Source: Haliotis cracherodii (Eukaryota). From it: a stretch of DNA of 64,000 bases. Positions 1 through 64,000 of this stretch are shown one piece after another (positions within the stretch are counted from its first letter, which is position 1; each line of letters begins with the position of its first letter). A program made the translations under genes and the position numbers. A model generated the notes under the pieces. The model was not told the DNA's origin. It saw only the letters and a list, made by a program, of their open reading frames with translations, and made no database searches. The stretch covers positions 22,878,001 to 22,942,000 of the forward strand of contig NW_027266308.1 of the NCBI RefSeq assembly GCF_022045235.1, in the 5' to 3' direction.

Positions 1-210
1 CTTAAAAATTGGATTTGACCAAAACAATTACAAACGTTTTTAAAACGTTACAAGGATGCAAACACACGATTTAAACACAGCTATGATGCCCGTATCAACT
101 ACATCACCATCGTATAACCATTTCTTGTTGGGTTTTTTAACCATCATCACACATGGATGTATACTTTCTTTTGCCCGGCGGTTTATATCTTGGATAATGA
201 TTCCTGCTAT

Positions 211-490
211 GAGTGAGTGAGTTGGGTTTAACGCCGCTTTTAACAGTATTCCAGTCATATATCGCGGCGTGTCAGCTTAATGTGGGAGGAAAGCCCGAAG
301 TGATGCAGGTCTCCGACGTTTACCACTTCGGTGAAACCCACGAGCACGGGTATGGTGCTGACAAACCTAGAAACATAATAGGTTCGAACCGGGATTCGAA
401 CCCACAATCTTAGGTTTCTGGTGTGCCCAAGGGACGCATCTCCGCACAGCATATCGCGGCGCCTTAGACGACTGGGCCACCCGTGCCCCC
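211..490 (-). mobile_element. tRNA(Leu)-like-headed SINE family D
   Basis: Flanked by gattc(c/t)tgctatga. Other copies at about 14920-15110(-), 19275-19513(+), 22010-22128(+), 34391-34520(-, TSD tcgcccaaaagag), 45400-45560(-), 61490-61930(+, interrupted). Confidence 0.85.
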
Positions 491-526
491 GATTCTTGCT
501 ATGAATGCACTGTAGTTACTGACAAA

Positions 527-762
527 CCTGTGAAGATCCGGGTTGGAATTGATCTGCAGCAACCCGTGCTATTGAAAGAGGCGACTAACGGGATCAGGTA
601 GTCAGGTTCCTGACTTGGTTGATGCATGTCATCGTATCCCAATCGGTGGATCGATGCTCTTATTATCAATCACTGGATTGTCTGGTCCAGACTCGATTAC
701 TTACAGACCGCCGTCATGTAACTGGAATAATGCTGAGTGCGGCGTTAAACAACAAACAAACA
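527..762 (+). mobile_element. SINE family C (non-tRNA structured head; TSD AGTTACTGACAAA)
   Basis: Head CCGTGAAGATCCGGGTT.GAAT..., tail GCTGGAATATTGCTGAGTGCGGCGTTAAAC(AAAC)n. Other copies at about 2966-3075, 18530-18731, 21697-21878, 32170-32350(-), 44943-45390(-, two copies), 53591-53797, 55474-55538. Confidence 0.85.
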
Positions 763-1057
763 GTTACTGACAAATAAAGAAGAAACTAACCTTTAAAAAA
801 CTGAGATCAAGCTGCTGCAATATATCGCGAGGGACAACCATGCATTATACTTTGTAAATCATAAAGAACAATGTCAAAAACTCAGCACGTTTAACCTTAA
901 TTATTTTGTCATCGTAGTTAAGGGCATGTGTAGCCCAGTGGACAAGTTCGTCGCTACTCGCTGTGGGTTCGAATCCCAAGCATGACCGGCCTTTGATCCA
1001 TGTGTGTCAACATCATATCCTTGTCGTGTATTCCTCTCGTGTTACTTAGGACTGTGG

Positions 1058-1307
1058 GACCGCTTCCGTGGTCTCGTGGTAGAGCGCCCGCCCGGAGAGG
1101 GGAAGATCCGGGTTTCGATCCACGGCCGCGTCATACCAAAAGACGTTAAAGATGGAACTTGTTGTTACCCTGCCTGGCGTTCGACATTAAGGGGCTAAAA
1201 GAAGGAGTGGTCGGCTATGAGATAGTTTACTGTGTCTGAGTGGGTTATTCATGTTTAACTGTGGCATGGTGCCTCAGTGAGCTAGCACTTTTAAATCGGC
1301 ATTAGTC

Positions 1308-1346
<39 letters not shown>

Positions 1347-1420
1347 GTGCATGCACGTCGCTATATATAAGGGCAATAATCTTGGACGTGACGTTAAACC
1401 CCATTTCACCTCACCTCACT
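1058..1420 (+). mobile_element. tRNA-derived SINE family A
   Basis: A box/B box head, GTCATACCAAAAGACGTTAAA..TGG body, (CACCT)n tail; contains (CA)n. Confidence 0.88.
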
Positions 1421-2199
1421 TGGGACTGAGTAGTTTCCCCCAATAAAAAAACCCACGAAAAAATGCTTTAAGTTTACACCAACTGAGTCACTCACCTACT
1501 CTTTTCACAACACACGTGTGTCTAGATTTGAACATATATTACTCAAAAGAAGTTAAACACCTCTCGATTCTTTCATTTCACATTAGTCAATCTGTCATGA
1601 CATATATGAAAGAATCGGATGGTGCTTAACTTTTTTTGGGGTATTATACATATGCATATCGTGGGATTGTCTTATTTTATGTATTCCCGTTTGACTACAT
1701 GACCTACACGCTGATCATAGAGTACTTCAGCGCTCATGTCACCTCTGCCATGTGCGTGTATCTAAGTGACACTGAGACAGATTTGAAAACTTTTGACCTG
1801 TCACATGAAGCATCTTCACCCACACACTGGTGTCTTACACAATGTATCAAACGCATCCATTTGCTGCGGCTGAACGCGCGACCCCGAGGCCGAGTGGGCT
1901 TCTCACCTTGTCTGTTCACGTTAACACCTGAAACAATGATCTATATACAGTGACTGGTAGTCAGTCATACAGACCCTGAAACACATATGTCCAGTACACC
2001 CCATGCCAGTCTATAATATTTGGCATGTCTGGATTAGTCTAAGAAATGGCCACCTTTTATTATATTTTTAACGAATTTAAAGATTTAATTTAACAGCTTT
2101 TTTTTTTCTGTAAAATATGTTCATTTCAGAGACTAGATATTAGTCAAAGTGAATGACCTTGCCTGACATATAGCAACGTGCCCTCGTGTACATAACAAA

Positions 2200-2965
2200 G
2201 TACCTTGTAAGGCCCTGTCCACCGGTACCTGATGTAACACCCTGTCTCTCTGTCCTTAACGTAACACTGTGTCCACTTGTAAGTAGCATAACGTTCTGTC
2301 CACATAACGTAACACCCTGTCCACTTGTCCTGAACGTAACGCTCTGTCTACCTGTACTTAGCGTAACACGATGCTCACCTGTACTTAACGTAACACTCTG
2401 TCTACCTGTACTTAACGTAACCCTCTGTCTACCTGTAATTAACGTAACGCTCTGTCTACCTGTACTTAGCGTAACACGATGCAAACCTATACTTAACATA
2501 ACACTCTGTCTAACTGTAATAACCTAACACCCTGTCAATCTATACTTAACGTAACACCCTGTCAGTCTATACTTAACGTAACTCTCTGCCCACCTGTACT
2601 TAACGTAACACCATTTCAATCTATACTTAACCTAACACTCTGTCTACCTGTACTTAGCATAACACGATGCAAACCTATACTTAACGTAACACTCTGTCTA
2701 ACTGTAATAACCTAACACCCTGTCAATCTATACTTAACGGAACACTCTGTCTACCTGTACTAAGCGTAACACTCTGTCTACCTGTACTTAACGTAACACC
2801 CTTTCAATCTATACTTAACCTAACACTCAGTCTACCTGTACTTAACGTAACACCCTGTCTATCTTTTAAGCGTAACACCCTGTCAATCTAACAATCTGTC
2901 CACCTTTACCTAACGTAACCCCCTAGCCACGTGTACTTAACGTAATACCCTGTCCACCTGTACTT
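2200..2965. repeat. 27-bp minisatellite (CCTGTACTTAACGTAACACTCTGTCTA)n
   Basis: Direct tandem periodicity, visible as a 9-aa period in the ORF track. Confidence 0.93.
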
Positions 2966-3105
2966 GCGTGGATTGATGCTCATGATATCAATCACTGCAT
3001 TCTGGGCCGGACTCAGTTATTTACAGACCGCCGTCATATAGCTGGAAAAATGCTGGGTGCGGCGTCAAACAACAAAGAAATGATGTATTACACGTTGATC
3101 GGCTT

Positions 3106-3156
<51 letters not shown>

Positions 3157-4095
3157 AATGTACGTCACTCTATAAGTGCAATAATCTTGGATGCCATTTC
3201 ACCTCACCTCACGATAATGACGGCAAATGATTATTTGTAGAAGCGGCTGTAAAATACTCAACTCAGCGATCCTGTGACGCCTTTGTTGGTTATCGTCAGT
3301 ATATTTGCACAAGACACTGTGAACATAGAAACTAGCTGTAACGTTGAAATGCAACAACATGTGTTTCTGAAGGTTGACGGTGGCTGGGTAATACACCCCA
3401 CTTTAACGTATAGTACACATAGAATTATTATAAGAGTGTGTTGTACTTATTATACAAAAAGAGTGTGAAGAGTATTGTATTTCACGAACAGTAATACACA
3501 TATGGATGTCATAATTTATTTATTATCGATAATTAATAAACAACTTAAAGCAGAAGCAGAAAGCAGCTATGGGGAGAGCTCGACATGACGGCAACATTGA
3601 TACAGTAATTCGCCCCGGGCCGCTTCGTTCAATAACTCACGGTGCGCTTTCGGTTCCAAATTTAATTTAGCGCTGTTTAATGTACAGTCAAGTAACCTGG
3701 CTTTATATTGAAAACCAAATGCGTTTCTCCTAAAGAGACATTTTACGACGCTTGTCGCACTATTGAGACAAAACACAGCCTTTTTAATGATAAACAAGAG
3801 CTGTAATACATAAATTTCTCTGAAACACGAGTGGTAAACAAGATATGAAAGTGATTTACTCTGTAATTAATGTCGTATAAATTATTTTAATACAGGCATA
3901 CTGATGAGACAACCATCATTCTCGAGGTATCTTATGCTGTTAGATCCTCGTTAAAAGTTTCTGTGTTTTCTGATGTGAGGCGTTAATGAGCATTCCACGC
4001 CCGTGCATTTAAACATGGTTATTACTTATAAACTGCCGGGCAACAGGAAGTATACATTTGATAATTGTATTCGAACAAAAAAACCACATTATTAG

Positions 4096-4565
4096 TAGGG
4101 CTGTGACGAGTCCAAATTTACTACCCGGATACCCACCTCCCTATTACCCGGCCCTACCCGGGAACTCACGTCACTGTAGGTCTTAGGAGATGTCTCAAAA
4201 TGTCCGATTGGGAACATGTGTAGCATAGCCCTGGCAAAACGTTTTTAGATACATGTATTAAACAATCTGGTCATTCATACACTGAAGCTGAATTAAGTTA
4301 TACGCTCGTATCTTTATTCAACCATATGAAAAATCGGAAGGAATGGGTGCACAGTCAGAAAGAAATGCGAACATTAGTGACTTGTAGTGTTACCATAGAG
4401 TTCTAGATATGTTTTGTCATTAAACAATATATCACGTGAGTAATAGAGTTCTAGATAATTTTGGCCATTAAACAATATATCACGGGTCCGGGTAGCCATG
4501 TGGGTAGCCGGGTCCTACTCAGTACCCACCCGACCCGGGTACCCGAGTTACCCGTCCCAGCCCAA
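4096..4565. mobile_element. hAT-type non-autonomous element (8-bp TSD ATTATTAG) nested in a MITE
   Basis: TIR tagggctgtgacgagt / acccgtcccagcccaa; subterminal ACCCGG motifs; TSD at 4088-4095 and 4566-4573. Confidence 0.85.
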
Positions 4566-5396
4566 ATTATTAGGCTGAAAACAGTCGCCGAAACACTGTA
4601 AACTTAAGGTCCACAGTGATACCCGTGTCAAATACATCTCAAGCGAATACCATTTCTAGTTTGTTTCATTTAGGCAATCAAACATGGGTGTATACTTTCC
4701 TTTGCCCGGGAGTGTATTTCAAAGATGTGCTTTGCATTCGCCTAAACCCGAGAAGGTATAATCCAAAAGTGAAGCCTCACAATAAATGCCACACCAGTAT
4801 AACTCGTGAAATGAAGGACTTTTCCTTCAGTAAGACCGTTGTCAATACACAACAAAAATCACATCACCAATTTGCTTTAGACCAAGATCTACAGTATAGA
4901 CATAAATAAAGTATGGGTATGGTTGCAAGACGTTACAATATTCCCTTGTTGATACCTAAATCCATGAGACAGATTATGTCAGTTGGAGGAGATACAGTCG
5001 TCTGCTTTGACGTTCACATGCCCAGGACTGTTGCCCAGACAGCGCTTAGTATACGCCGAACATACCACACAATCTTCCGTCTCGCCACAGCGATTCTGAC
5101 ATACGTCCAGTCCTGTAAGGTGGAATCGTAACAGGTGGTTCATATCCACAGAAGCCTACGCCTGTATGACACAATTGTCCATTGTAGGGTAGGCCAATGG
5201 TTAATGTGTTCCCCAGTACATAAACCTGGTTCGAATCCACTCACATGGCTGCTGAAATGTTAATGTTTTCTCCTTATTTACACTCCTTACACTAACTTGT
5301 ACGAGCATTACCATATCCTGATCATTACAGAGAATGGCTATACCATAGTATAGAATGTATACTGGAGGCACGGTACTCGGCAGTGTTCAGTTGGTG

Positions 5397-6725
5397 TCAG
5401 TTGCTGTGGCCTGCTGCATCTGTTATAACGAACCTTCTGAGGTAGTTGCAGGTTCTGAGGGAGTCCCACCACTGAGATACCTCACCATCCTCCTCTCCTA
5501 CCTCCTCCAGCGCCATCTGGCGGGCACGCAGCTGCTGAACCATCGGCACCGTCTTCATCCACTTCTCTGCCTTGTAGCGACATCTATCCAGTTCCGTCTT
5601 GCCTTCATCTACTTCCGGTTTACTTTCCTTGTCGCCATCCTGGCCAGGTTTCGCCAAAGAGGACTCTTTCTTCCCGATGGCAAATGTCTGATTCCTTTCT
5701 TTGTTTGCATTCTGCCATTGGCCCGGATCGGTGTATCTCAGTGTCAGGTCATGTGATGCCCGCACCACGAGCGAGGAACGTGCCTGGCCATGCTGCCCTC
5801 TTTGGTAGATCATGGCGGTTTTAATCAGCCTCTCGACTGGCTTCGTTTCGATGGAGTTAGCTTCAAGACGCTTGATTTTGTCAATATATTCAGCTGGATT
5901 TTCTTTCACGTGTCTTAAATACTCCGTCACAGCCTTATGTGCATTCTTATTGAAATCGTCCTCCATCTTCTTCCTAGCCAGTTTAGTTTTTGATGAAACA
6001 TGTTTTGCCTTACCGTCGTTCGCAGCAGGGGAATTAGGCCTTGATCCATCACGAACCTCTCTATCCTGACCATCTTCACTTCGAGATGTGACAATTTCAG
6101 GCAATAACTTTTCCATCTCGTCGCACTTCGAGATGACGGACGCTTTTCTTTCAGAGACAACACTGTCTCTTCTAACGTCCTTCAACTCTCTCTTATTCTG
6201 TTGTCTGACTTCTTTGACTTCTTGTGTTTTGGTAGAAGCGTCTGTATCATACCCAGCATCCTTCAGGGCCTTGTCGTGGCAGCTGAAGAAACTCCGTCGC
6301 GGGAGGAAGGCGCTGAGTTCTTCTTTACTGAACTTAAAGGGCGTGATCCAGTTGTTACTAGACGCCCTCCTGGGGCAGGTGTACATTTCCGATTCCTTCA
6401 GAGATGGTCGTCTCCCTCTCCCACGTTCCTTGTCCGCCATGTTTCTTGCTGAATCTGATGAAGTCATTTCACCATCAAAACGCCTCTGCGTTGACAGTTC
6501 ATACTGGTGTTCCTGGACAGAAATATCACACTGCGATAGGTTACCGCTTGAGCCTCCAGTCAAGTTTGAGAAACTTTGATCCAGATTAATACATGTACCT
6601 AATCTATGCCTTATTATGTTTCTTAGTTTCGCCTCAGTATCTACTTCTGAGAACTGGGGTATGTCCAAGTATGCCCCAAGTCGGCCATCAGTAGGTATAG
6701 CATTTCCACCAGCTATCGTATCCAT
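5397..6725 (-). CDS. Uncharacterised protein, about 442 aa from the first ATG, single long ORF, charged/Ser-rich with a C-terminal WWDSLRTCNYLR segment
   Basis: Uninterrupted non-repetitive ORF of more than 1.3 kb (track 5397..6758; first ATG at 6725) in otherwise stop-rich DNA. No family recognised. The start is uncertain and upstream exons are possible. Confidence 0.7.
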   Translation of the reverse strand: MDTIAGGNAIPTDGRLGAYLDIPQFSEVDTEAKLRNIIRHRLGTCINLDQSFSNLTGGSSGNLSQCDISVQEHQYELSTQRRFDGEMTSSDSARNMADKERGRGRRPSLKESEMYTCPRRASSNNWITPFKFSKEELSAFLPRRSFFSCHDKALKDAGYDTDASTKTQEVKEVRQQNKRELKDVRRDSVVSERKASVISKCDEMEKLLPEIVTSRSEDGQDREVRDGSRPNSPAANDGKAKHVSSKTKLARKKMEDDFNKNAHKAVTEYLRHVKENPAEYIDKIKRLEANSIETKPVERLIKTAMIYQRGQHGQARSSLVVRASHDLTLRYTDPGQWQNANKERNQTFAIGKKESSLAKPGQDGDKESKPEVDEGKTELDRCRYKAEKWMKTVPMVQQLRARQMALEEVGEEDGEVSQWWDSLRTCNYLRRFVITDAAGHSN

Positions 6726-9335
6726 CGTTAGGGCGACCTCAATATCAATACCACACACAATGCCAACTAATATTATCCCTAATGTTTCGACACACTATCA
6801 GTCTTGTCTTTGTAAACTCCTTTGTTATTGGTATGTGTTCATCTGATAGGGAAGAATGTAGTTACTCCGTGTTCACATATCCTTTCACAATGTGGCGTGA
6901 CCAACAAACAGCGCACATCGGTGTTCGCTGGCCCACATCAACCACTATTATACTACAGAGAGGTTTACCTTTCATCTCGTGCAATTACAACACAAGATTT
7001 AAAGAGGTACTCGGGAATCGTTGATAAGCATAAGTAAATAATTGAACAGGCCTATATGCCGCTTTTGGACTTGGTGGAACATCGAAATAATGTCCGGATT
7101 GCAATCCAAATGGTCAACTTATATCAGCACTCGAGCTTGACTTGAAGATTATGTACACAGACATAGGACACTTGAACATGCTGTTGGAATTGCCGATCCA
7201 AAATTGCTTAATGGAATGTCCTTGAGTGAATACCGTTGTCAATAGGCCAGACTGTAATGTGATAAGCTGAATAGATTCGGCAATGCAGTGACTTCCTTCG
7301 CCAACAATATTGTGTCATATTTGTCCACAAAAACACACGTTCCATACACTTTATCCCACAAGGCCTGGTTGTCATTTTGTTTCACCATGCTGTCTGCTCT
7401 GTTACTCGTTTTGTATGATTGTGATTTCTGTGATCTGAGTCCAAGTTGCCTTTGTACGAGATGGTGCCCAGTAATCCATATATCCGACTGTGTAACGGTC
7501 AACTTTTACCCATCGAAACATTCACTCAAAATTTGCCTCTACCAAGTTGTGCCACATCTTGCAGACGGTGATTGTGGTGTAACCGTTTGCTTTACCAAAA
7601 TGATCACACTCCTGTCGTACGTCTACTCCTGGCTTCACACGAGTGCCATCTTGTCCCACTCAACCACAGTGAACAGGTACCTACACCAGCCGAGTGTGTA
7701 CAGGCTAAGATAGGAGCCGTGACTCCAGCTGAAGACAAGAGTTAAGTGGTCAGGGCAATAGCAGTGTTTACATTCCGTGTATTATCTATCCCGGGAGACT
7801 CATGAGCATATCTCACAATAATCTCTCAGTGATTTCAGGCGCACTGATTTTATAGCCACAGTTGAGAGAGTTGTGAATGTACTTGGACCGTGTACAGTGT
7901 TTGGCGAGGGTCATTGAAAGTGATGAGGTCTTTATGATTGCTTGCACGCCATGCTGTGATCAAGGGTGTCGTTATGTGACCACCTTTACTTCTTCCATGA
8001 CACAATACAATGTCTTGTGCTGCTACCGCACGGCCTGTGACAGATTAAGGATACAAAAAACTGCGGCTAGAGTTACCTCGTCTATTGCAGCTCCTTCGTC
8101 CTAAACACCTCCCTTGGAGACCAACACACTCTCCGGTCTGGTCACGATAATGAATGTTTTTTGCAACAGCGTAACTAAGGTTGTATAAAAATATGTTGAC
8201 AAATCGTAGAACTAGTGTTTAGGTCGTGATCTATCCGAAGCTTCAGCCTAAAATCAATGATCGTGACGCCATACTGTGAATGTAGAAGTCAAACAATATT
8301 GTGTGTGTTTTATGTTAACATGCTACTAAGAAAGAGGTAAATAATGTACATTTATCCGACAATTAACCTTACATGTATTCGTCATGTCATGCGGTGATAG
8401 ATTAATTCTAGTAATATAAAAGAATCGGGTTTTCATTTACTTTTTTGAGTAGTATATTTGTAGTTAATTGAAACACAGTGGCACCTGTCTAAAACGGACT
8501 TAATGCAACCGGGATTTAAGTTCGGTTTAGATGGCAGTCTGGATTAGACAGATTCATCCTACTCGCTTCATCACGATGTTTCACTTATAGGCATGTCAGG
8601 TCAATGAGCGAGTGAGTGAGTGAGTATGATTTTACGCCTCTTTTAGCAATATTCCAGCACTATCACGGCTGGTCTTCACACATTGTACACATGTGGGGAA
8701 TCGAACCCAGTTCTACGGCGTGACGAGCGAACGCTTTAACCACTAAGCTATCCCAACCCACCGTAAGCCCCATAGAGCCCTATTCTCATAAACACAAAAT
8801 ACAAGGTTGGTGCACAGAAAGTACACTCATCTGTTGTGTGGGGTAGGGCTGTACCAGGGCTGGCTCACAGAGGGGTGGCAGCAACACCAGCACAGACCGT
8901 TGCCATGTGCTGTATAGTAGTGGTTCTACTGATCAGAGAAATGTTTAACTCCATTAAACCCATTGCGATTTAGGCAAGCATAAATCGATGGAATCGATAC
9001 AAGTTTGTTTACACGTCACATTAGATCTCGTTGACCCGGGGACCCTGCACTAACCATATACCCGTGAGACGCGAGGCGACCCTGGGGTGAGGTGTCCTCG
9101 GGTGTATATGTGACCGGGAATACGTATTATCGTAGAACGCTCAGGGAATACATGTTTTCGTAATGTCAGATTTACTCGGAAAATATACATAATCCTCAGA
9201 TTTGTCAGGTATTATACATATTCCCTGATCCAATACATTCTTTTTACATATTCCCTGAAATTATATAATTTTACAATTTGTTTATGCCATTAGTTACATC
9301 AAAGATAGAAATGTAACCACTTGCTGTTTGATGAA

Positions 9336-9502
9336 GGGGCGTTCGGGTAGCCTAGTGGTTAACGCGTTCGCTCGTCACGCCGAAGACCCGGGTTCGAGTC
9401 ATGACATAGGTACAATGTGTGAAGCCCATTTCTTGTGTCCCCCGCCGTGATATTGCTTGAAAATTGCTAAAAATGGTGTAAAACCATACTCACTTTCTCA
9501 CT
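9336..9502 (+). mobile_element. Short tRNA-derived SINE family B
   Basis: GGTAGCCTAGTGGTTAA..GCGTTCGCTCGTCACGCCGAAGACCCGGGTTCGA head and (ACTC)n tail. Other copies at 8608-8765(-), 9713-9872(-), 19100-19250(-), 19752-19912(+). Confidence 0.88.
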
Positions 9503-10006
9503 GTTAGATGAAACTGTGAAAAGATTAGATATAGCAACAAATATAGCAATAATTATTCATTGTAGTACATGTATCAATATTAAAATGCTAAGATAGTTTA
9601 TTAAGAAAAAATAGTAAAAACAACACATGCTTAGCTTTAGTTTAGCCTAGTTTTCAGTGCAACAATATTAAATGAGAAATTTCAGACCACAGGTCAACAT
9701 GTTTAAAGGCTAAGTGAGTGAGTGAGTGAGTATGGTTTTTCGCCAATTTTAGCAATATTCCAGCAATTTCAGGGCGGGGGACACCAGAAATGGGCTCCAC
9801 ACATTGTACCCATGTGGGGAATCGAACCCGGGTCTTTGGCGAACGCTTTAACCACTAGGCTACCCCACCGCACCTTCAAGGCTAAGCTGTTGTGTTACTC
9901 TAGAAACAACTCAAGTCTAAAATGTGGTAACAAAAACCAAAATGGTCAACGTCTTGATTAGGTAATAATAGTGCGAGGTTATCTGTTTATTTTAAATGAA
10001 AGCACC

Positions 10007-10112
10007 TGGGCCTCGCTCCACAAAGTGAGCGTAGCGCTAAGACGATCAGTCTCCCCTACTTAAAGAGTTACGACAGTCTTAGCGCTAAGACCGCTTCGTG
10101 GAACGGATCCCT
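10007..10112. mobile_element. Short palindromic MITE (Harbinger-like ends)
   Basis: gggcctcgctccacaaag...tagcgctaaga / tcttagcgcta...cttcgtggaacggatccc inverted arms; related fragment near 15604-15660. Confidence 0.55.
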
Positions 10113-10359
10113 GTGTCTTACTGCAAGATTTACATAATCAGTCAGTTGTTACTGATGTGTGCCAGTGACGTTTGTTATCGTTGTCAAATAAAACTGCATT
10201 CACATGAAACAACACATGAACATTTGTTGTTTGTCGTGTTAAAAAATAGGGACCCCCAAAACTAGTTTCAGGGAATAAATGTATGTCTATAACAAACGAT
10301 TTTTCGATCAGGGAATGTGTATAATACCTGAAAATTTAGGGATTACGTGTATTCCCCTG

Positions 10360-10511
10360 NNNNNNNNNNNNNNNNNNNNNNNNNNNNNNNNNNNNNNNNN
10401 NNNNNNNNNNNNNNNNNNNNNNNNNNNNNNNNNNNNNNNNNNNNNNNNNNNNNNNNNNNNNNNNNNNNNNNNNNNNNNNNNNNNNNNNNNNNNNNNNNNN
10501 NNNNNNNNNNN
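10360..10511. other. Assembly gap (N run)
   Basis: Run of n characters. Confidence 1.
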
Positions 10512-10896
10512 GGTTTGGTATTTAATAAGCTGCAGCTACAAAAACATATTTCTTCTTTAAAACTATGAGCCTGATGTTTTTAAAAAGTATAATGTATATT
10601 TTTGTGGCAGGCAATTACTTTTTTTAACAGTCTGGAGTATAAATATATTTTGAAGCATTTTCGGGGCAATTTCTCTTTTTAGATACAATCCCAGAATCTC
10701 AACTGGTCGGTCCTTTCGACGATTGGGCCACCTGTGTCTTCGTACCTGTTATGACTGTGCATCCACCTACCTGAGGTGTATTACACCAATTAAACTTGGG
10801 CTCACCGTTTACACTTGTCAGGGTGTAGGTGAAGTTCGGTAAACGCATGTGAGACAATTCTGATTAAAATGTGTACTGCATTCAATATCCTTTCTA

Positions 10897-11245
10897 GACC
10901 GCCTCCGTGGTCTAGTAGTAGAGCGTCCTCCCTGAGAGCGGAAGGTTCGGTGTTTGATCCTCGGCATCGTCATACCAAAAGACGTTAAAAGTTGGTACTT
11001 GTTGTAACCCTGTCTGGCGCTCGGCATTAAGGGGCCAAAAATAGTACTGGTCGGCTCGGAGTCATTATACTGTGTCTGAGAGGGTTTTTTATGTTAAACT
11101 GCAGCATGGTATCTCAATGTGCTACCATCGGCATCAGTCCGGACTAGTACAAGCAGCCACACAAATACACACACGTATATGCACGTCGCTATATAAGTGC
11201 AGTAATCTTGGATTTCGTGTAACCACAAACCCCATTGTACTACCA
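10897..11245 (+). mobile_element. tRNA-derived SINE family A
   Basis: Homologous to 1058-1420. Confidence 0.85.
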
Positions 11246-12545
11246 TTCCATGTTCGTGTGTTCTGTATTCAATATATGTATCATCATGTTTACTCTACAG
11301 CTTTAGGGGAAATATAGATCATCTGTCTGTCAGTCGTTTGAAGTGTAAGACGCCAAAAGTGACTGCCACATGGTATTTGTCAGTAGAACAGGGCGAATAG
11401 GTCGCGAGGGTAGGTATGATCTGGTATCAAGTTTCGGCCGAAGCTGCCTTTTATGATTAATATTCCCCGCCACGAAGTGCAGCGCGGAATATAGAAACGG
11501 CATTCGTCTCTTCTTTATTCATCTCTTCTTTAGGCTTTATAGGACTCTTGTTTATAATTTATATTCTCTACTATATGAACAAACATACGTGTTCCATTAA
11601 CATGTGTTTCATGGCGGGGGTAAGTGATAACGCTGTTTTCTTGTTGAAATTAGAATAATTGCAATTATTTTCTAAAATGTTATCAACGTTGGAGATTTTT
11701 TTGTAACATTAAAATAAATCTGGAAATACCTGCTAGGTTTTAGAAATAAGGAATCTGCCATTCAATCCATCAAGAGCAAACCCATTCAACCTAGCTCTCC
11801 CTCCTTTACATTTCTCAGTACACTCAAGATCACTGTCAGTGGGTACATGTATTCGTAGCGAACTAGATGTAACTCCTTCCACCGCTCACACAACCAGCAC
11901 AAATCCCAGGGCTATTGCAGATCCGACTAGTGGTCGATGAGATTAACTCAGCCCATGGAGGCGATTAGATTATGTGACCATATTGAACTGTCGAAGTGGA
12001 GCGACTGCTGGGAGATTTCCGTCATGTTTAAGGGAGTGCTAATTTATTAAATAGGACTGGATCGGGGTCGGGGATAGGGGATCGGGAATGGGGGTTCGGG
12101 GATAGGGGATCGGGGATGGGGATGGAAGATAATAGCAGTCCGACAAAATAACCCGAAAACTATTTTCCATACACTATGGCGATGTCATCGACAGGCTACG
12201 CGTATACAATAGTTCCGTCATTGATATGCCTTATATGCCATACACATTAATCACAGATATAATGACGCAGATAATTCCCTTCTCGTGAAACATAATGTTT
12301 TATTAGATAAAACGTGAAATCTTTAAAGAAGCAACAAAATAAACTTTGTGCAGCAAAATTGGCGATATCTGGGTCATACTTGACACGACGCATCCCTGAC
12401 GCATCCCACAGGTTGCTATCATGTACTTATCAGTAGTCACTATTTGATTGAATTACTCCTTGTATAGTGTTCTTTCAGTGCAAGCCAATTGCAGGGCGAA
12501 ACCATTCCTTCAACACTTGCACACCGCACTCTTTCAATGATGCCG

Positions 12546-14021
12546 TCAGCCTAACGTTACGCATGCGCCCGTCCCTGACAAGACTCTCGCGAGACCATTT
12601 CTTTTAACGGCAGCAAACGTGATTCTCTGCCTCCACCTGAAGAGTTGGCGTTCGCGTTCTTTGTCCTCCTCCTTAGAGAGCCTCACCAGCTGCACGGCGT
12701 CACGTGCCGTCACGACGCGTGGGGTCTCGTTCTCTGATTGGTCAGATACCAAGTTATCATCGTCTTTGGCACTGGTGTCAATGTACATGTTCCTCGGCGT
12801 AGCGTCATAACTCTGTCGGTTCTTGTCAATGTACATGTTCCTTGGCGTAGCGTCATAACTCCTGTTCCTGTTCATCATGACTTCACGGGGTGAAGCTACT
12901 GCGTTTAAAAACGATTCCTTATACTTTCTCATGTCTTGACCATCCTGGGACATGGTACATGCAGAGGAATTCCGCCTCTTTCTTGCTTCCACTTTGACGA
13001 GCCTGACGCCATCATGCTCAGGTACATCATCTTTGTCGTCTGCTAGATCCGCGTCCAGAGCAGACCTTCCAGCGGCACCATATATGCCGCCGTTTCTATC
13101 CTGTGCACTCGTCACTTCTACCTTGCACAGTCTCGCTCGTCTGTCTGCCGCTTTACCCATGATTTCACCAACTGTTATACGTTTGGAAGGAAGGCCCAGC
13201 AGCGACTTTTGGATTGCAACCAAATTATTGATCTTCAGATCAGAAGCAAGTGTCGGGGACTTGAAGTTCGTCTTCTGTCTCACGAGCGCTTGTCTTTCTT
13301 TGTAATCCATAGACCGCCTGGCTTCTCTGTTCGCTCCTGAAACAACAGGGGGGCTACCCATCGCAGCATGCTTCAGTACAAACTTCCCCTCTTTGTGTTG
13401 CAGTTTGATGTTCACCTCTCCAGCAAGAAGTTTAGAGAACGCAATTGCATGCATTCTAAGCTTCCGCTCTCGTGTATGCTGGGTATTCTGGTCCATGACC
13501 CCGTCGTAAGGGTCAGACGCCACCGAGTGGTGGACGGAAGAACGTCGGCGTGGGTGGGATAACCGTCTCTTGATGTTGACTTCTTTGGGGTAGTCTGCAA
13601 CGGTGGACGGCCTGTTGGGAGGGTGGGGTACAATGACTGGTTGCCTTTTGGCGCACATTCCTGCAGTCTGTGGCCTGTAACTTCTGGTCACGAAACCCCC
13701 TTTCCTCGACCCCCGGTGGGTAAAGATGGCACTCAGTGTGTCTTCCAGGAGGTCCTCCTTCTCAGCATCTTGCCCAATACGACTTCCAGTCGTCTTCTGA
13801 CTCTGCAACTTTTTCAGCTGCTGTTTAATTACCTCTTCCTCTTGGAAATAGTCGCCCATAGTTACAATGAATTCTTTGTAAATCCTTCCACATTCAGTCT
13901 TATACTGTCTCTGATTGGCAGCAGACGACACAAGGCCACCATCGGGAACAGTTATGTCGAGTCCGAAGTCCCGAGCGTCGTATGACGGCTCAAATGTTGG
14001 TAACTTCACTTCCCCCATCAT
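12546..14021 (-). CDS. Uncharacterised basic protein, 491 aa, single long ORF
   Basis: ATG-initiated 1476-nt ORF, non-repetitive except for a 48-nt internal duplication (SYDATPRNMYID twice). No transposon motifs and no family recognised. Confidence 0.75.
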   Translation of the reverse strand: MMGEVKLPTFEPSYDARDFGLDITVPDGGLVSSAANQRQYKTECGRIYKEFIVTMGDYFQEEEVIKQQLKKLQSQKTTGSRIGQDAEKEDLLEDTLSAIFTHRGSRKGGFVTRSYRPQTAGMCAKRQPVIVPHPPNRPSTVADYPKEVNIKRRLSHPRRRSSVHHSVASDPYDGVMDQNTQHTRERKLRMHAIAFSKLLAGEVNIKLQHKEGKFVLKHAAMGSPPVVSGANREARRSMDYKERQALVRQKTNFKSPTLASDLKINNLVAIQKSLLGLPSKRITVGEIMGKAADRRARLCKVEVTSAQDRNGGIYGAAGRSALDADLADDKDDVPEHDGVRLVKVEARKRRNSSACTMSQDGQDMRKYKESFLNAVASPREVMMNRNRSYDATPRNMYIDKNRQSYDATPRNMYIDTSAKDDDNLVSDQSENETPRVVTARDAVQLVRLSKEEDKERERQLFRWRQRITFAAVKRNGLARVLSGTGACVTLG

Positions 14022-16264
14022 GGCAGCAAATACACAACTAGCTAGGATGTGATGTCAATATATTTTCCTCTTCCATAACGAACAGGTATCAAACGAGAGC
14101 ATATTTCAAATTAGATTACCTCTTCTTTAAAGCGTGATCACTCGTCAGTGTCCTGAATCCAAAGGAGACAAGAACTACCAATTTCTAACATCCAGATCCA
14201 ACACTTCATCAGTCTCCAGCCTCAGAAACAACGAGTCGCACCACCTTCATACACTTAACGCTGTGTTCATAGAATGAAACTGCAGACCCAATACTCAAGT
14301 TCTTCTCAGTGTCGTGGGGCTGAATCGGCCGATCTGAATTTTTCTAACTTCGGTTCATGTCGACTCCTTCACAACGCTCGCCAAATCCAGCTGTTCACCT
14401 GTTCCTTGTCAGCAAGTGTCTGACCATGGTCCACAAAAGTCCACTACTCCATACCATATCCTACCATTGTTCTTGTAAGCGGATTATCAGCTGAAATGCG
14501 ATTACAGCCAAAAAGGAGTAGCTAATCCAATGGTGAGATTTCCCTGTTTCTTCAAATCGGTAGAATATATCTGAGGTTCACTTGACCATTGATTGTTGAA
14601 GCATTATAGACGTCACCGCGAAGGGTTAAAAGCCTTGTTTGTGAGGTTTCTTAGATAACCATTTAAGAGTCAGGGTCAATCTGACCACAGTCCAAAACAA
14701 AGATTAAATGCCAGCCCGTTTTCGTTTGCTTCTAAAAACATGTTGATGTTTGTTATGGTTATCTTGCACAACATGCACCTGGACATGTATGTGTTAGTAC
14801 CATTGCCATTTTAGTCTAATTACTAAATATCAAAGACCTATAAAATATAGGGATGTTGCAGAATTTAATATATATATCAAGATATATCAGTATAAATACG
14901 TTTAATGGAATTACATTATAAGTGAGTGAGTGAGGTTTAACGGCGCTTTGGACAGTATATAAATTCTATCTGGCGTCAAGCTACTGATGGAGAACAATTC
15001 GAAGGGATGCAGGTCTTAGACGTTTACCACTTCGGTGAAACCCACGAGCACGAGTTATGATGCCGAGAGACCGAGTCAGGGCTAAAATGGTTCATAGGTT
15101 TCCGGCACTCTAAGTGGTTTTTTTTCGTCTTGTTTCGTCACACTCAAGTTAACATGTAGCATCGGGGCTTTAACAGTCTTCTAAACACACATTGTAATAA
15201 AAAGCAGTATTTTTGTATGCATATAACTAGATGCAACTGTATATGTGTGGGTTATAGTCAGGTGTATGAAGTGTCAAAACCATAGCAGTTTGTTCTCTCA
15301 GTGAACAGTCCTCCTCGGGAACACCTGGTGCTATTACTGACTTTCATTGATCCATTCATATTCATATTAGTTTCTGCCCAATGGAATCTGTTTCGGCGGA
15401 TAATCGAGGCTGACTATTGATGTTTAATAATTGCAGCATGTAAACTCGAGGCTAGTCTATCAAATGGTTTTATTCAAACAAATCAAAAATAACAATGTTC
15501 CTATGTATGGAGCTATTAGATTAAACGCTTAAGTCGGAATTACAAAGCGTTTGTTATTAAGAGTAACGGTCGGTTGACTTGGGGTTCGAGCGGTCATATG
15601 GATCAGGGTCCCGTTCCACAAATCAATCTTAGCCGTAAGTCGAGCGTAACTTCCATTCTTTCACGTTGATTTATGACAGTTGTGGCGTTAAGGTCGCTTT
15701 GTGGAACCAAGGGGTCATGTGGATCAGATTATACCATTGCCAGGTGTTGTTCATCCCACACTACCAGTACACAAAGCTTAAACCCCCTTCCTTATCCACA
15801 AGAAATCTCCTCCAAAGGCAGACTGCAACATTCCGACTATTCCAAGAACATGTGTTTATGAATCGCTATTAAATAGTGATGGTACCAGGTGGTCGCAAAA
15901 AAGGTGAGCGTATCCTGCCCCACCGGGTGGACCGTCAAAAACACATGCACAGGCAAGTCAATTGTTCATGGGAACAACATCTAGTCCTGATTACTCAGTA
16001 CATTATGCCTCCATTCAATAAAGATGAATGCCCCTTTGGCCATCATAACTTCATTATGAGCCTGATTCGTAAGACACGACGCTATAAATAGCGTCCAATC
16101 AGATGACTCTCAGGAGCGAGATATATTATATGCTCAGTCAGTGATAATAGAAAAGGCGATGGCGACGTCATTTTCGAAACGCACCTACAGTGGGTATTTA
16201 TCACTGACGAAATAAGATACAATACACGGGATAATGATGTACACTTCGGAAGCACGCTGGTTGC

Positions 16265-19200
16265 TCAGTTGCTGACACCAAAAGTATACGATGTTGTCTG
16301 CCGGTACGTCTCCCCGGGACGTAGAACGCAGTTGGGGAAGCTTGGCTGAAACAGTGGGAGAGATGGCGGTGTTGATGTATGTCGTATATGTGTAATAACA
16401 TATATGCATATATATAGTATATAATGCATGGTAACAACACCGGTTCTCTGTGATCGTTGTCATTGTCTCTTCTGTGTAGACCAAAGCCTTAATCACTCAT
16501 CCACTTTACGGCCTATCACTTCAACAGTGCCCGTGCTGTTGCTGATTAATGCTCTGACCCATCTGACTGATGCTGTCGAGCGATGACCCACCTGATTGAT
16601 GCTGTCAGGGTAGTGCTGACCCACCTGATTGATGCTGTCAGATGCTGACCCACCTGATTGATGCTGTCAGGGTAGTGCTGACCCACCTGATTGATGCTGT
16701 CAGATGCTGACCCACCTGATTGATGCTGTCAGGGTAGTGCTGACCCACCTGATTGATGCTGTCAGGGTAGTGCTGACCCACCTGTTTGATGCTGTCAGGG
16801 TAGTGCTGACCCACCTGATTGATGCTGTCAGATGCTGACCCACCTGATTGATGCTGTCAGGGTAGTGCTGACCCACCTGTTTGATGCTGTCAGGGTAGTG
16901 CTGACCCACCTGTTTGATGCTGTCAGGGTAGTGCTGACCCACCTGATTGATGCTGTCAGATGCTGACCCACCTGATTGATGATGTGAGGGTAGTGCTGAC
17001 CCACCTGTTTGATGCTGTCGAGCGATGACCCACCTGATTGATGCTGTCAGGGTAGTGCTGACCCACCTGATTGATGCTGTCAAGCACTGACCTACCTGAT
17101 TGATGCTGTCAGGTGCTGACCCACCTGATTGATGCTGTCAAGCACTGACCCACCTGATTGATGCTGTCAGGTGCTGACCCATCTGACTGATGCTGTTAAG
17201 CGCTGACCCATCTGATTGATGCTGTCAGGGTAGTGCTGACCCACCTGATTGATGCTGTCAAGGTAGTACTGACCCACTTGATTGATGCTGTCAGGGTAGT
17301 GCTGACCCACTTGATTGATGCTGTCAAGCACTGACCCACCTGATTGATGCTGTCAGGGTAGTGCTGACCCACCTGATTGATGCTGTCAGGGTAGTGCTGA
17401 CCCACCTGATTGATGCTGTCAGGGTAGTGCTGACCCACCTGATTGATGATGTCAGGGTAGCGCTGACCCACCTGATTGATGATGTGAGGGTAGTGCTGAC
17501 CCACCTGATTGATGTTGTCAGGGTAGTGCTGACCCACCTGATTGATACTGTCGGGTAGTGCTGACCCATCTGATTGATGGAGTCAGGGTAGTGCTGACCC
17601 ATCTGATTGATGGAGTCAGGGTAGTGCTGACCCACCTGATTGATGCTGTCGGGTAGTGCTGACCCACCTGATTGATGCTGTCAGGTAGTGCTGACCCACC
17701 TGATTGATACTGTCGGGTAGTGCTGACCCATCTGATTGATGCTGTCAGGGTAGTGCTGAGCCTCCAGACAGAATCCTCCGTACTGGGAGTAGTTGGCCCC
17801 TCCCTTCCCCGCGAGGTCCTGCAGATAGAAGCTGGTGTAGAACTGCACCCCTGGCTCTGTGGTGTAGCACTCCATCCACCGTCCACTCGGCGGGTGCTCC
17901 ACTCTGTCGGCACAAAACATCTGGTTTATTGGTATCTCTGCTTCGCAGCTTCAATAAAACAAATACCTTGAGTGAGCTGCACTGAAAATGTATTGTCCAA
18001 AAGTTTACACATGGGTGGCATGTGTATTAAGGTCATTGTCATTCCAGTGGTTATACTAAAACAAGCCTCGGCTTGATTTCTGTTTCTGAAATTCATCCAT
18101 GAAAGGAAGGCTTCATAGCGACGGAAAGATAAACAGACGATAGGTTTAACATATGCGAGTCGCATGGACGATACCAACATGATGTTGAATCATCCTGTTA
18201 CCGTATTTACCCATTGAAAATACTTATATCATTTCCATAGTCCCCACCTTGCTGCAAGACGCCTTTCTCCGGACATGGACAGGTTGAAGTTGTGGTCAAA
18301 TCCTTTTCCACCGGGCACCCCTCCAAGCCGGTTCCCAAGACGTACAGGGGACCTCAGGTCCCATTCCGTTCCCTCCACTCTCCGGATCTCGCCTGGAAAA
18401 GTCCAGAGGCTACAGTAAGACGTGGTTATAAGTGGTAGAAGATCGTCAGTATATCGTCTCTACCCATGTCAAACATTACATCACCACGAGCCGTCATCGC
18501 CATGTGGGGGTTCCGTGTTGGATCTCGTCCCCAGCAACCTATGCTGAGGCGACAGATCGGACGGTCAGGTTCGCTGACTTGGTTGATTGCGTCTCATCCT
18601 ACCCCGACGGTGTTGCTGGTTGCTCAAAATATCGTTCACTTAAATGTCTGGTCCAGACTCGATTATTTACACTCCGCCGTCATATAGCTGGACTATTGCA
18701 GGTTGCGGCGTTAAACAACGAACAAACAAACAGTCGTCATAGTGTTATCTACATGCACACAAAGATAAACACGCAACTTACCAGTTGGAATCGCGCAATC
18801 ATCCACAGGTAAAAAAGACTCGGCATTGATTTGTACAACGTGATCATGAATCTTCCCCGAGCCCTGAGAAAATAAATATGCAATATGACTAACACGTGTG
18901 CCCTGGCTTAGGTGTACTGCTTGAACAAGGGGGATATGTTAGATCTTAAGAATATGCCAATGCCCAGCCAGTAGTAAATGGGTGCCCAATGGTATGTTGA
19001 GGTAATAGTATTTACAACTCTGAGGACCATGAGTGATGGTGTTGGGTTTAACGCCGCTTTATCACAATGTTTCACTTATATCACGGTATGTCGGGTTAAT
19101 GAGTGAGTGAGTATGGTTTTATACCGCTTTTAGCAATATTCCAGCAATATCACGGCGGGGGACACCAGAAATAGGCTTCACACATTGTACCCATGTGGGG

Positions 19201-22200
19201 AATCGAACCCAGGCCTTCGTCGTGACCACTAGGCTACCCCAGCGCCCGGGATCATTAATATTTGATGAATAGGGAATGGGCAGCCCAGGCATCTAAGGCG
19301 CCGCAATTAGCTGTGCAGAGTTGTGTCCCTTGAGCGCGCCAAAAACCTATGACCGTGGGTTCGAATTCCGGTTAACCCGATTAAGTTTCTAGGGTTGTCA
19401 GCACCATACCTATGCTCGAGGGTTTCACCAAAGTGGTAAACGTTGGAGATCTGCATCACTTCCAGCTTTCCACTGGAATATTGTTCAAAGCGGGTTTAAT
19501 TCCAACTCACTCATAAATAAATAAAGCAACAGTAAATGGCCACAAAAGAAGCAGCGGTCCTTCTAATGTTTGCCAGAACAGTAATAACTACCACAAGCTG
19601 GCCTGTTAACATATAGAGCCTTATTCAAGCCTGCACTGGGTGGGTGGATAAGACACAGTGCGTCTAAATGTTATATTGCGGGCTATTGAAGAGACACATT
19701 CAGTAGTGATGTTCCTCTTGCTAACCCTGTCAGTACGTGTAGTATCTGACAGGGGCGGTGGGGTAGTGATTAAAGCGTTCCCTTGTCACCCGTGTTTGAT
19801 TTCCAACATGGGTACAATTTCTGTAGCCTATTTCTGGTGTCCCCCGCCGTGATATTGTTGGAATATTGCTGGAAGCGGCGAACAATCATCTCATTCACTC
19901 ACTCACTCACTCTGACAGGGGTGTCTGAAGTAGTGTATGAGTGAGTTGAGTTTGCATCTTTTCAGTCAGATCAGACCGTGTTAGTGGAAAGAAGAACCGT
20001 TGATTGAGGTCGTAGACTCAAACCAATTTGATGAAACCCTTGAGCACAGGGCATATTGCTCATCTTGGATTCGATCCTAGGATAATTTATAAAAGACATA
20101 AGTCCTCTCTACACAAGCCTGAGACCACTTTCCCATCTCATGTCTCCCCAGTTCTGAGTTACCATGGCAACTTACATGTCCTCCAAGGTTAAAGTAACCG
20201 TGGCTGCTGAAGTTGACAGGTGTTGCCTTAGTCGATGTTGCCGTGTAGTCGATTATCAGCTCATTTTCATCAGTCAGTTCGTATGTGACTTTCAGAGTTA
20301 CCTCCCCTGGGTAGTTCTCCTCACCGTCAGGGCTGACATATTTCAGGCTCAGTCTGTTCCCATCAACCTTAGCCTCCCAGAATCTCTAGAAGTTTTGCAA
20401 CATGATGAATTAAACATACTGGCAGAAGATAAGACCCTGCATGTCACTACATTCTTCCTAACGGTGACTCAGACTATGACAGAGAGGCAGCTAGCGCTTC
20501 CTTGGTGCCAGAAGAAAATTTATTGTGACACATGTTACATTCGTTTAACACCTGACATATTCTGCTATCGGTAATAAGGACATGCGACTAGTGTTTCCAG
20601 GCAGCAAAGAGACAGTAAATCATTAAATGTCTTCCTAGAATCACTTGAACATGGATTGACATGTTGCAACTATGACGAACGTTTGTTAAGAGATGGATGA
20701 ACGGCGTCAGAGAATCGGTGCCGTTTACCACGACTTTTTAAACGTCAGCTCAGGCACCTAACAGTTGGGGGAACCTTAAGCACAGGACAATATCATTACT
20801 ATTCTGTACTAACAAATTCGAGGCGTCGTCTGAGAAGTTTCTATAGAATATTAGTCACATGGTCGTTGCTGAAACCTATGATCTAGGATATGTTGCGACC
20901 AAGTAAGCATCATAACCGAGGCCCAGCACCGACCTTGCCAAATCCCCTCTTTCCTCCATGCAGACTGTTGGGTCCATCGTTGACAACCAAAGAGTAGGAG
21001 GTGCCTTCGAGACTGAACTGTCCACCGGCGATCCTGTTGGCGACTCGACCAATCAGAGCACCGATGTACCCACTCGCAGCATAGCCTTTAGTCATGAAGA
21101 AAGTACACTCGGTAGAATATGTTTTGTGTATAGTTTCACATCAGGTTTTGGTTTCCAGTCAGTCAAATCGTTGCCGATGTTCCTATTGCTGGGATAATAC
21201 TGTATGGCAAAAAGGGGAGTATCCTATGATAGAAATTCATATTTTCAGTAGAAATATGTCTGCAGTCTTTGCCACATCTCACTTGAATCTTATACCATTT
21301 TAATCATCTGATCCCATACTCAGTTACGTAAACATCTGACCGTCTCCGTGGTCTAGAGGTAGAGCGTCGACCAGGTGAGCGGAAGGTCGGGGGTTCGACC
21401 CCCGGCCGCGTATTACCAAAAGACGTTAAAACATGGTACTTGATGTTACCCTATCTAGCGTTAGGCATTGAGGGGCTAAAACAAGGACTGTTCGGCTTGG
21501 AGTCAGTATACTGTGTCTGAGTGGGATGTTCATCTTAAACTGCGGCGTGGTATCTCATTGGGCTAGCACTATAAATTGGCATCAGTCCGGACTAGTACAA
21601 GCAGCCACACACACGTGCATGCACGTCGCCATGTAAGTGCAAGAATCTTGGACGCTTCGTTAAACCCAATTTCACCTCACCTCACCGTAAACACTGACCC
21701 GTCAAGATCCGGGTTAGAATACATCTTCAGCATCCCATGCTTGTCTTAAGATGCGACTAATGGGATCGGGTGGTCAAACTCGATGACTTGGTTGATGCAT
21801 GTCATTGCATCCCAATTGCGTTGATCGATGCTCATGATATAGGTCACTGGATTATCTGGTCCAGACTCGATTATTTATTGACACGTGTAGGGAATGGGTG
21901 TCATACGTATCAGTGAGGAATCGCGACCATAAGGCGTGCAAGAAACCGTTACTCATGGCTTCAACTCCAGGGTCGCTCTGGTCTATTTATTGGTACATGT
22001 ACCGTATGTTAGCACCATACCCATACTCGTGGGTATCACCAAAGTGGTGACAATCTGCATTACTCCAAGCTGGCATGTGGTTAGATAAGTTAAATACTGT
22101 TCAAAGCGTTTAACCACGAAACTCACTTGAAAATTTGCCGTTGCAAATTCACATTTGTACACAATATCGTTTCTTACAATATTTTTAACAGACCTTGACA

Positions 22201-25200
22201 GATCTAATGGTGTTTATTGTGTTTAAGTAACATTCGTTGTAGACACTTCTACAATGTGCAACGTGTCCTCGACAATTATGCGAAATGTGTTGCTATTTCG
22301 AGCCTACCTTCCATATCATCAAAGCCGAGGCTGACGTCCTCCTTATTGCCCTTTCTGTCCGGGACGATGATGTCAGTGATGATGCCGCCATAATCTAGGA
22401 CTCTCACGATGACGTTGTTCTTGTTCTGGAACGTGTATCTGGAACAGTGAAACGTAGACTCTTCAAGCTCCATTGTAACATGCAGACCAAGCAGACCAAG
22501 AAGGCCAAGCAGACCAAGCAGGCCCAGCATACCAAACAGACCAAGCAGACCAAGAAGGCCAAGAAGGCAAAATAGACCAAGCAGACCAAGAAGGCTAAGC
22601 AAACCAAGCAGACCAAGACGCACAAGCAGAACAAGCAGACCAAGATGGCCAAGCAGACCAAGAAGGCCAAATAGACTAAGCAGACCAAGACGGACAAGCA
22701 GACCAAGAAGGCCAAATAGACCAAGCAGACCAAGAAGGCTAAGCAGACCAAGAAGGCCAAGAAGGCCAAATAGACCAATCAGACCAAGAAGGCTAAGCAG
22801 ACCAAGAAGGCCAAATAGACCAAGCAGACCAAGACGGACAAGCAGACCAAGAAGGCCAAGAAGGCCAAATAGACCAAGCAGACCATGAAGGCTAAGCAGA
22901 CCAAGAAGGCCAAGAAGGCCAAATAGACCAAGCAGACCAAGACGGACAAGCACACCAAGCAGACCAAGACGGACAAGCAGACCAAGCAGAACATGCGCAA
23001 GCATGTCCACCTTGGTGTACTTTATTCAGCCGCGTTTGGAAATCACAACTTTGACCAACACAAAGCGGTGCATGTCAGTGATCATGGTTTTACGCCAGTT
23101 TTATCTCGACATAGGACAAGAATAAATGGCTTCACACATGTGTCTTTGGTGTGACGAGCCAAAGATCAAACCAATCTGCACATTTAAACAGAGAAAACAT
23201 GTCCGGACATAACATATACTCTTAAAAAAAAAGAAACGCAATAAAGATATTTTGGGCCATAAAATCAAAATTAGCCAATGCAGCAGCACTATGAACGGTA
23301 TTGAAGCGTATCCGACACCGCCCAAAATCGCTACATCCGACTGCGCCACCTACGTGAAAGGAAGACCACAGCCACCTCAACCGCATCTCAAATAACAGGA
23401 CTGCGCAGAATCTCCGACCATACCGTACGAAACCGTTTAAGAGCAGCAGGTCTACGAGCAAGACGTCCTGTTCGGCGCGTCATATTGAGTCGACAACATC
23501 GTCAACAACGACTGCAATGGTGTCGTCAACACAGGATATTGTCTCCACTGCGATGGAGAGATGTCTGGTCCAGCGACGAATCAAGATTTCTCCTCCGGCG
23601 TGGGATGGGTCTGCAGACGCCGGAGAGAATGTTACGCTGGAAACTGCGTACAGGAAGTGGACAGGTTTAGTGGGGGTAGCTTTATGATGTGGGCGGCTAT
23701 CTCTCATCATGGCAGGACAGGTTTGGTCCATAACCAGGGAAATCTTAAGGCTCAACAATACCACACGTCCTCCCAATTGCAGCCAACGGCAACGGTGTAT
23801 TCCAACAGGACACATACATCACGGATCGCAAGAGTCTGTCTACACAATGACAACGTTGATGTTCTCCCCCGGCCCTCCAAATCCCCGAATTTGAACCCGA
23901 TAGAGCACCTGTGGGATGAATGGGATAGAAGGCTACGCCGACGTCAACCACAGCCCAAGGCATTGCAACAGTTGGCTTTTGCGTTGCAGGCCGAGTGGGA
24001 ATACCATTCCCTAGGATGTGATTCGCATACTCGTTTCTTCCATGGGCAGGAGATGTCAGGCCGCTATCGATTCCAACGGAGGACATACGCGTTATTGATG
24101 GTAGCTGACCTTCACCTTGGACGTTTCCTTTATACCGATAACTGAGATGACTACAATCACCTAGCGTTCTACAACATTTAGGCTCAATACCTTGTACGGT
24201 TCCTCGTATAAATGTATTTTCCCACCTTACACAAATCTGGCTTTGCGGGTTTTATGAGTATAAATGAGATGTTCCTTCCCAACTTTGCTGGACCATCCAC
24301 ATTCCACTCCCGTGGAGCACCAACACGTCCATTGTTATCCAGGCGAAGCGGCGGTCCCGTGACTAATGCCACTATTACTTATGAAGGACTAGTAGGGTTG
24401 AGTTATAATTCTCAACTCAAAACAGTATGTGAATATCACAGAAAACATTCACATACCTAATTAATATCTAGGTAAACATTCCGACACTGACATAAGATAG
24501 ATATTTAAAATGTTACCTGTATGTATGGATATTTAACACGTGTTTCGTCTAGTTCCAGAGAATGCATAATATAAAGAACTTGCCCATCCATTTATCGGAA
24601 ACATTACGGTAAAGCCTTTTATTAACTAGATATATCATTCAATCGAAGCCTTATGGTTCAAGACAAATCCTTTTCGGATCATCAATTATCGTCACTCCGC
24701 ATTTTCATCATCATAAGAAATCTTTACTGCACGATTCCGACTTTATTATAAGTATGTGTTTATGAATGATACCAGGTGTTCGGGAAAAGGTGAGCGTATC
24801 ATGTCGCGCGACACAAACACATGCAAAGGCAAGGAAAAACTAATGAAGATTGTTTGGTCACAGTGCTTGACCTGGCCGACATTAAGCTGACAGCGACCAC
24901 CCTTGTTTATTCTAACAACAACCATGCTCGAAAATTTACACACCACAATTATGAAGCTGAACTATTGCTGATTGCGGCACAAAACAGCCACATTTCACTC
25001 CGTAGTACCGCAAAACTCGATACAAGTTCGCTCTACAAAGAGATGTCAGCAATACGACTGCCGTAAGTCTATGTTAAAGTATAGTAGTTGCTATTATCTC
25101 TTGAAACTGGGTTTCACTGTTCGCAGCGATAAATTAACTATCAGTGTGTATCCTGGAGTGCCTGTCTGATAACCTAATCACGACCCCTTCAAAACAGCCT

Positions 25201-25332
25201 TAGTCTCCCTACGTAGACTTCAAACATCAGATGGTACATACGCACATCCCTGAACTAAACACTCCAGTCATGTCACCTTGTAACTTCCTCGCCTTCTGTA
25301 GTTTTACCAAATGAATCCTTCGTGATCGGCAT
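16265..25332 (-). CDS. GALM: Galactose mutarotase / aldose 1-epimerase, paralog A (intron-7 donor mutated; possibly altered C-terminus or incipient pseudogene)
   Basis: Exons: 25277-25332, 22308-22438, 20934-21085, 20176-20385, 18782-18863, 18248-18392, 17732-17903, 16265-16345. Total 1029 nt with consistent phases. Motifs [36 protein letters not shown]. All junctions are GT-AG except the exon-7 donor, which reads CAG|ATGGGT. Confidence 0.9.
16540..17759 (-). repeat. 33-bp exon-end/splice-donor minisatellite (GALM-A intron 7)
   Basis: Tandem CAGCACTACCCTGACAGCATCAATCAGGTGGGT with shortened variants, continuous with the end of exon 7. Confidence 0.95.
21338..21686 (+). mobile_element. tRNA-derived SINE family A
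   Basis: Full-length homolog; flanking cgtaaaca repeat. Confidence 0.88.
22483..22990. repeat. 9-bp tandem repeat (CCAAGCAGA / CCAAGAAGG)n in GALM-A intron 1
   Basis: Direct 9-nt periodicity immediately upstream of the exon-2 acceptor. Confidence 0.93.
23215..24130 (+). mobile_element. Tc1/mariner transposon remnant in GALM-A intron 1
   Basis: Frameshifted transposase: ISDHTVRNRLRAAGLRARRP, RLQWCRQH..W..V.SSDESRF, CVQEVDRFSGGSFMMWAAIS, PSKSPNLNPIEHLWD. TA-flanked TIR-like start tatactcttaaaaaaaaagaaacgca. Confidence 0.9.
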
Positions 25333-25670
25333 GGTTGATGTTGTGAGACAGACTGACACACGCACTGGTCAGTTGTGGAGGACGTGAGGCAGTTATCTGC
25401 CCTTGTGACAGTAGGGCTCATCTCAAAGCATTTTCGTCATATATAATGACAGGCTGTTCCTACCTGACGAATAACTTTCAGTATCGAGCGTTATATAGCC
25501 GTTTTATAGCAGGAATATTGCTGAGTGTGGCACGTATAACAACAAACAAACAAAACAAACAAACAGAACCTACTAAAGCCGACTCAGTGACCCACTTTAT
25601 CATCAGGTCCCACAGGTGAACGTTTTTGTGTCATCTATACAAGTGCCATATTGATCATTCAATCTATACA

Positions 25671-26177
25671 CATCTTTCCGAGGCAAGGGCGTTAACTGAT
25701 TATAAAAGTCCTGTTTCCACCCTCGAATTTGGCTAGAATTTTACTCTATCGCAGCGACATCGGTGGCTAGTGTCCCTTGTTTGTCCCTCCTATTGACCAA
25801 TCAGATTCCATATCTCACTTGCATTTTCTTTAAACAAAATGGCGACGCACAGTGAAGACGATCTGATCGTTAACCAAGATCTATATTGTAATAAAACAGG
25901 TCTTACCCCGCGGAGTGCATCAAATCATTTGAATACCTTCATTAAAAACATGACAAGATTTGCGAAATCTGTCGACGCCCAGTTTGCGGAACACATGCTT
26001 TGCAAATCCTGCAGTCGACCGCAATCTGCATGTCTAGTTCGTTACGCGATATTGATTGGACTATGCATTGGACTCGTTTGTCCAGCCAAAATGTAAAGCT
26101 CCGGAATTCCAGCCTAGTTCGGCAAGGGTGGAAACTGGACTTTTACAGTCAGTTAACTCCCTTGCCTCGGGAAGATC
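25671..26177 (+). mobile_element. Mutator-type MITE (long TIRs, 9-bp TSD ATCTATACA)
   Basis: TIR catcttyccgaggcaaggg.gttaactg / cagttaactcccttgcctcgggaagat; TSD at 25662-25670 and 26178-26186. Confidence 0.88.
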
Positions 26178-26870
26178 ATCTATACATGACATGTCTGAGC
26201 ACGTTCAATGGTTGAACACCTAAGTTGGTGAACTCCCACCTCTCTCCTGTTTCAAAGATATATTAACCAGTTCCTTTTGGTCGTCTGCAGTGTTTACATG
26301 AATTTCAGTTGTCAGTATGTAAGACTAATCCTCTGTACTCAGGGTATTGCCAGAACACATCTGACATCGGTACAGGCATTGAGAAGAAGGCAACGGGCAC
26401 CAAGAAGTTAAGAGAGTTACGAGCTCCATGTCGCAAGGAAGGTTCAAACCTTCACTTCGTTATAGCAACAGTTTGAAACCAGGCCGCTGTAAACAACTAT
26501 GAAGGTTAAGTCAGGAAAAAGCACCGAGAAAGGCAGTTTTCAGAAGATCACTTCCCGACAGCTAGGCTCTCTCCTGGCAACATACCGATAGGTAAAATAA
26601 GAAATTGGGCACACTTCTGGCCATAAACACATTCCAGCAGCATGTAAAAAACAAACCAAACACCAAGACAATTCAAAGTGTAATTATAAGAAAAACGCTT
26701 CAGTTGGAACTACAAAGTGTTCTTAACATTTATAACAACCAGTTGAATTAGGCCTCAGGTAAAAAAGACCAACGCACACCGTATTATTCAATTATGCTAC
26801 ACTCAAGTATAAAATAGCGGTGTGTGAAGACTGAATGTGACACGGCTTGGAGGACTCTAGTTTCCTCTCC

Positions 26871-29800
26871 TCAGTTGCTGACACCAAAAGTATACGATGT
26901 CGTCTGCCGGTATATCTCCCCGGGACGTAGAACGCTGTTGGGGAAGCTTGGCTAAAACAGTGGGACACGTGATGGTGTTAATGTGTGTTTTATATGAGCA
27001 CATATATCACGAGTTTAAAAAATAATCACACGACACGAATTGTTCTATACTGAAGATAAAACTGAAACATGTGTTCGTATGGTGTGATTATTTTGTGAAT
27101 TTATCCATATACATGCATGTATATCCCCTGGTAATCCTGGATACCCAGGGTCATATCTGACCTACTACAATAATGTGCTTGAGACCCAAGAAACAATCTG
27201 GCCTACCCCTTGATAGTGCTGGAGATGCATATACTATCTCTCATGTCTGATTGATGCTGTCAGGGTAGTGCTGACCCACCTGACTGATGCTGTCGGGGTA
27301 GTGCTGACCCACCCGATTGGTGCTGTCAGGCTTGAGCTGACCTACCTGATTGACGATGTCAGGGTAGTTCTGACCCACCTGATTGACGATGTCAGAGTAG
27401 TGCTGACCCACCTGATTGACGATGTCAGGGTAGTTCTGACCCACCTGATTGACGATGTCAGAGTAGTGCTGTCCCACCTGATTGAAGCTGTCGGGGTAGT
27501 ACTGACCCACCTGATTGATGCAGTCAGGTGCTGACCCACCTGATTGATGCTGTCAGGGTAGTGCTGACCCACCTGTTTGATGCGGACAAGGTAGTGCTGA
27601 CCCACCTGATTGATGCTGTCAGGGTAGTGCTGAGCCTCCAGACAGAATCCACCAAATTGGGAGTAATTGGCCCCTTCTTTCCCTTTCAGATCTTTAATGA
27701 AGAAACCGGTGTAGAACTGAACTCCTGGCTCCGTGGTGTGGCACTCCATCCACCTCCCACTCGGCGGGTGCTCCACTCTGCAATCAGCCACCATCTTTGT
27801 ATATCAAAATGCTAGTTTCCAAAAAAAAGGAACAACAACAAACACTCGTTAACTCGAAGTCATTTGGACCATCTACTGTTTCAAGTTATCCAATTAGATC
27901 GAGCCACAATGAGTGCCAATAGTACATAGCCTGATACCTTGAGTTCACACTTTGTCACTGCATTATTTGGTTCAGTCACACTGTAATCTCATAAAAACGA
28001 TAAATGTATTTCAGAAATGTGTGTAACCTGTTTTACTTAAACCTAGAGATACGAGACAACAGATAACTACTGGGTTCACTGGTTTCTCCGATTATTTGAA
28101 GGGTGGTTTGGAAATGGTTGCTTCTTTGCCCTGCAGATACGGACGGGCGAATGGTAAAACACAATTATGCCTGATTCCGAAAAAGGCGATACCAACAGTA
28201 GATTGAACAGGCCTAACAGGTATATCTATCCACGCATTATCATTTCCTAATGGACGTTGCAAGGCTCATACATGATGTGGAAATATCCTGTTAACGTATT
28301 TACCCATTGGAGCAGAAATGGTAAGATTCCAAAGTCCCCACCTTGCTGCAAGACGCCTTTCACCAGACACGGACAGGTTGAAGTTGTGGTCAAATCCCTT
28401 TCCACCGGGCACCTGTCCAAGCCGGTCCCCAAGACGTACAGGGGACCTCAGATCCCATTCTGTTCCCTCCACTCTCCGGATCTCGCCTGGAAAATTCCAT
28501 AGAATACAGTAGGACGTGGTTATAAGTGGATCGTCAGATCATCAGAAAATCGTCTCTACCCATGTCAAACATTATATAACCACATCGTGGCCAATAGTTA
28601 CAGATTTACCTGTTGGAATCGCGTTGTCATCCACAGGTACGAAAGACTCTGCATTGAGTTGTACAACATGATCGTCAACTTTCCCTGAACCCTGACAAAT
28701 GAAAACATACAACATGACTGATACGTGTCCTCAGGATTATCACGAACGTAAAGAACGTAAGAGTGAGCTTGATTTTGCGCCGCTTTTAGCAATATTCCAG
28801 CAATATCGTGGCGGGGGACATCAGAAATGGGCTTCACACATTGTACCCATGTCTGGAATCGAACCCGGGTCTTCGGCGTGACGAGCGAACGCTTTAACCA
28901 CTATGCTACACGACCGTCCTAAGAACGTAAGAACACTCAGTGTAGCAAACATTAATACGTCAAATCTTCAACTGTTGATGTCTCCTAAAGCCTTAGCCGT
29001 GAACTTGCTATTGTCACGAAGAACCATGAATAAGCAAAGTACCGTTCGAGGAACGACTTGCAGGTTCATACCTGTGTGACATACCATTTCCAAACTCATT
29101 AGCAATACAACAACATTGACGTAAAAGGCAAAACCATGGTGAATAATATACGCAGGGATCAGCCAGGTGTTAGCGAATTAAGCCACACAATATCACTATA
29201 AGACCACAGTAGCCCCCGATATAATGTCATGCGTCACTGAGGACACGTCACAATGTGGTGGCACTGTTCGGTGCTCCAAGGACAAGGTTCACATTCGTGG
29301 TTACTCTTCGAATCCAGAAGCTACGAGATCCCCATAATCCCATCGGTGTCTGAAGTTTTTTCTTAGTACTTTGATATCAATATTCCAATCAACAAATATG
29401 TACTGGCATATTATTATTACAATGCAAACCGACATGTCCTGAAGAGTTGAAACAACCATAGCAACTCACATGTCCTCCCAGATTGAAGTAAGCGTGGTTG
29501 GTGAAGTTGACAGGTGTTGCCTTGGTCGATGTTGCCGTGTAGTCGATGATCAACTCATTCTCATCTGTCAGTTCGTATGTGACTGTCAGAGTTACCTCCC
29601 CTGGGTAGTTCTCCTCACCGTCAGGGCTGACATATTTCAGGCTCAGTCTGTTTCCATCAACCTTAGCCTCCCAGAATCTCTAGAAGTTTTGCAACATGAT
29701 GGATTAAACATATTGGCAGACCATAAGTAAGTAACATCTGCAAGTAACTACATTCTTCACAACGGGTTACTCAGACTACGATAATGAGGAAAATGGATAG

Positions 29801-31678
29801 TGACACATGTTACATTCGTTTACAACCTGACATGTTCTGCTATCTGTATTTAGGACACACGACTAGTGTTTCCTGTCAGCCAAGAGACATCTCCCCGAGG
29901 CAAGAGAGTTAACTGACTTTAAAAGTCCAGTTTCCACCCTTGGAACTAGGCTCGAATTCCTGGGCTCGATCGTAGCACCTCCAGTGGTCCTATGGACCAA
30001 TCCGATTCCATCACTTGCATTTGTTTCAAACAAAATGGCGTCGCCCGGTAAAAGACGATCTGATCGATCATCAAGGTCTATATTGGGATAAAACGGGTAC
30101 ATCGCGAGGTGCATCAAATCAAGCGAGGAAAGATGGCCTCGGGAAGATGGCCAAGAGACAAACAGTAGATTGAGACGTATTTCTTTCACCACATTTCCAA
30201 TTGAGAGATCGCATGGAGAGGGAATGCTGTTGAGTTCATCGTTGTGTAGCCAAAGAATCGGCCACCGTCACAGACCTACAACTGACCTTGTCAAATCCTC
30301 TCTTTCCCCCATGTAGACTGTTGGGTCCTTTGTTGACAGCCAGAGAATAGGAGGTGCCTTCGAGACTGAACTGTCCACCTGCGATCCTGTTAGCGACTCG
30401 ACCAATCAGAGCACCCATATATCTGCCCCCAGCATAGCCTTGTGTCATGTAAGAAATGAGGAACATGAGATGATCTAAGAATATGATGGGGATCTATTAA
30501 TGTGAAGGGTTTTTCATATTATCGATATACTTATATTGTAAAAGAGAATATATACATACAATGTAATTGTTATGTATGTAGTCATAGACAATCAAGTAAA
30601 ATATCCCCTATCCTCTGCCTACCTTCCATATCATCAAAGCCGAGGTTGACGTCCTCCATCTTGCCCTTTCTGTCCGGGACGATGATGTCAGTGATGATGC
30701 CGCCATAATCTAGGACTCTCACGATGACGTCGTTCTTGTTCTGGAACGTGTATCTAAAAAGACGTTTTTCTTTGCTAGTTACAGACGCCCATGAACGTTG
30801 AATACTGACATGTTCCTGTATGTCTGATACACTTCACCAGTACATCCAAGACAGGCGGGACAGTTAGGTGGCACCGAGGGAAGTGCCACTGGGCGCCATG
30901 CAGACCTAGTAGGGTTCAGATTGGTATACCCTGTGATCAAGGCAACAATTAAATAACAAAACCTGGGCGAGACACACCAGTGGTTGATAGCATGAACAAC
31001 GATTGTCATTGTTGACGGCTCCAATGTTTTTTCAGCGTGCTCACGGGATAACCCCAAGGAAGCCAAGTCTAGTGTTACAGGGGTATCAAACATCATGTCA
31101 CAACAATAGAACATTCTACGTGTGGCTTGTAGCAGTTGGTGAAATGAATATATTTTGCAATATATGGAAATGCATTCTCAGGTATGATGTTGACTAGAAA
31201 ATATGAAGCAGATCTGCAAATAATATGACCGAACTGTTTATCTAAGTAAGCACTCACTCACTGAAAAAAGACTACACGTTATCTACATGTCCAGGTTAAA
31301 AATGTACATGATGAACAACAATATGCTAATCCTGTATATATATAAGAACGATTGCATTCTTATTGTAAGCCTGTGTATGTTCCAGAACAACCATATGCAG
31401 GAATGACGGTCAATCCATTCCTTTACAGAAGCATTAGGGTTATATAGAAGATTCCTACAATTTGCATGACCATATGGGGGTGTCCTAGATTTTCTGACTT
31501 CATCAGCTGTGATAACACTGTCCCTGACCCATTTACACAAATATCACTGGACGCAGGACGATTGCCTTAAATGATCACACTTTTGCATGTACACGTCATT
31601 AACATTGACCATCTCATGTTACCTTGTAACCTCCTCGCCTTCTGCAGTTTTACCAAATGAATCCTTCGAGATCGGCAT
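26871..31678 (-). CDS. GALM: Galactose mutarotase / aldose 1-epimerase, paralog B
   Basis: Exons: 31623-31678, 30623-30753, 30287-30438, 29470-29679, 28610-28691, 28342-28486, 27606-27777, 26871-26951. All GT-AG, 1029 nt. Motifs [30 protein letters not shown]. Confidence 0.95.
27247..27633 (-). repeat. 33-bp exon-end/splice-donor minisatellite (GALM-B intron 7)
   Basis: Same unit, about 12 copies, with GACATCGTC variants. Confidence 0.95.
28763..28920 (-). mobile_element. SINE family B (TSD AAGAACGTAAGA)
   Basis: TSD at 28751-28762 and 28921-28932. Confidence 0.9.
29888..30149 (+). mobile_element. Mutator-type MITE, internally deleted (9-bp TSD GCCAAGAGA)
   Basis: Same family termini; TSD at 29879-29887 and 30150-30158; empty site in the paralogous GALM-A intron near 20600. 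Confidence 0.88.
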
Positions 31679-32589
31679 GGTTGAGACGTGAGACTGATAC
31701 ACGCCTTCGTCAGTTGTGGAGGACGTGTGGCAGTTATCTGTCCTTGTAACAATCGGGCTCATCTCAAAACATTGCTGTCGTATTTTAACGACTCGAAAAT
31801 GATAACCAGTACGTGTGTTTTAAAGTGTAAATTAGGGCATGAATATTGTGAAGAGTAGTTCTTCCGACACATTGTCTCACAGGTAAAAAACACTTCATTC
31901 TAGTCTTGGAATGGCATTTAGAAGTGATACAAATAAGAAAGAGAAATGAAGGTTTGTTTCACATGATGAAGGAGTTAGTATATACTCCAAAACGTAGTGT
32001 TCATGATAATAAATAAGTTGACATCCACAAATTCTCTTCCTTAACTATATGCTGCCAACCATTCAAGTGTGTATGCGTCTTGTTTACCCTTTGAGCGAAT
32101 GAGTGTATTTACCCCACACACAACAATACTCACTGGAACAGACACACACCGAGGTGAATTGTAGAGCATTGTTTTGCGCGTGTTGTTTAACGTCGCACTC
32201 TGTTTTCTTTCAAGTTATTTGACATCGAACTGTAAATAATCGAGTCTGAACCAAACAATCCAGTGATTGACATCATGTGCAATCGATTAATGCAAATGGC
32301 ATACGATGACATGCAATCAATAAGTCACCGAGTCTGACCAACAGATCCATTTGTAGAGGGTTTTTTTGTTGCTTTTTTTTTATTCAGTCCAGAGGGTACA
32401 GAGTAATCGTATTATAAGAACCATCAAATTACATGGTATACATCATGGAAAAAATATACAGGATGGAAGTTCATCTTTGATACATTGTAACAACTGTAAG
32501 ATATATCTAGTTTTGATAACCAAAAGGGTTTTTTTCAAATCAGCGTTATGTCCAACGTCAAATCAGAACATCAGAACATAGTGTGAGAG

Positions 32590-33990
32590 AACACCCTGCC
32601 ATTGAACCTAACCATACGCTTTAGTTTGGTCAGTATTCATTTGTAAGCCAGACATTCTATAGAACGTACTTAGTGTACGTACTACTTCATGTAGAGACGT
32701 TGCCGAACCAGCTAAAAATAGTTCGGTGTCATCTGCATATTGACCTATTACGTGCTCACTTTCTCCAAGCACTATACCTTATATATTTGTATTTTGTCTT
32801 ATCATTATCCCAAGTATATCTGCGACAAAGAGAAACAAATATGGATAAATCGGATCTCTTTGTCTATATCCTCTCTCGTTGCTGAAAAATGATGACAAGT
32901 GACCGTTTTGTATGACACAAGAAGTAGAATTTGAGATCAAGATCTTTACCCATGTTTGCATATAAGTTCCAAAACCAAATTTATCTAGAACCTTCATAAT
33001 GAAGCGTTTAGAAACTGTGTCAAAGGCTTTTTCAAAACCAATTGATATTAATAGGTCTTTCTTCTTTAATCTTTTTGTTTCGAATAGGAGTTGAATGATT
33101 ATTAGGTTTAATGATTCAATTTTATCTAAGACTCATTTTCTTGCATTAGGTTTATTCATATTTTTATAGTTTTGTAAGTCTATTGAAGGATCAAGGACAA
33201 AGTTCCAATCACGACATATTACTACAGGTGAGGTCAGGTGAAATTGGGTTTAACGTCGCGTCCAAGATTATTGCACTTATATAGCGACGTGCATGTACGT
33301 GTATGTGTTTGTGTGGCTGCTTGTACTAGTCCGGACTGATGCCGATTTATAGTGCTAGCTCACTGAGATACCATGCCACAGTTTAACATGAATACCCCAC
33401 TCAGACACAGTATACTGACTCCGATCCGACCAGTCCTCGTTTTAGCCCTTTAATGCCGAGCGCCAGACAGGGTAACAACAAGTACCATCTTTAAACGTCT
33501 TTTGGTATGACGCGGCCGGGGAACGAACCCCGGACCTTCCGCTCTCCGGGCGGACGCTCTACCACTAGACCACGAAGGCGGTATATTACTAAAGAGTCAT
33601 ATACCCATATAATCATTTTTTGCAAATAATGTTTTGTAAAATAAAGGGTGATCGGAGTTTGGACCATACACTGTGGTGAGCTTAAACTTTATACCGTCAA
33701 CCGTAATGTAAAAAATATTTTAATTACCATTATCGTCAATATAAGTCTTGTGTATCTTATATTCAAGGTTGCTACACGTCGTGCATTTGACTTGTACCGT
33801 GCAATAACACCATCAAGACCCCATTCATTTTTCATAAGAATTTCATTATCGGTGGAAATATGAACATTTTGCAAACAAATGATAGAGAATTTCCTTTTTC
33901 TATATAAATTCATGACTTCTTTTCGTTTTGTCTTTGCGGCTAGGCCTCTACAATTAGCGGAAACCATATGTATTTTATCATTTACTCCCA
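32590..33990 (-). mobile_element. L1/Tx1-like LINE fragments (APE endonuclease and RT), decayed, with a SINE insertion
   Basis: SANCRGL...FSIICLQ endonuclease start near 33960; FEKAFDTV..FIMKVLDKFGFG and NGHLSSFF..ERG.RQ.DP..PYLF near 32800-33040. Confidence 0.8.
33227..33582 (-). mobile_element. tRNA-derived SINE family A (TSD ATATTACTA)
   Basis: Full-length reverse-complement copy; TSD at 33216-33224 and 33583-33591. Confidence 0.9.
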
Positions 33991-34224
33991 TGTATTATCA
34001 ATCCATCTTTCTCTTGAAATAAAGTTATGTACCAACTGGAATGATTGTTTTGTTTTGCATAACGATAGAAGAGGATGAAAAGAATAAAAACAAAGAAATA
34101 TCCCTTATGCCATGAACTGTGGGTTTTGAGATAGAGAAGGCAACTACCTTCCCATGGATAGTCAGGATAGTCACAATAAATTACAACCACATGAGTACTT
34201 TTATGTTCTGTACTCTCAGAGAAA

Positions 34225-34985
34225 AAGCACAGATGTTTGCTGTGTGGGGACGATCACTGTCTTGCTCTAAAACGGCGCCTGGTGCTTGCACAGCTGGGAC
34301 AAAGAGAGGCCGTAAAAACTCCTCACGCCGACGCACACTTGCTGCGTTGCCATGAATTTTTAAACAATATCTGCTCTTCGCCCAAAAGAGTGAGTGCTGA
34401 CAAAGTTAGAAACATAATCGGGATTCGAACCCACAATCATAGGTTTCTGGCGTGCCTAAGGGACGCAAATCTGCACAGCGAATCGCGGTGCCTTAGACGA
34501 CTGGGCCACCCGTGCCCCCCTCGCCCAAAAGAGATGTCTTTCCAAATCCTTGACACTTCCTCCGCCGAATCTGTAGACTTCTTGTACGCAACATCCGGTA
34601 TAACACTCATTCCCTCGCCCATACCCACGGATCTGCCCGTGTCTCCCTTGAAGCAGAAAAACGGATTCGTCACTAAACCAAATGCTAGACCGACGTTGGG
34701 GAAGCTGAAGTTGATCACGTTGACGTGAAAGAGCACAAACGTCGGACCGTCTTTCTCGGATTCCGGCAGCTTGTAATCATTTACGGACTGTCTGTGCAAT
34801 TACGGATCGTTTAAGCGAGTGTACTGTGTCGAAGATGTAGGAACCAGATGTCCCGATCCTGGGCTGCCCACTTGATACTGGGTCTTCCTCATCTGATGCG
34901 ACCTCTAGTGGGCAATGTCACCGATATCGTACGCAAAGGCGGGAAATTGTACTCTGGGCAACGTTAAAATGCCTTACCTATTTCT
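34225..34985 (-). mobile_element. Tc1/mariner transposase remnant, interrupted by a SINE
   Basis: Degraded minus-strand translation contains HFNVAQSTISRL, IWFSDESVFLL, CVQEVYRFGGGSV and QDSDRPHTANI. Confidence 0.82.
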
Positions 34986-35009
34986 AGTAATATTAATATT
35001 ATTTGTATT

Positions 35010-36775
35010 ATTAGTGCCATTTGTAGAACTGAGGCATTGTCTCCGTGTAATTAGTGTCATGTGTAGAACGGAGGCATTGTCACCGTGTAATTAGTGCCAT
35101 GTGTAGAACTGAGACATTGTCTCCGTGTAATTACTGCCATATGTAGAACTGAGACATTGTCTCCATGTAATTAGTGCTATGTGTAGAACTGAGACATTGT
35201 CTCTGTGTAATTAGTGTCATGTTTAGAACGGAGGCATTGTCTCCGTGTAATTAGTGCCATGTGTAGAACTGAGACATTGTCTCCGTGTAATTACTGCCAT
35301 ATGTAGAACTGAGACATTGTCTCCGTGTAATTAGTGCCATGTGTAGAACTGAGACATTGTCTCTGTGTAATTAGTGCCATGTGTAGAACTGAGACATTGT
35401 CTCCGTGTAATAAGTGCCATGTGTAGAACCGAGGCATTGTCTCTGTGTAATTAGTGCCATGTGTAGAACTGAGACATTGTCTCCGTGTAATTAGTGCCAT
35501 GTGTAGAACTAAGGTATTGTCTCCGTGTAATTAGTGTCATGTGTAGAACGGAGGCATGGTCTCCGTGTAATTAGTGCCATGTGTAGAACTGAGACATTGT
35601 CTCCGTGTAATTACTGCCATATGTAGAACTGAGACATTGTCTCCGTGTAATTAGTGCCATGTGTAGAACTAAGGTATTGTCTCCGTGTAATTAGTGTCAT
35701 GTGTAGAACTGAGACATTGTCTCCGTGTAATTAGTGCCATGTGTAGAACTGAGACATTGTCTCTGTGTAATTAGTGTCATGTTTAGAACGGAGGCATTGT
35801 CTCCGTGTAATTAGTGCCATGTGTAGAACTGAGACATTGTCTCCGTGTAATTAGTGCCATTTGTAGAACTAAGGCATTGTCTCTGTGTAATTAGTGCCAT
35901 GTGTAGAACTGAGACATTGTCTCCGTGTAATAAGTGCCATGTGTAGAACTGAGACATTGTCTCCGTGTAATTAGTGCCATTTGTAGAACTAAGGTATTGT
36001 CTCCGTGTAAATAGTGCCATTTGTGGAACTGAGACGTTGTCTCTGTGTAATTAGTGCCATGTGTAGAACTGAGACGTTGTCTCCGGGTAACTAGTGCCAT
36101 TTGTAGAACTAAGGTATTGTCTCCGTGTAAATAGTGCCATTTGTGGAACTGAGACGTTGTCTCTGTGTAATTAGTGCCATGTGTAGAACTGAGACGTTGT
36201 CTCCGTGTAATTCGTGCCATTTGTAGAACTAAGGTATTGTCTCCGTGTAAATAGTGCCATTTGTGGAACTGAGACGTTGTCTCCGTGTAATTAGTGGAAT
36301 TTGTGGAACTGGGGCATTGTCTCTGTGTAATTCGTGCCATTTGTAGAACCGAGGCATTGTCTCTGTGTAATTAGCGCCATTTGTGGAACTGATGCATTGT
36401 CTCTGTGTAATTAGTGCCATTTGTAGAACTAAGGCATTGTCTCCGTGTAATTCGTGCCATTTGTAGAACTGAGGCATTGTCTCCATGTAATTATTGCCAT
36501 TTGTAGAATCGAGGCATTGTCTCTGTGTAATTAGCCCCATTTGTGGAACTGATGCATTGTCTCTGTGTAATTAGTGCCATTTGTAGAACTAAGGCATTGT
36601 TTCCTTGTAATAAGTGCCATTTGAAAAACTGAGGCATTATCTGTATGTAGCTAGTGCCATTTGTAGAACTGAAGCACTGTCTCTGTGTAATTAGTGCCAT
36701 GTGTGGACCTGAGGCATTAACTCTGTGTAATTAGTGCCATTTTTAGAACCGAGGCATTGTCTCTTTGTAATTAGG
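35010..36775. repeat. 40-bp minisatellite (TTAGTGCCATGTGTAGAACTGAGACATTGTCTCCGTGTAA)n, about 44 copies
   Basis: Strict 40-nt register maintained across about 1.76 kb. Confidence 0.97.
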
Positions 36776-37923
36776 AGAATCATACCTGTAGATTGACACA
36801 CATAATGACATATAAGTTGACAAGAAGTGTTTGAATGACTTATACTTTCTTGGATTTCTCTTGGGTTCATACGGATTCTGTCATTAAAATGACATGAAGA
36901 CTGACATTCAAGCAGCTGTGCTGTGACAAAAGCAGAGGCAACATGTTTTTCTTCTTCCTACAGTTTAATACATTGGTACTGTGTACACTAAACTGCTGTC
37001 ACATGTCTTGGATCTTTACACATTAGTGCCATCCTAGATAATCTCTCAATAAAACTTAGTTTTCTCTTGCAAAATAAAACAATTGCACTTAGTGCCAAGA
37101 ATACTTCAGAAACTTACTAATGAGAGGTATATACCTGTGAATATCTATTTAAAGTCATGGAACGCCTCATCTCATAAAACGGATCATCCACGCCAGAGAG
37201 GGTTACAACTTCCCTGAAGCCTTCTGCCCGTGTCTAGGACGAGTTCCAAAATTTCTCCATTATTATAACATTACATCTTTTTATCTTTACCCAGGCTGGT
37301 AAAGACTTTCAGTTCAGTCCTAAACCTGCAAGGACAAGGCAGTCGACCCTAACAGCTCTATGTATTTCGGTTTTTTTTCATTACCATTCACGCTGATTAA
37401 CTTGTATTGATTTATTAATTCATTATGAAGAGGGTCATTGTGCCTGTCAGACTGGGGTTGTCAACTATGCTGTATAGAGTTGCCTCCCTTGGCTGCCATG
37501 CTCTAGTGCCCCCCCCCCCCCCCCCCCCACAAGTCACAATATAAGACTGAGTGCAACATTCAGCAACTTTACAGCCATATCACAGCTCACTAAATTACTG
37601 AATATGGACCTGTCAAGCAAGTAGCTGGAAACATGAGCAATAATCTTCACAATCGGGAATACAATAAGTCAACACCCAGTGATCGAGTCAAACCACCCAA
37701 TGTGAGAGACATACTGTTCAAAGTGTTGTCAAAATCAATTCTCAATGATGCCATTCAATCAAACTCAGAATATACCAAAATAACCTCAGACATACAAAGA
37801 CTGAGGAGCAAGATATTGGCTTCAACAAAATATAATCCCTCAACTGTGCTAAATGCAAGCTAGTTCCAAGTGTTCCTTTATAACCATAAAATATTTGACA
37901 GCACCATGGAACAGGAATTGTAG

Positions 37924-38010
37924 CATCTTCTCAAGGCAAGGCAGTTAACTAGGTGTAAAAGTGGAAACGGGACACTTCTAGTCCGTTAACTCCCTTGCCT
38001 CAGGAAGATG
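37924..38010. mobile_element. Minimal (ends-only) copy of the same Mutator-type MITE
   Basis: catcttctcaaggcaaggcagttaac ... gttaactcccttgcctcaggaagatg; imperfect 9-bp flanks gaattgtag / gacttgcag. Confidence 0.7.
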
Positions 38011-39651
38011 GACTTGCAGCCAGTGGACAGGACAGGAATCTGGGTCATGGCCAAGCTCGAGTTGCAAGGAAGATAGAATTGGTCCGGTGAATAGTATACA
38101 TAAATAGTTAATGTGAGTTCTATAATAATACATCTCTTAAGGCTGAAAAAATAATAGTCTTGATTCTCAGGCACTGCCCGCATCATCATAAAGTCTGCTG
38201 CACGTTTAATTTATATTTATATTATAAAAAATATATATATAAAATCCTAATACTTAAAAATAATGTGATCCATTATAGCATATTTACTTTACCGCGCATA
38301 TCATGTTATTGTCATGGCAGCAATAGGAGTTTGTATGCTTGTTTTTGCAGGTTGAAGGTACAAATACTGTTTTTTTGGTTAAATACTAGTTTGAACAACA
38401 ACAAAAAAACACACCAAAAAAAACACCGCCCACCAGCACTATATTTTCAAAAGTCATTGCCTGAGAACCAACTCTTTATTTTTTAAGCCTAACTCTTTTT
38501 TATCACTTTTTTGGTGATGGATTCTTGAACTGATGCTTAAAAACAATCTTTTGATAAATTGCATTTGTATGTATTTGCTCAGAATACAAAATGATGTCCC
38601 CCTTTCACTTGAGGGAAAGCATTGATCACTGTGGTTCATTGTAAACCTTCCCAACATCAATTTTGGACCATCAACTGAAGTCAGATTTGACAATGAGACT
38701 GTCTGTGTTGGCCTGACCATCTCTTGAAGAGGCTGAGTACATTAAAGTGTCTCTCAAATCATTAACATTCTTCAACAACAACTCACAACAACCTTCTCAA
38801 AATATGGAATCTCAAACATGATTAAACTCTGTATAACAAATAACCATAGTAACATATAACAACCTCCCAGGTAGAAGTAGCTGCCAAGAACATTGGGACA
38901 ATAAATATCTACTGTCTAAACAGTCTAACATCATCCAACCTCATTACAATCAGATCTTAGTTCTCGGTATCACTAAACAAAGATCTCAGAACATCCCATT
39001 ATGGGTCATGTCAGAACGACCTTTAGCGAACTTTGACTGACCAATGAAATGACTAACATGATGTCGGCATTGGCCCATCAGAAAGCAGCATTCTCCAGAT
39101 ATATGGCACAAGTTTCAAACTGGCGACTTCGCTTTGACAAATATGTTGACAATTCTTGATTCAAAATTTGAAAACAGAACAAAATAGATGGCGTAGATTG
39201 TATGAGAGCACTTCGCACGGGCAATGCTTATCTCATTGAAGCGAGAGATAGACAATGATTTTGACAGAATCAGTCACAAAGCCCATAACTGTCGTTCAGA
39301 ATACCCTGTGTTAAATTTTTTCGAGATTGCTTTATTAGAAAACACATTCCAACTTTCACTTTCCTGATCTGGTAAGCGATTCTCTGATTGGTCAGATGAG
39401 AGGTTGTTCTGACCTGACCCGTAATGGAATGTCCTCTGATCACTGTCTAGTGGCAGGGGGAACTGAGATCTGATTTTAATGAGATTGTACATCATAAAGT
39501 CACTACTTCTTCATATGAAATCCCGAGACCTGCTCCTACACTAAGATACTGTCCAGACTGGAGGAACACAGTAGCCCTTGAAAGTTCCCAGTGCTGTCAG
39601 TGTGCATTTTGAAAAAGATCGAATTCATTGACTGTTCCAGCTGTAAAGCGA

Positions 39652-42600
39652 TTAGCTGCTGATGCCGAACTTGTAAGACGTCGTCTGTCTGTATGTTTCC
39701 CCTTGACGTAGAACACAGTTTGGGAAACTTGGCTGAAACAGAAACCTACGCCTGCAGAAGGTGATGCATTGCCAGCACTGGTCACGTGTATTGAAACATT
39801 GATATCACTAGTTGGTTAACCTTATTCAGAACGGTCATCCCACAGAAAGACATCTTCATAACATTGGTTTCATCCGATGAATCTAAGGACATACATTTAT
39901 TATTTATCATTTCACAGGCCCGCCACCTTTACTAGCAAGCTTCCGGTCTAAGAAATAAATTAAACAAAACAATATTTATTTAAATTATGTCTCCTGCTAG
40001 TAATATGGGCCCTCTTATACAATACAAAAAAATTATATAAATTCCATGTCTACATCATTATCAGAAATTCAAGAGGCCACCTGCAGTTTTAACTCCACAG
40101 CAGAATGACTTTCATATGGACAAATAAATAATTGACGATTGTTTTTATATGGACCCACTTGGTGTGGAAAAGCTGGAATAAGTCTGTGAAACATATAATT
40201 AAAATAGTGTAGCCTACTCATACATGGGAAAACAATAATGCATCATCTACCACAACAAGCATCCAATGGGATGCTGTCAGGATAGTGCTGACCCACATGA
40301 TTGATGCTGTCAGGGTAGTGTGACTAGTGCTGACCCACCTGATTGTGGGAGTCAGGGCAGTGCTGACCCACATGATTGATGCTGTCAGGGCAGTGCTGAC
40401 CCACCTGATTGAGGGAGTCAGGGTAGTGCTGACCCACCTGATTGATGCTGTCAGGATAGTGCTGACCCACCTGATTAAGGGAGTCAGGGTAGTGCTGACC
40501 CACCTGATTGATGCTGTCATGGTAGTGCTGACCTACCTGATTGAGGGAGCCAGGGTAGTGCTGACCTACATGATTGATGCTGTCAGGGTAGTGCTGACCC
40601 ACCTGATTGAGGGAGTCAGAGTAGTGCTGACCCACATGATTGAGGGAGTCAGGCTGGTGCTGACCCACCCGATAAATGGAGTCAGGGCAGTGCTGACCCA
40701 CCTGATTGAGGGAGTCAGGGTAGTGCTGACCCACATTGGTGCTGTCAGGGGTAGTGCTGACCAACCTGATTGATGCTGTCAGGGTAGTGCTGAACCACCT
40801 GATTGATGCTGTCAGGGTAGTGCTGACCCACCTGATTGAGGGAGTCAGGGTAGTGCTGACCCACATGATTGATGCTGTCAGGGTAACACTGACCCACCTG
40901 ATTGATGCTGTCAGGGTAGTGCTAACCCATCTGATTGATGATGTCAGGGTAGTGCTGACCCATCTGATTGATGCTGTCAGGGTAGTGCTGACCCATCTGA
41001 TTGATGGAGTCAGGGTAGTGCTGACCCACCTGATTGATGCTGTCAGGGTAGTGCTGACCCATCTGATTGATGGAGTCAGGGTAGTGCTGACCCATCTGAT
41101 TGAGGCTGTCAGGGTAGTGCTGACCCATCTGATTGATGCTGTCGGGTAGTGCTGACCCACCTGATTGATGCTGTCAGGGTAGTGCTGACCCATCTGATTG
41201 ATGGAGTCAGGGTAGTGCTGACCCATCTGATTGATGGAGTCAGGGTAGTGCTGACCCACCTGGTTGATGCTGACAAGGTAGTGCTGACCCACCTGATTGA
41301 TGGAGTCAGAGTAGTGCTGACCCATCTGATTGATGGAGTCAGAGTAGTGCTGACCCATCTGATTGATGGAGTCAGGGTAGTGCTGACCCATCTGATTGAT
41401 GGAGTCAGGGCAGTGCTGACCCACCTGATTGATACTGTCGGGTAGTGCTGACCGATCTGATTGATGGAGTCAGGGTAGTGCTGACCCACCTGATTGATGC
41501 TGACAAGGTAGTGCTGACCCATCTGATTGATGCTGTCAGGATAGTGCTGACCCACCTGATTGATGGAGTCAGGGTAGTGCTGACCCACCTGATTGATGCT
41601 GTCGGGTAGTGCTGACCCATCTGATTGATGCTGTCAGGGTAGTGCTGACCCACCTGATTGATGCTGTCAGGTAGTGCTGACCCACCTGATTGATGCTGTC
41701 AGGGTAGTGCTGACCCACCTGATTGATGCTGTCAGGGTAGTGCTGACCCACCTGGTTGATGCTATCAGGGTAGTGCTGAGCCTCCAGACAGAATCCTCCG
41801 TACTGGGAGTAGTTGGCCCCTCCCTTCCCCGCGAGGTCCTGCAGATAGAAGCTGGTGTAGAACTGCACCCCTGGCTCTGTGGTGTAGCACTCCATCCACC
41901 GTCCACTCGGCGGGTGCTCCACTCTGTCGGCACAAAACACTTTGTCACACTTCACCTTCATCACACACAGTTCAGACATTCAAAATGTATGCTTGTGTTG
42001 AACTTATCTTGAAATGTGCCATCATGCTTATCATGTTATTGATTTGAAACTATTCATTACTCCAAACAATTTGCCTTCTCACCTTGCTGCAAGACGTCTT
42101 TCTCCAGACAGGGACAGGTTGAAGTTGTGGTCGAATCCCTTTCCCCCAGGCACCTGTCCAAGCCGGTCCCCAAGTCGTACAGGGGACCTCAGGTCCCATT
42201 CTGTTCCCTCCACTTTCCGAATCTCACCTGGAGTAGATACTTAATGTGTTCAGACAGTGAATTTGATTGTGTATAAGATAAGTTAGATCATGATACATGC
42301 ACTTTGTTGAAGCATATAAGTTGTGGTGTTGATTTGGATCTGGAACCTTTGAAAACATCAAAGAACAGCCCTTAGTTCTTTGTACCAAATATAAAAAAAT
42401 CATTCTTAGGGAGCAGCAGCACAGAGGTGGGTTACAGCAGCTGACACAAGTGTAGTATTGAACTTAGTGGTCACAATGTACCAATGCAGATCACGTAAGG
42501 GATTTGTACCTGTAGGAATAGAGTTTTCATCCAGGGGCAGAAAATGTTCCGCATTGATCTGTACAAGATGATCGTCAACCTTCCCTGATGCCTGCCAAGA

Positions 42601-45600
42601 GATTTTGTAATTTCATTTATAAAACATCTTTATATCAAACTATCAGCCATAGGGAGCTGAATGATGTTTTCTATATGAGCAGTCTTCAGTAGAAGCACAA
42701 CAATGCACCATCATATTCACAATTGTTTGTTTGTTTGTTGTCTATTGCCGCACTCAGCAATATTTCAGCTATATGACAGCGATCTATTATTTTCATGTAC
42801 TGCAATGCAGTACAACACATATATATATGGCAATAAATTTGACAGACATGAATTTACATAAAAGATTGTAATTGCTGTAATGTTCCTGAAGTTAATATTA
42901 AGCTCAATATATAAATTGTAATTCCATGGCATTTCATTGGCTAGCCAAGCAATTCTTTTTTGAATTTTTTAGGCCAAGCCCAAAAGCAGACTAATGTTCG
43001 CTGACTGGCTGAGAATAAAATGGGCGGTGCTTATCATGGGCGGATACAGAGGGGGGATGGGGGGGGGGGGGGGGGGGAAGAGAGGGTGTGTGTGTGTGTG
43101 CGGGGGTGCGCACCCCCCCTTTTTATTTCGAAAAAAATCTTTATTTCTGTATAAATTACCACCAAAGACAATAAATAGATCTTAATTGTGCACCCCCCTT
43201 TTCAAAAAAGCTGTATCCGCCCATGCTTATGTTGCGTTAAATATTACTCTGAATGATGTCACTGATTTCATACAGTTGTCTACATTTTTTTGTGTGTTAT
43301 TGATTAAATGTATTAAAGTCTTATTCTATTGTTGACATAGATATTTATTAGAATATACTTCAACATGTCAGTATATGTAACTCCATAAAGGCAAAAACAT
43401 ATTGAAGTCAATCCTTTATAACACTTTGCCATAACTCTTCCTGGAATACCAAGAATAGTAAGTACAAAGTTTATTTAATTCTATTTTACCTGATATTCTA
43501 TTGAACCCAGCACAGTATGATTTCAAAACTTGACTTCCTAACTGATCAGTGACATTTGAACCTTTTGACATCTACAACTACTACTTTGAATGCTATATTT
43601 TAACACATAAATACCAGACCATGCATGATTAATTGTTCCCATAGCAACTCACATGTCCTCCCAGATTGAAGTAGGCATGGTTGGTGAAGTTGACAGGTGT
43701 TGCCTTGGTCGATGATGCCGTGTAGTTGATGATCAGCTCATTCTCATCTGTCAGTTCGTATGTGACTGTCAGAGTTACCTCCCCTGGGTAGTTCTCCTCA
43801 CCGTCAGGGCTGACATATTTCAGGCTCAGTCTGTTGCCATCAACCTTAGCCTCCCATAGTCGCTAGAGAGGTGAAACATAGTGCCCCTGTTAGTATAAAC
43901 CTCAGTCAGTGTAACTGTAGGGGATCCATATCAGTAGCGAGATTCTTTACAGGCATTTAGAAGCTAGCTGGCATATGACAAGGAAGAAAATGGATCATGT
44001 GGATGACCACTTCTTTAATGTATATACAAATTACAATGAAGAAGTTGCGTTCCCTGTCAAGTAACATTAATCATAAAACATGTCAGGTGATGTGATAATA
44101 ACACGGAGTTTAAATATGATTATTGCACTTGTGTGTTATATATGTGTGCTTGTACTAGTCTGGACTAATGTAAGTTTTATTGTGCTAAAACACTGAGATA
44201 CCATGCCACAGTTTAACATAAATACCATCTCAGACACAGTATACTGACTCCAAGCCGACCAGACCTTGTTTTAGCCCCTTAATGCTGAGCTCCATTTAAG
44301 GGTAACAAAAAGTACAATCTTTTGGTATGACACGGCCAGGGATCAAGCCACCGACCTTCTGCTCTCTTTGCAGATGCTCTATTCACGGAAATTAGTAGTC
44401 GAAGAACATAAATGTTTCGAAGCAGACTTTTTTTCATGAAACTGACACAGATATGATCAATATTTCAACAAAATAGTCCCACCAAACTCTAAATTATGTA
44501 TTCTGTTCAAGACCCTGAAGGACTTGTATAGTTTGAACTTTGGAGACCCTTCCCATATTCTCATTGGCCCTTCACACCATCTGTAACATGGCCCTAAATC
44601 ATACCAAGCAATCAACCTGTACGTCCATAACCATCACAATCCCAAACACGCCAACATCTGACTTACATGAAAAGTTAGTTTACAAATTACACACAATGGA
44701 GGATTGCTAAAACACTTACAAACAATTTTTTGAAAGACATTTTTGTTTGGGTTCTACAGTGTTATTTTAAGGTTGAGAACCTGTTCTACTGAGGAACACC
44801 TGTGAGCTTCATATTATGACTGTTGTAAGTCTTGTTTAAGAGTTTTGACAGCCGTGGCACCAAACATGCAGAATGGGGCCTAATGTCTCAAAGCAACTTT
44901 GCACTTCAAATAATCTCTTGTGCCTCAAGTACGATCACAAGAGTTTGTTTGTTGTTTAACACCGTACTAAGCAATATTCCAGCTATATGAAGGCGGACTG
45001 TAGATAATCGAATCTGGACCAGACAGTCCAGTGATTGATATCATGAACATCGATCTAGGCAACTGGGGTCTGATAACATGCATCAACCAAGTCAGAGAGC
45101 CTGACCACCGATCGCAAGAGCTTTTTTTTGTTTGGTTTGTTCTTTGATGCTGCACTCGGCAATATTCCAGCTATATGACCACTTGGTCAGTAAATAATCA
45201 AGTCTAGACCAGACAATCCAGTGATTGACATCATAAGCATCAATTCACACAATTGGGATACAATAACATACATCTACCAAGTCAGTGAGTCTGACCACCC
45301 AATTTCGTTAATCGCATCTTACAAGCAGTCACCTTTTACAGTAAACCCGGATTGCTGAAGACCTATACTATCCTGGATCTTCATAGATCCGACGCAAGAG
45401 TGTGTGAATATGGTTTAACACTGCCTTGAACAGTATTCCAGTGATATCTCAGTGTCAGCTTAATGTGGGAGGAAAGCCTGAAGTGCTGCAGGTCTCAGAC
45501 GTTTACCACTTTAATGAAACCCAAGGACACGTGTACGGTGCTGACAAACCAAGAAACAATAATTATCGCAGGAACCAAACCTTTGCAGGAACCAAATCCA

Positions 45601-48600
45601 AACTATGGAAGGTCAAGTAGACATGTGTAAAGAACACAACCACTCAGATCCTTGCATTCAGTTTAAGAAAATGGTAATTCTACTCATCAAAGGAGGACAC
45701 ATGCTTCAGTTATTCATACTGATATCATATTGAGATCATCTTCCCGAGGCAAGTGAGTTAACTGACAATAAAAGTCCAGTTTTCACCCTTGCCGAACTAG
45801 GCTGGTATTATGGAGTTACATTTTGGCTGGACTAACGAGTCTATGCATAGTCCAATCAAAATCGCGCACCGAAATCCGGTTCGTAAAGTGTCATGCAGAT
45901 TTCGGTCGACTGCAGGATTTGCAAAGCATGTGCACCGCTAACTCGTTGTCAACAGATATTTTCTAAATCTTTTCATGTTTTTAATCAAGGTGCTCATGTG
46001 ATTTGATGCACTTCGCGATGTAAGACTCGTTTTATCACAATATAGATCTTGATTATCGATCAGATCGTCTTGACTGGGCGCCACCGTTTTGTTTGACACA
46101 AATGCAAGTGATACGAGAGGTGGAATCTAATTGGTCCATAGGAGAGGCATAGAAGGTGCATAACTCGTATTAGCCACTGGTGGCGCTACGATCGAGCCCA
46201 GGAATTCCAGCCTAGTTCGGCAAGGGTGGAAACTGGACTTTTAAAGTCAGTTAACTCCCTTGCCTCGGGAAGATGTATTGAGATGTACATACGTTCACTG
46301 TCCAAAATAACTGCCTTTTCTGTCGGGCTGCATCAAATTTTCCTCCACCTACCCAACTGTTGGGCAGATAATTTTAAGACTACTTATTCATTTTTCTTAT
46401 TACTCCTTGTAGACTCTCAAGTAATTGTTTGCAATATTTCAACTGAATCAAGACTTGATTTGTCTCTTAGTTTTTGCGATTTTTTAATATTTATAATGTC
46501 TGAGTGCGGGCAGGTAACTTTGAAGATGGGCAGGCAACACTTTGGGGCACCTACTCTACTGTCTTGTTGGGTTTAAAAATTATTTCAACATTGCGCAAGT
46601 TCCAGTGGAAAATGCAGATTTAGCTAAAGTTTTCCCCAACAGTGTACCTGCTTATTCTCAGTGTACTCTCACCTTGTCAAATCCTCTCTTTCCTCCATGC
46701 AGACTGTTAGGTCCATTGTTGACAAACAGAGAGTAGGAGGCGCCATCTAGAGTGAACTGTCCACCGGCGATCCTGTTGGCGTATCGACCAATAAGAGCAC
46801 CCATGTATGGACCCCCAGCATAGCCTAACCGGAAATATGTAGGTCAAAATTAGCTTAACCAGTTCTTTCTTCCTAACACACCTGAATTTAAGTCCAAACA
46901 ACAAAATGTAGAAAGTATTTTAGCTTGATTTTTTTAGACAAAATATATCAGTAGTTTTTAATTGATTCACTTTATATTTCCGCCATTGAATTATCATGAT
47001 CATATGTTGGAAGTATACATCAATTAATTCTAAAGCATAACACATATTTTGACTGCCATGATGGAAGTATGCTAAACAGTTTTCAAGGAAGTAAAATACT
47101 TTACAATTGTGACCCTCCAGGATGAAAGGGACCTTATGGGTGCTAGGATACAATTGTGCTGTGACGTCATAAAGATGTTTGATGTCAACTTACTTCAGTA
47201 AAAATTGCCATGTGTGCAAACTGTACAAACATAGCTTTTTTTCTCTCATTAGTTCATAATGTAATAGAAAAAGCATTTAAAAAAACTTTCAGCATACACG
47301 TCTATTTTCCATTGAACAGACATTATATCTAAAAACTGCAATTATTTTTAATTTTTTACACTTAAAGTTTTAAGTCAGTAAATGAGTCCAAATGTTTGAA
47401 GCTTGTGAATTCTATTTTTGTGTTCCGAAGATGTAGTTTTAAAATATAAGGAGAAGTCAAAATCTGATTTTGTCACCCAAAGGTCCCTTATCACAAAGTT
47501 GGTCACATTTATTGTTGCAGGACCTACCTTCCATGTTATCGAAGCCGAGACTGACGTCCTCCATCTTGCCCTTCCTGTCCGGGACGATGATGTCAGTGAT
47601 GATGCCGCCATAATCTAGGACTCTCACGATAACGTTGTTCTTGTTCTGGAACGTGTATCTGAAATTAGGAAACAGATCAATTTGTGGATTAATGTTTATA
47701 TAATTGATATATTATTTTAAACTGTCTAGATAAACAGAAGTATAATCTGAGTGTCTTTTGATATTACTTATCAACACAAGTATTCAGAGGCTTGCTAAAG
47801 AGGACATTTTCTACTTTTCTTGACCAATGTTAATATATATGATATCAAACCATAGGAGGCTGAAGTTATTTTTTATCCAATATCATTCATGCTCACTTAT
47901 TTCCTACAATCACAATGTATCAATTTGATCACCACAATGAAATCTGAGACCATTTTGAAATTATGAAGCTGCAAAAAACATCAAATATAATTATAATGTA
48001 TTCGACATATAAGCGCCCGGGCGCTCTCAAAATTAGAAATAAGGGGCTCTTATTAGAATGTTATTTTGGTGAAAAAAACAGAGTTGAAAGATAAATTTTG
48101 TGGTTTATGCTGACAGCCTGAAATGTTTATGTACGACGGATATATTTTTCCAGAATTAAATGCCCATAATTAAGGGTGCATATAACACACAAGTGCGTAT
48201 TCTACAAGAATAAATAAGTCTTGTGTACATTGATCAATCGGAAGGGGTGCTAATTGGGATTGTTCACTAGCCAATATCTTAGCAAATGTCGCCGTGGGCG
48301 GTTATTAGAGCGGGGCTGATTACGTCGAATACGGTAATCAGCTGCTTAAAAGTGAATCATGTGAAGATCGGCTTCAAATGTAGACCATTTTGATTTTTAA
48401 CTTTTCACTGACTGATATTTAAAAAAAAGAAAGTATTTCACTAAGAGGCTAAGAAAAACCTGTCATATTACCAACGAAGGGCAAAGTTGCGTATTTAATA
48501 TACACACTGCCATCAATGTTGGTATTTAGGCCTACAGGTAGTATCTTTGCAAGGCACACTGTAAAATGATGATAACTACTGGCCTATGTCTTGTATCTAT

Positions 48601-49678
48601 TGTAGCAACTGATAGGGACTTCAAACGGTTTTGCTTTATGTTTCCCACAGCTAAAATGTGTTTGTGGAAAAAGAGTCACAAGACTACAGTAAGATTAAAT
48701 AAACTATAACCTTGAAGCCAAACAATATTTATAAAACATGTAAGTAGTTTTAGGAAATTGAGATAACTTTACAGCTTTGGGGGTTGAACAAGCTGCAAAT
48801 CGGTTTTATGGTAATATTAACCGGTTTCCTCACATAACCCAAACATAATCTGATTCCGGCAATAATCGTATCAGTTGTTTATTGACAAACAATGGAGAAA
48901 ACAGACAGATATATGATAAAGCTCTATTATTGGGGGGATCAAATGAAAATCTAGTCTTCCTATCGCCGTCTGGCAGTGAGTATGTATACCCTCTTATAGA
49001 CCCCAGTTCTAAGCCACAGGCAACAGCGATAATTCTAGGGTGGGACATTGTGCTTTTAGCCGCTAAATGTGAAAAAACGGCCCACATTTTCAAATACAAG
49101 GAGGTATTTTAACATTTTGCTGTATGGGCGTAGATCTACCTCTAGGATATTTGAAATTTTCACATGAATGGCACATGTCAGAAAATTCCTAGAGTGAACC
49201 CTGGACCCCTGAAGCAGGTTCAGTGATATTACTGAAACACTGGACCGATATGAATAAATTGTCAGTCCAGAATTTTCCACACTACACTAGGTAGGCCTAC
49301 TAGATTCTATTTACCGCTATTTACCCCCACCCCCTTCTCAAATGTATCAGCCCATGCTCCTGAAATTATGAGAGCTACATTGTGGGTCCCCACATAGGAC
49401 AGATTTCTTTGAACTGTATAGATAACCATATTGCAGGGACTATGTGTCTCGCTCGTCCGGACAGTGAAATGACACGTCTGATTCGTGCTGTGGTTCAACT
49501 GGTTGTTTCAAATAGATCTAGATATCTAGGTCTGTTTGGTTCCAAACTGTAGATTTACGTATGGATGTCAGATGTCATTAACGACACGTGAAATCAAAGT
49601 ATGCGTGGAATACTACTGTCACCTTGTAACGGCTTCTCCTACCGCGGATTTACCAAACGAATCTTGACTGATCGACAT
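39652..49678 (-). CDS. GALM: Galactose mutarotase / aldose 1-epimerase, paralog C
   Basis: Exons: 49623-49678, 47528-47658, 46673-46824, 43653-43862, 42510-42591, 42083-42227, 41752-41923, 39652-39732. All GT-AG, 1029 nt. Motifs [30 protein letters not shown]. Confidence 0.95.
40270..41779 (-). repeat. 33-bp exon-end/splice-donor minisatellite (GALM-C intron 7)
   Basis: Same unit, roughly 45 copies, with GACTCC(A/C)TC and ATGGGT variants. Confidence 0.95.
43035..43225. mobile_element. Small TIR element with 5-bp TSD (CTTAT), hAT5-like
   Basis: Perfect TIR CATGGGCGGATACAG / CTGTATCCGCCCATG; cttat on both flanks. Confidence 0.75.
44110..44380 (-). mobile_element. tRNA-derived SINE family A, degraded
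   Basis: Reverse-complement homology to family A body. Confidence 0.75.
45737..46275 (-). mobile_element. Mutator-type MITE (about 75-bp TIRs, 9-bp TSD TATTGAGAT)
   Basis: TIRs at both ends; TSD at 45728-45736 and 46276-46284; internal sequence is the reverse complement of the 25671 copy. Confidence 0.9.
47998..48336. mobile_element. Tc1/pogo-type MITE
   Basis: Inverted termini gtattcgacat...gcgccc / gggctgattacgtcgaatacggta. Confidence 0.55.
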
Positions 49679-49740
49679 CGTTGACTTTCACGGATACTGC
49701 AACCACAAAAGCCTTGCGCCGGTCGCGACACGTCAAATTA

Positions 49741-49775
49741 GAGTTATCTCCCTTGAAATGTACGCCCCGCCCCTC
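49741..49775 (-). promoter_or_regulatory. Candidate GALM-C proximal promoter motifs (AGTTATCTCCCTTG and a GC box)
   Basis: 63-95 nt upstream of the ATG; the first motif recurs at similar positions in GALM-A and GALM-B. Confidence 0.4.
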
Positions 49776-50744
49776 TGCCTACGCACGGGGAGCCACGCGA
49801 CACAGCACCCACATGCCATTCATATTTATTATGCCTCACGTCAGAGGGAATGGCCTGTCGGAAGAAAATAAAAAAATGATAAAGATGGCTTTGGTTGTGA
49901 ATACAATTGATAACTGATCAGATAAAAGATATGTGGCACTAGTTTGAAGTGCAACAGGTAGGCTTTGTATCGGCTGAGAGTCTAAGTGAGAGTCTGGGAT
50001 CCTATGTTCAGACAATTCACCTCAAGTTACTATTGGCCTCAAGATTTTCGTTCCCGGATTTTCCTGTATACCCTTAGCCTTTTCTATTGCACGAAAGAGG
50101 TATGTGTACACAAATTTCAATGGGTAGTAAGCTTACAAGTGTGTGCGTGGATTGTCAGGGGGTCACGATTGCATTAAGTGAAGAAATAATATGGAACAAA
50201 TCCCAATGTGGTTAAGTTTATCCAACTATTACACATATCAATGACAAAATAACCTTAAATGTGGGAATAAACGTTAAGAAATTGATTATCAGTGGAAGTG
50301 TCTACCCCGGGATGGATTTTTTGATCATGTGATGCTTTGCTCATGAATGTCACATAATTTATTATTAACGTACTATTTTAACCGTTGACCTAAAAAAATA
50401 TGTCTGTCTTTCTGCGACTGGTATGTGTCTATACTAATGCCTACAGTCTAAAACAAACATTTATATGGTTTTACATGTGATACCCTGCTACCTTTCTGCA
50501 GAGTTGAACAGGCCCATTTTAGTGTACTATTGCCTACAGTGGCAAATGACAAACATTAGCAAATGATATTTAGTGTTTTTTCTTTGTTCATACATTTCTT
50601 CTGATATTTCATACATCATTCGTCATCCATAGTTTCATTTATCATATTTCATGTACATTTTATACATATCAGACTTATATTCATCATATCATCTCATACA
50701 TCATCCATATGTATCATTCATTATCATTTATCATATTTCATGTG

Positions 50745-51715
50745 TCACGGAGTTTCACAAACTTGTTTTTGAAATTTGATTGTTTGGTTGTTTAGCTGGA
50801 GGATTGGGGAGGTGGGTTTCATGTTTTTATGTTTGAATACTATTCCTGTTGTTTTTTCTGAGTTAAGGGATAAGCCCCATTTGTCAGCCCATTGTTGTAT
50901 TTTATTAAGAGATTTTTGGAGTAAATTTTGGACCATTTTCATGCTTTTATAGTGCGGATCCAGATGGCTCCATCATCCGCGAATTTTGATGTGTTTACTT
51001 TAGGGGATAGGACCTCGAATAGATCGTTTATCATTATATTGAAGAGGGTGGGGCTGAGGATACTGCCCTGTGGAGTGCCATTTTCTAGGGGACATTGGTC
51101 CGATAGAGTTTGGTTTATACCCACGGTTATTTTACGATTGTTTAGGAAGTCCTGGATGTAATTTATTATCAGACCTTTGAGTCCTATTTTTTAAAGTTTT
51201 TGTATTAGCCCATCGTGCCATACCGTGACGAAAGCTTTAGAGAAGTCTAAGAAGATGCCTGTGGTATATTGTTTATTTAGTTGTCCTGTCTTAATATCTT
51301 GTTCTAGTCGGGCGAGGTTATCTAGGGTTGAGCGGCCAGGAGTGAAACCGCTTTGATCTGAGTTTATGATGTTATTTTTGGTTAAGTAATGTTGCAATCT
51401 ATTTTTAGCCATTGATTCCATTACTTTACATAAGTTTGAAGTTAGGGATATTGGTCTATATGAGTTAGCTTAATTAGCTGGTTTATTAGGTGTAGGGATT
51501 GGTATGACTAGGGCCTGTTTCCAGGGAGTAGGAACCTGTCCGTTTAGGTAGATGAGATTGTATAGTTTGAGTAGTGCCTGGAGTAGTTTTAGGGGGAGTT
51601 TTTTAATTATTTGGTAAGAAGTTAGGCCTAATCCTGGGGCTGTGCCCTTTTTCCTGTTTTGGATTACGTAGAGGAGCTCCTCCATTGTGTAGGGTTGATT
51701 TATTTCTAGATTGTT
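50745..51715 (-). mobile_element. Non-LTR retrotransposon reverse transcriptase fragment (I/Jockey-group-like), decayed
   Basis: WKQALVIPIP, YRPISLTS, QSGFTPGRST.DNL, FLDFSKAF.TVWH, GTPQGSILSPTLFNIMINDL, FADD; broken by stops and frameshifts. Confidence 0.92.
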
Positions 51716-51889
51716 ATTGACAGCTCGTTATATAAATGTCAGTTACAAGCTCATTAATAAAGAATAATAAACAGAAGTGGGCTTAAGATACAGCCTTGTC
51801 TTACACCGGAGCTTATTTTAAACAAATCTGTTCTACCTTTGTCTGTTTTTACACATGCCTTAACGGCAGAATACATACTAGCTAAGACG

Positions 51890-52812
51890 GGGTGCGCCCG
51901 GTTTCCCAACATTTCTTATAACAACAAACCCAGTCAGGCGTAAAACAATAGAGGGATTAGTTTGGGTACACTATTGGTAGGGGTGCTGGTGGGTGAGTTA
52001 AGTTCACCCACCTGCCAGATTGAACCATGTTCACCAATTAGCACTTATGCCAGGCTCTTATAATATCAGTGACCGTGTTCACTAATGTACACTTATGCGT
52101 GTTATGAGTATAGCCGTAACGGAAGTGCCCTTCTCCATGATGTCAGAGATCTCCGATTTACTGACTATGTGACTGAATTTTGGGTGGAGGGCGATCATGG
52201 ACGAAGCACCTGAAATAACCACGACACCGTCGGCCAAAGAACGACCAACCACGTAGAGGGCTGGCACTTCAAGCTCACCTCCATCATGGGCAGTCCCCAC
52301 CCAAACATCTACAGAATTATTGACTTTTTTTAAGAGACAGAACAAGCCTACACCGAGGCCCATATCCTGCAGCTGATCTAAGTATCGACATCTTGAGACC
52401 AGACTTGATGCAGAAAAGAGAAAGTCAGCAATTCAATTTGCAGATGCTGTGGCCAATTTTGTACGTTTGTGATGATCATGAAATGTCATGTCATGTTGGT
52501 TTATTATAAATTGTCGAGTTGTATTTTAATTTGATGTTTAGACATTATAAAGTGTTGTGATATTAGAATATTGATTGTGAAATTCAATCATGTTCATGTG
52601 CTGTGATATGGAAATCATGTGAAATCAAATACGATATAAATATAAAAAATCCAAGACTGCAAGTTTGTTCATACTCCTATCAGTTGAAATCGTAGTGTGT
52701 CCACAGAGCGTCGGTCACCCCTAAACAGACAGTGGGACATACCCACAGGTGTTTATTCATTAATCCCTGCGTTGTTCTAAGTTTTCCAATGTTGGGAAAC
52801 CGGGAGTACACC
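51890..52812 (+). mobile_element. Mutator-like (MULE) internally deleted element
   Basis: TIRs ggtgcgcccggtttcccaacatt / aatgttgggaaaccgggagtacacc with flanking repeat gctaagac(g/a). Internal transposase fragment FTDYVTEFWV...RTTNHVEGWHFKL....PHPNIYRIIDFFK with a stop codon. Confidence 0.85.
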
Positions 52813-53216
52813 GCTAAGACATTATACAACTTGCCATTGCAACCTTTTTGTAAGAGCATATATAATAATTTTTTCCTTTTTCCATTATTATGTTATTTGT
52901 ATCTAAGGTCATACTATGAGGTGTAGCAGTATCACTCGAGGTACATGTGGTTTTGAGCTTCCCGCGTAGGTTTTACGCCACAAGTGTACTCCCGTGTGAC
53001 ACTGCCATAATGATTAATCTTACCGACATGTTTAAATATGACATTGTAAAAGATTTGTAAAAGACTTAGCGAATTAAAACAAATTCAAAATTGATAGAAA
53101 ACAGCTGTTCAATTGAGCTGAGGTTAACTTGTGCTATGTCAGGTAACTATCATTAACTCGGGAAAAGCGTGCGGCTTTTTGCTTCGAGGCGGGGTATACG
53201 GGATATATTCTCCCGC

Positions 53217-53495
53217 TGGGGACACGGGTAGCTCAGTCGTCCGAGGAGCCGCAATTCGCTTTGCAGAGTTGCGTCCCTTGGGTACGCCAGAAACCTATGA
53301 TTGTGGGTTCGAATCCTGATTCGCTCCGATTACGTTCCGCTTTGTCAGCACCATACTCGTGCTCGTGGGTTTCACCGAAGTGGTAAACGTCCAAAACCTG
53401 CATCACTTCGGGCTTTCCTCCCACATTAAGCTGACGCGCCGTGATATAACTGGAATACTGTTAAACGCGGCGTTGAAACAACTCACTCACTCACT
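53217..53495 (+). mobile_element. SINE family D, full length
   Basis: Head with A box and GTGGGTTCGAATCC B box, (ACTC)n tail, flanking tattct(c/a)ccgctg. Confidence 0.87.
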
Positions 53496-53809
53496 ATTCT
53501 ACCGCTGAGTAATGTGTTTCCCTCTAAGATCAGATCATTCTGACAAAGGTATGATATATATATATGCGCCGTTCATCGATATGGTGGGATACCCGTGAAG
53601 ATCCGGGTTAGAATAGGTCTTCAGCAAACCATGCTTGTCGTAACAGGCGACTATATTTGTCGTAAGAGGCGGCTAACGGAATCGGGTGGTCGGGCTCGCT
53701 GACTTGGTTGATGCATTGCATCATACCCCGTTAGCGTAGATCGATGCTCATGATGTCAATCACTGGATTGTCTGGTCCAGACTCCATTATTTACAGATAT
53801 GTATCTGCC

Positions 53810-54042
53810 TCGCAGATATACATGTAGCCCTTTATACAACCGTGTCAGGGTGCCCCGCAGACATACATGTAGGCTATTATACAACCGTGTCAGGGTGCCC
53901 CGCAGACATACATGTAGGCTACAATACAACCGTGACAGGGTGCCCCGCAGACATACATGTAGGCTATTATACAACCGTGACAGGGTGTTCCGCAGACATA
54001 CATGTAGGCTAATATACAACCGTGACAGGGTGTTCCGCAGAG
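53810..54042. repeat. 45-bp minisatellite, about 5 copies
   Basis: Unit ACAACCGTGTCAGGGTGCCCCGCAGACATACATGTAGGCTATTAT. Confidence 0.9.
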
Positions 54043-54049
54043 ATACAAT

Positions 54050-54625
54050 ATATACTGAAACGCAAAAGAAACGTCACCCCAAGTAACATTGCATGAAAAG
54101 TTGTCATTTAAATATCTGGGTAATTTTTGTCAAAGTTTCTAAAATTTAACATTACCTTGTCCGGAAAAATTAAATTTGATAATAAAAAAATAAAGCAGAT
54201 GACAATAAAACCGATCACCCAAACGCATCAAGGCAACGGCCATGGTAACGTGATGTACGTGACTTCCGTGCAAATTGAAATGTACATGCGTTCCCCCATT
54301 TCTTGCCCTATAAAAATCCACCCAGATCGGATAACCTTCATTCGTTATTGAATTGCTACCACATGCCAAGATTGACAAGAAAACAGCGAAACCAAGCCCT
54401 TGGGCGACTGCAAGCTGGACAAACCGCCCGGCAAGTAGGCAGTGCATTTCAAGTCCACGTAAGGGCCATATACAGGCTCCAGCAACGGAAACAGACCACC
54501 AACACTACAGATGACCAACCACGTAACGGAAGACCAACACAGTGGGAAACACAGCACCAGCATTGGCGCTATCAAGAATGGAGAAGAGTCCTCTTCTCAC
54601 ACGAGAGCCGTTACCTAGGTGTATA
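54050..54625 (+). mobile_element. Tc1/mariner remnant (left end plus internally deleted transposase N-terminus)
   Basis: tatactgaaacgcaaaagaaacg terminus. MPRLTRKQRNQALGRLQAGQTARQVGSAFQVH..IYRL HTH, then PRNGRP and WRRVLFSHESRY. Confidence 0.85.
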
Positions 54626-55147
54626 GCAAAGAAGCAAATCTGCCTTTCGTTCACATTGTATCATATATTTTTCAGGTTGTTTCGTCCACTGAAGATGTTG
54701 TCATTATCAATGGAGCGGTTAAGTGTCATATACACGCTGGCAGTCTCTCAACAACAATGTTTCAAAACAATTATAAGCAGCTGTAATAAAAATATATTTA
54801 TTAGTAGGATATATAAAAGTGTTTGTCCTACAATCGTGCTGCTCAGTTGGTTTGTATTCAATCCTGCGCTTGAGAAAGTCGTTGTTGTTGAACACAATGT
54901 GGGTATGACACGGATATGTGATTGAGGTGACAGTTTTCAAGCACCTGAGTGATCTTGATGATGACAGTCAGTCGCAAACTGGGCATAAGTTTCATTTATT
55001 TACTTTTTCAATCTTGTCATTTGATATATGAATATTTACACACCGCCCATATAATCTTCTCTGGCGATCTTAATATACCCCTAATAACCACCAGGTAGGT
55101 AGTTTCATTCTCCCAATGCCATGCCACCAGGATCTGTGACCATACCA

Positions 55148-55345
55148 TCAGGATCGGCGACTTTCCTAATAACATATCAGGATCTGCGACTCTCCTAATA
55201 ACGTCAGGATATGCGGCTATCATAACAACGTCAGGATCTGCGAATCTCCTAATAACATCAGGATCTGCGACTCTCCTAATAACGTCAGGATCTGCGACTC
55301 TCGTAATAACGTCAGGATCTGCGACTATTATGAATAACGTCAGGG
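55148..55345. repeat. 27-bp minisatellite downstream of the caspase-like gene
   Basis: Unit TCAGGATCTGCGACTCTCCTAATAACG, about 7 copies. Confidence 0.9.
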
Positions 55346-55561
55346 TCTGTGATCTGTGATTCCAGTGATATCCCGTGAGTTGTGATTTTCTTAAAGACCT
55401 GGGATCTGGGATTTTACTTATCATCTCAAGGTCTTTGATTGTCCCATACCAGCAAAGTCCACACTCCCTCTAAGACCCGTGAAGATCCGGGGTGGAATAG
55501 GCCTTCAGAAACCCATGCTTTCCGTAAAAGGCGACTAAGCTCCCTCTAATCCCCCACAAAA

Positions 55562-58500
55562 TCATGGATTCTCCTCCCCTAAAGTGTCCGTGGACGCCAG
55601 ACTGGGATAGGGCCACTGTGGATCACTTGTCAGGTACACCTTCTTTGTCAGAGTAAACTGTGGGGCGGGCACCTGTTTATATGATTCCCATTTGTGACCC
55701 AATCGTATCCTTGCTATTTCCTTGTTAACCATCGACAGGCAACTCAAGAGGTCCTGCTGATCACCGTGGCTGTCTAACGTTCTGACCAAAGAAGTGACGA
55801 AATAACTGCCATATTTTGTATTTCTGGCACTGCTGTATCCCTGAACGGTGCTGTGCCCAATGATAATGTCGGCTTCATCAGCAGTTGAAATATCCGATTT
55901 GTCATCCTGAACCAATTCACTCATGAAATTGTCTCCTCTTGATGCTTGGATGAAGAACATTTTGGGTTTGCCTGCTAACGTTGGACACTTTGATGCGTGG
56001 AACATTGACGTAAGATCTTGCACTTTTACTAGTTTACCATCGCTTCCAGCGACACCGTATTCGGTACCATTTGTGAGAATAAAACAAACAAACGCGTCGT
56101 ACTCGCTGTGATCTTGTTCGGCATAGCTCGTTAGTTTGTTCATCATATCGACTGACGTTAAATCTGTTTGTAAATTTATGGTGAACTGGAGTTTAGTGAA
56201 CAATTCACTCAAATTTTCTTCGTCCATGTCCACTCCCCCTCTTCTTGTCGGGAAGCCTTTCTTGAAGCTTTTATTGTTGATAATGACACATATGCCTCTA
56301 GGAACAGCTGTCATCTTGTATTCTGAAACAAAAAACCCACAGAAATATTGCAACAAGGCTTCAAACATTGATACTTCGAAATCTCTGTTTAAAAAAATTG
56401 CCTGTGTAATGTAAAAAAAACCTGTTGGATGTTATCGGAGACAAGCATTTGCACAGTTGGACATAAAACAGAGTCAGTGATTATTGGTGATTTCAGCATC
56501 AGTCCAGAGCTGTCACATGTGTAAACTAAACGGTCGGGTCAAAAAAGTGTAGTCTTAAAAAATGGATTTGACCAAAATATAACCGTGACCAGAACGTTGC
56601 TGGGCTGAAAGGCCCAAAAACAACTCTCATACCCGCATCAAATACATCACCGTCGAATAACCATTCCTTGTTTGTTTCATTTGTAGCCACCATCAAATAT
56701 GGGTGTATACATTCTTTTCCCCGGCAGTTTATAAATAATAAACATTCCAAAACTGTAATGTTCATGTATTGATGTATTATACGCAACTGAACGACAATTT
56801 ACCTTCCTCAAACTTATCTGTTTGGAACGACAGATCACCCATTATATTTTCAATTTCTTCGATCTCAAAAGAATCTGTCAAGCAGCTCTCATATTCACTG
56901 ACACTGCCCTGTGCAGTGAAGACTCTCTCTGGTGTTTCTGGAACACCAGTGTCCTGAACGTCGCGAGTGGGACAAGAACAGTTCAAAGTGTCGCACTCCT
57001 GTTGTTTAAATTCCTTGTGTAGATCAGGATACTTTTTAGCCATGGCAGCAATGATGTCTTTGTCGGGCACCTCCTTCCTAAGCTCTGTCCATTTGGTATT
57101 GTTGGACATTCCAGAACTCTTGAGGTCGCCAAACAGAGGAATTTCTATAATCTTTTGTTGTAGCAAAGGAGTTGCCACTCTTTTGAGCTGTCAGTGTGAA
57201 AACAGATATTTCTTTAGAGACTAAAGGTGTAGTCATGTTTAGATAAATGTAACACTTTTAATAATCACGAAAAACAAATTTCACTATGTACTATATTTTA
57301 TGTATCAGCCGTTCAATAACATTACAGAATCTGTTCAAAATGTTCATCATAATTATTTTAGCTGATGGTCACCTATTTGATGAGGGCCCAGGAGTAGTAT
57401 GTGCTAGATGTTGAGAATAGTGCAGTGAATGGGGATTTTAAAAGTAAATGATAGGGAATTATGGCGACATCTACATTACAAGTGACATAAACGATTTTCT
57501 TGTTGGAAACCTGAATATTGAAACAGTCAATTCCTTTTATACGAATACCTTCCTCACCTGCACATATTTCCTGGCTCTACAGGCCACACACTGTTCATCC
57601 TCATGCTCCTCCTCAAGTCTGTCCAACTCTGAGATCAGCGCCTCCGCTACGTGAGGGTGATCCTTCCTCAGGGCAGGCAGCAGGAGGCGGTGGAAGTCCT
57701 CAAAAGACAGACGCCCCACGATGTAGCTGAAGAACTCCTCGTTCTGACCTCTCCTCGAGTCTTTACCTCTGATACTGTCCTTGTCTGACACGGACATCAC
57801 ATCCGATGCTAGAAGGTCATCAATGATGCTGGATTTGAAGAGTTCAAGGTCACTTGTGAGCAAAGTGTAGCAGTTCCTCAGAGCCTCTCTGTGGATATGA
57901 CTAACCTTTGACCTCTTTTCTGTTAAATGAAAAAACAACAACCCAAAACCAAAGTAATAAGGTATTCATTAGTAATGCGGTATTTATATCATTTGGCACA
58001 TTGTCTCAGTTTAATTCATGTCTTGCTGGTAATGTGATGAATTGACATTTTGCATCTTTCATAAAATAACATTTTCGCAATGACTACTAGGGTTGATACA
58101 TGAGAAAGGCTGCACACGAAAAAGTAGAAAAAATCAACTTCTGAAATCCTTCCTGTTAACCTCTCCACCATGTCTCCACATCTTATAATGACTTTTTTTA
58201 GACACCAGAACCTTGACAAAAAACACATGTCTATGAGTTAGTGGAGGTTAAGATATCAGCTGAATTATCATCTATTCATTAACAGTATTTGATGTAAAAA
58301 ACAAACCAAAGGAGTCTTTTGTGTGGAATCTTGAGTTGATCTGTTTTTCCATCCGGGTTATCGTACTACGCATCGTCTGGGAATTCTGCTCGCCTGTCAC
58401 TTGATGTAGCTTCTGCATATACGTCCTGAACCGCGTCTCCACCTCCGCCAGTGTCTGTGACATCGTCTCCAGCAGGAACTGCTCGACCTCAGACACTCGC

Positions 58501-58577
58501 TCCTCGTCATCGGTCGTCTCCACCAGACTCCGGACAAACTCCTTTGCATAAGGCAAGCGTCTCTTCTCCGTCGTCAT
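55562..58577 (-). CDS. Initiator-type caspase-family protein with CARD-like prodomain; predicted catalytically inactive (about 592 aa)
   Basis: Exons 58307-58577, 57558-57919, 56803-57187, 55562-56322 join in phase with GT-AG junctions. The last exon is a peptidase C14 domain (PRGICVIINN, FVCFILTNG, CPTLAGKPKMFFIQASRG, ADIIIGHST..GYSSARN..GSYFV, KQVP). Exon 2 has a CARD-like pattern (HREALRN..L..DL....IIDDLLA.DV...DKD.I). Confidence 0.88.
56527..56733. mobile_element. TA-flanked MITE family (other copies at 1-190 and about 4027-4718)
   Basis: Shared internal sequence and terminus gtatac(a/t)ttcttt(t)(c/g)ccggcagtttata among three loci; inverted terminus at about 4027-4050. Confidence 0.7.
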
Positions 58578-58932
58578 CTTGGTGCCTATCTTAAATAGAT
58601 GTGAGGATAGACATCAATATATCTACAGTCACAGGCTAACATAGAACACGTGCAGGGCAGGACGTGCTTACCCTTTTCGCGAACATTTAGTTTCAACATT
58701 CATATAATTTTCACCGGTATTTTGTCTATCACGCACGATGGCATTGGGACTGGTTATTCTTGCGTTGGCGTTTCATATTTCTGTTGTACTTGCAGCCAAC
58801 CAGTGCATTATCTAACCAGTAGGTTAGGAGAAGCAATCAAACCTGACACCGCGGATGCTCTATAACCATTAAATTGATTTATAATTGATGAAATCAGGTT
58901 TAAGAACTAGTAAGTTATAAACGGTTTGTCAG

Positions 58933-59158
58933 CCAACAATCCCATTACTACAAGTGGAAAATACCCAACAATCCCATTACTATAGGTGGAAAACGCCCAA
59001 CAATCCCATTACTACAAGTGGAAAATGCCCAACAATCCCATTACTACAGGTGGAAAACGCCCAACAATCCCATTACTACAGGTGGAAAATGCCCAACAAT
59101 CCCATTACTACAAGTGGAAAATGCCCAACAATCCCATTACTACAGGTGGAAAACGCCC
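58933..59158. repeat. 32-bp minisatellite upstream of the caspase-like gene
   Basis: Unit CCAACAATCCCATTACTACAAGTGGAAAATGC, about 7 copies. Confidence 0.92.
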
Positions 59159-60684
59159 GAGGATGATTTATATATATACGTCGATAACATAACGTGAGTT
59201 AACGGTTATATAACAGGTCAAATACCAACATTTGCTTGAATCATATCGATCGTAATGTAAAGATTAAAACAATCGATAAGTTTAAGGCTGGCATATTATG
59301 TCGGCGACATCAAGAGTAGAAATACTCAATGTAACTATGCCAGCTGTCTTGACCTTAGCCCAACTGACAAGCAAGCCCAGATTTACACTTCCGTGTGTAA
59401 ACTAGGCGAAATCGATAGGTATATATAGTTGTGAGGTAAGGCTTTATAGTAATGGACACGAAGATAGGGCTGGGAACAAAACATAAGGGATGGGATTGTG
59501 TTTTACTACATATATGCATACGGGCATATTTATTTTCTCATACTAGATCAACCTTACAGTTCGAATTTCCCTTTGTCATCACAGCTAAGTAGAACACCAA
59601 CTACCCTGTCCGGCCCAGTTTCTGCAAGTGGAGAATGTATGCATACATTCGTCTACAGAGTGTATTAATACAAATTAAGTGAGACATGCGTGTATGCGTT
59701 ATGCTGTTGTTCTGTTTCATGGTACACAACGTCCTCACTGCAAGTGCTGGGCGAGTACTCGCGAGTTAGGAACATGGCGATCAGCGATTAATACTCACAC
59801 TGTCAGTTTCACGGATCTGTGCTGAGTAAACCAGGACCCAAGGACACGATGACACGAGGACAGCTCAGCTGGAAGAACACACACACGTGTAACTTTCACC
59901 ATGGGTCGTGGGCTATTAAGATGCATGCAGACTTTCCATTTAGCGCTAGGCATACCCCATGACTTGTGCGCTCAGTGAGCGCAGATTATATAGGTCAGAG
60001 GACAAGGGTGTATATCTATTTAAAGAACGGTTTACGTGTGGACCAGTGTCGCTTCAGCTGTTGTGGTATGCGGTTTTCGCTGCGTCAAAGTTCCGCTTCA
60101 ACGCTTTGCAAAGTCATGTTTATTAACAGTGTACTTGCATCGCGATGCCTGTCGGAATACTGCTCCATCGTACCTCTATTATTGGTATCCTAGCAACATA
60201 GTCTCATTTGGTGAGTATATCTACCACGGTAACACAGGCCATAGTGGTGCTCCAAGGCTGTACTGAATACTAAGTCCATGGGTGTATATAATTCTGTCCT
60301 TATAATAGTCAAGTGCAGATTAGAGGACAGCACAGACTAGTAAAATCCAGTTTAACCTACCGGCTGCAAGGTCAAAACCTGACATAACCAGCTGAAATGT
60401 CTGTGCCCCCCTATCCCCCGCCATGGATGCTGCCACCATCCTCCTTGCCCTGTCTGATTAATAATGACCATAGATGGCTGGGGGTATTATTTCCCAACTT
60501 TAACTTGGCAGGTAAAACTGTGCTTTGAGGGTTACTAGGGGCACGAGGTGGAGATAAAATGAACATAATTGTGCACATCACACTCAAGCAATGAACTCAG
60601 ATACACACTAGAAGTTCTTATCTAACGATACTTGACAGTAAAGCAGTATGCATGCATCACACCACATTTTCTGCATGCTGTTCA

Positions 60685-60951
60685 CCCCCGTGAAGATTCC
60701 GGGGTAGAATAGGTCTTCAGCAACCCATGCTGGGCGTAAAAGGCGACTATGCTTGTAAGAGGCGACTAACGGGATCGGGTGGTCAGGCTCGCTGACTTTG
60801 TTGATGCATGCCATCGTATCCCAATTGCGTGGATCGATGCTCATGGTGTCAATCACTGGATTGTCTGGTCCAGACTCGATTATTTACAGACCGCCCTCAT
60901 ATAGCTGGAATATTGCTGCGTGCGGCGTTAAACAACAAACAAACAAACAAA
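60685..60951 (+). mobile_element. SINE family C, full length
   Basis: Complete head, body and (AAAC)n tail. Confidence 0.88.
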
Positions 60952-62239
60952 GCATGTGTGTTCATATGATAAAACTATACCTGACAACACAGCCCCCGTT
61001 TTCCACCCATCAGTTTATTTCTTCACACGTGAGACCATTTTTGAGTTGGATTCCATTCTGTGTATAAACAGTTTGTATCAGTGCTCATATGTTTGTAATG
61101 ATTTGTCCAATAGCCATATGTCAATAATTGCTATTGTGGAATGTAATTATAGAACATACTATTCACAAGGCAATGGAATGTGGTATTCAAAAACAAGGAC
61201 GCCGGTCTCTTATAGGGACGACTTGTTCTTCTTATTTATATGATCTAGACATTATGATTTAAACTAACCATTTTTGCCTTAGAGACTTGTGCAAGTTTAC
61301 ACAGGCCACATATACACACTGCAGTGTATGTCTTAACGCGCGCATAAACCTTCAAACAAAAGGACCCTGCGGACCATTGTCAATATTCGACTGCAGTCAT
61401 CAAAGTTATTCATAGTTATGATTCAATTATGAAATTTTCAGTTGATCTTATCAATATTTATTTAATGATTTATGACCAGGGCTAGCCAAGTCATCTCAGG
61501 CACTGCACTTCGCGGCGCGAGTTGCGTCCCTTGTGCGTACCAGAAACCTGTGACCGTGGGTACGAATCTTAGATTCGTCATGATTATATTTCTAGGTTTG
61601 ACAGCACCATGCTCGTGGGTTTCACCAGAGGGGTAAACGCCTGAGACCTGCTTCAATTCGAATGCGTTAACATTCTGGGGATGAGATTTTCGCAGACAAT
61701 ACATCTGAGTTTGGTCTTTTCTCTCTGCCATATTGAAGCTTTGACAGGTCCTTTGTTTGAAAGTTTGGATTTGCTAGCTAGTTCTTACCAAGGGGTTATA
61801 TAAAACACAATACTTGCCCAGGTACCCAATCTGTTTTAGTGATCCTCCCTGGTTTTCTAACTTTCTCACAGCTGACACATCCGTGATATAACTGGAATAC
61901 TCTTCAAGGAGGAGTAAACCTCAATTATTCATTTAATTTATTTAATACTGAGATATAGCTATCAAGGAGAATTTAATCATAACACAAAACCTCCTTCTAA
62001 ACCCTTCTACTATGTCTCCTGTATATACTTGTTATTCACATTTTTCAATGAACGTCAACTTCAACGTTACCAATTTATTCATTTCTATGGGTTTTTTTGA
62101 GGTTAGGATACCAGATGATTTATAATTTCATTTCACCAGGATCGAAAACAAACACCAAATGCCCATCGCATACCGTATCTACTGCATATCTCCTGGTCGA
62201 AGAGCGTGTGTGGGTCAGGCATGTTGTTACACTTCAAGA

Positions 62240-63050
62240 ATCTGGTGTGATGTACCCTGTGTGTAAGCCCATGTACCCCGCGCCTTCAGGCTCACACACA
62301 GGGTACATCACACCAGAGTCTGTCGTACCGACATTCATTCATACGGTTCCGAAATATATGTAAGCAGTTTCGCTGAGTTTGCAAAACTCCAAGTGACGAC
62401 GCAAACGAACCGACTTAATTCCCTTTACCCAATGCATTCGGAAAAACATCGGTTCATTTCAGAAACTATACTTATGCGAGATAAGCAAGTTGCCAAAAAA
62501 TTGTTTCGAATAACTCAGCAGGCTACATGAAATTTGTACCTGTAAGCGGGCTACATGGAAAATAACTGCACGCTCCTTAACCAATCAGAAACTACTAGTT
62601 TAATGTAAGGTAATATAATATAAGTTGTCAACCGATCTCGAGGGGTATATGGTGTGATGTACCCTGTGTGTTAGCCTATGTACCCTGTGTGTCGGGCGAT
62701 GGGTACATAGGCTCACACAAGGGTACATCACGCCATATGCCCCGAGGGATCAGATGACAACGAATTTATCTTACCGACACTCATCAACATGTGCGGAATA
62801 CATATCCTTCAGTAAAAAAACAACCCGAAGGGAAGACGACGCAAAACGAACCGAGTAACTTCTCTTTACCAAATACATTCGGATTCACACAGCTTCATTT
62901 CAACTCAACACTACATATTCGAGATATAAAAGTTACCTGAGATGTGTTCCGATTGAATTCACAGCGGGCTGCATGAGCGGGCTACAAAGAAAATAATTGT
63001 CCGCTTCTTAACCATTCAGAAGACACTATTTTACTGTAAGGTGAGATAAA
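62240..63050. repeat. Two adjacent copies of an approximately 400-bp element with a central long hairpin
   Basis: GGTGTGATGTACCCTGTGTG...CACACAGGGTACATCACACC at 62245-62315 and a related hairpin at 62637-62746; both units end ttaacca(a/t)tcagaa...tgtaaggt. Confidence 0.7.
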
Positions 63051-64000
63051 TAACTATATCTCCTTGGCGAAGATTATATGTTTGTGAATGAGTTGAACAG
63101 CTATACTGCAGAACATCTTTTTGTACAAGTTGTAAGGGGCCTCTCCAGCACTTGCAATTGCGATTGCACAACTTGGATGTTTGGAATCGCATGTAAATAT
63201 GAAAACGATGCCTAAGTAACAAATCGCCACTCCGTCCATAACACTCGGTTAACACAAGATAGTATTTCAAGCAAAATAGCCTCGTGAAGATCCGGGTTAG
63301 AATATTTCGTGTCTCGATCACAGCGCCACCAGTGTCCAATCAGATTCCATCTCTCATTTCACTTGCATTTTCCTCAAACAAAATGGCGGCGCTCAGTCAA
63401 GAAGATCCGATCGATAATCAGGATCTTTATTGCAAGAAAATGGAAGTACATGAAATCACTTGAGCACCTTGATTAAAAGCATAAAAAAATTGGAAAACAT
63501 CGCAGGGTTGTGTGTGTTGCTGGGATATTTTCGAAAAACATTGTCCCTTAGAATGCTTGAAAAAAAATATTTAGGCTCGTAGTCTCTATATAAAAAATCG
63601 CGTTTATCAGGTGTGGCTGAAAAAATAGCTGGTGTCCATACAAAATCCCCTATAAAACTGAACGACAAGAGGTATGACTGCAACTTTCCAATAGTCAACT
63701 TTCCTTTTTGTCGAGCACTATTCCAGCTGCTCCAGCCTTTCGTGTCTACATTTCACATCTTTTGAGGTACAATCGAGCATGCTCTTTCTGCGAAGATTTC
63801 AAAGAGAGCCATAGGACATACGAATAAACCTGTTTGATTAGGGCTACAGCATTCAATATCTCAGTAAAGCTATCAAAACCTGTTATAGTGGACATGTAGA
63901 GGACAATTCCAAATTTGACGCATCAGTGACCAAAATGATGTCCGATGGAATTTCATATTTTGCCTTACATATCAATATATATCCTGGGTAAATATCATAT

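What the first reader, a model, noticed from the sequence alone, without database searches (positions are those of the whole stretch)
17681..17760. GALM-A has lost its canonical intron-7 donor to an array-type GT>AT variant
Seen: at the position equivalent to the donor of B (27605) and C (41751), GALM-A reads CAG|ATGGGT (17731). ATGGGT is a common variant unit inside the arrays, which suggests the repeat overwrote the functional site by unequal exchange (inference). The next GT donor follows a 32-nt unit. Splicing there would read exon 8 in a shifted frame ([14 protein letters not shown]...ILFRQ stop at 16201), whereas read-through stops at 17681 ([16 protein letters not shown] stop). Either way the normal C-terminus [14 protein letters not shown]...FGVSN would be lost, although exon 8 is still intact, so the event looks recent or polymorphic.
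Basis: partly seen in the sequence, partly recalled or inferred. Interest (0 to 1): 0.7.

Follow-up and report, generated by a model that had tools for sequence, protein, structure and literature searches.

The report
Repeat array erases abalone splice donor
One of three neighbouring galactose-mutarotase genes in an abalone has lost the GT splice signal at the end of its seventh exon, likely because a GT-less repeat unit was copied in from a sister gene, which would likely make this allele non-functional; repeats spanning such splice signals are already known from human genes.

Summary
Observation confirmed. GALM-A reads CAG|ATGGGT at 17731; paralogues B and C read CAG|GTGGGT. In all three genes a 33-bp minisatellite repeats the exon-7 end plus donor. 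The A lies inside a patch of about 390 bp likely copied from GALM-C: 175 nt are identical to C, and 6 of 6 proximal variant units occur in C's array against 0 of 21 distal ones. Assembly error is unlikely: one short-read sample holds the exon-anchored AT junction. Another shows only non-AT junctions, so it is probably polymorphic. The next donor, at +32, is identical to the authentic one and would shift the frame. Human F7 intron 7 behaves this way. In-frame escapes exist, including the +21 site that NCBI's model uses, but pair with U1 more weakly than all 20 authentic donors. A orthologues in three other abalones have normal junctions, so A is an old conserved paralogue and this is likely a recent loss-of-function allele. 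No RNA was tested. New member of a known kind; interest 0.3.

The parts
16265..25332 (-). GALM-A, 8 exons (25332-25277, 22438-22308, 21085-20934, 20385-20176, 18863-18782, 18392-18248, 17903-17732, 16345-16265); 342 aa if intron 7 were spliced at the homologous site
   Evidence: NCBI protein P0001 has the same sequence plus a 7-aa insert
17732..17903 (-). Exon 7 of A; holds the Glu306 that aligns to the human catalytic glutamate (role recalled); last 27 nt are repeat unit 0
17726..17731 (-). Lost donor: ATGGGT where B and C have GTGGGT
   Evidence: junction also in run X4
17705..17710 (-). Cryptic in-frame donor at +21 (ACA|GTATCA), used by the NCBI model; very weak U1 pairing (-2.3 kcal/mol)
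17694..17699 (-). First intact repeat donor at +32 (CAG|GTGGGT), identical to the authentic donor; out of frame; predicted main site
17690..17695 (-). Weak in-frame donor at +36 (TGG|GTCAGC), overlapping the +32 site
17532..17919 (-). Inferred conversion tract from GALM-C: end of intron 6, exon 7 and array units 0-6
   Evidence: 175 nt identical to C 41939-41765; units 1-6 have variant bodies found in C's array, none in B's
16554..17759 (-). 33-bp minisatellite of A (38 units of 29, 32 or 33 nt), each repeating the exon-7 end and donor
16265..16345 (-). Intact exon 8 of A (26 aa including the last predicted beta-strand); AAG at +5 is a possible second acceptor
26871..31678 (-). GALM-B, intact, GT donor at 27605, array 27247-27633
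39652..49678 (-). GALM-C, intact, GT donor at 41751
40270..41939 (-). C exon 7 and its 45-unit array (14 of 44 internal hexamers lack GT): inferred source of the converted tract

Best explanation
GALM-A carries A instead of G at the first base of intron 7, inside a patch likely copied from the paralogue GALM-C, and splicing is predicted to move to the identical repeat donor 32 nt downstream, which would shift the frame and likely inactivate this allele. Shown: the base change, the donor-repeating array, the C-like patch, and the AT junction in one short-read sample. Inferred: ectopic conversion from C, or later shuffling of the imported units, joined the exon end to an AT-type unit followed by a 32-nt unit. 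Predicted: the product keeps residues 1-316 and replaces the last 26 residues with 58 foreign ones; the stop lies in the last exon, so decay of the message is not expected. B and C remain intact, so the animal likely keeps mutarotase activity. The allele is likely polymorphic in an otherwise conserved paralogue.
For: A and C are identical over 175 nt (17919-17745), while they differ at 120 of 858 nt in the other exons. A units 1-6 have variant bodies found in C (6 of 6) against 0 of 21 distal variant bodies (Fisher p 3.4e-6, units not independent). All 3 of 3 CCGACAGT-type units in the window follow an AT hexamer, against 19 of 81 AT hexamers overall. The longest exact matches across 17731 are array-internal: 58 nt at 17569 and 50 nt at 41620. 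Run X4 holds the exon-anchored AT junction. The +32 donor pairs with the genome's own U1 5' end at -11.4 kcal/mol, equal to the strongest of 20 authentic donors; +4, +21 and +36 score -5.1, -2.3 and -5.1, weaker than all 20. In human F7 minigenes, killing the first donor of a 37-bp array gave one product, from the donor in the second unit (PMC1557585, Results part 1). Human p.Trp311*, which truncates about 6 residues before this junction, is pathogenic and unstable (PMC8628924 passage; alignment). A orthologues in three other Haliotis species have the normal junction and are 88-96% identical.
Against: No transcript was examined. NCBI's model P0001 splices in frame at +21; whether RNA supports it is unknown. 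The X4 record cannot be phased to A, since its first 45 nt are shared with B. Polymorphism is only weakly shown: X4 shows no GT connection although B should supply one, so these contigs drop real branches and the lack of AT in X5 is not proof. Of 8 runs laid, 1 shows the AT junction, 1 shows only non-AT junctions, 2 cross the site with differences whose places are not listed, 1 has no crossing record, and 3 raw-read runs cannot be assigned to a paralogue. The F7 precedent is mammalian. A lone G>A point change inside the tract is not formally excluded. At protein level B is the diverged exon 7 in all four species, so exon-7 closeness of A to C is partly old.
Confidence: 0.62

Rival explanations
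1. The change is real but largely rescued: splicing uses an in-frame cryptic site (+21, +36, or +32 with the AAG acceptor), giving a 349-354 aa enzyme with a 7-12 residue loop insertion.
For: The routes are stop-free. NCBI's P0001 is exactly the +21 product. The insert falls in a segment without secondary structure, and the model keeps the mutarotase fold (TM 0.87 to human 1snz). +21 lies upstream of +32, which a scanning mechanism could favour.
Against: +21 and +36 pair with U1 more weakly than all 20 authentic donors; small-PWM scores -9.0 and -5.0 against 2.0-8.4 for authentic sites. +36 overlaps the strong +32 site. An annotation pipeline would choose a frame-keeping GT without RNA evidence (inference). 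pLDDT is under 50 at residues 313-326, so the model says little on tolerance.
Confidence: 0.13
2. The AT is fixed in the species and GALM-A is a young pseudogene or truncated gene in this lineage.
For: AT seen in both the assembly and X4. Contigs drop branches, so AT may be hidden in other runs. A has a few private changes such as K50N and M51K.
Against: X5 shows two exon-anchored paths, neither AT: one with G counted at 17731, one with the last two letters unaligned. X2 and X3 crossing records differ from the reference allele at 4 and 2 places. No other lesion in 8 exons. Most A-specific residues are shared with orthologues in three species.
Confidence: 0.12
3. Independent G>A point mutation at +1, unrelated to the array.
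For: One base explains it; an exon end with array-consensus letters also occurs with a non-AT donor in X5.
Against: The A is linked to a unit type that follows an AT hexamer in 3 of 3 cases, and the 58-nt context is duplicated inside the array.
Confidence: 0.06
4. Assembly or polishing error caused by array reads.
For: The base lies at an array edge, and exon 7 is duplicated in C. Raw reads at 17731 are mostly G (2 of 2, 10 of 13, 9 of 9).
Against: X4 holds the junction, and one 31-letter word spans both the exon-specific base 17760 and 17731. No internal hexamer in the window mimics the exon there. The raw reads come mostly from array units, or from B or C. The unit order of A 0-6 is not a contiguous copy of C.
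Confidence: 0.07

Closest known systems
Human F7 intron-7 37-bp VNTR (PMC1557585; abstract, Results part 1 of 3 and two passages read)
   Same: First repeat unit spans the exon-intron boundary; identical downstream pseudo-donors; loss of the first donor activates the next one.
   Different: In F7 the donor loss is a patient mutation tested in minigenes. Here it likely came from the array itself through exchange with a paralogue. The unit is 33 nt and stop-free, so backups are usually in frame, but A's first unit is 32 nt. No splicing data here.
Donor-repeating minisatellites of CBS intron 13, interferon-induced 6-16, lamin B2 and PDGFA (seen only as cited in the PMC1557585 introduction)
   Same: Arrays that reiterate an exon-intron junction.
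   Different: Single-gene cases about which pseudo-sites are used; here three tandem paralogues share the array.
Internal tandem repeats altering human paralogues in segmental duplications (PMC2812944; outline and abstract read)
   Same: Repeat variation at exon-intron boundaries changes splicing among paralogues.
   Different: Abstract stresses new introns and amino-acid repeats in young primate duplicates; these paralogues are old and the result is donor loss.
Galactose mutarotase (aldose 1-epimerase, PF01263); human GALM p.Trp311* allele (PMC8628924, two passages read)
   Same: Same fold and family; truncation at nearly the same place removes the C-terminal strand.
   Different: Abalone keeps two intact paralogues; the predicted product has a foreign tail rather than a plain stop.

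Membership tests
Donor-spanning minisatellite (F7 IVS7 type) | First unit spans the exon-intron boundary | tested here: met
   Unit 0 is the last 27 nt of exon 7 plus the donor hexamer in A, B and C
Donor-spanning minisatellite (F7 IVS7 type) | Downstream units carry pseudo-donors identical to the authentic one | tested here: met
   GTGGGT in 31 of 38 A units, 9 of 11 B, 27 of 45 C; U1 pairing equal to authentic
Donor-spanning minisatellite (F7 IVS7 type) | Next pseudo-donor is used when the first is lost | not testable with these tools
   No RNA holder listed for this organism
Donor-spanning minisatellite (F7 IVS7 type) | Copy number varies between individuals | not tested
Ectopic gene conversion between paralogues | Bounded tract of near-identity to one paralogue with flanks of the host gene | tested here: met
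   175 nt identical to C; intron 6, distal array and exon 8 remain A-type; one shared exon-7 record joined to both introns in X1-X5
Ectopic gene conversion between paralogues | Direction from donor to acceptor, non-reciprocal | tested here: inconclusive
   Unit sharing points from C to A for the array part; protein alignment leaves the direction of older exon-7 exchange open
Galactose mutarotase (PF01263) | Sequence and fold of the family | tested here: met
   E 5.5e-98 to human 1snz; Foldseek TM 0.87; Pfam PF01263
Galactose mutarotase (PF01263) | Catalytic His and Glu present (roles recalled; PDB titles list L. lactis H96, H170, D243, E304 mutants) | tested here: met
   H105, H175, D243 and E306 align with human residues and lie in exons 3-7
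Galactose mutarotase (PF01263) | Enzyme activity of the A product | not testable with these tools
   Needs an assay

The most novel reading that the evidence does not exclude
The shared array is a reversible switch: repeated exchange between paralogue arrays flips the exon-7 donor between GT and AT, so abalone populations carry on and off alleles of a sequence-distinct mutarotase that arise and revert far faster than point mutation allows.
Probability: 0.12. Interest if true: 0.65.

Novelty: new member of a known kind. Interest (0 to 1): 0.3.

Why it matters
If true, it is a natural invertebrate case of a minisatellite destroying the splice donor it was built from, with the source traceable to a neighbouring paralogue. 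It offers a simple test of whether the nearest-donor rule shown for human F7 holds in molluscs. It also warns that the public 349-aa model of this gene may be an annotation patch over a broken allele. The effect on the animal is likely small because two intact paralogues remain.

Tried and rejected
First gene model had exon boundaries off by one base; corrected, and its per-exon difference counts were kept. Run search: no RNA holder listed; this says nothing on expression. Raw reads X18-X20: about 1 in 100 of each run read; counts at 17731 mix array, B and C reads, and two X20 reads that reach from the donor well into the exon read G but may come from C, so they were not used for A's allele. 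One search listed no 'other letters' because differences lay near record ends; X2 and X3 could not be read at 17731, and X1 had no crossing record. 'A is a decaying copy' was rejected: its 13 amino-acid-changing against 16 silent private codon changes (B: 2 and 11) are mostly shared with orthologues. Minor-class AT-AC intron rejected: the hexamer and the AG end do not fit (consensus recalled). Selection for in-frame backup units in B and C is not claimed: most units are 33 nt, so chance suffices. Paper searches: Haliotis plus galactose mutarotase gave 1 unrelated listing; conversion, minisatellite and donor terms gave 2 listings that were not read. Earlier scan notes: none.

Full report
Setting. 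The window lies in a 1.18-Gb, 80-contig genome and holds three tandem galactose mutarotase genes on the minus strand, C, B and A in order of transcription. Each has 8 exons and 342 codons, and 20 of 21 donors are GT. Only three copies of exon 7 were found in the genome. The NCBI protein P0001, labelled Haliotis cracherodii, equals my A model plus a 7-residue insert, so the window is most likely from that abalone.

Observation. A reads CAG|ATGGGT at 17731 where B and C read CAG|GTGGGT. Each intron 7 starts with a 33-bp minisatellite whose unit is the last 27 nt of exon 7 plus the donor hexamer: 38 units in A, 11 in B, 45 in C. The next intact donor in A is at +32.

Is the base real? Eight runs labelled as one organism were laid. 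X4 has a 47-nt record matching 17730-17776 over its full length with no other letter. Records overlap by 30 letters, so the words are 31 long, and one word covers both the exon-specific base 17760 and 17731. The 47-mer is unique in the window, but its first 45 nt are shared with B, so the locus is not phased. X4's share of words (0.79) is no higher than X1-X3, so it does not stand out as the source, though that is not excluded. X5 shows two exon-anchored paths: one with G at 17731, one whose last two letters do not align. X2 and X3 cross the site with 4 and 2 unlisted differences, X1 has no crossing record, and the three raw-read runs cannot be assigned to a paralogue. X4 shows no GT connection although B should supply one, so these contigs drop real branches. 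I put the base as real at about 0.9, and polymorphic rather than fixed at about 0.75.

Origin. A and C are identical for 175 nt, from 17919 in intron 6 to 17745, against 120 differences in 858 nt of the other exons. In the other exons A sides with B at 74 sites and with C at 20. One shared exon-7 record joins both introns in X1-X5, so this identity is not private to the assembly. A's array units 1-6 all have variant bodies found in C and none in B, while 0 of 21 distal variant bodies occur in C. This points to a tract of about 390 bp copied from C into A. The unit behind the lost donor is a rare 32-nt type; all 3 of its copies in the window follow an AT hexamer, against 19 of 81 overall. The longest exact matches across 17731 are inside the arrays (58 and 50 nt). 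The A therefore likely arrived as part of an array module, either with the conversion or by later shuffling. This is inference; unit counts are not independent.

Consequence. There are also stop-free in-frame routes at +21, +36 and +32 with a second acceptor, and exon-7 skipping, which shifts the frame and removes Glu306. NCBI's model uses +21. Using the genome's own U1 5' end, the +32 site scores -11.4 kcal/mol, equal to the authentic exon-7 donors and the best of 20. The +4, +21 and +36 sites score -5.1, -2.3 and -5.1, below all 20 (range -5.5 to -11.4). In human F7 minigenes, loss of the first donor of such an array gave a single product from the second unit (PMC1557585, Results part 1). 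I therefore predict +32 as the main site. The product would lose the last 26 residues, which include the final predicted strand (residues 337-347 of the 349-aa model). Human p.Trp311*, about 6 residues earlier by alignment (numbering offset recalled), is a pathogenic, unstable variant (PMC8628924 passage). No transcript was examined, so this step is predicted only.

Is A a dying copy? Probably not. Orthologues in H. rufescens, H. rubra and H. asinina have the plain junction, share A's diagnostic residues such as SSHGYF and GFGK, and are 95.6, 92.1 and 88.3% identical. An H. rubra model of C translates similar repeat units (P0021), so the array is old. The lesion is the recent part.

Comparison and novelty. 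Arrays that repeat an exon-intron junction are published for F7 and are cited there for CBS, 6-16, lamin B2 and PDGFA. Repeat-driven splice changes among paralogues are described in PMC2812944 (abstract). Five searches of the held library listed no paper on abalone GALM, and no title in them names donor loss by exchange between paralogue arrays; most listings were not read, and the library lacks most subscription journals. No supplements were read. The parts are known processes, so I file it as a new member of a known kind.

Verdict. A real, likely polymorphic splice-donor loss, likely caused by the array and likely inactivating one of three paralogues. Interest 0.3. The boldest reading left open, a recurrent and reversible GT/AT switch, gets probability 0.12.

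Noticed in passing
proteins P0002, P0020, P0022 (H. rufescens) and P0018 (H. rubra): Several NCBI models are chimeras of paralogues, such as C exons 1-6 with B exons 7-8. They are either read-through splicing across the tandem genes or mis-mapped reads.
   Followed up: no
protein P0021 (H. rubra): A C-type model translates array units and part of exon 8 in another frame; it shows the array exists there and may reflect assembly indels.
   Followed up: partly
protein P0012 (H. rubra): An A-type isoform ends five residues after exon 7 with a different last exon.
   Followed up: no
window 17761; runs X5 and X20: A G>A change (minus strand) gives Thr for Ala right after Glu306, as in human GALM; it marks one of two equal-depth exon-7 paths in X5.
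   Followed up: partly
window 20176-21085: A-type GALM differs at conserved motifs (GFGK for GFDK, SSHGYF for TNHAYF) in all four abalones, hinting at a different sugar preference.
   Followed up: partly
window 22482-22990: A 9/27/99-bp tandem array ends about 45 nt before the exon-2 acceptor of A and is absent from B and C.
   Followed up: no
window 35010-36774: A 40-bp minisatellite of 44 copies between B and C.
   Followed up: no
window about 32600-33000, minus strand: Stretch that reads like a LINE reverse-transcriptase fragment (motif recalled, by eye).
   Followed up: no
window 25662-26192, 29887-30121, 45722-46284: An element with terminal inverted repeats in three dispersed copies around B and C.
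   Followed up: no

What the first reader, a model, noticed from the sequence alone, without database searches (positions are those of the whole stretch)
55562..56322. Intact caspase-family gene with both catalytic residues replaced (pseudo-caspase)
Established: caspases use His in (S/T)HG and Cys in QACxG. Seen: this protein has LTNG (AAT, 56069-56071) and QASRG (TCA, 55940-55942). TCA is two substitutions from any Cys codon, so a single base error is unlikely. The frame, splice sites, substrate-pocket arginines (PTRRG, SSARN) and prodomain are all preserved. Inference: a c-FLIP-like decoy or scaffold regulator, but with a CARD-type rather than DED prodomain, which would be an independently evolved apoptosis/immune regulator.
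Basis: partly seen in the sequence, partly recalled or inferred. Interest (0 to 1): 0.72.

Follow-up and report, generated by a model that had tools for sequence, protein, structure and literature searches.

The report
Abalone dead caspase with double CARD
Abalones keep and splice a cell-death protease gene that has lost both cutting residues and carries an unusual, likely zinc-clasped double docking domain; it likely regulates or decoys rather than cuts, a new variant of a known trick.

Summary
The four-exon gene (592 aa) has Asn for the catalytic His and Ser for the Cys. Both changes recur in orthologs labelled H. rufescens, H. discus hannai and H. asinina (96-84% identical) and in four public runs. 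Contigs from public runs are spliced at all three introns. It is neither an error nor a young pseudogene.

It is one of ten dead caspase loci in this genome. They form one clade that likely arose from a retroposed caspase-8 domain (0 of 18 rows keep the Cys). The prodomain is not a plain CARD. It has a three-helix exon, then CARD-CxxC-CARD-CxC, with four nearly invariant cysteines (likely zinc). That module occurs without caspase in limpet and bivalves, and on abalone TIR and MLLE proteins. The Asp-binding pocket and dimer strand are intact.

The best reading is a non-cutting caspase modulator or trap at a CARD platform; binding is untested. It is not a c-FLIP (no DEDs). Dead caspases, including a mussel CARD one, are already in print. 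I found no description of the tandem-CARD module or this clade. New variant of a known kind.

The parts
58307..58577 (-). Coding exon 1: about 90-residue helical domain of no known family, shared by the abalone-type genes that carry the tandem-CARD module
   Evidence: Gene model. Own profile finds it in 10 frames of fetched loci and in 22 of 71 module proteins with over 40 residues before the module, 14 of them seeds. No PDB match under E 0.05, no Pfam match over cut-off.
57558..57919 (-). Coding exon 2: CARD1 and the CxxC motif (Cys201 57588-57590, Cys204 57579-57581)
   Evidence: Pfam CARD E 1.7e-4, under the cut-off. AF2 model pLDDT 94. VIA-align Z 13.5, rmsd 1.8 over 91 residues to Apaf-1 CARD.
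56803..57187 (-). Coding exon 3: CARD2, the CxC motif (Cys281 56978-56980, Cys283 56972-56974) and an acidic linker
   Evidence: Second half of the paralog module L051 folded alone (pLDDT 84.5) matches CARDs, best Z 8.8, rmsd 2.2 over 77 residues. Pfam CARD hits 5 of 16 members at E<=1, best 2.9e-5. hhalign to CARD1 E 3.4e-4, probability only 38%.
55562..56322 (-). Coding exon 4: whole caspase-like domain (p20 and p10) in one exon, with stop codon
   Evidence: Pfam PF00656 176 bits. The family profile's best PDB hits are caspase-8, E 3.5e-72.
56069..56071 (-). Asn424 in place of the catalytic His
   Evidence: silent variant in run X17.
55940..55942 (-). Ser467 in place of the catalytic Cys
   Evidence: unchanged in 4 of 4 runs.
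56240..56242 (-). Arg367, S1-pocket arginine (Arg179 in caspase-1 numbering)
   Evidence: Kept in 4 of 4 orthologs.
55946..55948 (-). Gln465, S1-pocket glutamine (Gln283)
   Evidence: Kept in 4 of 4 orthologs.
55823..55831 (-). Ser504 and Arg506, pocket residues (Ser339, Arg341)
   Evidence: Kept in 4 of 4 orthologs.

Best explanation
This is a spliced, conserved abalone gene whose caspase domain lacks both catalytic residues and likely came from a retroposed caspase-8; it likely acts as a non-cutting modulator that would dock on CARD platforms through a tandem CARD predicted to be zinc-clasped and there would pair with active caspases or trap their Asp-bearing targets. Shown: gene structure, spliced contigs in public runs, loss of His and Cys in four species, intact S1 residues and dimer strand, two CARD-like folds in predicted models, four conserved cysteines, and one clade of dead paralogs. 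Inferred: no protease activity (from the established need for the His/Cys dyad), retroposition, zinc binding, platform recruitment, heterodimer or trap action, and a role in immunity or apoptosis.
For: Asn/Ser are in 4 of 4 orthologs down to 82% domain identity. Spliced joints appear in 4, 4 and 3 of 4 runs from four studies. All 10 listed indels lie outside the coding exons. Three events in 390 intron bases predict 5.9 in exon 4; none are seen, P 0.003 (Fisher 0.039). R179, Q283, S339 and R341 are kept in 4 of 4 orthologs and in the QAAQG/QGAQG and QADRG lineages. The dimer strand KQVPAPQFTLTKKVYL is close to active caspase-8. The dead rows form one clade, 92/98, in 94% of bootstrap trees. 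They group with mollusc DED caspase-8 at 75/88; grouping with effector-like caspases is rejected, p-AU 0.011. The caspase domain is one exon in dead paralogs but four pieces in the genome's three DED caspase-8 genes. The cysteine columns are kept in 138, 137, 131 and 128 of 140 full-length module rows.
Against: No binding or activity data. Without DEDs there is no obvious route to the caspase-8 platform. Point-change selection on the dead domain is not shown: 15 replacement to 8 silent differences against run X1 (23 of 24 listed), pN/pS 0.53, P 0.11 against neutrality. The domain diverges faster than CARD1 among orthologs (82% against 95% for P0002). Other lineages have lost the pocket. At least two paralogs here have a frame break in the caspase domain. 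The intron contig used for the indel rate is a single record. The runs are only guessed to be RNA and come mostly from related organisms. The cysteine counts lean towards the profile that found the rows.
Confidence: 0.5

Rival explanations
1. Integrated decoy: the three-helix plus tandem-CARD cassette is a signalling unit, and the dead caspase is bait for pathogen caspase inhibitors or proteases; binding the bait would release the CARDs.
For: The same cassette carries different C-terminal domains: caspase, TIR (P0035, L043), MLLE (P0037) or none. Caspase-bearing and caspase-free modules are interleaved in a quick tree. There is birth and death of paralogs. The pocket is intact. p10 varies more than p20 among three close orthologs, 13 of 84 against 7 of 129, p 0.017, a post hoc test. 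The concept is described for NLRP1 and CARD8 (PMC11781737, passages).
Against: No sign of dN/dS above 1. No significant cluster of variable sites (permutation p 0.19). No pathogen partner identified.
Confidence: 0.2
2. The tandem-CARD adaptor does the work, and the caspase domain is a folded but slowly decaying passenger under weak constraint.
For: 144 of the 150 best module hits carry no caspase domain. pN/pS 0.53 is not different from neutral. Pocket loss and frame breaks occur in paralogs.
Against: The pocket residues, dimer strand and reading frame are kept across four species. There are no coding indels among 10 listed. The domain is retained in seven or more paralog lineages.
Confidence: 0.22
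3. Young pseudogene, or an assembly error at the two codons.
For: The tandem paralog 15 kb away is frameshifted here but whole in P0004, so family members do die.
Against: The same two residues are in four species, contigs are spliced, and there is a silent change inside the Asn codon.
Confidence: 0.02
4. Residual or rewired hydrolase using Ser467 as nucleophile.
For: The Ser sits at the nucleophile position with an intact pocket, and the related P0003 keeps His with Ser.
Against: There is no His base in this lineage. Other lineages have Ala, Asp, Gly or Pro there. Cys-to-Ser caspase mutants are inactive (recalled).
Confidence: 0.03

Closest known systems
c-FLIP(L) (CFLAR), vertebrate pseudo-caspase
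   Same: Caspase-8-related domain without the His/Cys dyad behind a tandem death-fold prodomain.
   Different: c-FLIP has tandem DEDs and Arg315/Tyr360 replacements (PMC7586951, passages). This protein has tandem CARDs, Asn/Ser and an intact S1 pocket, and belongs to a ten-locus family.
Mytilus galloprovincialis 'caspase-2' and dyad-less bivalve caspases
   Same: A mollusc CARD-bearing caspase without His/Cys, proposed as a CLARP (c-FLIP)-like regulator (PMC3037946, passages; PMC7836458, section 7 part 1). Dyad loss is called ubiquitous in bivalves (PMC10967218, passages).
   Different: The mussel protein is placed with caspase-2/9, has one reported CARD and has lost the pocket residues. This one is caspase-8-like, has two CARDs with four cysteines and keeps the pocket.
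Dipteran caspase-like decoy molecules
   Same: Inactive duplicates proposed to regulate active caspases (mentioned in PMC3141678, passage; the original paper was not held).
   Different: A long death-fold prodomain and an origin by domain fusion.
RIG-I/MDA5 tandem CARDs
   Same: Two CARD folds in a row.
   Different: No helicase among 80 scanned module proteins. A CxxC/CxC frame around CARD2. The two-domain superposition is poor, rmsd about 18, though the model's domain orientation is uncertain (pTM 0.66).
Abalone records named 'caspase-8' (AYK02334.1, WLG17492.1)
   Same: WLG17492.1 (P0022) is the ortholog, 95% identical. AYK02334.1 (P0005) is a paralog of the clade.
   Different: They are named as ordinary caspase-8, yet both lack the Cys. 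AYK02334.1 is listed as a CARD caspase in the supplement of PMC11463336. 'Inactive' and 'c-FLIP' do not occur in its main text.

Membership tests
Caspase (peptidase C14A) | p20/p10 caspase domain | tested here: met
   Pfam PF00656 176 bits over 1-233 of 233.
Caspase (peptidase C14A) | His/Cys catalytic dyad | tested here: not met
   Asn and Ser. 0 of 18 clade rows keep the Cys; 23 of 23 other rows keep both residues.
Caspase (peptidase C14A) | S1 pocket Arg179, Gln283, Arg341 (and Ser339) | tested here: met
   4 of 4 orthologs, by alignment.
Caspase (peptidase C14A) | Asp cleavage site between the subunits | tested here: inconclusive
   VQDD/IQDD follows the pentapeptide in the four orthologs but not in most paralogs; cleavage untested.
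c-FLIP (CFLAR) | Tandem DED prodomain | tested here: not met
   Both domains match CARDs best (Z 13.5 and 8.8); DED chains score Z 5.8 or less for domain 2. The own-genome DED search gave no match on this contig.
c-FLIP (CFLAR) | Arg/Tyr replacement of the dyad | tested here: not met
   Asn/Ser here, against R315/Y360.
c-FLIP (CFLAR) | Descent from a caspase-8 domain | tested here: inconclusive
   Groups with mollusc DED caspase-8 at 75/88, not starred; best PDB hits are caspase-8. No c-FLIP sequence was in the tree.
c-FLIP (CFLAR) | Heterodimer with caspase-8 that tunes its activity | not tested
   The dimer strand is conserved in sequence only.
CARD initiator caspases (caspase-2/Y) | CARD prodomain | tested here: met
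CARD initiator caspases (caspase-2/Y) | Catalytic domain in the caspase-2/Y clade | tested here: inconclusive
   No named caspase-2 was in the tree. Grouping with two abalone QSCRG caspases of unknown prodomain gives p-AU 0.058.
RIG-I-like receptors | Helicase and CTD behind the tandem CARD | tested here: not met
   Absent in this protein and in 80 of 80 module proteins scanned at E 1e-5 (80 of 150 hits were given).
Cys4 zinc site | Four cysteines that meet and bind zinc | not testable with these tools

The most novel reading that the evidence does not exclude
Abalones have an integrated-decoy system. A molluscan zinc-clasped tandem-CARD signalling module, never described as such, is fused to interchangeable bait domains. 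A family of dead caspase-8 copies with intact Asp pockets senses pathogen caspase inhibitors.
Probability: 0.15. Interest if true: 0.8.

Novelty: new variant of a known kind. Interest (0 to 1): 0.5.

Why it matters
If true, it is an independent route to caspase-8 pseudoenzymes, by fusion to a different death-fold module, and it has expanded into a family. It also defines a widespread, uncharacterised molluscan tandem-CARD module (537 clusters at E<=0.001, some of them plain CARD proteins), a candidate adaptor in animals reported to lack MAVS (PMC11103948, passages). In practice, at least two abalone records named caspase-8 lack the catalytic Cys, so expression studies built on them would not be measuring a protease.

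Tried and rejected
Complex prediction: four module copies with zinc gave no verdict (score 0.00); this is no evidence either way.

MAVS idea: the idea that the module proteins are MAVS-like membrane adaptors found little support. Only 5 of 150 have a segment over 1.9 mean hydropathy, and 2 of these lie near the C-terminus.

MLKL idea: the idea that exon 1 is an MLKL-like bundle was not supported by profile searches, which gave only weak coiled-coil hits. It was not folded, so it is not excluded.

Other searches: ESM Atlas gave only sub-0.9 CARD leads. No run was on record as RNA. Earlier findings of the scan returned nothing. The own genome could not be searched with the module profile, so its copy number there is a lower bound from two single-exon queries.

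Trees: one origin with the single-exon Ras-caspase fusions was marginally rejected, p-AU 0.040.

Literature: searches listed no paper on this gene, clade or module. I saw listings only, apart from the papers cited, and most subscription journals are missing. The H. diversicolor caspase cloning paper (PMID 20045058) was not held and may note the motif. Only the supplement of PMC11463336 was searched; other supplements may list dead abalone caspases.

Full report
Observation. The two codons are as described and fall on the catalytic His and Cys columns of caspase-3. A search over splice positions gave one GT-AG model: exons 58307-58577, 57558-57919, 56803-57187 and 55562-56322 on the minus strand. 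It gives 592 aa, identical to record P0021, which its source labels caspase-8-like of Haliotis cracherodii.

Real and conserved. Orthologs labelled H. rufescens (P0001), H. discus hannai (P0022) and H. asinina (P0002) have LTNG and QAS(R/I)G at 94, 92 and 82% domain identity. Contigs of four public runs from four studies skip the introns at CT..AC ends in 4 of 4 and 4 of 4 runs. The third joint is seen in 3 of 4 runs, shifted in register by what reads as a silent change beside it. The runs are only guessed to be RNA and are mostly 90-99% alike, so they show splicing in relatives. Four runs laid on the active-site stretch keep Ser and Asn, one with a silent Asn codon change. TCA is one replacement plus one silent step from a Cys codon, and another lineage has TCC; I infer an old change.

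Selection. All 10 listed indels lie outside the coding exons. At the intron rate of one record, 5.9 would be expected in exon 4 (P 0.003). Point changes are less clear: 15 replacement and 8 silent against run X1, pN/pS 0.53, P 0.11 (classified by hand; arithmetic). The frame is protected, but constraint on the dead domain looks looser than on CARD1.

A family. The genome search gave 45 caspase matches. Ten loci have the tandem-CARD module upstream and no catalytic Cys: this gene, a tandem copy 15 kb on, four on C1 and four on C56. The Cys column holds Ser, Ala, Asp, Gly or Pro, and the His is kept in some lineages. In a 41-row tree the 18 dead rows are one side of a branch, 92/98, in 94% of bootstrap trees (a 63-row mixture-model tree also gave 92/98). 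0 of 18 keep the Cys; 23 of 23 others keep both residues. The tandem copy is frameshifted here but whole in P0004, and L051 also changes frame.

Origin. The clade sits with mollusc DED caspase-8 at 75/88. Grouping with effector-like caspases is rejected (p-AU 0.011), and grouping with two QSCRG caspases is not (0.058). The family profile's best solved relatives are caspase-8. The genome has three DED caspase-8 genes with intact dyads whose domain lies in four pieces, whereas the dead domains are single exons. I infer a retroposed caspase-8 piece captured behind the CARD cassette. Among the best 150 module hits, 6 carry a caspase domain and all 6 lack the Cys. Four are labelled Haliotis and two group with this genome's loci. 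The full-length profile search found the fusion only in Haliotis records (7 of 31 hits), with limited sensitivity; 387 weaker module hits were not seen.

Prodomain. Exon 1 is a helical domain of no known family, shared by abalone-type members. Then comes CARD-CxxC-CARD-CxC. AF2 gives mean pLDDT 94 and pTM 0.66. Domain 1 matches Apaf-1 CARD (Z 13.5, rmsd 1.8, 91 residues). Domain 2, folded from paralog L051, matches CARDs with a modest best Z of 8.8 (rmsd 2.2, 77 residues), and the top 30 rows are CARD-containing or CARD-like chains. A profile search found 537 clusters at E<=0.001. Of 179 domain rows from 154 proteins, 140 were full length; the four cysteines are kept in 138, 137, 131 and 128. 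This suggests a zinc site closing both ends of CARD2; it is inferred, not measured. Named carriers without a caspase domain include Patella, Gigantopelta, Sinanodonta, Dreissena and Mercenaria (5 of 10 looked up). In abalone the module also heads a TIR protein, in two copies, and an MLLE protein.

Mechanism. By established caspase chemistry it cannot cut. It keeps R179, Q283, S339, R341 and the dimer strand in 4 of 4 orthologs, which is the anatomy of a substrate trap or a dimer partner. I put a non-cutting modulator at a CARD platform at 0.5, a passenger domain on a CARD adaptor at 0.22, an integrated decoy at 0.2, residual activity at 0.03, and pseudogene or error at 0.02. No interaction was shown.

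Comparison. It may work like c-FLIP but is not one: no DEDs and different replacements. A mussel CARD caspase without the pentapeptide was proposed as a CLARP-like regulator (PMC3037946, passages). Dyad loss is reported across bivalves (PMC7836458, passages and section 7 part 1; PMC10967218, passages). A family member was listed as an ordinary CARD caspase in PMC11463336 (passages, section 5 part 1 and supplement rows). PMC11874512 and PMC11543851 (passages) showed nothing on this module. My searches listed no description of the cysteine-framed tandem CARD or of this clade.

Verdict. A real, conserved pseudo-caspase; a new variant of a known kind. The dead active site alone is ordinary for molluscs. 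The tandem-CARD module, the all-dead clade and the kept pocket are what is new. Interest 0.5.

Noticed in passing
L037:3554-4930, L038:2194-2673, L040:6415-7830, L017:1480-2610 (G000 C23, C12, C13): Ras/Roc-type small GTPase domains fused in one open frame to caspase domains (Pfam). L004, L005 and L007 keep His and Cys. A ROC-caspase is reported for one annelid in PMC11463336.
   Followed up: partly
L043:286-4819 (G000 C1) and P0035: A gene with the helical exon, two tandem-CARD modules and a C-terminal TIR domain: a possible TIR-to-CARD adaptor.
   Followed up: partly
L008, L010, L011, L014 (G000 C56): Four tandem dead paralogs with a Cys one column before the catalytic Cys (PCGQG); three also have a His two columns before the catalytic His (IHTE). 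Chance or a shifted dyad; untested.
   Followed up: no
L031:2884-9176, just beyond the window: A tandem paralog with a frame break near the pentapeptide, plus a separate 92% copy of the second half of exon 2.
   Followed up: partly
P0037, P0053, P0100: The module joined to MLLE (Pfam), to a tail that looks L7Ae/SBP2-like by eye only (no Pfam hit at E 0.01), and to P2RX7_C.
   Followed up: no
L080 (G000 C3:26135260-26138913): Two DED exons with no caspase match in the 40 kb fetched: a possible short FLIP- or DEDD-like gene.
   Followed up: partly
window 16000-48000: Repeated aldose 1-epimerase exons, apparently a tandem gene array (two exons confirmed by Pfam).
   Followed up: partly
window 5397-6794 and 12546-14054 (-): Long open frames of 465 and 502 aa with no Pfam match at E 1.
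   Followed up: no
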